From contig CAIIXF020000001.1 in NCBI GenBank assembly GCA_903813345.2, positions 1,860,001 through 1,924,000 of the forward strand: DNA of 64,000 bases. The letters run 5' to 3'. How positions within the stretch are numbered: position 1 is the first letter of the stretch; every line of letters starts with the position of its first letter. Source of the stretch: Owenia fusiformis. Taxonomy: Eukaryota. This document shows positions 1 to 64,000 of the stretch, one piece after another. The notes below the pieces were generated by a model. It was not told the origin of the DNA and made no database searches. It saw only the letters and a program-made list of their open reading frames with translations. A program made the translations under genes and the position numbers.

Positions 1-1801
1 TAACAAACCAAAAACTGAACCAAGGGAGTCAAAAACAAACCCTAAAATTTTGAAACTGTCAGACCCCTAATTGCAACCAATTTGATGCATAAAGCATTTG
101 GCGTAATAAAGTAAGTGACTCATTTCAGTACCTCAGGTTTAAACCTTATAACTCTGTGGGGGGAAATGCCTGGGACACAATGCTACTTAAAAGAAAAATC
201 AGATACATCTTAGGCAAAGGGGTATAATGTCAACTCCATCTCATTTCAATTTGGGGTAACTTCGACGTATGGGGTAACTTCAACACCTAGTTGTTTATTG
301 GCACTAATTTCCAATCTAGGTCACCGTAAAACCTATGTTGTTTCCCCATTTTTTTCTCACATGGATCAAGAATAAAGATCTCATGAGATTTTGATTTGAT
401 TGATTTGAAATTGATTTTTTGAAAAATATTTTTTTTGTACTTTTTTTCATCGTCTCATACACTTTTAAAGTGCCCAGTAAGCACCAAATAGCATCTTAAA
501 ATTGTAAGAATTTCTAGAGGTAGTGGGCCACCCCTCACACCCCCTCAATACAATAGAAAAGTTCTGAATTTATTTTATGTATTGTCTCAGACACTTTTAA
601 AGTGCCCAGGTGCCCAGACATCATCACATAGCTCCTTGATATAGTCAGTGTTTCTGGGGACTAACTCTTGCTCCTCTTCGGATCCCCACCCCACCTCCCC
701 CTTTGATACCCCCGCCTCCCTTGACACCCGTCCAAAAAATAGAAAAAATTGTGATTTTCTCAATTTTTTAATTGACTCATACCCTTTGAAAGTGCCCAGA
801 AGTACCAAACATCATCTTAAAATTGTAAAATTTTCTAGAAGAGTTGGCCACCTCTCACATCCCCCACAAAACAATTGAGAAAATTCTGAATTTCATGTTT
901 TGTCTCAGACATTTTTAAAGTGCCCAGACATCATCAAATGGCACCTTGATATGGCCAATGTTTCTTGGAGACAACCCCTCTGGCACCCCACCCTACTTCA
1001 CCCTCTCATTCTCTTTGACACCCCCAAAATTATTGACTCATTCACTTTAAATGTGCCCAGAAAGCACCAAATAGCATCTCAAAAGTGCAAAATTTTCTAG
1101 GGGGAGTGGGTCACTCCTCACAAGTTTGGAAGTTGCATTTGTTAATCTTAAACACTTTGAAAGTGCCTAGAAGTCACCAAGTGACATAATAAAATCATAA
1201 AAACATAAACATTTCTGGCAGCCCACCCCAAAAACTAAAGCATTCATTTACTCAAACACATTAAAAGTGCTCAGAATTAACCAGACAGCATCTTGAATTA
1301 GTAAAATTTTCCTTGCTGCTCCCTCGCTTTCCTAAGAAGAAAATGATTGAAAAAGTCTGAATTTCGTATAAATTGATTCTATTTCAATTAAAACACCTTG
1401 AAAGGGTCCAGAAATCACTGAATGTGATCTTGAACTGGTAAGTACACCCTCCCCCTATTCCAGTGTTTCGCCAAATTGGTCATACAATATTTAGTCTAAA
1501 AACAATATGAAAACAATAAAATACTACAAAATAGGCTGAGTGGCCCAATATAGGGAGTAACCTACCACCCCTTTGACTTACGCAATTTGATTTACTTGGC
1601 AAAAAAATTGACAATTTTATTTTCTCTTTAGTTAAAACCGCACCCCCTTGGAGAAAAGTGTCTTACGGGCCTGAGAAGTATCATACTTTTATTTATTTGG
1701 TCAGACTTTTTCCGATGTACATTGCGATGTGCATCGATGTTTACTATTGAAAATTGCCCATGCATGCATCGATGTACGATTATGGCACATCGCGACAACA
1801 C

Positions 1802-2650
1802 TAGAGGTGTCACGGTCCAAAAACATTTTGGTACGGTATACAGGCTCGTAGCCAGGATTTGCCAAGGGGGGTTCAGTTTTCAAAAATTTCCAGGGGGGTT
1901 CACATTTGACAATTTTGGCCCAAATATGGCTAAAATCACTTGAGAAGTGCTCAAAATGGTGGAAAATTGCATGATTTTGAAAGTAATTTTGGCCAGGGGG
2001 GTTTGTCCAAACCCTGCAACCCCCCCCCCCCCTGGCTACTGGCCTGGTACAAATGGTCTCGGGACACGGTACTAATGGGATGGGACAGAACATTGAAGAA
2101 AAAGATGCAATGTCCGATGATGGCAGTTTCACTTTTCAAAATCATATTCAGAAAAAAACGTCAATTTTAAATCTAATATGATGCATCTGCAGCGAATGTG
2201 ATTGGCATTTCACATAATCTGCACTGTGTACTATCACCAATTCATTTACCTTGTGATATCGGAGTCCCAAAATACTTCCAAACTGCTGACTTTTTCGACT
2301 TAGATGCCAGCTCAATTTATTCTTTTCTACATCCGGCATACTGATAATGCACACGATTTGTGAACGACGATGTAGAAGTTTACGAACAAGCAGTACCATC
2401 TACCTAAAATCGGGGTCCGTTAATAACATTTTTCAATGCAACAAAGTGTAATCTAGGTACGAGGTAAGTGAAAATATTTAATTTTTCAGAATGAAATCAG
2501 AGGTGTTCCTCACTATTTATACACGTTTTTATGCATTTTAGGGAAGGAATTTATGTACCGTTAACGTACCAATATTAACCCTTTCTGTCCCGTGTCCCGA
2601 ACCATCTGGACAGAAATTCGGTCCAATATCAGGAAATCGTGACACCTCTA
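1802..2650. mobile_element. Non-autonomous hAT-like DNA transposon inserted in the TIR of another MITE
   Basis: TIRs TAGAGGTGTCACG / CGTGACACCTCTA; 8-bp TSD GACAACAC (1794-1801, 2651-2658). The target is the end of a MITE of the same family as 3682-4146. Contains a further insert at 1841-2046 (CAGGCTCGTAGCCAGG...CCTGGCTACTGGCCTG). Confidence 0.8.
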
Positions 2651-3253
2651 GACAACACTACGGTGAACTCTCGCAAAGTAATAATTCTATTTAAAACATC
2701 TTACTATGTAATTATCAGTCACATAATAAAGTAAACTACATGTATTAGATATGGTGCAACTGAACTTGTGTAACGTTGCAACACAGTACACACTGTGACA
2801 ACACTTACTCGAGTCATGTAACTTCATTGATTTCGTATTTTATCTAGAAAAAGTGTCACACGCACCTAGAACTCCTATTTAATAATTTTTATAAATATAT
2901 ATAAGAATATTTTAATTATATTGAGGTTGAAGCGTTGCTTGTCTGGATTAAAATATTTCAAAATTTCTTTTCGGAAAGAACCTTAAACTCAAGGATTCGC
3001 CATTTCTACAGCTCACTCAGCAGAAAAATGGAGGCCATTTTGAAATGAAATTCCACTCAGCTAAATCAAAATATATATAACAATCGATTAAGACGGAGAT
3101 ATGAGCTGATATTCTGCAAATGTATGCATAAAGGTATGTTTCATATAATTATGCCGTAACAACTGTGCATGTGCCACCATGATTTACAAATAATGAATTA
3201 CCAGGGTGGCTGTAACAATCACTCGAAGCCGGAACATAGAGAAGGCTTTGGCC

Positions 3254-4420
3254 CTAAGATTTTCGACATCTAAAAAGTTACTCGACTTTTTTGTGATTTT
3301 GAATCACAGAAAGCATTCTGAAGTTTCAAATTGGCACCACTTTTAATTTTTGGCATCCGCCTAATGTATACCACTTACCTTGTCATAAACTCAGTTTGAC
3401 CAGAAGTATCTTTGTTGCCGCTCGATTTTTTAAAAAAATGCCCCTTTTCTAATATATGCGGTTTACTTGGACTCGCCCAAAACGAGGGGTGTCAAACGCA
3501 AGATGTTAGAGATGAAGACATGTCGCCACTCTCAGAGAATCTATTCCATAATTTCAACATTACTACATGGTTTTACAAGCAAAAAAGATAGGGCAGGTTG
3601 TATATAGGACTGGACAAGATGAAAATAAATATTCTAAATAGATGACACCCCTTTCGAAATAAGATGAACTGAACCTATCACTAGTGTTGTCAATTAATCG
3701 ATACATCGCGATATACATCGCCAAAGCTGGTTCTGGCGATGCATCGATGTCTGAAACAAAACATCAATGTTTTTAAAAAATTTTAATTTGCTAAAAATCG
3801 CCCTTTCTTATCTTATTTTGACGCAGATTGCTTACCTTTTTTAATGTCTTATTTCATTTTCAAATGTTTTCTGATATTCTTTCGCTTTAAAACTGTTTTA
3901 GCTAGTCGAAATGAACCATTAATCTAAAAAATTACTTTACTTTCATTTCACTGTTACTATGTTCCCGGATGTACCAGCGTACTCTTATTAATTTGTTCTG
4001 TTCGATATTTTAGTGCATTAGCGTTCGGTATTTCAGTGCACTTTTCTCGAACTTTTTCTCGATGTACATCGCGATGTGCATCAATGTTTACTACTGAAAA
4101 TTGCCGATGCATCGATGTACGATTATGGCACATCGCGACAACACTACCTATCACGTGACCGATTTCTTAGAAGAAATGACACCAGAAAAACAAAAGCTCC
4201 GAAGAGAATTTTCGCTTGAAATGTTGAAAAGCAAGCCCAGTTTTCTATGGGAATATACCGTAATTAATAGTTATGTGTATAATATTACCGAGTTCGATGG
4301 TGCATAAGTTGGGCGGTGGATCATTTTGTAAGTACGACAATGTGAATTCATGCAACTGTTACTTTTTGGAATCTTTTTTGCAAAAAAGTCGAGCAACTTT
4401 TTAGATGTCGAAAATCTTAG
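3254..4420. mobile_element. Probable TIR element (about 40-bp inverted ends)
   Basis: CTAAGATTTTCGACATCTAAAAAGTT.CTCGACTTTTT at 3254 recurs inverted, ending at 4420; no clear TSD. Confidence 0.45.
3682..4146. mobile_element. hAT-like MITE
   Basis: TIR TAGTGTTGTC / GACAACACTA with 8-bp TSD CCTATCAC (3674-3681, 4147-4154); partial second copy at about 1700-1801. Confidence 0.85.
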
Positions 4421-5099
4421 TAAGACAACACAAAACTTGTGACTTGCAAGCTGATATATGAAAAAAGTGGGTTCAAATACACTGATTTCTAGTCTATAGC
4501 TTAGGTCCAAAGTCATAAGCATATGATTTAATTTTTCAAACTATCCTCTAATCTTAAATTATACATACCCTTGGTTCATATTGAGGAACTAACAAGAAAT
4601 TTCACGAAATTTGAGGACCAAATTTTAATTTCTAGCCATTTCCGGTTTCACATAGTCTCTAAACTTTTTGATTTTTTTCTTAGAGTTATATAATACTTAT
4701 CAAACGATTCACGAGAAGATTGTTATATAAATTTCGAAACAATAATATTTAATCTACAATTTACATCCACGAATGTCTGAATGACTAATAATATACTGTA
4801 ATTTATATTATAAAAGAAGGTGCTAGAGACTGCAGTAATACTTCCGCCCGCCTGACCTACATTCTTTTAAATTTTTGAAAGTGAACTTTCAGGAAGAAAA
4901 ACTGTGATGTAAGCATCATCAGTAGATCTGATCACGAAAACATCAATCCCTCAAGAGAGTCCAGGCAATCATTATCATTCAGTGAGCATATTAAGGTAAA
5001 GTTCATCCTTGATTCATCATTTTGTATCTTTTCAACCTTGTCCTTGGGCTGAGTTTCAGTGACGTGAGCAAATTTTTTTTCTTTATACATATTCACCTA

Positions 5100-5747
5100 T
5101 AGAGTCAATACGTCCAAATCCAAACAGGGGGGTAAACACGAACGGGTTCCAAATAATGGCAAGCAGATCATTGAATTGAATAATAGTACCTCTACTACCT
5201 CTACATAATATTTATAGCCTTAAAGATACAATATAATGATGTTTACCAACAATCTTACAATAAAATAATCAATTATGATGATTTAGGTGTTCGGAATTAC
5301 CCCCATGCTAGTGTTTGGAATTACCCCCACAAACGCTGTGCGTTTAAATAAATAGATGTCAGTAATAAATGATTTAAATTTGGGTTTCTTGATATGCAGG
5401 GGTGCCAGGATCCAGTATCATAAGTTAAGGGTATCATATAATGATATACCATCAATCTAATAATTAAAACAATTAAGTTTAAGTTAAGTGTTTGGAATTA
5501 CCCCCATGCAAGTGTTCGGATTTACCCCCCAAAAAAACTCCTGTTCGGAATTACCCCCCTAAAATACCTTGTAGTAAAAATGGAATAACCCAGATATTTT
5601 TTACAGTTTTTCGTAATTTATTCTGCAAATGCATTCTACAGTGGATAATACACATAATATATATAGAATCATAGCATAGATGTGCAGTACAGCCAAGCTA
5701 ACTAAATTTTTTGATGGGGGTGTTTGGAAATAGACGTACTGACTCTA
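5100..5747. mobile_element. Non-autonomous TIR element
   Basis: TAGAGTCAATACGTC...GACGTACTGACTCTA inverted termini; internal GGAATTACCCCC subterminal repeats. Confidence 0.6.
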
Positions 5748-6011
5748 GTCTACTCCTTATCAGTAAAGAAGCCCTGAATCTGCTCCTTGATGTGCTAATT
5801 TGGCAATTGTGCTGACCTATTGATTGTGCAATTGTGCTGACCTATTTTCGTCGAAATTATCTGAAACTTGAGTCTAAACTGGCGAAATCCATATTTGTCT
5901 GATTGGTTGTTAAATTATTTATCAGTGTTGGTTACGTGACCAAAGGAACTCTGTAAATGGTAGTTCTGGCTCAGGCTCCAGGTGCATGCCGAGTTTGCCG
6001 AAGCTTGTGTG

Positions 6012-8628
6012 TGTGACGATCCTTCAGATTACTTTGAGCATGGTAATGGAATTGCCTTGAAGGATTGTCACTTTGTTCAACTTTTTGCTCTTCACTTTAT
6101 CAATTGTGCTTTTAGTTACTCAATATTTAAAGAGTTATAAAATAATTTAAATTCTGTAAAAGGGTAGTCAGTATTTCTACTTTGGCTATACTCTTAAAGT
6201 ATGGTTAGAGTTTAATCATTTTACTCTATATTTATATTTATTTTTACTAACCTTCTCTTGTGTTTTTAATGTAATATTATTTACAGGATTAATGTCAACA
6301 TATATATTTTGTTCATAATAAGACTTTAATGTGAATGTTTTAGGCCCAGTTTCATGTTTAATGTTATGTTACAAACTTTTTAGAAAGGGCAGTTGTCTGG
6401 GTTTGTTTCAAAATCCAAAGTGAGGCTTATTAAGCTTGATTTAAGTAAATAAGCACGATTTAAGTGAATTGTCTTTTTCTGTGCTTTTATGATTCGAATT
6501 CAAGCCGGCCAGACATGGAAAACATTTTGTGGAATTTTAAACATTAAATCGTCACTAAAATTGGATATTTATATTGCCGCAGATAAACCAACTTAGGTGT
6601 ACGAGTTGGTAAAGGTAATTGACTTGATCTAATTGTATTTTTGCAGAGTTTTAGTCTTTGAAAAGAAGTATCTGTACACTTGATTTTTTTTCCTTAATTT
6701 TATTGATTTGCCTTGTGAACATCCCGTATTTAAATTGTCCCAGGGATTGTTAAGGAACATTTGACAAGGTTAAAGCAAAGTTACACGCAGAGTTTTTGTC
6801 TTAAAGAACCTATGTAACTTATTAACGAGCGTCGAAAGCAAGTTCCCGGGGTTCCTTATGGAACCTTCTATACAACATTCCCCACAGGGAATCGTTTAGG
6901 AATATTTGACAAGGTGTACGGAAAGTTACTGTCTTTACGAACCTTATGTAGCTTGCTCTAAACCAGAGTCAACTGCAAATTCCAGGGGTTCATAGACACC
7001 TCTATAAGACATTCCCCCCCCCCATCCAGTTTGGGACTGTATTTAGTTTGTTCACAGGGTAAATTTTATTGATACACTAGAAATACTCCTTTGTATATTT
7101 GTATGTTAAATTCTGGGTAATTTAAAGGTGAAATCCCGGGCTTATGGGACCATTATCAAACAACTGATCATTGAAGTACTTTTAAGGATCACGGTCTTTC
7201 GAAGCCCATTTTCGGACTTAAGACACCCCCTCCCCTTCTAGTTTTCCATGTCTGGTCTAATTCTGTGTTAACCACATTCTTATTCATTGATTATAGATAC
7301 TAGAATACTTTTAAAATACTGTTTCCCATTTGTTTGCCAATTGTACCATAGTCTGATAGTGGCAAAATGATGTTCCACTTTTCATGTGAGTAGTATAGGG
7401 AGCTTATTTCAACCCCCCCCCCCAGGGATGATATAAAATTGCACTGTTAAGTTACATTTTTGGAAAAAGACCCATTTTAGGCTTTATTGCAAATTGTTTA
7501 ACTGAACTTCCATTAGCTGTGCTGTTTTATGCATGTTTGGTTTGAGAGATTATTTACTTGATATTACCATCTCGACAGTACTGAATTGTGTAATGTTTGT
7601 GTAGATTAATAAAGAGAAATAGAGTCGTTTTTATACATTATATAAAAATCCACAGAATATCACTTGTTGTGTTCGATTGTTTTTTATATATATGTTAGAA
7701 AATCCCCCCCCCCTCATTTTATCTGAAGTAGATTCTGGATTCAAAATAGATTCCGACTAAATTCCAGGTGACTTTAGTGATACTAACATTCAAGCAACAA
7801 GCTTTATCTTAGCTCATATTTGCTAAGGGCTTCTTTGAATAACAATCACTCGCAATAAGTCATACATATATTTCCCCAGAAACTATGCAATAGGGTATAC
7901 ATGTAGATAAATTACAATCAAGGATCTTACTTTCTGATTTAACCCTTGTCTTATTGATAATATTAGTGAGAATTTCATTCACCCTGGTGAGTTTGACAGA
8001 CTCTTGATTTGAAATAGCCCTACTTTAATTCTTACAAAATCTCCCATTTTAAGTGTGAACAGTGAGCTTTATATACAGCTCGAAGTCCATTGTAGCCCCC
8101 AGTGGCTAAGACTTCCACCTGGTTATACTCACACCCTAACATTATACTTATTTGATACAACTGAACACTGGGCACATTCAGAATCTGGAGTCTGTTGCCA
8201 TTCGCCTTTATGAGACATACAACTTACATTAAAAACTGACAAATCTTACTTAGTCTATATTCAGATTTTGTTATCCCGTAATTGTTATCCCGAAATTGTC
8301 CCACTTCATCCTAATAATATTTATCCCAGAATTTATCCCTAAATTTTTATCCCTATATTTATCCCAGAATTTATCCCTAAATTTTATCCCTAAATTTATC
8401 CCTAATTTATCCCTAAATTTTCATCGCAAAATTTATCCCAATTTGATCCCATTTTGTTTTGATACTGTGAACACGGACGTTGTTCAATTAAATAGGGATA
8501 TACATTTCAACTTTTACTTGAACTTGTCCCGAAACTAAGTTAATGAAAACATCAAATCAAACTATTGACTCTTAGACTGTATTCTGTTTACGACCCCCAA
8601 ACCACGCTACCACACGAGGGTCGTGACA
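6012..8628 (+). repeat. 5' LTR (2617 bp)
   Basis: Starts TGTGACGA, ends TCGTGACA; near-identical to 13623-16250. I saw poly-C length differences and about two substitutions. Confidence 0.95.
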
Positions 8629-8632
8629 GAAA

Positions 8633-8650
8633 TGGTGGCCATTGTGGTGT
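8633..8650 (+). promoter_or_regulatory. Primer binding site (TGGTGGCCATTGTGG...)
   Basis: TGG-initiated motif 4 bp after the 5' LTR. TGGTGGCC resembles the complement of a tRNA-Ile 3' end; the tRNA identity is tentative. Confidence 0.6.
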
Positions 8651-8759
8651 GATGTAATACTTGACGTATTGACCCAAGCCCAGTTTAACGCCATTACTTA
8701 CGTTTATGCTAATTTTCACTCATTAATATTCAAAGCGAGATCATTAACTGTAATCAACA

Positions 8760-11700
8760 ATGTCGGAAAAGTCGGACATCTTAAATCTCGCAAAGCGCAC
8801 CCCATTACCCGTGTCCGAATCCACGGAAAGACCCTTATCTAGCCGAAAATCACAGGCGGAAGCTTTTGAAACTATTATCCCCGGGTGGTTTGATGATTCT
8901 GAAGTTGTATTGGGCCATCAACACCTTAATGAACAAGAGTTGAAATTGGCTCAAGACGATACACTTCCACTTGAATCATCAGCAACTACACCACCCCCAT
9001 TAAAGAGACCATCTTTTAAGCTTTCTCTGCCTGTCAAATTGACGCGCATTCCTAAATTTCGGTTAGATATGCCTAGACAACTTCCCAAGGGCAGGTTGTT
9101 TAATCCCCTGCTTAAAATGGTTAAGCAGGAGACTAAAGACCCAAAAAGTGACATTGGTACTTTTAAAAAATGGTGAAAAAAGTGTGAGTAGTAGAGGTGG
9201 GGCATATGAACCCCCCATAGCTGGTGCACCTGGGTCCCTTGAAAAGGAAACCTTGATGGGTGCTTATGGGGGAATGCCATCTAAAACACCTCCTTTAAAG
9301 CCTCTTCCAGCCTATGGAACAAGAGCTACTGCTAAACAAGCTTTTTCACCCCTCAGTTTAGCCCTCTATTTAAAAACAGATTTAGGGCCTAATGATCAAA
9401 GAATTTTACACCCTAAGTATAAAAGGAAAAGTGATTCTCAAATTGTGAAGTCCTCTGAATTGCAAAAGCCATTGGAAAAACTGTCAACAAGGGGAACATT
9501 CCAATTTAGAAAACCCTTAGATGTCCAAACACACCCTCATGCTTACCCCGGTAAGCCGTCCAGTGCATCTACTCATACAGCTGGTAGAAAGTCTGGACAG
9601 GGTTTAATGACATCCACAAAGGTTTCTTCTCATGGAAGATCTGCAAGTCATGGCAGTTTATCTGATTCAAACCCAAGCAAACATTCAATGCATACTTCTC
9701 CTCTATTACCAAGTGAGAATCAGAAAAATAAGCCACAGAGCTGGCCAAACAAATTTCAGTCCTCTCCATTTAGACCCTTACTTCCCCCAATTAAGATAAC
9801 TGACATTCCCAGATTTAGACCAAAGACCCCAGATTTCTCTCATTCCCGTAATTTGACACTGAAGTCCCAAATTTATGTCAAACAGGAGAGAAAAGATGAC
9901 TATACAAAGCCAAACTATGATTTGTTGGGTCATTCTAGCAAAATGGGAGTAGTAAAGGATGTGCTAGTCAACTACCAGGTTCCACCCCTTTCTCCGTTGC
10001 CACCGGCACCTCATGGAGATGCCATGCTCCAGAAAGCATATGGGAGTGAACTGTTAAAACAGACTTTGCAAAGCTCTTTGCTGATCCCATCTGATAGAAT
10101 ACCACTCTCAATGTGTAATGACATTAAATACACAAGAGGTTTGCCTAAGGAGGCACTATCAGCTGATGAGTTATATGATCTCAAGATGGATTTCCAGGCT
10201 TCAAGCGACCCTTTAGTTGCAAAAGAGATTACTCAATTAAGTAAACCTAACAAGTTGAAACATGCTGAATTTCTAACTGAGCAGACTGTTCCATACTCGG
10301 ACATTAAGTCTAAAAGTTATGAATGTATGCATCAACCCGAAAGTACCCTTTGTAGACAAGATTTAAAGAGGCCTAATGATAGAGTTTTATGTGAATCTAG
10401 TAAATCCCCTCCTTGCAAAATCCTAGTTGTTGATAAATCTGATATATTCAGTTTATCAGACAAATCATCTCAAAGCACTGAGTTTTCTGCCAATTGCAGA
10501 CAGCCATATAGTCTACCCAAAAGTGTGGATCAAACATATGATTCACATTTGGAGACACGTTCATGGCTTGATGCTCAAATACCTGGCTATAACAGAAGTG
10601 CCTTGCCCTCCCATGAGATGTCAGCCCAGGATGCTAGTAGTGTGTGCACAACTTGTCAACAATTCCCCTTCAAACAGAGGGTAAATGAGGATTATGCTGG
10701 ATCCTCGGAAGCTGAATCACTATTCCCCTCTCCAGAATATGAATCCGCTGTTGACTTTTCTGACCCAGATTATGTAGAATATAGTATGAAATGCCCATCT
10801 TACAATGCAAAAACTAGACAAAGGCCATTTTACTATATGAATAATACTGATGAGTATGAATCTGCTATGGAAAATAGTTTTCCTCCCCTTAGATCTACAG
10901 TTATGAGTAGATCAAAAGTGAATCCAAGTTCACCTGGTCTCTACAGACAGATTGAAAAACCCAATGATCTGTTTATATCCAGTCCTAATACATCTGATCA
11001 GGAATCCTATACTGGAGTTGAAAAGCAAAGAAGAGGTACTTCATTTTCTAGAAAGGAAATGAAAGCACCACTTTTCAATGGAAAGTGCAGTCTCTCGGCT
11101 TTTCTTATCCAATTTAGACTTGTCTCTAACATCAATGGTTGGACAGATGAAGAATCTGCCATCTTTATGGTGAGGAATCTTGAAGGAGAGGCTGTCAATG
11201 TTTTAGATGATTTGGATGATGAAGACCTACCAACCTTGGCTAGTATCATTAATGTCCTGAAAATTAACTATGAACCCCCTGAACAAAATAACCATGCCCG
11301 TGCCGAGCTTAAACATAAGTTCAGGGGCAATGATGAGCCTCTTGAAAAGTTGGCTCATAATATCAGAAAATTATCAAGACAAGCTTTTGGGAAGTCAAGC
11401 ATGTCAAAGAAGACAATTGATGACCTAGCTACACAGGCCTTCATTGATGCTTTGAATAATGAAGAACTGGAATCCAAGCTTTCTTTTTCTAACCCTAAAA
11501 CCCTCAATGAAGCTCTTACCATGGCTTTACAATATGAGGCTTTCTTCAAGGGAAGAAAGAAAAGACTTGAACGTTTCCAAGACCCTGGTGTATGTGCTAC
11601 TCCAACTCCTGTTCAGGTTAACTCATCTACCTCATTATCTCTTTCTGAGAATGATGTGATTGAAATAGTGGAGCAAAAGATAGAGGCTTTAGCCAGAAAT

Positions 11701-11907
11701 CTGACTCAAACTATATCAAAGGAGAAACCTGATTCCAAACTGAAAAGAAAATACTGTAAAATATGTGACTCTGGAAGTCATTAAGTATTTGATTGTACCA
11801 AAAGACATCCAAACTCCAAAGTTCCTGGAGCCACATTATGCTTCTATTGTGCCCAGGACACTCATTGTGTAAATGCCTGTCCCTCCCTTAAGGGTAGGCT
11901 AAGTTAG
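8760..11907 (+). pseudogene. gag: Long Gag (disordered N-terminus, capsid, two CCHC zinc knuckles), disrupted
   Basis: ORF 8760-9176 overlaps ORF 9148-11784 (+1 frame, at TTTTAAAAAA). Capsid-like region FNGKCSLSAFLIQF...GWTDEE...LEGEA...FIDAL...PKTLNEALTMA. In-frame TAA inside the knuckle CKICDSGSH*VFDC, then CFYCAQDTHCVNAC and TAG at 11905-11907. Confidence 0.85.
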
Positions 11908-13609
11908 CTTTTATGAGGCTAAGTTAGCTTTTAAGCTAACTTGCATGAATGTATCTGCATAGTAAGTCCAAGCCACCACAGGTACATCATATCCTTCCAA
12001 AAAGTGGCTGGTGAGACCATATGTGTTTGATGTGAATGTAAGAAAAAAAACTAATTTTGTTTTTCTTAACTGAAGTATTCCTGTACCATTCCTGATGTTT
12101 CTCATCTTATGTCTACCAGATGTCCTGAGCTGTTGAAGCTTTGATTCCTGAGAAGCTTAAACTACAATGTTCAGTGGTAGTGATGACATGACCACACACA
12201 GAGCATTATTTAATTGTTCATATGTTCTGGATTACCAGTGACCTGCTTTACTCAAGCAATGGGGTTCATTGTAAACACTGGCCTGATCACCCAATGTTTA
12301 CAGACATGAAGCCTGTTTACGCTTTGGGAAACAAGTCTATTGAAATCCAAAGGACATTGCAATATTATAGTTTTGTCCCTGCTTCTGTTTAAATGAGGTG
12401 GACGAACTTGTGACCCTCTGGGGGTGAGTGCCACGATGGACAAGAGCTCTGTCCATTTGCTTCATCGAAGTGTTTCCCTACTACTGACTGTAGGTTCCCC
12501 TCATACCCCCAGTTCCACTTTCAAGCAACTGTCCCAGCTTGTGACCCCATCCACTGCAATGGATGTGCCCATCAAGTTTGAATCCTACCTCGCCTCCCTA
12601 ACTGCCTTTGTACCAAAAGGGCAATGATGACTGAAGTTGAATCATTCTCAGTACAAATGTTATGAGATATTATCTGAATCCTTCCAATTGGAAACTGTTT
12701 GTGAAAGGATATATCTTGAAGATACGTTTGATTGATTCAATTTCATTTGACAACCCTTTACTTTTTGGCCAATTCATATCACATGTGTGATATTCAAAAT
12801 TTATTATTGAATAACCAGTCTTATTTCCAGGACTGTAACACTTTTATTCCAGCCCAGCATGAACCAAGTGATGACCTTCAACCTAATTAACATTGTACAC
12901 TATGCTATATAAAAGTAATCTGAACAGATGAACACTATCATGATTGCTGTTCGATTAAAGTGACTTATTTGGTGTACCCAATGAAGCGACGATATTGGGA
13001 GCCACTCTTAATATTGACATTGAGAATTAAAGCTTATGAACAGAGACATGTACCCTATACTTATAAGAATTGATTCTGCAGCTTTGTGATGACTCTGCAT
13101 TTTGAGGAAGGACACAAAGAATGGCTGACAAGCTCAATTTTATATTGTACTAGAGACCATGCCAATACTAAACATATTCCCCTATTATAGTGGGGAACCA
13201 GTGACAATGACTGTATCATCAATGAATGTGATGGTAAGAACATTTAATAAACAGTACAGACAGTATGGATATTACTTCAACCCTTCACAAGAACCATAAC
13301 CTACAAGAGAAAGAAGAAAGACACTAATGCTGCTAGAGACATTTTTGTAATTAAACGTGATTGTTTATGCTAGCCTTTTATGTTATGTATTTCAGGTGAG
13401 AAAGTGTAAACTAACATTGTATTTGATTTAGACTTATGTTTATTAAGTAGTAAACTGATTATACATTAAAACCTTATTGTGTATATATCTATCAATTCCT
13501 TTACTAAGTACTATGTTGTAAATGATGTGTGAAATGCTTATTTTGGGTAATGTGTTTATGTATGATTTTTCATCTTTATAATTTCATAGTTCGAGGACGA
13601 ACTGTTTTT

Positions 13610-13622
13610 AAAGAGGGAGCAG
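13610..13622 (+). promoter_or_regulatory. Polypurine tract
   Basis: AAAGAGGGAGCAG immediately before the 3' LTR; preceded by the small hairpin GTTCGAGGACGAAC. Confidence 0.8.
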
Positions 13623-16250
13623 TGTGACGATCCTTCAGATTACTTTGAGCATGGTAATGGAATTGCCTTGAAGGATTGTCACTTTGTTCAACTTTTTGCT
13701 CTTCACTTTATCAATTGTGCTTTTAGTTACTCAATATTTAAAGAGTTATAAAATAATTTAAATTCTGTAAAAGGGTAGTCAGTATTTCTACTTTGGCTAT
13801 ACTCTTAAAGTATGGTTAGAGTTTAATCATTTTACTCTATATTTATATTTATTTTTACTAACCTTCTCTTGTGTTTTTAATGTAATATTATTTACAGGAT
13901 TAATGTCAACATATATATTTTGTTCATAATAAGACTTTAATGTGAATGTTTTAGGCCCAGTTTCATGTTTAATGTTATGTTACAAACTTTTTAGAAAGGG
14001 CAGTTGTCTGGGTTTGTTTCAAAATCCAAAGTGAGGCTTATTAAGCTTGATTTAAGTAAATAAGCACGATTTAAGTGAATTGTCTTTTTCTGTGCTTTTA
14101 TGATTCGAATTCAAGCCGGCCAGACATGGAAAACATTTTGTGGAATTTTAAACATTAAATCGTCACTAAAATTGGATATTTATATTGCCGCAGATAAACC
14201 AACTTAGGTGTACGAGTTGGTAAAGGTAATTGACTTGATCTAATTGTATTTTTGCAGAGTTTTAGTCTTTGAAAAGAAGTATCTGTACACTTGATTTTTT
14301 TTCCTTAATTTTATTGATTTGCCTTGTGAACATCCCGTATTTAAATTGTCCCAGGGATTGTTAAGGAACATTTGACAAGGTTAAAGCAAAGTTACACGCA
14401 GAGTTTTTGTCTTAAAGAACCTATGTAACTTATTAACGAGCGTCGAAAGCAAGTTCCCGGGGTTCCTTATGGAACCTTCTATACAACATTCCCCACAGGG
14501 AATCGTTTAGGAATATTTGACAAGGTGTACGGAAAGTTACTGTCTTTACGAACCTTATGTAGCTTGCTCTAAACCAGAGTCAACTGCAAATTCCAGGGGT
14601 TCATAGACACCTCTATACGACATTCCCCCCCCCCCCCCCATCCAGTTTGGGACTGTATTTAGTTTGTTCACAGGGTAAATTTTATTGATACACTAGAAAT
14701 ACTCCTTTGTATATTTGTATGTTAAATTCTGGGTAATTTAAAGGTGAAATCCCGGGCTTATGGGACCATTATCAAACAACTGATCATTGAAGTACTTTTA
14801 AGGATCACGGTCTTTCGAAGCCCATTTTCGGACTTAAGACACCCCCTCCCCTTCTAGTTTTCCATGTCTGGTCTAATTCTGTGTTAACCACATTCTTATT
14901 CATTGATTATAGATACTAGAATACTTTTAAAATACTGTTTCCCATTTGTTTGCCAATTGTACCATAGTCTGATAGTGGCAAAATGATGTTCCACTTTTCA
15001 TGTGAGTAGTATAGGGAGCTTATTTCAACCCCCCCCCCCCCCCAGGGATGATATAAAATTGCACTGTTAAGTTACATTTTTGGAAAAAGACCCATTTTAG
15101 GCTTTATTGCAAATTGTTTAACTGAACTTCCATTAGCTGTGCTGTTTTATGCATGTTTGGTTTGAGAGATTATTTACTTGATATTACCATCTCGACAGTA
15201 CTGAATTGTGTAATGTTTGTGTAGATTAATAAATAGAAATAGAGTCGTTTTTATACATTATATAAAAATCCACAGAATATCACTTGTTGTGTTCGATTGT
15301 TTTTTATATATATGTTAGAAAATCCCCCCCCCCCCTCATTTTATCTGAAGTAGATTCTGGATTCAAAATAGATTCCGACTAAATTCCAGGTGACTTTAGT
15401 GATACTAACATTCAAGCAACAAGCTTTATCTTAGCTCATATTTGCTAAGGGCTTCTTTGAATAACAATCACTCGCAATAAGTCATACATATATTTCCCCA
15501 GAAACTATGCAATAGGGTATACATGTAGATAAATTACAATCAAGGATCTTACTTTCTGATTTAACCCTTGTCTTATTGATAATATTAGTGAGAATTTCAT
15601 TCACCCTGGTGAGTTTGACAGACTCTTGATTTGAAATAGCCCTACTTTAATTCTTACAAAATCTCCCATTTTAAGTGTGAACAGTGAGCTTTATATACAG
15701 CTCGAAGTCCATTGTAGCCCCCAGTGGCTAAGACTTCCACCTGGTTATACTCACACCCTAACATTATACTTATTTGATACAACTGAACACTGGGCACATT
15801 CAGAATCTGGAGTCTGTTGCCATTCGCCTTTATGAGACATACAACTTACATTAAAAACTGACAAATCTTACTTAGTCTATATTCAGATTTTGTTATCCCG
15901 TAATTGTTATCCCGAAATTGTCCCACTTCATCCTAATAATATTTATCCCAGAATTTATCCCTAAATTTTTATCCCTATATTTATCCCAGAATTTATCCCT
16001 AAATTTTATCCCTAAATTTATCCCTAATTTATCCCTAAATTTTCATCGCAAAATTTATCCCAATTTGATCCCATTTTGTTTTGATACTGTGAACACGGAC
16101 GTTGTTCAATTAAATAGGGATATACATTTCAACTTTTACTTGAACTTGTCCCGAAACTAAGTTAATGAAAACATCAAATCAAACTATTGACTCTTAGACT
16201 GTATTCTGTTTACGACCCCCAAACCACGCTACCACACGAGGGTCGTGACA
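13623..16250 (+). repeat. 3' LTR (2628 bp)
   Basis: Copy of the 5' LTR, followed by TSD TGTG. Confidence 0.95.
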
Positions 16251-18672
16251 TGTGCTCTTGTCATTTGAAAGGGTTTACCCTTGATTTCCGCATGCAAACT
16301 CAATTTTGTTCAATTCAGACAGTTGGTTGTTATGTTGATTTTCTCAATAAATTGGCAATACTATACCCATAAGTTGGTCTCAAGATATATTTAAGATATG
16401 TACAAAATGTAAGATATTATTATTATAATGGGACATCACTGATTATCACATGATACTATGTATAAATCTAGTGATTTGATTGGTTGCTTTCTATGATGTA
16501 TTTCCCGTATCACATAAATTTCATATGATATACCAGCACACATACCACACGTTGTCTTTGGTAACGAAATGACGTCATACAACTTCATTTTATTCTTTCC
16601 TAATTCAAAATGACGTCACATATAGGCTATGTTACTATTTCTTAGAAATGATGAATTCGTCATTTGAGGAACTAGAAGTTAGGACGACAAAGAAAGCTAC
16701 CAATCAAATCACTAAATTTCTACATAGTATGTGATAAAATCATCATCACACGTTTCAGCGTATGTGATACGGGAAATATTCCACTCAGTAAAAAAGTATC
16801 CCCACTCAAGCTGCGCTTTCGTGGTTATACAATTTTTACTTTCGTGGAATATTTCCCGTATCACATGCTGAAACGTGTAATAACTGATATTATAAGGTAG
16901 TCTATATCCAATAGACTGAATTTCCTGAGAATTAAGTCTATTGATCATTATGTCCCTTCTGTGGGAAAAACAGGAAATTTCCTGCACACAATTATCAATT
17001 TTAGGAAACTTCACTTCCCAAAAATAAGCATTAACAATTCAATTAAGTAATAAGGTACAATTAAATGCTATAAAAAGTAACACAGCATATTGTCAAATGG
17101 AAATAAAGCTAGGGGAAGTAACAAATATGCAAATTAATTTACCCAATCGGCCATTTTGAATGGCACTTCCTATGTAAACAAATAATTTTAAGTCCCATGT
17201 TTTAACATATGGTCTGAATATTTTCATTACAAATTTCAAAAAACTTCAGACTAGAGGATATAGTCTAGATTATCAGGGGGAGAAACCCATGGCGTAATCT
17301 ACCTTTTAGTTCAGAAATCACACAGATCGCCCTCCCAAGATTTCACAAGAGGTAGGCTGCGAGGAACAAAATGGAAATTCTATACTCAAAAATTTTCAAA
17401 ATTAGCCAATACTGCACTGTTTTTGTTATGGTATGTTTCATTGTTTACTCTGTAATTTTTCAAGCTCTAGCCTTCCACCCTTTTTATTTTATTCAGTATT
17501 ATTCCCCAAAAAATTCTTCTTACTGTGCTAATTTTACACCAAAAAATTATTTTAGTGATAAAATCTATCCTAGTTCCTGTATATCAGTCAAACCTAGAAA
17601 AAAATCATGGCAATATCTACGATAGCCATTTACTTGCCAGCATTTAGCTTGTAACTTTTCCAAAAGTAATCCCTGTCTTTCATAAACAAATGATAGCTCG
17701 TATTTCAATAAGAAATAAAAACTGAATGACCTGTCAAAGGGCAATCTCGATAGTAGTTTCGTTCTCTTAATATGCTTATCCTTTGAAAAGTTGACCTACT
17801 TAAAAATATCATGAAAATTAAAAATATAAATGAAATATCTTTTTTTTAAGTATAGACTTTCTGCAGTCATATTTGGATGCTTTTTAAAGAATAAAGTGAG
17901 TTAATAAATTAGATCTACATTTTTTTACATGAAACTTGAAATTCAGTTTAGTTGATTCTCTGGAAATGCATCTCTTTTAACAAGCATCACAATAGAGAAC
18001 CTTCCACATTTTTATTTTTTGAATGTAATGTACATTTCAGAGACATAGCAATTTTTGAAAGTCATGGAAAGTAATTTGGCATCAATATTCATATTTCTTC
18101 ACATGAACAGTACTGTCAACCCCCAAAGATTTTCTCGCGGGACAGATTTTTTAGACCCAGTGCCCAAAATTCGCGGGATTTTGCGGGACATCTACTAAAT
18201 TCGCGGGATTTTGCGGGACATTTAAGGGATTTGCGTAATTGCGCTAATAGGCCAATTTTTTTTTATCAAATTCGCGGGATTTCGCGGGACCATTCGAGGG
18301 ACAAACACCCTAATTGCTGGACAGTTCAAGTGATTTGCGTGATTGGGACTAATATAAAAGCGTGTAAAAGTACTTAAATCAAACTTTCAGATACTGATTA
18401 ATCAAATATAATGCATCGTTACATTGTAACTTAAATAAACGTCAACACAATTTCACAAAATACGCATAGGAATATTATTAATACCATGCTTCAGGTGTGA
18501 GTACCGTAATCTAACACGAAGTTCAAAAATTCGGAACAATACCTTGCACTTCTTGCGTCGTGATGACTATGAAACATTTACCCCCATAATTTTATATATT
18601 AAAATGTACCTAGGCTATTCATATACTGTAGGCATGGGCTTTCAATTGAAAGCCTGATGTAGGGGTTCGATT

Positions 18673-19011
18673 CAGGGGCGGATCTGAGAATCAACAAGGG
18701 GGGGGCCCAAATTTCAGATCAGAGAAAAAAACGTCCGAGCTTGCGCTGGAAAAAATTTTGAGCCCCTAAAACCCAAAAGTGGGCCCAAATTTTGAAATTT
18801 TGAGGCCCATTTTCTTCAAAATTGGGCCTGAAATTGAAAAATTAGGCCTTAAAAGGCCCAGTAATGACCAAAAAGGCCCACAAAGGCCCACTTTTTGGGG
18901 CCTTAAGGCCTCTTTTGGCCCAAAATTTTTTTAGGGCCCAATTTTTTTTTTCTGGGCCCACCCAAGGGGGGGGGGCGGGCCCCCAGGCCCCCCCCCCCTA
19001 ATCCGCCAGTG
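18673..19011. mobile_element. MITE (CAGGGGCGGAT...ATCCGCCAGTG)
   Basis: Imperfect TIRs, 5-bp flanking duplication CGATT. Confidence 0.65.
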
Positions 19012-19058
19012 CGATTAATCTACATCAAATTATAGGGAATGAGGTTACTTTTCTAGAT

Positions 19059-19950
19059 AGGGTTTGTAAAAAAACGGGTACCGGGTAGTAAATCCTCCAT
19101 GCTGGGTTCAAACTTGGTACGTCGAAAAAACCGGGTAGCCAAAAAACGAAATATACGAATATACAACATAATTAGATCATTAGAAAACGTGTAAGATTTG
19201 TTTTGAATTTACAAAAATGTATGTAACTTCCTTCACAATTGAGCTAGAAGCTTCAAATAAAAAGCATTTTAAGGCTCTTTTCTTCCTCTATCATCATGGT
19301 CATATTTCCATTGGTAATGAAGGGGGGGGGGTGCGATCGCACCCCCTCCTGGCTACGCCAATGACATTGTAAGACGATTTGAATAACAAGACAAATCAAT
19401 CTTACTCTATTTTCAATAGTTCGTATGTTGGTACGTGAATTGTTTTGATTATGATTTAAATCTGTAAATAGCTATCGTTGTTTAAGCAGAGAGGTGACGT
19501 GTGTTAATTTACATGATGCAACGTGTAAGATTTTGATTATTATTTAAGTTATCCCAATTTTCGACAAAATGTCCACTGAATTGTAAATTGTTATGTCTTA
19601 CAATGTCATAGGCGTAGCCAGGAGAGGGTGCGATGGTGCGATCGCACCCCCCCCATAACCAATGAAAATATGGCCATGACGATAGAGGAAGAAAAGAGCC
19701 TTAAAATATGCTTTTTATTTGAAGCTTCTAGCTTCAAATAAAGTATGAAGTATGAAGTTTGAAGTATGTTACATACATTTTTGTAAATTCAAAACAAATC
19801 TTACACGTTTTCTCATAATCTAATTATTATGTTATATATTCGTATTTTTCGTTTTTTGGGTACCCGTTTTTTTTAACGGGTACCGGGTACCAAGTTTGAA
19901 CCCAGCATGGAGGATTTACTACCCGGTACCCGGTTTTTTCTACAAACCCT
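19059..19950. mobile_element. Foldback element with about 320-bp TIRs
   Basis: 19059-~19375 is the inverse of ~19594-19950; 8-bp TSD TTCTAGAT. Confidence 0.85.
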
Positions 19951-20718
19951 TTCTAGATATCAGCGTCCATTTATTGTAACTCGCGTTTGCTAACATTTGC
20001 TCAGTTCTGAGATGAAGGCCACACGGGTAGTAAAAAGGCCAACGTTGGAACTATTTGTGACCTACATCCCTATTTTCCTAATTAAAATGAAAGTCGAACC
20101 CTTCCTCTTTATTTTGATACCAAACAACAGCATGCTAGGCACTTAAAATTAGGTAAACTTTACACCTCAAAAGTGCAAAAACTTAGCTTCTTATATAAGA
20201 TAAGATAATCACAATATAGGGGATTGCAACAATTTCGGAAATTCGCGGAGGTCAAAGCCACATTTGCGGGACTTCGCGGGACATTGCGGGACACGCGAAT
20301 TAGCCTAATTTTGATCAAATTCGCGGGATAATCCCGCCATTCGCGGGACACTTGACAGCTCTGCATGAACTTGTATCAACAGCTGACATTAGAGACACAT
20401 GTCTTCTTGAACTGTTTTTTTTCAGGAGAGTGCAAGTATTTTGTATATTTGTCACAGTGAGTTATAGTAGAGTTTCAGTAAAGAAGCCTTACCACAACGT
20501 TGATTCAATCAAAGCTTATTGGCATACTTATCAGTGAATGTGGATTTAATGGCTTATTATTCGTCTTGCCCAAAAGGAGCATTGGGCAGGCTCAGACAGA
20601 ACATGACTTGAGACTGAGAACATGAACATGATTTGAACAATTCAAATCAAGGTAAAGTTAACTTTGCTCACAAAGGATATTAAACTACATATTCAAAGAT
20701 ATCTCTGTTTTCAGGAAG

Positions 20719-23700
20719 ATGAGTAGACTCAGCAGAATGAGTTTTGCTTCCATAAAGTTGGACAGCCCTGCAGATGACATCTCAATGAATGATGATGACA
20801 GTAGTATGAACAATACAACAGGCAATATATTTGATAGAAACATTGATATTGATGACACTGAGGATATACCAGCCACCCAGCCTGTGGACCAGAGAGTGTT
20901 GAAAGGTATGTTGTATGAATTATATCACGCATTGATTTTATTAACCTCTATTAGAGGAATATTTTTGAAAAGAATGGATTAATTACTCAAATTTGCAGTA
21001 CTAGACCTCTTACTTAGTAGATCTTTTTTTTATTTTTATTAATCATCTTTATTGTATTCCATAAAATACAGATATACAAACTTAAACAATTGCCAAAGTC
21101 TAATGACATTGACGGCAATTTTGAGTGAAATCCAAAGGAATGTTATTAAGTTTTTACATAATAAGTTATTTTTATGTCATGTTATTGTTAAAATAGATGA
21201 AAAAAAGTCAATAAAATATCATCACACTACACTCGTGTATCACAAAAATGTGTAAGGTTTTTTTTTTTTCCCTTGGCCAGAGGGATTTCAGTTGTAACAT
21301 GTTGTAATCGATTACATGTCCAAAAGATCTAGACCCTGGTGGATATAATATGTTATTATATACCCAATATGTAACACTAATCCTGATTGGTCAATACCTA
21401 GTCACGTGTTCCGAAATAGATTTACTATTTCCCTCGGAAAGTTATATTCCCTCAAATGTGACGTCAGCGGGAATATACATTTAAACTATTGCCCGCTGAC
21501 GTCACAATTGCAAGTTCTATTACCCTTGGAAACGTCTGCGCATCATCACTGCGCAGACAAAAACAGAAAAATGGAGGATGAGCACAAACACAAATCAACT
21601 CCGTTCACCATGACAGACGTGCGTGAACGATACAATATAAGCAACGTGTATAAAGTTCCCTAAGCTCAATACGTCTGTGTAATTTCAAGTGTTATGATAA
21701 TCTATTCCGCGTGTTAAACGCGATTGAATTTGTCAAGTGAGAGTCTCAGAGGCAAAAATTTCTGTTGAGCATCTGATGACGTCACAGCTTATATTGCTAA
21801 CAATGGACCCGGGGACGGGGGCTTTGTAAGCCTTTTTGGCCTTCGCAGAGGAAACGGGACAAGAGTCAGTATAGGGTATATAATAAAACAAATAGTGACT
21901 GCCTAATTTCGAGCAATAGTGTAAATGATTTCCCCTTGGGAATATCCTCTACAATGTACTATTCCCTCAGCCTGCGGCTTCGGGAATAGTACATTGTAGA
22001 GGATATTCCCTCGGGGAAATAATTTACACTATTGCCCTCAATGGCAGTCACTATTTGTATACTACTATGTTCATTAGTTTCTCATTGACATCTATTGGAA
22101 ATTTATTATCTCCAAAAAGTAAGAACTGGGATTGATCATGCATATTAAGTCCATCATAGTGGGTACGGATCCCTATCGTCTCCAATCCTGCAAGTAGTGT
22201 TGTTCTCTGTTCTGTCAGCAGTGGGCATTTCAACAGGAAATGTAAAGTTGTCTGGTTTGTATTGTCACATAAACATTTAGGATTAGCAACCCGTTCAAAG
22301 TTGTGTGCATGGAGGTGAGCTTGCAAGAGAAGTCCGGACCTGAGTCGGTTTAACGGAATTTCTAGGTAGCGAGGCATGGCATTTTTTAGTTTTGATGTGG
22401 ATAGGGTAGAAGCATGGCTTCCATCGCCTCTTACTATTCTTTTAAATCTTGAAATTGGCTGGCCAATTCTATAATCTGGTGGAAGGTTATTCCAAAGGGC
22501 CATACCTTTAAAAATTATAGATTTCTTAGCCAAAGCGCTTGTTTGAAGGGGAATCTTATAGTCCCTGTGGCTCCTTAGTGAGCGCACCTGTATATCATTC
22601 TCATAGGACCTGACAAGATTACAAATGAAAGGAGGAAAGTTATTATATCTTGCTTTAAAAATAAATATTTTGAGATGTTCCTCTCTTCTAGAGGATAAAG
22701 TTTTCCAGTTTATTGATGAGAGAACTTTATTAGTGTTCGAGCCATGGATTGCTCCAGAGACTAGACATGCTGCTCTATAATGTAACCGTTCAAGAGATTG
22801 CAATTTGGTATCTGATGCACTATTGTATATGATGTCACAATAATCAAAATGAGGGAGTATGTATGCATTATATAAAGTTTCAAGGTGCTTGCTTGACAAG
22901 ATCTTGCAGAGTTTCTTCATGGGCCTCATCAGGCTTATTACTTTGTTAATTAAGTGGTCAATGTGAGCGTTGAAGTTTAGGTGCTGGTCAAGAGTAAGTC
23001 CGAGATGTTTATGAGTATTACATCTAGGGACTATTTCCCCGTTCATTTTCAGAGGAGGAGGTTCAATATTAATGTTTGAATGGGGGATGGGGGAAGGGTG
23101 TATTGGAGATCTTTAAGAAAATCCCTGGGAAGTAGTGTTGTATTTCAGTAATCATTTCTTTTTCGTTTAGTATACAATGATCTTCATTTATGTACTATGT
23201 GTTTATTATTTCCAGACTTCTTCCAGTAAAATCTTAAAACTACTCCCCCCTTTGAGAATAGTTTCTGTCAGGCCTGTATCTTAAAGAACAAAAGCAATGG
23301 ATAACTAATACAGTTCCTAGATTTTAGGCAATGTCATCATTATATTACAATTTACAAGTTCACTAATATTTTTTTTATTACAGATGTGAATGCTTATGTT
23401 GAGGTGCGTTCAGTTGCGGAAAACCGTAGTAGAGCGATCATGAGAGAGTTAGAGTTACTGGGGGCCAACATTATGAAGAAGTTTTCAAATGAAGTGACTC
23501 ATGTTGTATTCAAAGATGGCAAGAAAAGTACCAGAGACAAAGCTATTAAGAAAGGAATGCATCTTGTGAATGTGCTTTGGGTAGATAGGTAAGCAAAATA
23601 TAAAGCTATTAAGAAAGGAATGCATCTTGTGAATGTGCTTTGGGTAGATAGGTAAGCAAAATATAAAGCTATTAAGAAAGGGATGCATCTTGTGAATGTG

Positions 23701-26700
23701 CTTTGGGTAGATAGGTAAGCAAAATATAAAGCTATTAAGAAAGGAATGCATCTTGTGAATGTGCTTTGGGTAGATAGGTAAGCAAAATATAAAGCTATTA
23801 AGAAAGGAATGCATCTTGTGAATGTGCTTTGGGTAGATAGGTAAGCAAAATATAAAGCTATTAAGAAAGGAATGCATCTTGTGAATGTTCTTTGGGTAGA
23901 TAGGTAAGCAAAATATAAAGCTATTAAGAAAGGAATGCATCTTGTGAATGTGCTTTGGGTAGATAGGTAAGCAAAATATAAAGCTATTAAGAAAGGAATG
24001 CATCTTGTGAATGTGCTTTGGGTAGATAGGTAAGCAAAATATAAAGCTATTAAGAAAGGAATGCATCTTGTGAATGTGCTTTGGGTAGATAGGTAAGCAA
24101 AATATAAAGCTATTAAGAAAGGAATGCATCTTGTGAATGTTCTTTGGGTAGATAGGTAAGCAAAATATAAAGCTATTAAGAAAGGAATGCATCTTGTGAA
24201 TGTGCTTTGGGTAGATAGGTAAGCAAAATATAAAGCTATTAAGAAAGGAATGCATCTTGTGAATGTGCTTTGGGTAGATAGGTAAGCAAAATATAAAGCT
24301 ATTAAGAAAGGAATGCATCTTGTGAATGTTCTTTGGGTAGATAGGTAAGCAAAATATAAAGCTATTAAGAAAGGAATGCATCTTGTGAATGTGCTTTGGG
24401 TAGATAGGTAAGCAAAATATAAAGCTATTAAGAAAGGAATGCATCTTGTGAATGTGCTTTGGGTAGATAGGTAAGCAAAATATAAAGCTATTAAGAAAGG
24501 AATGCATCTTGTGAATGTGCTTTGGGTAGATAGGTAAGCAAAATATAAAGCTATTAAGAAAGGAATGCATCTTGTGAATGTTCTTTGGGTAGATAGGTAA
24601 GCAAAATATAAAGCTATTAAGAAAGGAATGCATCTTGTGAATGTGCTTTGGGTAGATAGGTAAGCAAAATATAAAGCTATTAAGAAAGGAATGCATCTTG
24701 TGAATGTGCTTTGGGTAGATAGGTAAGCAAAATATAAAGCTATTAAGAAAGGAATGCATCTTGTGAATGTGCTTTGGGTAGATAGGTAAGCAAAATATAA
24801 AGCTATTAAGAAAGGAATGCATCTTGTGAATGTTCTTTGGGTAGATAGGTAAGCAAAATATAAAGCTATTAAGAAAGGAATTCATCTTGTGAATGTGCTT
24901 TGGGTAGATAGGTAAGCAAAATATAAAGCCATTAAGAAAGGAATACATCTTGTGAATGTGCTTTGGGTAGATAGATAAGCAAAATATAAAGCTATTAAGA
25001 AAGGAATGCATCTTGTGAATGTGCTTGTAGATATGTAAGCTACTGATTAAATTAGGATTTGGCACCTTGTTGAGAGAATAATCTTGTGGAGATGACTGGA
25101 AATATGCATAACAGTCTGAATAAAATGTTTACATCGGAATCCTCTCTTACTTTTTAAGACAAATGTGAATATTTCAATAGATACATGAATGATGTAACAT
25201 GTGATCCACTAATGTTTAACAAAGTGGTTGGTAAAAGATTGAATTATTTTATAATATGTAATTACTATTAGCCTATGTAAGATTCACTACATTATCAATG
25301 CCTTTAAAACATTAAGAACACAATAATGGGAATCTAGAGCCTGCAACATGTGAAAAGTCAAAATATTAACCATATTTTCAATTTGATTTTAAGCTGCAAG
25401 CAAAACCAAGAGCATGTATCTGAGGGTTTATTCCCAGTGATTTTACCAAATGAGAACAACTCACCTCTTATCATAGGAAAACTCAAGGTATTTATGGACT
25501 ATGTCATTATTTAATATTCATCATGATATTTGTGACAAAAGCCAATAAAAGTTTCTGAAAAATAGATATCTGTGTGATATATTCTTAAAATAGTTTAAAT
25601 ATTCTTATACATAAATATACATGTGTATATATATTATAATTATTACCTGAGAATGTAGATACAAAGAATATCTTCTAGAATTCGTTGTCATATAATCCTG
25701 TTTTGACAAATGTAATCCCCATGTATAAATCCCTGTTTTACAAATGTAATCCCCTTGTATATACCCCTGTTTCACAAATGTAATCCCCTTGTATATACCC
25801 CTGTTTCACAAATGTAATCCCCATGTATATACCCCTGTTTTACAAATGTAATCCCCTTGTATATACCCCTGTTTCACAAATGTAATCCCCTTGTATATAC
25901 CCCTGTTTCACAAATGTAATCCCCATGTATATACCCCTGTTTTACAAATGTAATCCCCTTGTATATACCCCTGTTTTACAAATGTAATCCCCATGTATGT
26001 GACACACTACGATCACTAACATGTCAAACAATGTCAAACAATGCCAGGACTGTTGTTTGTTAAATAGGTATTTGTTTGTTGATGTTTGGAAAAAGGGTTT
26101 ATATTAATGTTTTTCAAAACATCACTGACAGTTCATTTTTTGCAAAACATTGGCCAACAAGTATAAAACTCGATTTGAATTGTGTGAAAATCATTCAGTA
26201 ACCAAGCAAGCAAAGCATACGCATCTCACAAACACGCTTGGAACTTGAAACTAACTGAAAATCAGAACTGCAATAAAAATGGAAACATTACAACTTATGA
26301 GCTACCTAGTTGGAGGTGTCACCACTGATGAGCCAAATACTTCAAATGCGCCAATAACTACTGACGTACATAATAGTGGATATAAAATCAGTGACTTTAC
26401 TGGCTATGGTGCAAATAATCTGGATAATCGTTATGATATGACTGCATTTCATTATAAGGTAATTGAAATACTTTACTTTTATATTGCTGAATTAGAAATT
26501 ACATAAAATAAGTTTCATTCAATAACTTTCATTAAGATTAGCTCATCCGATTATTTAATTTTTTAAATTATGAATTATGATATCAAGAATTAAAACCAGA
26601 TAATTAAAGAATGTGAATTGTGGTGTTGTATTTTTCTTTTAATATAATTCATAACTTTTATTATATTTTATTTCCAGTCAACCAATCAACTGCCTGTCAA

Positions 26701-29700
26701 CATGTCAGCCACCTACTCTGGTCACTTAGCAACAAGAGACTCGGTGACATCACATCACTGTATCTCAAATCAAAATGGCTGCAACAATGTTCCACAGACA
26801 TCACCTGATATGAGAGAACCAATCACATCAAGGACACTATCTCCATCTATTGACAATCTTACAGCATCTCCAAACCCGTCAGTTGAGGAAATCAGTAATC
26901 CAAGTAGTCCAGAGTCAATGATAAGTGACAATAGTGATGTTTATAACATGGGTAAATCAATAGCTAAAGATGGAGCCTCTAAAGCTGTCAAGCCAAAAAA
27001 CTCATACATTGGACTCATCATTGAAGCAATCTTAAGTAAGCCAGATAAGCGTATGATCTTGGGTGAGATCTATCAATATATCCAGGACAATTTTGAACAG
27101 TACAATAATGGAGAGCGGGGATGGAGGAATAGTGTCCGATACAATCTATCTCTGAATGGATGCTTTGTCAAGTCAGGAAGAGCTAACATTGGAAAGGGAA
27201 ACTATTGGTCGATCCACCCTGAGTGTATTGAGGACTTCTCTAAGGGGGATTACAGTAGACGAAGTATCAGACATCGTACCAAGCGTGGCGAAAAGGGACT
27301 TAAGTCACATCAGTCAAAGTCACCTTCCTTTTCCCACCAGTATCATCCCAAGCCTGCAGGAAGCAACCGTCCTCCAAAAGCAAACTCCAAACAGATGTCC
27401 CCAATTTCTCATATGCCTCCACAGTCTCAGTTCCAAGAATCTTCAAGGAGTTATATTTATCAACCACCAGTGACAACTGCTTTTGGGTCGCAGTTCAACA
27501 TAACTAATTCTCTGAAAACCACTTACAGTTCACAACCAAGAGTTAACATTAGTTATGAGCCTCAGATCACATTGGAGAGGAGTACTGACCTGTATAGAGC
27601 ACCCTTTGATAATTTATATAGCAACAGTGGTTTCCATAGTAACCTGGCTGATGTAAGCTACTCTGTTAACAGCCAAGGCTATACATGCTTGTAAACTAAA
27701 GCGGACAATTAAAACTATATGCATACTTTGCCAACAAAGAGAGCCAATCAAAGGTTTTTTAATTTCAAATACTAGGTTGTGATAATCTTTCAAGAGATCT
27801 TGATAGCTACGTTTGCCTGTATAACTGTGTCTTTACTTAAAAATAAAATCTAAAAAATTACTTTATCTTTTGTTTTCATATTTTTGTTTTTTAACAAACA
27901 TGTGGTATTGTTATTGTCACCATTTTTGTTGCTGACATTCAGTGTCTGTAACAAATGATTACATTTATGTAACAGGGGTGTAGTTTTATTTTTATAATGC
28001 CTTTTCAGTTTTTGGGTGGAATGTCTGTCGAGTGTTGTCCAACTAATTTTTTTATGTAACTTGAATGGCGGCATTTGTGCCTTTTCATGTTATCAAATGT
28101 GTGCATTTTGATAGTTAAAGGCCATTCTTTCTGAAAAACAAACTGATACATTCTCATAATATATGCATGTACCAGTATAAGTGCTCTAAAAGATTTCATA
28201 ACCTGGACAGAGTTTCTGATAGGGAAGTGCTATAGCACCATTCTCATTTCAGAAATCAAAATCGATGCAGCCGAAAGATTTTGATGAGGAGGTCGCAAAT
28301 AGTGCAGAAAAAGTCCAGAAACGTGTGAGAAGAAGGAATAACCTGGCCAATAAGCGCAAAGGTGGACTGCTAGGCAAGATTTTGGTGGAGGAAACGCAGC
28401 CTGAAACACCTGTAAGCTAATTTGCAAATTATAGGCAGAATATGCATTTTATATCAAATAGAACCTTTGTTTGAAGGATTAAACTTAAATTACATTTTCT
28501 TTTAAAATTAAACTCTATGGAAGAGCCATCCTAGCAATGCCCTTGGCTTTCTCCTAAATTAATTTGTCCTGTTCTTATCATACTTGTTTTAATAATGCTG
28601 TTATTGAAGCTGTGTACTGTTAACTACTGGTTTCCCTGAGCTACTCATTTCCCCAAAGGGTGAGCATTTAAACTATGCTATAAGGCAGGTGATGGACTTT
28701 TTCAACTTGGACAATTTTACCCAATTAGCATTCCCTTATGTTTTTTTTTTTTTATAATCTGTTTTATTTCATTATATACAAGTACAAATAGTTTCTGATA
28801 TAAGTGACCAATCGCTATGAAAGGATAGCATTATAGGTTCACTTTAAATATAAAAAGAACATTGAGTATGTGAAAAAGATGTATTTTTCTGACAAAGGGG
28901 TTTGCTGGTCTTTGCTGGGCAATGGTGCTGGGGCAAGGTGATAAGATGATCTGTTGGAGCATAAGGAGGCCATCTTGAGCATTAAGTGGAATTGTCTGAT
29001 AAAAAATTTGTAACTAGTTTGAAAATCATAATGTTCTGTTCAGTTGAAAGATCAGGATGACCAAATAAAAATGTTTTGATTAGACCATTTTTGTCCATTT
29101 GAAGGTTACCTAATAAGTGGAGGATGATGACATTTAGATTATGAGAGTTCAGGTTGAGACCACAATTGAAAAATATGTGCTTATGTGAATTTTGATTAAA
29201 ATCCCCAAATCACCACCCCTGTCCAAAATGGTGAAGCAGGCCACAAACTCTTTAATGATGCATTTGTTAGTTGTCATAACAACCCAGCTGTTGACATGTC
29301 GTCCTATGTGTTGTCATCAGACTTTTGCACACTCTATATTTGTTTCAAGGATTCACCAGGAGGATCAGGAAAGCGCTTTATGTCCCCCAACATCACCATT
29401 CCTGATACACCCCCAAGTATGAGGGAGAAACTTGCACAATTGAAGCTGGGAAAACTCTCATATGGAAGCACAGGTAGAAATTCTTGATATCAACAAGTCA
29501 ATGGAATTCAAATGAAATTATGTTTTGAATGCATAATTCAGCCAATACATTCCAGAAAACAATCATAATTTAAACGTGTTAAATCTCTTGTGATATTTGC
29601 CCTTAACTTTCAGTTTTGTACAATTTTCTTGGGTTTCCCTTGTCATTGCTAGTTCCATTAGGAGACACAAAAATGTGACCATGAATAATATTTAGGTAAC

Positions 29701-32700
29701 ATTATGAAAAACTTTTATTTCTTGAATAGGATGGTCAAATGATTTACTGATTATTCATTCTTATGTATCATTACCAGTTTAAATTGAATTTTTAAAATTT
29801 GCATTTCTTTATCTCAGTTTTGAAGTCAAAATGGCTTAGTCATGTATGAACTGTTTTAGTGTTGTATTTATCAGATGACATGTCATTGGCTGATACTCCT
29901 GAGGCTTCACCTTTGACCCCCATACAGAGACGTCTCTTCAGTAAGTCCATTTGTTTCAAAAATTGAATGTACATGTATGGTGCATGTTTATTGAACAATT
30001 CACATAAATTCCTTTTCTATAAGTGTTGAAATATGTATTTCAAAATATTTTTAAATTTTCTTCATGAAGGTACTGGCCTAAATGAATATGATGCAAACAA
30101 AAAACATATTCTTTAAAATGAAGGTTCTTCGTGAGGAAAATGGCTGTGTTGCTCACAGTATAAAAGTTTAACTGTACATACTACATATTATAGTGATCTC
30201 TATGTTTCTTTCAGATAACAGTTTAAAAAACAGCAGAGACAACACTCCTTTTAAGAAATCCACTCCAACTGATGCCCTCCCAGGAACTTCTGCTTCAAGT
30301 GCATTAAACTTCCCTATTCAATTCTCTGATAATAGTGAAGAAATAGGTGAATTTAAGGAATCTTTTAACACAACAGACAGTGAAAGCTCTCAAGAGAGAA
30401 TCGCTCAAAAAGTTGATGATATTGTTATGAACTTGGGTAGCTCACCCTTGTCAAAACCCGCTCCGGGTAATTTGCTAGGAACAGATCTTCATAGCACTAG
30501 ATGGAGTTTAGCACAAGGATCAATCAAATCTGAACATCAGGATCATAAAGATGATGCTTCAGATAGTGATGATACAGATATCTTAGAAGTGGAGGAGGAT
30601 ATTTTAGTGAGCCATTATACAAAATCTCCAGATAAAGGAAGTCCTAAGAAACTGAAAGCGAGCCCATATAAAAAAGCAAAAAGTCCAAGTAAACAAGAAA
30701 CTCCAACCAAACCAGAGAAAAGTCCAGGCAAACAAGCCAAAAGCCCTAAGAAAGCTACAAAAAGTCCAGTTGGAAAAAGTCCAAATAAAGATCCCAAAGG
30801 TCCAAGTAAACAATCAGTAAGCCCTAAACAAGCTACAAAAAGTCCCAAAAAGAAAACCCCACAAACTTTAAAGTCAGAACAAAATCCTAAGTCTAGTCCT
30901 AAAATGGTCAAACCAAGGAAACCATCAGGCAAAAGGAAGTTGTTATCTCTGAAAGAGCATGATGAACCAAGGCTTTCATTTATAGTAGAGCCAACCATAT
31001 CATCCAATACACTTCAGACCAAAGAAAAAATACACGAGCCAAAACAGAACAGAAAACCTGGACCAAAATCTAAGACAATCATAGAAAAGAAAGTAGAATC
31101 CAATAAAGAACTTGAAACAGCCTCAGGACACAGCAAAGTTGAGGAAAACACAGGAGAAAAGACATTGCACTCATCTGTGAGTAAAACAAGGAGAAAAAGT
31201 GTGACATTTGCAAATGACTGTAAAACAACAAAAACACCAACCAATAGGAGGAAAAGCATTGCAACCACCAATAGAACTAAAGATGTTGAATCGAAAGAGC
31301 CATCAATGAATAGACTTAATAGTAAAACAGATAATAATAAAACAAAGGAACAGCCTAAGGCTGCTGTTGAACCTGATGTGGCAACCCCAGTTGGTAGACC
31401 TAGAAAAAGGAAAAGTGTTGCTGTTGATGAGATAGTCCCTAATATGGATAAAGACATGACACCAAGTTCAAAGAGAACAAAAGTATCAAATTCAGAACCT
31501 AACAAAACATCTCCCATTGTGTCTGATAAAAAGAAAGTTTCTGTTAATCGTCGACGTAGTGGGCGGTTAGCTGGCCTTGTTCTCCCAAACATTCACGATG
31601 CACCTCTGGCCTCAATCAAGGAAAACTCAACAGAGAAAACTGACCTATTACTCTTATCCCCAGTAAAAGATGCAGTTGGAAAAGAGCCATGTCCGAGTAA
31701 TAATGGTTTCATTGGTTTTGTAAAACCAATTTCTCAGCCATTCAGGTCCCTCAAACAGTTGGATGTATTAAATGACTCAAGTGATCTGTCTTTAGCATAT
31801 TCTCCGAAATCTAAGAAGCTGAATAAGAAAAGTTCAGCTATTCTTGCCAAAAACCCCCTGAATATAAGCACTGATTCTGAACCAGATTCTCCCCGCAAGC
31901 CTCAAAGAATTCGTACATCTAGGCCTTGTATCACAAACTTACCATACACAGGGTCACAATCTCATGTAACAGTTCTAACACGTCCTCGAAGAAGTACAGA
32001 TGAATTCCGGCCTACTCAGTCATACAGTGCCTCACAAAATCAAAGAAAATATAAGTCGTCAAGTTCAGGAAGTGAAAGTGACGGTGATGGGGGACGCCAC
32101 AGAAGGAAAGTTGCGATTGTTGGACCATGTCCTGGTAACTTGGTAATGACCAGTTTACATTCTGAGTAAGTACAACTTATTTTTCTGTTGACTCCTTCAA
32201 CTCAAACCCTTTAAACCCATTTGTTTATTTTAGAATTGTCTCTTATTTTGCATTGTATTGTATTGTATTACAATGTACTGTATTGTATTGTATTGTGATG
32301 TGACATCAGTTGCCATATTGCATAATCTACAACAATACGACTTTACATAAATCCAAAGTTTTTGAAAATTGAGTGCCAGGACTTTCTCTTTAAATTAATC
32401 CTCATTTATAAAAGGAAAAGGTTATGTACCATAATGAAGTCCATATAGGTATTTATAAGTTATTCAAAATGCGCACTTTTTCAGTGAACAAGGCATTGTT
32501 ACATCAGTAGTGAAGAAACTTGGAGTGTTTCATATCACAGATGCAGTGGGCCCTGGGACATCTCATGTTGTGTGTGGTGGGCCCAGAAGGACCTTAAATG
32601 TACTGAAGGGGATAGCAAGGGGCTGTTGGCTGGTATCTAAGGAATGGGTATGTGTGAAAATATCTAACCTACTCAAATGATTTAATTCTGATAACAGTAA

Positions 32701-35176
32701 AACCTGTCTAATCTGAACACCTCTGGGACTGGCCAATAGTGTTTGGATTTGCAGGTATTTCATTGGCAATATACATTTTGTTGGCCAATAGTGTTTGCAT
32801 TGGCAGGTGTTTCATTGGCAATATACATTTTGAGTTTTTTTAACATGAAGGTCCATGACAGATTAAAAAATGGAATGAAAAAATGTTCATATTTAAACAT
32901 GTTGAGATTAGAGAGGTATTTTGATATACAAGGTTTACTGTGTACCATATACAATACAAAATTAAATTGTCAAACAATGACCATGACTGAAAACATCATG
33001 TCAAATATGTGAATATATAGATGAAATAGAAGAGATTTTGTTTGTCATGTTTCCAGGTTCTGAAATCTCTGGAGGCAGACAAATGGCTAGATGAAAAGGA
33101 ATTTGAAGTTACAGAATACTTCCCTGTTGCCAAGGTAACATTGATTTGAATAAACAAATTGACTAAAATCATGCAATCCATTGGTTGTGATGTCATTATT
33201 ACACTTTCAGACCAGAAATAGAATTACAGTTTTGCTAATTTTCATAAACTTTAATTTTCTTTAAAAACATCACCTGCAAAGCATGACATCATAAATATAT
33301 TCAGGATTTATTTGAAATATCTTTATATGCACTTTCATTAAAGTAAAAGTGCCTGTACACATGTATAGAGTGATAAACTGTAAAGTGATGAAAACATTTC
33401 TTTTTGCTTCTACATGACTGTGTAGATCTCATTTGTATAAAACATAAGTCTCTATGCATATTGCCTTGAATCTTATCCCTGAAACTTTCAAATTCATTCC
33501 TCTACAGGGCGTCAAATAAGTCTGTTCTCCCCCCTTAACTTTTTTAATTCAGGAATAACATAGCGTTGGTATATATCATCTTAAAGGGAATTTAATTTGC
33601 TGATCACACACCAAATTTCAGAGTGATTGGTTAAATTCCAAATTTTTTAGAGTATTTTTAGTGATGTCCATATTTCACTTTTTTAATAGTCTGTATGTCT
33701 CCCCCAGCAGCTCGGATGGCCTCAATTCTACGAGGATATGATCCTGTACAAATCATTCAGAACGTTTAATTTTAGGTGTTATCAACTATTTTGTGATGAA
33801 AGATGCCCCTGCTTCAAAGGCTCCCCTGAATGTAACACATTTTACTCTGTAATGATATTGAAAAACATCGAAATCACCCAATGTTGGCATTGTCACTGCA
33901 GTATCAACTTTTCACTTTTCATTCACTATAACTGGTAATTTTACTTGTTTTGACGTAATCAAAGGTCAACTACAACCTTACACGAAACACTGTAGGAATT
34001 TTATTAAGAATATTTCATTATTGATTTTTTGAGGGTGATCAGCATTTTCCATGAGCTTCAAAATGATATATGGGAAAGTATGATAAATTTAAAGATAAAA
34101 AAGTTAAAGGGGGAGAACAGACTTATTTGACACCCTGTATAAACATGGAAATTATTAGAAAAATGTGTTTTGTAATACTTGTACATTTGCTTGCAGACAA
34201 GGCGGGAGTTTAGAACAGAGAAACAGGAAAAATTGCCAAGTCTGTTTAATAATCTGGAGACCATTTATGTAGCTGAGAATTCTAGTCCTCCCAAATCACA
34301 CCTCACACAGCTTTTGCAACTATGTGGTGCTGAGGTATGTAGATGATACAACATATTTTATTATCATGTGTTGATTGAAACACTGGCATACTGTGCAAGG
34401 TTTTGTTATCGATGAGACATTAATTTTGTAATTTCAAGTGGTTGACAAGTCCAGAAGAGCATTGGGTTGATTTTTTTGATTTTTTCAATTTGATTAATGT
34501 TAATTCATAATATTCACTATCATCATGAAATGATATATTCGCTAAAATTATATACCAATAAGAATCCCTAAAAGCCATATGAAAAAACTTCTGTTCAAAA
34601 GTTTAAGCTAAAAGAATAATATTTTATAGTTTTATCGTAATGTTTGTATCTTAAAAAATTAAAATTGTTGGATTGAATAATCCAATTTTCAATTTGTGAT
34701 CGGCTGTTTGAAAAAACCTTCATTTTCAGGGTATGAGGTTTGTCAAATTGTAGGTAGTTGCTATTAAATATTTTCTTGTCATATAAAATAACTTTTCTTT
34801 CTTGTCATAGGTAACAATGTGTTTACGCAAGGCTACCCTTTGTGTGGGAACCATGACCAAGAATACTGCAATTACAGTCTCTGAACAATGGGTGCTAGGT
34901 ATGTTAGAATGAAGAAACTATAAATGTACACTCCCATAATAAATTTTCGTGAATAGATCATGAAATGATTAATGTTTCTTCATAAGCCTTTTGTAATATC
35001 ACTTGTACCAGAGTACTAATTAACTGAAGTACACGTAGTCCGTAGACTGGTAAATTATTGACTCTTTATGATTGTTGTATTTTCCAGACTCCATTACTCA
35101 GAATTGTGTCCAGAACATTGAGGATTATGTAATATCTCGACCTGAGCAAGTGCGGGAAGGAAGTCCTGAATTCTGA
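20719..35176 (+). CDS. MCPH1: Microcephalin (BRIT1), three BRCT domains, about 1113 aa, 12 coding exons
   Basis: Phase-consistent GT-AG exons: 20719-20905, 23384-23588, 25394-25487, 28253-28411, 29350-29473, 29875-29940, 30215-32165, 32485-32647, 33057-33134, 34197-34334, 34811-34898, 35088-35176. Diagnostic motifs: LKDVNAYVEVRS...VTHVVFKDG...HLVNVLWVDSC (BRCT1), KSKSMQPKDF, LVMTSLHS...RTLNVLKGIARGCWLVSKEWV (BRCT2), PPKSHLTQLLQLCGA...VSEQWVLDSI (BRCT3). Confidence 0.93.
21889..22056. repeat. About 165-bp near-perfect hairpin at the end of an interspersed repeat (~21340-22056)
   Basis: AAATAGTGACTGCC...GGGAATATCCTCTACAATGTACTATTCCC-loop-GGGAATAGTACATTGTAGAGGATATTCCC...GGCAGTCACTATTT. Confidence 0.75.
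22051..23060 (-). mobile_element. 5'-truncated LINE fragment (CR1/L2-like ORF2 C-terminus) in MCPH1 intron
   Basis: 331-aa ORF with HKHLGLTLDQHLNF, LYNAYILPHFDYCD and CLC...TTLHFLLKCP motifs typical of the post-RT region of non-LTR elements. Confidence 0.85.
23539..25040 (+). repeat. 63-bp tandem repeat (about 24 copies) spanning the MCPH1 exon end and 5' splice site
   Basis: Unit AAAGCTATTAAGAAAGGAATGCATCTTGTGAATGTGCTTTGGGTAGATAG|GTAAGCAAAATAT. Confidence 0.97.
25697..25998 (+). repeat. 34-bp minisatellite (about 8-9 copies)
   Basis: Unit ACAAATGTAATCCCC(T/A)TGTATATACCCCTGTTT(C/T). Confidence 0.9.
26020..26200 (+). promoter_or_regulatory. Putative promoter of the nested FoxQ2-like gene
   Basis: TATAAAA at 26162, initiator-like TCATTC about 30 bp downstream (26191); upstream cluster of TCAAACA/TGTTTG motifs. 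Confidence 0.6.
26279..27694 (+). CDS. foxQ2: FoxQ2-like forkhead transcription factor, 2 exons, about 398 aa, nested in MCPH1 intron
   Basis: Exons 26279-26458 and 26678-27694 (phase 0). Forkhead domain KPKNSYIGLIIEAILS...WRNSVRYNLSLNGCFVKSGR...GKGNYWSIHP...EDFSKGDYSRR; the GKGNYWxIHP...DFxKGD.RR tail is typical of FoxQ2. AATAAA at 27842. Confidence 0.85.
33505..34137. mobile_element. Tc1/mariner-type MITE
   Basis: TIR CAGGG(C/T)GTCAAATAAGTCTGTTCTCCCCC, TA TSD. Confidence 0.85.
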
Positions 35177-37741
35177 ACAAGTACATTTTAAAAGAAAGCG
35201 CAGAATTTTGAACAATTGCATGAAGGAAGTTCAGAATTCATACTATCCTTATATGGACAATGAGCAATGCTTGGTCAGACTGCTGGACATTATCAGATTA
35301 TAGAACAATCCACAGATTTCAGGGACATTTTTCAAATGCTCAAACATTTCAGTATTTTAAGCTTGTCAAATAATTATTTTGAGGACTTATCTACGAAAGA
35401 TCCAAAGAAGTAAAGGTATTATCGTGAACACAATCTTATTTATAGTCTATTAATTAAATACGTATGTAGACATGTAGTACTGTAATTTATTCAGTTAACT
35501 AAATGACTCTGGCATAATACTTTACATTTTGTATTCATTCTGAATTTTATCCAATTTTTTCAGTGACTAGGCATGCAAAACAACTTCAGATTAATCATTA
35601 TTTACAATTATTTATAAATTTATTTATCTATAGCTGTATCAATGCATCTGTATACATTGTAATGAGCCATGAAAGCAAACCCATGCACACTAATGCCATC
35701 TGGCTTGCAGTGCAAATGAAATGATGTTTCAACGAAAGCTATGCCTGAATATTGGATTTACCGTCTCCTTTAAAAATGATCAAAACATTAAATCAAGAAA
35801 TAATTAATAAGCCTGGTCATTTTGGCAGTATTATGAACCATGTATTTTAGTACAAATTTCATGAACAGGTATGTTGATTTCCCCTCTTTAATTCATGTAC
35901 TTGGGCATATTAGACAAAAATTTTCAAATTACCTGGCAGTTAGTTTTCCCAGGGACAACTTCACTACCTGTCTATTGGTACATACTGACAATTGGCCACA
36001 ATCATAATTAATTATTTACATTGTGGGGGGTGACAATGTTCAGTTACATTTTAAGTGTATGGTATTTGTAAAAATAATTGTTTCGTGATATTGAATTATT
36101 GACTTGGGTCCTATATCATTATTATTAGTTGTACTGATATTAGGGAGAAGCTCAAAAATTTAAAAACACAAGTGTGCATTATAATGGGATGCAAAATATA
36201 CAGAATAAATTATTATTAAACATAAATTGACACTGGAACAAAAACAAAATGAAATTTTGGCCATACATTGAATTTGTTAGAAATTGTTTAAAAGAGTTGT
36301 AGTATTTGAAAATGAGTCACCATCATGAAAATTACAAAACAATTATTGTAAGATCTTTAAGATGCATGTCTGTATGTACTGTAACATAGTGAATTAATAA
36401 TGTTATGGAATGAAGCATTTGTCTATTAAGGTTCAATAATTAAGAAATATAGACGTCAGAGCAGGTGTTATATCGAATAATAGAGACCTTAGGGCTAGGC
36501 ACAAAAGCCCTGTGAATTGTATTCGTCAATATACCACCTGCACTGAGGCCTATATTACGATTCGAACATGAAAACTCACCAAAATGTTTCGAATATTCAT
36601 TATGGTCCGGCATTACTATGGCATGCCGTTATGATGCCACACATTGCTCATATTAGCAGGGGTTTTGTTTGCGAATATATCCCGGGTGAAATATTGATTT
36701 TGTTCAAAGTTTACAAGAGGCGTGAATACAGTCATGTTCCAATTGGAATTAAAACTATGCAAAATCTAGTTTTTTACAGAGAATATTAAATGCTTTGTTT
36801 TTATTATTATATGGTATGGCGAAGAACTCCCAAGAAATGGCTCATTTTATTTGGCCTTATTCTGAAATTGATTGGAATTGTCAGAGTGCCTTATTTAAGA
36901 ATTTTCACTCAACTGCTCAAATTTTCTTGGGCTTTCTACTATTACGAAATATATATTGAAATCTGATTTTAAAACTTAAACATGTATATATTGCAATATG
37001 AAATATTGATTAATTGACCAACTATATTTATTTTAATAGAATTTGAAGTTTTTTACTGTTATACAGTAGATTGAATATAATACATTAATAAAAATGTATA
37101 ATTTTACACTTCACAAATCTTTGATATTTTATAAATATTACATCTTCTGATCCCAGGGCTCCAGCCATCGTCTACTATGTTCCTTCTTTCTTCCGAGAAG
37201 GAGGTATTAGTTCTGGACGCTTGTGTTCGGAGAAAAATCTTTGAGTAGGTTTTGTTTCTCAGCAAATTAATTTCATCTCTGCAATTACTTAAAAATTCAA
37301 TAGTAAGAATCAGACAGAAGATTTGGACAAAGAACAGCAATTAAAGGTAAAAGACTAGTGATGAGTCATCGGTAGAAACTTCCAAACATTATCACAATTT
37401 TACAATACAATATTACTTGCTGCCATCATTCCATATTATCCCTATTTTCTAGTCCAACATTTCAGTGGTTTTTCTTCGAGATATTCCCTTGCTCAGTAAC
37501 TTGTACAATATCATTGAGTCGTGAGAAATGTCGTAACTTTTTAGAACTTGCTTTAATTGCATTGATATTTTTACCAAACCTACATGGTATGCTGCATTCC
37601 CATGTAGTTTGATAAGTTAACTCTACCATATAGTGATTAAAGAGATTTCTTTGTGACGTCATGACCAGTACCCTGGAGCAGTTATAAATGTAAAAAAAAC
37701 TTCATTTCAAAATTTTACTTCGTATTTTTCAAGTCCCCTAT

Positions 37742-38044
37742 ACCTTGATGGCTGTATTGAATATGTAAGTTCAGTTATTGTGAATATACCATCCTTAGAA
37801 TTCATATCTTCTATCAGTTTGATGTTTGCTGGGATCACAATATCAGGTTTGCGATCAGATCTGGGAACATCAAATATGGTGTGGCTTCCATTATTTCAAA
37901 AGGCAGAATTCCACTTGTACACAGTGTGTATCTTCACATTTTCTTCTCCATACATCTCCTGTAGGCCCTTTAGGTTTCTAATACTGGTATTCCCTTGATA
38001 GCAATGTATTGTATAATGGTGAAATAGAGTTCTTCAGGATTCAT
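37742..38044 (-). pseudogene. Degenerate mariner transposase N-terminal (HTH) fragment
   Basis: Manual translation across a frameshift and stop: MNPEELYFTIIQYIAIKG...LQEMYGEENVKIHTVYKWNSAF*NNGSHTIFDVPRSDRKP...NIKLIEDM...FTITEL, resembling the mariner YG...VY.W...F..G...D.PRSGR pattern. Confidence 0.65.
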
Positions 38045-38381
38045 GCTTATTTCAACCTACTCTAGGTATCTATTGGAATAAATTAATGAGTATGTTCATT
38101 CAATACTCTGGGGATATATATACATGTACCAAGTTTTGTTGCAATTGACCTTTTTCCATATAAATGGAAAATAGATGGCATCATGGGTATTGGTAGGGCT
38201 AGGGTAGGGCTAGAATACATGTAAATGTATTACCAGAGTCACTTAATTTCTTGAATTAAGAAGTAATTCCATTTGGATCAACTTAAAACATCATTGGAAT
38301 GTAACTATATGATCTTATAGACATGTGGATTGTGATTTCACATTAAAATTGTGATCCTTGTAAGAGTAAATGAACCTTTAA

Positions 38382-39214
38382 AGTCCCCGTCTAAAGTTTG
38401 AAAATATTTTTTTATCATTCATTTACTATTTGTCAGGACTTAAAAAGTTATTTTAGAGATTTTTGAACAAAAAAAATCTTTTGAAAAAAAAGTTGTGAGC
38501 ATTTCATTTCTCATATATTCAAATTTCCCGCCATTTTTTAAAAAAAGTTGAAATTTCTTAATCATCAAATATTTCTTATTGCATTTCAAAAAAGATTATC
38601 TTTTTAATACCAATGCAAAGATTGAACAAAAGACACACTATTTCAATAATAAAATGTCATATTTAAAGGGCCACTTCAATGTTTTAGCTTATCAAAAATA
38701 TTTTGAAACATTAGTGATGTCACTAAGGTAACAAAAACTTTTTGAAAAAAATTGAATTTTTTGTTTCGATGTCAATCTTTTCTAAATATGCTAGACTTTC
38801 ATAAAAAACCAATGTTGATTGTCTAACCACGTTAAAAGGAAGAATAAATTATGTTTTAGATATCATTGTACCATTGGTTTCTATGAGAACTAAAATTTTG
38901 AAATGCATTTTTCTCAGAATCATTTTCATGCACTGATAAGTTCATTTCTCGCTTGTTTATCAACGGATTTTCTTAATTTTTTCGGCAAAAAACATGGGAG
39001 GATGAATGCTATGCATTGATATGAATTGTGGCTAATTAGAAGATATGAGTGACCTCTAAAAGTTGGTTTTAAATAAATTCACAAATTTTGGAACAAAAAG
39101 TCTATCAAAAACCACTTTTTGAAATTTAAAAAAAAAGTTTCACATATCACACTTTGATAACATTGGGGAAGACTACAATATAAGCCAAAGTGGTTTAAAC
39201 TTTACATGGGGCCT
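38382..39214. mobile_element. TTAA-flanked non-autonomous element (Kolobok-like), copy 1
   Basis: TTAA|AGTCCCC...AAAGTTT and AAACTTT...GGGGCCT|TTAA; direct second copy at 48814-49619. Confidence 0.7.
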
Positions 39215-39842
39215 TTAAAGGTTTTTCAGCATTGTGTCAATGGGGATTTAGCCCAACCTTTTTTAGACAACTAGAAAATCATTAGAATTTGAATAAAGGT
39301 AAATAACGGTGCAAATCAAAGTTGTTTTGATAGAAGAAAAAGTTTCATTAAAAACGTGACTTTAACAAGATTTTAAAGCTATATGGAAAAAGGACCATTG
39401 AATGAATATAAGATGCTGCCTCAAAATTGTCTCACTAATTGATGCTATACCCCCTCGTACATTTGAACAGATATCTCAATTCTGATTTCAGAAAGTAAAA
39501 TTAAGATTTGGAGGGAAACATTGTCCTGTTTTTGAAAAGATTGCTTCATATATTTCACACTCTAGTCTGCTAACACTCGATCAGTTCAGACAACCACCCT
39601 CCAAGTGGCCCTTAATGTCATAACGGAAGATAGTAATGGTTTTTTTAGTATAATTTATTTCATAAAAATAATAACAATTGGACAACTTATACATTAACAC
39701 CTGTCAGATGGAATATCTCTGTAAGAAACGCCTCTCTATATGGAACAATATTTTAAAAAATGTGAAGTCCCATTGACTTATATGATAATAAATCCTCTCT
39801 TTAAGCAATGGCGTAAAATGCATAAAACGCCATGGCATTAAT

Positions 39843-40698
39843 TTTTTATCACACTTTGAAAAAGTGCTATATTGTCGTCGTCTTGTGCTGTTGGGCGGGC
39901 AGGCGGGTGGGCGGGCGGCACATAAACCAAATCTTGTCATCAAATTTCCAGGATAACTGCTTACCTGTTCAACTTGAAATTTTTACAGATGCAAGAGCAG
40001 ACTAGTACCAAGATCTGATTAGGTTAAGGGCATGCTGGGTAAACTACGTGGCGGCCATTTTGAATTTTTCAACAAATCTTGTCATCAAAATTCCAGGAAA
40101 ACCACTTATCCGTTCAACTTGAAATTTTTACAGATGCAAGAGCAGACTATTGCCAAGATCTGATTAGGTTTTGGGTATGCTGGCTGAATTACATGGTGGC
40201 CATTTTGAATTTTCAATTTGGCGGCCATTTAGAATTTTTCAACTTGCTCCAAATTGACCAAATTCTTTTTTAAAAAACATCTACAAGTTCTCAGAAGTTC
40301 AAATCTGTCCTTAGATTTCAGATTTGACCTTTCATTCACCTTCAGTGACCTTGAAAAGGTCAAAAAAGTTGATTTTCTAATTGATATTTTGGATTTAAAT
40401 TTAGGTCAGCTTAATTACAAAACACTTACTGAGGCCTGAAAAAGTGAAATTTTCAAGGTCGAAGGTCATCAAATTAGGTCACAAACAATGTTATCTAAAT
40501 TTTCCAAAAGTTCAACACTACAAATAAATTCTTGTCATCAAAATTGCAGGAAAACCGCTAACCTTGTCAACTTGAAATGTTTACAGATCCAAGAGCAGAC
40601 TAGTGCCAAGGTCTGATTAGGTTTTGGCCATGCTGGGTAAATTGCATGGTGGCCAGTTTGCTCTTCAAAGTGCGATATTTATCACTGTGTGTCTTGTT
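39843..40698 (+). mobile_element. Helentron-associated (HINE/DINE-like) repeat, copy 1
   Basis: Subterminal inverted motif ATC.CACTTTGAA / TTCAAAGTGCGAT, (GGCG)n microsatellite, internal tandem units, T-rich target. Inverted copy at 47383-48095 and partial copy at about 50640-50945. Confidence 0.6.
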
Positions 40699-41064
40699 AT
40701 ATAGAATTGCCCCACACTTTAAAAATACTGGCACCTAAGGAACTTCTTTTTTCTATGACTGTTGATAATTGGAGACCACCTCTAACTTACACGATCAGTA
40801 TACGCTTTGACATAAACCCTCTTTTCTGTAATTATTGCTTGACAGGAAACTTCATACCACTCATAATGTCAATCATTTGACATCTAATAACATAACATAT
40901 ACTGAACACTAGCTAGTGTATATATCGCTCCTGAGACAAATACACTATTTGATATTAGTGGATATGGTCTGGTATTATCAAAGAACATCCTGCTAATGTT
41001 CCACACTTATCTACAGTTGTTTGTAGTGTGCATCTTGATTTAATTCAGTGGTATTCTCCAAAGG

Positions 41065-41098
41065 TTATTCAAGTAGGTTGTTAATAGTCTTCAACACT
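41065..41098 (-). CDS. Possible terminal coding exon of an unidentified minus-strand gene
   Basis: Acceptor TTTTTTCTTGCAG on the minus strand, then (A)GTG TTG AAG...GAA TAA; phase matches the 68-nt exon at 48155-48222. Confidence 0.35.
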
Positions 41099-42697
41099 CT
41101 GCAAGAAAAAAGAATAAGACTGTTTATAGAAGTCCTACCTTTATGGTAAGGAGACAAGGGAAGACTAGATAAATGCAAATGGAGACTTCTCCTTTGGGAA
41201 ACAATGGAATATAATTTATTCAATGCGAGAAATATACATGAATTTGTAAATCAGTTGAGATTTTCCAGAATGGATTTGACCTTTTTGCACTGTACAGTGT
41301 AAACACATTTGGCACTTGAATCTTGTGCCAACTTTATCATAATAGGTATTTGTATTGCAGTTTTGCATGATATAAAATACTGTACAACCCGTGTTAGTGG
41401 AATGCCCTTTGGACCACAAAAAATGATCCACAGTAAGGTGTTATATTTACATAAGTTCATTAACATGGAGTCAATGGGCCACAGGAATTTTAAAAACCTG
41501 CTCCACTAGTGAGGTGTTCCACTTACAGAGGTGTTCCACTAAGCAGTTTCTATAAGGGGAATATGGAAGTAAACCTTACCCACTGGTCTCCAATTTCATA
41601 GGTCTAGCTTTATCCCAATTACTGGCAATTACTGGAAATAAAAAACAAACAATGTTTTGAATACAAAGCATAAATACGCAAAATCTCACCCCCTCCATAT
41701 GTTACAGATGCCAAATGCTAAACACGTCCATAAAAAAGTTGGGGACTATTTCATCACTTGGCGGTGATGACATAAAAAACAGAGTTTCTTTATATAACAA
41801 CCAAAATGCACTGAAGGAATATTTTCAAGTTTATAGATTTAACTTAAAATATAGAAAATGGCATCTCAATAGAAAAGCTTATAAATTTGATGAGAAATTA
41901 TCATCATCCTAGTTATGATTACATGAATTACCAATAATTAAAAGAAGGTGTAATATTTCCCACATTTCAACATGGATATACATTTTCAATTCAATATTGT
42001 TCAAAATCAAAAATATTTGAATTAGGCCTAAATGTTGAAATGAAATTTCCAAGGGTGGAAACATATGATATCCAACTTTTTTGTGCATGGTGTTTGGTGT
42101 TCAGTGCTGCTGTTAGGTGTTTGGCAGTCAGCATCTCCCTCTGTAACAAATGACAGGTGGTGACATTTTGCATGTCAATGCCTTGATGTAAAAATGCAGA
42201 CATACTTAAGTAATGGCAGACATATATGATGCAAAAACAATGTTCTATTAAAATATAACATCTAATGAAAATAATGAAAACATTATTGATTTCTCCATCT
42301 TTTGTTGAAAAAAAGTTCCACGAATTAGTTATTCATTTGAATAAAAGGTAGACAAAAAGTACTTTTTTAGTACAGGGAGGTCATTTAATAAATCAAATGA
42401 ACTTCCTCTTTCAGTTCAAGGTCATTGATTTCAGCCAATCAGTAAACATAAATAAAGAAACGTGACAAATATGAATAATTGTGCAACGCTTTTGATGTGT
42501 TTCCAAAATTTAATTCCCTCCCCAATCCAAATATTGCATGTTATTGATAACAATTTTGGGGTTTATTCAAGTGGAGCATTTTTATATATAAATAGCAACC
42601 TTCCCGATAGAATTATTTCAAAACAACTTTTCGATCTCGAACGTCTTTCATTTGACAATAAAGTGCAGCAATAAGAGATATCCAGCAAAGTGTCATC

Positions 42698-45600
42698 ATG
42701 AAAGTGCAGTGTGTCTTGGTATTGTGTCTCATACTCATTGCAGTGTGTCTTATGGAAGTTGACGCTTGTGGAAGACGCAGGAGAAGAGGATCAAGTGGTA
42801 AGTTATTATGGTTTATAGGGCTTTGCTCATGTTGTCTGAACTGCAGAGAAAAATTCAGAATTTTGTCAATTTTCAAGAATTATTTGCAGACAAGAGCTAA
42901 TGGACTTAGAAAACAGACATGGCATGGACTAAGAGCAGAAAATATTAAATTGTCTCTTAAACTAGTCTCTTATCTTTGTGGCACATTTAACAGTTTAACT
43001 ATGTAATTGAATGTTAAGATTTCTGAAGAATTTTGGAGACCAGGTTTGGAGACACATTGAAGATCCATTTGTGGAGCATCCAAAATGTGCTATGAAAGAT
43101 TATTTAATTACCATAGTATAATATAGGCTAATAATGCATAAACATGTATTTTCAAAAGCTGAAATAGGAGGCAAGCATATTTTCTATGTTAGGAAAATCT
43201 ATATGATATTTTTCATATTTATTAAAACTCAATAATGTTCTAAATAAAGAGCTTGATTTAATACAGAGTAGTGATCATACTTCTGACACTACAAAAGCTA
43301 GAGAGCTTGAAATTTTATCTATTTTTGAAAAAGACCTTGAAAGCAAAACAAAGGGTGCCATCTTAAGGTCAAAAGAGCAAGAAATAGAATTTGGAGATAA
43401 AAACTCAAAATATTTTCTGAATTTAGAAAAAGCACGTCAGGCAAATAATACAATTACATCATTGAAATCAGAAAATGGTATACTTAGATTAGATGAGGAT
43501 ATTTTGAAAGAAGAAATTAAATTCTATAGCGAATTATATAGATCAAAATCCCAACCAACCAATAAAGTAAAAAATTATTTGAATTCTATTAACTTTCCTA
43601 ATACATTAGATAAACAAGATAATGACATCCTTGAAGGTGTTATCAATAATAGTGAGTGTTTACCTGTTATTTCCAGTATGAAAAAAGATATTTCCCCAGG
43701 ATCAGATGGTTTAACCACTGACTTCTATAAATGCTTTTGGAAAGATATACATATTTATGTTATAGAAGCAATTAATGAGTCATATGAAGTTGGAATCTTA
43801 CCAACTTCATTTCGTAAAATTATCATATCTTTGTTATTCAAAAAAGGAGACCGTGAACTATTAAAAAATTATCGTCCAATATCATTATCTAATACAGATT
43901 ATAAGATTTTAGCTTTTATCTTGGCAAAAAGACTTCAAAAGGTTATAGGTAAATTAATTGATATGCAACAAACGGCTTATATTAATGGTCGTTTTATGGG
44001 AAATAGTAGCCGACTGGTATTAGATGTATTTGAATATTTTGAAAATCAAAATCAGATAGGTGGCGCTATAATCTTTCTTGACTTCCAAAAAGCGTTTGAT
44101 AGTATAGAGTGGAATTTTATGTATGAAACGTTAAAAAAATTTAAATTCAGTGATAAGATTATCAAATGGCTCAAACTTTTATACAAAAAACCTTTCTTAA
44201 ACATTAAGCAAAATGGATGGTTATCAAAAAATATTGATGTTGAACGCTCATGTCGGCAGGGCTGCCCCGTTTCCGCAATGGCATTTATTTTATGTTGCGA
44301 AGTTATGAACTTAGCAATTCAGCAAAATAATGATATATCAGGTATAACTGTTGATGGTAAAGAGAGATATGATGGTATAAGATGTCCCAATATGCGGACG
44401 ATACTTCACTTTTCATTAAAGATAAAGAGTCATTGAAAAATGCTCTTAATACTATTTCCAATTTCTCAAAATTTTCTGGTCTGAAGTTAAACATAGAAAA
44501 AACTGAAGGCATTTGGCTTGGAAAAAATAAGGACTTTGAAGAGAAATGTGAAAATATAACTTTTACTGATGAACCAATCAAATATTTAGGAATCTTTTTA
44601 GGACACAACAAACAAAGATGTTATGAATTAAACTGGGAAGATAGAGTAAAAAAGGTAGAAAAAATATTAGACAGCTGGAAGAACCGATACTTAACACTTT
44701 TTGGCAAAGTTACAGTGATTAAATCACTGGCAATTCCAAAATTAATTTATGCAGCATCAGTATTATCTGTGCCACATGAGATTATAAAAAAAGTAAACAA
44801 TCTTGTATTTAAATTTCTATGGGATGGAAAAAAGGACAAAATAAGAAGATCTATAATCATAAATAATATTAATAAGGGTGGAATAAATATGATTGACTTA
44901 GAGTCTCAAATACATGCACTTAAAGCAGCATGGATCCCCCGTTTGCATAATCAAAACATGTACAATAAAATCCCTTACTTCTATTTCAATAAATTTCTTC
45001 CAAATATAGATGTATTATTCAAGATAAATGATACTAGATTCAAAGAATTTGAAAATGTTCCACTTTTTTATCAACAAGTGCTGGAAGCACATTGTTTATG
45101 TAAATGCATCAAAAATATAAGAGATATGAAGCAACATGAACTCTTGCAAGAGGTTATATGGGGAAACAAATTATTCACTGTCAAAAATAAACCAATTTTC
45201 TTTGAATCATGGATCAAAAGTGGAATTATATACATAAAAGACTTGATAATTCAGAACAGGTTCCTTGATGTTAATATGTTATATCAAAAACTTGTAAATA
45301 AACAAAATTGGATATCTGAATATTACAGAGTTTTATCAGCCATGGGCACACTGAAAGAAAGATTCAATTTAGAATCTGTCAAGTATACAAATATTCATAA
45401 TACTTTTAAATTTAATATAAATAATGTGATTATCACTGTGAATAATCAGAAATCCAAATTCTTTTATGAAATATTAAAAAATAAACGATCGGAAAAATGG
45501 TTTATGAAAAGGAAATGGGAACAAGAGTTTTGCTATGAAGCCAATGATGAAATAAATTGGCAAAACTTTTTCTCTACAAAAATAAGTTGTAAAGAAAAGA

Positions 45601-46845
45601 AAATAGGTAATTTCAACTTTAAAATAATCAACAATATTCTTCCTAGCCTTAGTGATTTATATATATTTGGTAAAAGTGAAACCTACAAATGTAGTTTATG
45701 TAATGAATTATGTACCTTGAAACATTTGTTATTTTCATGCTCATATTCTCAAAACATTTGGAAACATATTTATAATATCTCAGGGTTAAGAGTAACTTAC
45801 AGAAAATTGATAATTGGTTACAATGGAAATGACAATCATACTGAATTTTTAAACTATTTTATAAGTATTGTTTCATTTGTTATATATAAAACATATATTC
45901 AAGAACTGAATAATGGTATTAAGCGTAATTTTGAAGGCACTATTAAAACTTTAAATTTTGAAATCTGTACTCGTAAAAATGTATTTTTTAAAAACAAATG
46001 GAAAATGATTAAAACATAACTCATTATACATTATTGTAATTAATTGTATCATTGTATTTCTGTATCGTAAAAACCTAAATTGGAATAAACTATATTTGAA
46101 AAAGAAAAAAAAAAACTCAATAAATATTATAAACTATAATATGCAAAATTTTGTATAATTTTGTAGGATGTTCATACTGTTCAAGCTCTTCATGTTCAAA
46201 CTATTGTCAAAATCTTCCCAACGTAGCCACAGGGAATTACTTTGGATCATGTGGAAATGACAAAATGTGTCGTTGTTCAAACATACTTGGGCAACTGGTT
46301 GGCCAGAAATGTATAGGTAAAGTTTTTAACAACTCTTATATTCAATATCTACAAATGTTTTTAATATGATTTTAAAGGCCAAGGCAATTTATTTCATGTA
46401 TAAAAAATGCAACCTGTTGATGTAAATATGATTGGAAAAAAAATATTGAAAATTGTAATGTACTCACATAAAAGTAATGTGGTAATAAAGGATACAATAC
46501 AATACAATTAAGAAATAAACAATAAACTATGATTTTGAGGGTTTGTTCTTCAATATTCTGATATCTTTTTTCATGGATGTATGCAGTTTCTCCGGCTCTA
46601 AGCCACTTCTTGCAAATACATGTACATTGACTTAACTGTAAACACATGCAATATTAGACTCATGATACAAAAAAAACATTCAAAATTATGATTTAATTTT
46701 TGAGTTTTTTTTGTATTCTTCTTATGTGACCTTATTTGAAATTTTATTTGAATAGTATTATATTGTACCTCTTTATATTTCAGGACTCTCAGGAGGAGGA
46801 GGTGGTGGTGGCTTAGACCAGGAAGACCAGGAAAAATTAGAATAG
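42698..46845 (+). CDS. Secreted Cys-rich CS-alpha-beta (defensin-like) peptide precursor A, 3 exons
   Basis: Exons 42698-42797, 46167-46316, 46784-46845: MKVQCVLVLCLILIAVCLMEVDA-CGRRRRRGSSGCSYCSSSSCSNYCQNLPNVATGNYFGSCGNDKMCRCSNILGQLVGQKCIGLSGGGGGGGLDQEDQEKLE*. Signal peptide, CxxxC...GxC...CxC motif, TATAAAT at 42587. Confidence 0.82.
43236..46111 (+). mobile_element. 5'-truncated L1/Tx1-clade LINE in intron 1 of peptide gene A
   Basis: RT motifs SPGSDGL, NYRPISL, LDFQKAFDSI, RQGCPVS, YADD; frameshift near 44360-44380; AATAAA and poly(A) tail; TSD AAAACTCAATAA (43224-43235, 46112-46123) at a TT/AAAA site. Confidence 0.93.
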
Positions 46846-47382
46846 ACAATCATGGACTAAAAATAAATAATGAGAACATTTTGATAATAACAAGAAATAA
46901 AAATAAACAATACAATATTATACAATATATTAGTATATTATATATGAAGTAGATACAATGTAATAGAAATAGCATATGAATAATATAAAATAGAATATAC
47001 ATTGCATTTGGAGTATCATTTTTGAATATACTTAAAACGCCAGAAAAACACCAGAATTATTGTAATAGAGGTGTGACTATTAGTTTTCCCATAGTTACTT
47101 TGATATTCTTTAAACATTGTATGGTATTTTCTATTACCAGTGGAAAGATATCCTATTTTTGGCAAATTTTCACTAAACCATCAAATATGTTTTTTAAACC
47201 AGGAGATACTTCAGCAACACCATATTCGTTGGTTGAGTTTTGCTCATTTTCCATATGCATACTCTTTTAATCCAATTGACATAATTGATAGTTATCTGTC
47301 TCTTCATGGACTCCTCAGTCCTGACATCTATTTATAATCATAGAATATTTTTCTTATTTTGTCCATTTTGATCATTAGCCAA

Positions 47383-48095
47383 AACAAGACACACAGTGAT
47401 AAATATCGCACTTTGAAGAGCAAACTGGCCACCATGCAATTTACCCAGCATGGCCAAAACCTAATCAGACCTTGGCACTAGTCTGCTCTTCCATCTGTAA
47501 ACATTTCAAGTTGACAAGGTTAGCGGTTTTCCTGCAATTTTGATGACAAGAATTTATTTGTAGTCTTGAACTTTGGGAAAATTTAGATAACATTGTTTGT
47601 GACCTAATTTGATGACCTTCGACCTTGAAAATTTCACTTTTTCAGACCTCAGTAGGTCTTTTGTAATTAGCTGACCTAAATTTAAATCCAAAATATCAAT
47701 TTAGAAAATCAACTTTTTTGACCTTTTCAAGGTCACTGAAGGTGAATGAAAGGTCAAATCTGAAATCTAAGGTCAGATTTGAACTTCTGAGAAGTTGTAG
47801 ATGTTTTTAAAAAAAAAATTTGGTCAATTTGGAGCAAGTTGAAAAATTCAAAATGGCCGCCAAATTAAAAAATTCAAAATGGCCACCATGTAATTCAGCC
47901 AGCACACCCAAAACCTAATCAGATCTTGGTACTAGTCTGCTCTTGCATCTGTAAAAATTTCAAGTTGAACAGGTAAGCAGTTATCCTGGAAATTTGATGA
48001 CAAGATTTAGTTTATGTCCCGCCCACCCGCACGCCCAAACGCCCGCCCAACAGCACAAGACGACGACAATATAGCACTTTTTCAAAGTGCGATAA
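47383..48095 (-). mobile_element. HINE/DINE-like repeat, copy 2 (inverted)
   Basis: Reverse complement of 39843-40698; the empty site is visible in the paralogous segment at about 60345-60355. Confidence 0.7.
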
Positions 48096-48154
48096 TAAGA
48101 TTTTTATCATATAACATTACTACAAAATACTAAAAAGAAAAGTAACTCTCTTAC

Positions 48155-48222
48155 TTTGATGGCTGGCCCCAATGTCCCAAGTCACTCGCTGTCCTTTCAT
48201 AGTTCCTCAACACTGACACGAT
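48155..48222 (-). CDS. Putative 68-nt internal exon of an unidentified antisense gene (copy 1)
   Basis: TTTTTGCAG|...|GTAAG splice sites on the minus strand; open frame IVSVLRNYERTASDLGHWGQPS; duplicated at 60397-60464. Confidence 0.45.
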
Positions 48223-48813
48223 CTGCAAAAACAATATGAGGTTCAGTTATAACATTAAATGGCTTCAAAATTGTTTTCGATGGTCCTTTTTTCATCTCGC
48301 TTTGAAATCTCATAAAGTCTCATTAAAGAAATTTTTGGAAATCTGCATTTTAACCATTAAAGACTATCATTTTCTTCTACTTGATGGTATATTTGAATTA
48401 TATGTGAAAATTTCTATAAAAAGCTTTGATTTGTGCATTTATTTACCTGAACCGTTATGAACTGTTCGATGTGCATAGTAATCAGTACTGTAATTACTTT
48501 TTTCAGACTTATCTATTATAATCAGAAATAGTCTAGTTCCGTATCAATAGGCATTGCTTCCCAATGATCTTTTTGTATTTCCTGAAAGCCCGGCCCACAG
48601 ATTATCATTATTTTTAAATTCAAAGACCTAATTACAGATGGCTGTAAATTAGGTGATCAACCCGATTAAAATTTTGAGAATTTTTGAGATCACTTGAAAC
48701 AGAATTGAATTTAAATTTTGATTTAGAATTAAAATGCGAACTTATATTAAAACGTATTAAACCGCTTTGACGCCATCAATTTCAGTGTACATTGTATTGT
48801 TGTATTTGCTTAA

Positions 48814-49619
48814 AATACCCATCTAAAGTTTGAAAATATTTTTTTTATCATTTATTTACTATTTCTCATGACTTAAAAAGCTATTTTTGAGATTTTTGAA
48901 AAAAAAAATTTTGAAAAAGAAGTTGTGAGCATTTCATTTTTCAAATATTCAAATTTTTTAAACATCAAATATTTCTTAATGCATTTCAAAAAAGATTATC
49001 TTTTTAACTACCAATACAAAGATTGAACAAAGGACACACTATTTCAATAATAAAATGCCATATTTAATGGGCCACTTCAATGTTTTAGCATATCAAAAAT
49101 ATTTTGAAACATTAGTGATGTCACTAAGGTAGCAAAAACTTTTTGAAAATTGAAAATTTTTTTTCGATGTCAATCTTTTCTAAATATGCTAGACTTCAAT
49201 AATAAACCAATGATGATTGTCTAACCAGGTTAATAGGAAGAATATATTATGTTTTAGATATCATTGTACCATTGGTTTCTATGAGAACCAAAAATTTTGA
49301 AATGCATTTTTCTCGGAACCATTTTCATCCACTGATTAGTTCATTTCTCGCTTATTTATGAACCGATTTTCCTAATTTTCTTCTGCAAAAAACATGCGAG
49401 GATGAATGCTATGCATCGGTATGAATTATGGCTAATTAAAAGATATATGTGACCTCAAAAAGTTAGTTTTTTAGTTAGTAAATTCACAAATTTTGTAACA
49501 AAAATTCTATCAAAAACCACTTTTTGAAATTTAAAAAAAAAGTTTCCCATATCACACTTTGATAACATTGGGTAAGACTGCAATATAAGCCAAAGTGGTT
49601 TAAACTTTATATGGGGACT
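48814..49619. mobile_element. TTAA-flanked Kolobok-like element, copy 2
   Basis: Direct copy of 38382-39214 with TTAA flanks. Confidence 0.7.
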
Positions 49620-52394
49620 TTAAAGAGCTATATCACTGACATAAATCAGAAACTTATTAATAGTCTAGTTGAAAGCCCATGGTTTTATTCAAAACATAAA
49701 ATTCAAAACATATTTTAGGTTATTTATTTGGACCATGAATCAGAAAATGAATAAACGTGATGTTTTTGCTTAAAACATAAAAATTCAAAACACATTTAAG
49801 GGACAGTTTTAAGATTATCTATTTGGACCATAAATCAGAAACTAAATAAAAAATTCAAAACAAGTTTTCAAACAATAAAATTTATGATAAACATAAACAG
49901 CTTTGAATGTAGAGTAAATGCGTCATTTTAAAAACCTTTGATTGTGTTCGGTGTAGTGCATATCTAGTGTACCAAATTAAAGAGGTATTAAACCAGACCT
50001 GCTAAACAAAATAATTGTGGACAAGTTTTTTAAAATCTAAATTGCAAAAGATTTTGTTTTTAAAGGAGCAACAAGGACTGTAGAGAGAAAATTTGAAATT
50101 TGAAATTTTTTCTGAGCTATGAGGACAATATTTGGCTTAACATCTTCTTTGACATACCTATTTTCTTGAAATGTATGGATAAACTATCAATTTCAGCATT
50201 AAGAAGTGTAAATTCAGTTCATAGCTTCTATAAAGGGAGTCCCACTTATAGATTTTTAAGATTCACCACGCTTCAAGAAGAATATCAGCTGAAACAATGT
50301 TCATCCAGGGGGTTTCTTTGTAGATAATAAAAATATATGTTAGTCTTGATGAAATATCCAAACTTAAATACATTTTGACACTGGTCAATGATCGATGAAT
50401 GGCCCTCCTGCACTAATTGTTGCACCTTTAAATCCGGTAGTTTTTCAAAAAGAGGTATTTTCAAGTCTTTTTGAAAAAGATTTTTATAAATACAGTAGTT
50501 TTTCAAAAATGCAGTATTTTTTCCAGTAAAATTTAAAAAATGGTAGTTTTTGCGTTAGATTTTTTCCTGGTAGATTCTTCAAAAAACTACAGTTTTACCA
50601 GTAAATTTTCCAAAAATAGTTTTCCCAGTAGATTTTTTAAACAAGACATACAGCTTCTGTAAAAATTTTAAGTTGAACGGATAAGTGGTTTTTCATTAAT
50701 TTTGATGACAAGAGCTACCAAGTAATTAACCCAGCACACCCTAAACCTAATCAGATCTTGGAACAAATATGCACTTATATCTCTTCAAATTTCGAGTTGA
50801 ACAGGGAAGTGGTTTTCCTAGAATTTTGATTACAAGATTTGATGTGTGGTGCCCATACCCCTGCACATCCATCCACACATCTGGCCATACGCACATCAGC
50901 ATAAGATGACGGCAATATAGCACTTTCATCAAGTGTGACAAGAAGTGTGACAAAAATGGTAGCATCAACACAAGAAAGAATAATACTGTTAAGAGAACAG
51001 ATTCTCATATGACTAACAAAGATACATCCATCTTTACCCCATGCAAGATATTGCCATCTTTCATCCTAAAAAGTCACACGTGCAAGATGAGATTTACTTG
51101 TGACATCACTGGTCTATAAACAAAACTAAGCTATGACGTCATAACAATGGAGCTTTGTTGCCACGCGTGTCTATGTATTTTCTACAATATTGTTATGACG
51201 TCATAACAATTGAAAGATGGAGTTCCATTTATCTGAAGCTATTTTTCACCCAGTTTTGTCATGAAAATGTGAAAGTAAGGCATAATACAGTCATGTGAGA
51301 AAAACTTTCTTGTACTCATGCCTATGTGCAAAATCGTCCATTCTTGACTCGCTTTGATAATGTTTCTTTATCTCGTCTGCGACTCAATAAAGAAGAATCA
51401 TCAAAGCTCATCAAGAATGGACGATCTTGCACAGGTACTCATATAGGAACCTTTATGTCTACACTGTTTATCTTTATCATAAGGAGACAAGGGAGAGTAA
51501 TGATTGGATCAATGTGAGAGGTTTCTCCTTTAGGAGACAATAGGATATGGCTCCTTATCTGCTACATCATTTAGCCTCACCTAAACCAATCACCCAATTT
51601 TTTTAATATTTTAATTTTGGTGTTCATGATTTCTTTTATTAGAATGTTGGGGGTATATTACTGCTTGTGAAATTCTAAGTAAAGACCTCAATAGTGAAAA
51701 TTTATTTGTCAATCTCATTACAAAGACACATTCGAAAATTCATTTATCATTCATTTAAGAATTTATAGTCAGAATGCAGGGTATGTGCACCACCTTGTAA
51801 CCTTATTTATTTTTGGTTTTTGTATATCTCGTATATATTTTTGTACTTTTGCTTTAGTTAGTATTTGTAGTTTAGATATTTAGTTTTTTCATAGTTATGA
51901 CTAATGTAATCATGTTATGATACAAGATGTCAATAAAAGTTATATATACTGATTTAGATTTCTTGAGCTCGTGTTTTGAAGAATATTGATATTTGGTTTG
52001 AAAAGGCAGGGCAATAAAAATTAAATGAAATTCGTCTTCAATTTGGTTCAGGTTACAATTGTATTTTTGTCCATTTTTCTTTTTTATGTCGACCTTTTTC
52101 AATTCCTAATTTATGATTGCTTAGTATTATTTTGCATATGTCCACATGTTCAAGCAGAAAGTAATTTTCATGAAACTATGTACCAATAAATCTTACTGAC
52201 ATATTCTCAAAAGCCTTCCATTGCAGCAATTAAAATGGATTACTGGGCATTAGGCTATTAACCTTGCCGAACAGGATATTCGTCACACCAGTAAATTATT
52301 GTGAATTGAATATTCATATAAATAAACAGTGAACAAATACTTTAAATAGTACAGTAAGGTCATTCAAATCAAATCATCTTCCTCCTTCAGTTAA

Positions 52395-64000: not shown

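What the first reader, a model, noticed from the sequence alone, without database searches (positions are those of the whole stretch)
25394..28411. Same-strand FoxQ2-like gene nested in MCPH1, splice-compatible with the host in both directions
Seen: a complete two-exon forkhead gene with its own TATA/Inr and AATAAA lies between MCPH1 coding exons 3 and 4 on the same strand. Four junctions are all phase 0: the MCPH1 exon-3 donor (25488), Fox exon-1 donor (26459), Fox exon-2 acceptor (26678) and MCPH1 exon-4 acceptor (28253). Inference: the locus could make four in-frame proteins: MCPH1; FoxQ2-like; a chimera of about 500 aa (BRCT1 plus forkhead); and a BRCT1-less MCPH1 from the Fox promoter. 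The intronic poly(A) signal could also truncate host transcripts. Known: FoxQ2 patterns anterior neuroectoderm, MCPH1 controls chromosome condensation and neural progenitor division, and nested genes are more often antisense.
Basis: partly seen in the sequence, partly recalled or inferred. Interest (0 to 1): 0.85.

Follow-up and report, generated by a model that had tools for sequence, protein, structure and literature searches.

The report
Forkhead gene nested inside MCPH1 intron
A small, complete forkhead (foxQ2-type) gene of the annelid Owenia fusiformis lies inside an intron of the microcephalin gene on the same strand; both are already separate genes in the public annotation, and whether they make hybrid transcripts is untested.

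Summary
The window is Owenia fusiformis. A two-exon forkhead gene (CDS 26279-26458 and 26678-27694) translates exactly to the annotated 398-aa protein CAH1772308.1. It lies on the + strand inside a 2,765-bp intron of a 1,137-aa gene, CAH1772307.1. That protein's best solved relatives are human Microcephalin at both ends. The public host model joins 25487 to 28253 directly. All four junctions are phase 0, and both hypothetical chimeras are open frames. This coincidence is weak evidence, because 5 of 11 mapped host introns are phase 0. AATAAA and TATAAAA occur at chance density.

The forkhead gene belongs to the published Owenia-specific foxQ2 expansion, which is blastula-stage and apical (PMC9539403). 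It is probably foxQ2-6. It is the fastest-evolving copy, with His to Tyr in the recognition helix. I found no chimeric protein model in the protein collection.

The most likely reading is an independent nested gene; chimeras and host truncation remain untested.

Side findings:
- A 26-nt motif brackets the gene in inverted orientation.
- 22 tandem copies of a host 5' splice site lie in the preceding intron.

The parts
20713..35176 (+). Host gene: MCPH1 (microcephalin) orthologue. Twelve coding exons were mapped here; the public model adds one more at about 4928-4996.
   Evidence: P0121, 1137 aa, 100% identical. Exon map. Pfam BRCT, BRCT_2 and PTCB-BRCT. Best PDB hits are Microcephalin for the N-terminal BRCT (E=8.7e-22) and the C-terminal tandem BRCT (E=1.2e-38).
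23539..25040 (+). 63-bp x 24 tandem array. The unit is the last 50 nt of the host exon 23384-23588 plus GTAAGCAAAATAT. It carries 22 intact AG|GTAAGC donors: the authentic one and 21 copies.
   Evidence: Reading through the first donor gives VDR then a stop.
25394..25487 (+). Host coding exon immediately upstream of the nested gene (end of BRCT1). Its donor AAG|GTATTT is phase 0.
25685..25998 (+). 34-bp x 9 tandem array upstream of the Fox promoter region. It carries 10 of the window's 20 +-strand TAATCC words.
26162..26168 (+). TATAAAA, 117 nt upstream of the Fox ATG; a TCAGT Inr-like word lies about 30-35 nt downstream. This is a candidate core promoter only.
   Evidence: The word occurs at chance density: 52 found against 46.8 expected.
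26279..26458 (+). Fox exon 1 coding part (60 codons, METLQLMSY...). Donor AAG|GTAATT, phase 0.
   Evidence: The N-terminus is shared with paralogues P0002 and P0003.
26459..26677 (+). Fox intron, 219 nt, GT..AG. If retained, a stop follows after 16 codons.
26678..27694 (+). Fox exon 2 coding part (338 codons plus TAA), holding the forkhead domain (P0001 residues 165-247).
   Evidence: Pfam PF00250, E=1.6e-28 and 2.1e-28. Identity to P0001.
27842..27847 (+). AATAAA, 148 nt after the Fox stop codon; candidate poly(A) signal.
   Evidence: The word occurs at chance density: 170 found against 177 expected.
27957..27982 (-). Single inverted copy (23 of 26 bases) of the 26-nt core of the upstream 34-bp repeat. 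The Fox unit is therefore bracketed by inverted copies of one motif.
   Evidence: 9 matches in the window, all at these two sites, with 0.00 expected; local score 37 against a shuffle maximum of 32.
28253..28411 (+). Host coding exon immediately downstream (KSKSMQPKDF...). The acceptor is phase 0 and the donor CCT|GTAAGC is phase 0.

Best explanation
This is an ordinary host/nested gene pair in Owenia fusiformis. A short, lineage-specific foxQ2 paralogue (398 aa, two exons) sits on the same strand inside a 2.8-kb intron of the MCPH1 orthologue.

Shown: the gene has its own start codon and N-terminus. Inferred: it has its own promoter and poly(A) site.

The Fox gene is transcribed from its own promoter in the early embryo. 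By inference it is one of the six paralogues that peak at 4 h post-fertilisation at the apical pole, probably foxQ2-6. The host pre-mRNA normally splices 25487 to 28253 and removes the whole Fox unit with the intron. Chimeric or prematurely polyadenylated host transcripts are possible by-products of the shared strand, but nothing shows them to be products of the locus.

The nested copy is the most diverged member of its subfamily. It has changes in the DNA-recognition helix and in wing 2, so it may bind DNA differently from its sisters.
For: - The Fox model equals the public protein CAH1772308.1 exactly.
- The host equals CAH1772307.1, whose sequence runs ...IIGKLK directly into KSKSMQPKDF..., which is junction 25487^28253.
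- The host is MCPH1-like at both ends.
- Four paralogues in a tandem cluster on another chromosome (CAH1791637-40) start with the same METLKLMSY. P0003 is colinear with P0001 across the exon1/exon2 junction: 48% identity over 435 columns, E=1e-117. Exon 1, its ATG and the 26458^26678 junction therefore belong to the Fox gene.
- All 12 donors and 12 acceptors inspected are canonical GT/AG.
- Seudre et al. 2022 (PMC9539403; abstract, sections 5, 6, 8 and 9 read, plus passages) report 11 foxQ2 paralogues among the annotated forkhead models. Six are Owenia-specific and peak at 4 hpf at the apical pole. Only foxQ2-6 has introns, and foxQ2-10 is N-terminally truncated.
- My hits give the same count: six Owenia proteins of this subfamily, one of them a truncated partial (P0005).
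- No chimeric model was found in the protein collection: 1 identical hit among 562 candidates of 185-592 aa; 1 hit among 4621 candidates of 584-2000 aa; 0 scoring among 9 candidates of 30-217 aa.
Against:
- The link to a named paralogue (foxQ2-6) is an inference from counts and from the reported intron. The supplementary tables that would settle it are closed.
- The Fox exon-2 acceptor (TTATTATATTTTATTTCCAG|T) looks at least as good as the host acceptor at 28253, and it comes first on the host pre-mRNA. Sequence alone therefore gives no reason for the host donor to ignore it.
- The promoter and poly(A) words occur at chance density.
- A protein collection lacking chimeras is weak evidence, because annotation pipelines usually keep one model per gene.
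Confidence: 0.75

Rival explanations
1. The locus regularly makes in-frame chimeric proteins: BRCT1-forkhead (host exons to 25487 spliced to Fox exon 2 and ended at the Fox poly(A) site) and/or Fox exon 1 spliced to host exon 28253, giving a BRCT1-less MCPH1.
For: Both frames are open, at 502 and 1011 codons. All four junctions are phase 0. The Fox acceptor precedes the host acceptor and has a good pyrimidine tract. Exonization upstream of same-strand nested genes is documented in human (PMC3192792, abstract and passages).
Against: No such protein turned up in the collection at the lengths that would hold them. The public annotation keeps two separate genes. Phase compatibility is expected by chance, with 5 of 11 host introns at phase 0. 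The conserved own N-terminus of the Fox subfamily shows that no host exon is needed.
Confidence: 0.1
2. The nested gene acts mainly as a brake on the host. Its terminal exon and poly(A) site, or its transcription, cause premature termination or interference of MCPH1 transcripts when Fox is active.
For: The Fox unit lies on the same strand. An AATAAA lies at 27842, downstream of a strong acceptor. Nested-gene-linked premature polyadenylation of hosts is described in mammals (PMC11694760 and PMC3192792, passages).
Against: No 3'-end data exist. The same intron holds two further +-strand AATAAA words (25544, 26272), and the word is at chance density. Host and nested expression are mostly uncorrelated in mouse and human (PMC11694760).
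Confidence: 0.12
3. The nested copy is a decaying, functionally dead duplicate that only looks intact.
For: It is the most diverged copy. His to Tyr in the recognition helix is shared by only 3 of 122 other domains. Wing-2 positions that are 91-93% conserved are changed. Mean identity to 117 non-Owenia domains is 58.3%, against 64.1-68.4% for its sisters. Its end branch is 0.19, against 0-0.076.
Against: The 398-codon frame is intact, with canonical splice sites, start and stop. Most invariant forkhead positions are kept. The paper reports RNA-seq expression for all 11 foxQ2 paralogues and in situ signal for 9 of 11 (PMC9539403, section 9), although my link to one of them is inferred.
Confidence: 0.07
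4. The arrangement is an assembly or annotation artefact.
For: Two tandem arrays (63 bp x 24 and 34 bp x 9) lie next to the gene, and such arrays can mislead assemblers.
Against: Host exons on both sides are colinear and reproduce one 1137-aa protein. Array copies differ from each other by point changes. Both proteins come from one 62.2-Mb record with consecutive accessions.
Confidence: 0.03

Closest known systems
Owenia fusiformis foxQ2 expansion (Seudre et al. 2022, PMC9539403)
   Same: Same species. It is a clade-I forkhead protein without an EH-i-like motif and belongs to a species-specific subfamily. Its sisters form a tandem cluster on another chromosome. Like foxQ2-6, it has an intron.
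   Different: The paper's main text does not mention MCPH1, microcephalin, BRCT or a host gene; these terms have 0 occurrences, and 'nested' appears only in 'nested PCR'. Which numbered paralogue this is could not be checked, because the supplements are closed.
Mammalian MCPH1/ANGPT2 host/nested pair (PMC11694760)
   Same: The MCPH1 orthologue hosts a complete protein-coding gene inside one of its introns.
   Different: The nested gene (angiopoietin-2) is unrelated. From recall, not from a call, it lies on the opposite strand and in a different, 3'-ward intron. The two nestings are therefore independent events.
Same-strand nested genes and intronic L1s that cause exonization, intron retention and cryptic polyadenylation of the host (Kaer et al. 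2011, PMC3192792)
   Same: The geometry matches: a transcription unit with an acceptor and poly(A) signal on the host's strand, inside an intron.
   Different: Those effects were shown with ESTs and minigenes. Here no transcript data could be obtained.
Gene capture by terminal-inverted-repeat DNA transposons (Pack-type elements; recalled, not from a call)
   Same: A complete gene is bracketed by inverted copies of one short motif, with tandem subterminal copies on one side.
   Different: Only 26 nt are shared (23 of 26 bases). No target-site duplication or transposase was found, and no second copy of the motif occurs elsewhere in the 64 kb. The genome is not held, so paralogue flanks could not be compared.

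Membership tests
Forkhead-box transcription factors (Pfam PF00250) | Winged-helix forkhead domain above the family's gathering score | tested here: met
   99.1 bits against a cut-off of 27, E=1.6e-28, covering profile positions 2-87 of 88. The best solved relatives are FOXL2, FOXC2, FOXA, FOXD3 and FOXG1.
Forkhead-box transcription factors (Pfam PF00250) | Conserved DNA-contacting residues of the recognition helix (N-x-x-R-H) | tested here: not met
   Asn and Arg are kept, but His is replaced by Tyr (residue 215). Of 122 other aligned domains, 98% have His and only 3 have Tyr. This argues for altered binding, not against family membership.
FoxQ2 class | Closest relatives are FoxQ2 proteins rather than other clade-I classes | tested here: inconclusive
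   Spiralian relatives score 150-165 bits, against 78-91 bits for solved FOXL2, C2, A, D3 and G1 domains. Only one hit, P0061 (Leptochiton), is named Forkhead Q2 by its source. The tree had no outgroup classes.
FoxQ2 class | Intact FoxQ2-specific domain (CDD cd20035), the criterion used by Seudre et al. 2022 | not testable with these tools
   No CDD library is on hand. The paper states that all 11 divergent clade-I genes of Owenia met this criterion (section 8).
FoxQ2 class | [quoted passage not shown] | tested here: not met
   A loose pattern of my own, recalled rather than taken from a call, found no match in P0001 or its Owenia sisters. This is consistent with the fast-evolving motif-less group described in the paper.
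MCPH1 / microcephalin (host) | One N-terminal BRCT plus a C-terminal tandem BRCT pair, each closest to microcephalin | tested here: met
   Pfam BRCT at residues 83-156 and BRCT_2 at 1049-1122. PDB Microcephalin hits reach E=8.7e-22 for the N-terminal domain and 1.2e-38 for the C-terminal pair, against 3.7e-12 for BRCA1.
Host/nested gene pair | The nested gene lies wholly within one intron of the host; orientation determined | tested here: met
   The Fox unit, about 26162-27870, lies inside the host intron 25488-28252. Both genes are on the + strand.
Chimeric or read-through gene | Transcripts that join exons of both genes | not tested
No run is on record as RNA.

The most novel reading that the evidence does not exclude
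The foxQ2 transcription unit is a mobile cassette. It is bracketed by inverted copies of a 26-nt motif, nine in tandem upstream and one downstream. On this reading a DNA-transposon-like event carried it into the MCPH1 intron, and this route also spread the subfamily over three chromosomes. Because it landed on the host's strand, its acceptor and poly(A) site divert part of the MCPH1 transcripts at the blastula stage into a BRCT1-forkhead product or a truncated host.
Probability: 0.08. Interest if true: 0.6.

Novelty: new member of a known kind. Interest (0 to 1): 0.3.

Why it matters
If only the plain reading holds, this is one more host/nested pair, and both genes are already in the public annotation. 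It would be a footnote to the published Owenia foxQ2 expansion.

It would matter more if junction-level RNA data showed regulated cross-splicing or host truncation. A same-strand nested developmental transcription factor inside a cell-cycle gene, both active in the early embryo, would then be a tractable case of transcriptional interplay in a spiralian.

It would also matter if the paralogues' flanks showed the same inverted motif. That would point to transposon-mediated dispersal of a patterning gene.

The His-to-Tyr change in the recognition helix is a simple, testable lead for altered DNA specificity in a recent paralogue.

Tried and rejected
- RNA evidence: the look-up of sequencing runs (kind rna) listed 12 runs of one organism in 4 studies, with shares 0.10-0.25. 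There was no RNA holder listed. No statement on expression or junctions rests on these calls.
- The genome search 'own': no genome is held for this window. Paralogue loci, their introns and their flanks could not be read, and MCPH1 introns of other species could not be inspected. The held genome collections are prokaryotic.
- A 'shorter' protein search for transcript-derived fragments spanning the Fox exon junction or a chimeric junction gave 9 candidates, none scoring.
- Rfam scan of the whole window: 0 matches at gathering score.
- Pfam on the short host exons alone: 0 families.
- Promoter and poly(A) words as evidence were rejected, because they occur at chance density.
- The inverted motif as proven transposon ends was rejected. 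The similarity does not extend beyond 26 nt, and no target-site duplication was sought successfully.
- Literature: 'MCPH1/ANGPT2/nested' gave 5 papers. 'forkhead/nested/microcephalin/intron' gave 1 unrelated paper. Gattoni et al. 2025 (PMC12828049; abstract, part 1 of section 7 and passages read) has 0 occurrences of MCPH1 or microcephalin.
- Supplementary tables of PMC9539403 (gene identifiers, exon-intron table) were not seen.
Full report
**What is in the sequence**

- An exon at 25394-25487 follows an AG and precedes a GT. After one base that completes a split codon, it encodes CKQNQEHVSEGLFPVILPNENNSPLIIGKLK.
- An ATG lies at 26279 in a good context (aaaaATGg). It opens 60 codons that end at 26458, before GTAATT.
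- After a 219-nt intron that ends in TTTCCAG, 338 codons run from 26678 to a TAA at 27692-27694.
- A further exon at 28253-28411 encodes KSKSMQPKDFDEE....

Pfam places a forkhead domain in the long exon at E=1.6e-28, 99.1 bits against a cut-off of 27.

**Whose genes they are**

The long exon's translation finds a 398-aa protein of Owenia fusiformis at 100% identity and coverage (P0001, CAH1772308.1). Joining the two exons from the window reproduces that protein exactly.

The large downstream exon finds one protein among 4621 candidates: P0121, 1137 aa, CAH1772307.1. It comes from the same 62.2-Mb record and carries the preceding accession number.
- Its sequence runs ...IIGKLKKSKSMQPKDF.... The public model therefore joins 25487 directly to 28253 and skips the Fox unit.
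- P0121 has an N-terminal BRCT and a C-terminal BRCT pair.
- Its best solved relatives are human Microcephalin for both parts (E=8.7e-22 and 1.2e-38), well ahead of BRCA1 at 3.7e-12. The host is an MCPH1 orthologue.

I mapped twelve of its coding exons between 20713 and 35176. These translate to residues 23-1137 with one terminal stop. The public model adds a first coding exon near 4928-4996. In that model the exons flanking the Fox gene are coding exons 4 and 5, not 3 and 4.

**Is the splice compatibility more than chance?**

All four junctions are phase 0, and both hypothetical chimeras are open frames of 502 and 1011 codons. However, 5 of the 11 host introns I mapped are phase 0 (the host intron that contains the Fox gene). 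Two independent introns sharing phase 0 is therefore expected about one time in five.

TATAAAA (26162) and AATAAA (27842) sit where a promoter and a poly(A) signal should. In this AT-rich window, though, the words occur at chance density:
- TATAAAA: 52 found against 46.8 expected.
- AATAAA: 170 found against 177 expected.
- The same intron holds two more +-strand AATAAA words.

All donors and acceptors inspected are canonical. The Fox acceptor looks as good as the host's. Sequence alone therefore neither predicts nor excludes cross-splicing.

**What kind of Fox gene it is**

Its closest relatives are Owenia's own proteins:
- four consecutive genes on a 39.3-Mb record (CAH1791637-40; P0123, P0002, P0122, P0003);
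- a partial model on a 31.9-Mb record (P0005).

P0003 aligns with P0001 from the first residue (METLKLMSY against METLQLMSY) to the C-terminus. Identity is 48% over 435 columns, E=1e-117, and the alignment has no break at the exon1/exon2 junction. Exon 1, its start codon and the 26458^26678 junction are therefore ancestral parts of the Fox gene. This is the best argument I have for an independent transcription unit.

Outside Owenia, the nearest hits are spiralian proteins at 150-165 bits with assorted automatic names. One protein is named Forkhead Q2 by its source. Solved FOXL2, C2, A, D3 and G1 domains score only 78-91 bits.

Seudre et al. 2022 (PMC9539403; abstract, sections 5, 6, 8 and 9 read, plus passages) report the following:
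- 35 Fox genes were found among the annotated forkhead models, 11 of them foxQ2.
- Six of these (foxQ2-1, -4, -5, -6, -9, -10) peak at 4 h post-fertilisation at the apical pole, and the authors call them probable independent expansions in O. fusiformis.
- Only foxQ2-6 has introns, foxQ2-10 is N-terminally truncated, and tandem duplicates lie on two chromosomes.

My six Owenia proteins, one of them truncated, match that count. I infer that the nested gene is one of these six, probably foxQ2-6. I could not confirm this because the supplements are closed. The paper's main text says nothing of MCPH1 or a host gene. Two literature searches found no report of this nesting.

**The nested copy is the odd one out**

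I aligned 123 forkhead segments: P0001, 121 other proteins, and the second domain of one two-domain protein.
- P0001 has Tyr where 98% of the others have the DNA-contacting His of the recognition helix. Only 3 of 122 share the Tyr.
- It differs at three wing-2 positions that are 91-93% conserved.
- Its mean identity to 117 non-Owenia domains is 58.3%, against 64.1-68.4% for its four sisters.
- Its end branch is 0.19, against 0-0.076 for the other Owenia copies. This tree places the Owenia copies together at modest support, SH-aLRT 81, with a long-branched Dimorphilus pair among them.

The frame, the splice sites and most invariant positions are intact. I therefore read this as fast evolution or altered specificity rather than decay.

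**Chimeras and truncation**

I could not test these.

As a weak substitute, I note that the protein collection returned only the two canonical proteins in the ranges that would hold a roughly 500-aa or roughly 1010-aa chimera. It also returned no short fragment of the Fox N-terminal part.

Published work in human shows that same-strand nested units can force exonization and cryptic polyadenylation of the host (PMC3192792). It also shows that nested-gene activity can go with premature host polyadenylation (PMC11694760). These readings therefore stay open at low probability.

The latter paper also reports two relevant points:
- Orientation bias in mouse and human is slight.
- MCPH1 hosts ANGPT2 in both species, an independent nesting in the same host gene family.

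(a) An inverted motif brackets the Fox gene. The 34-bp x 9 array at 25685-25998, just upstream of the Fox promoter region, has a 26-nt core. This core recurs once, inverted, at 27957-27982, about 110 nt past the AATAAA, matching 23 of 26 bases.
- All 9 matches in the window lie at these two sites, with 0.00 expected.
- The local score is 37, against a shuffle maximum of 32.
- The array also holds 10 of the window's 20 +-strand TAATCC words.

The motif could be the remains of transposon ends or a regulatory module. I cannot tell which.

(b) A tandem array copies a host splice donor. The preceding host intron begins with a 63-bp x 24 array. Its unit is the last 50 nt of exon 23384-23588 plus the first 13 intron bases.
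- The array holds 22 intact AG|GTAAGC donors in tandem.
- Using any donor but the first would bring in an in-frame TAA.

**Verdict**

The pair is best filed as a new example of a known arrangement, built from two genes already in the public annotation.

Noticed in passing
window 23539-25040 (+): A 63-bp x 24 tandem array copies the last 50 nt of host exon 23384-23588 plus the first 13 intron bases. This gives 22 intact AG|GTAAGC donors in a row. Any donor but the first would add an in-frame TAA. It could be a decoy or U1-binding array, or a recent minisatellite.
   Followed up: partly
window 25685-25998 (+) and 27957-27982 (-): A 26-nt motif occurs in 8 tandem copies (within 3 mismatches) upstream of the Fox gene and once, inverted, just downstream. 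It occurs nowhere else in the 64 kb, with 0.00 expected by chance. The upstream array also holds 10 of the window's 20 +-strand TAATCC words.
   Followed up: partly
window 6011-16250 (+): Two 2.6-kb direct repeats (6011-8628 and 13622-16250, 99.5% identical) flank a 905-codon open frame (9067-11784). That frame has a weak Ty3-capsid match (E=0.0022, below cut-off) and ends in a Cys/His-rich stretch. This looks like a young LTR retroelement inside the host's annotated first intron, on the same strand.
   Followed up: partly
window 43207-46019 (+); 22051-23112 (-); 62066-62797 (+): Reverse-transcriptase open frames lie at 43207-46019 (Pfam RVT_1, E=7.7e-21 and 4.1e-09, the two frames overlapping). 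Two further long frames have no Pfam match. They look like non-LTR retroelement remains; the one at 22051-23112 lies in the host intron just before exon 23384.
   Followed up: partly
window 39843-40698 and 47383-48098; 56586-57064 and 57928-58406: Long inverted repeats: arms of up to 287 nt at 98% complementarity about 6.7 kb apart, enclosing the reverse-transcriptase frames, and 479-nt arms at 99% complementarity 863 nt apart.
   Followed up: no
window 4928-4996 (+): The public host model starts in a small exon 15.7 kb upstream of the next one, at 20713. That next exon itself holds an in-frame Met (RKMSRLS...). Which start is used is open.
   Followed up: no
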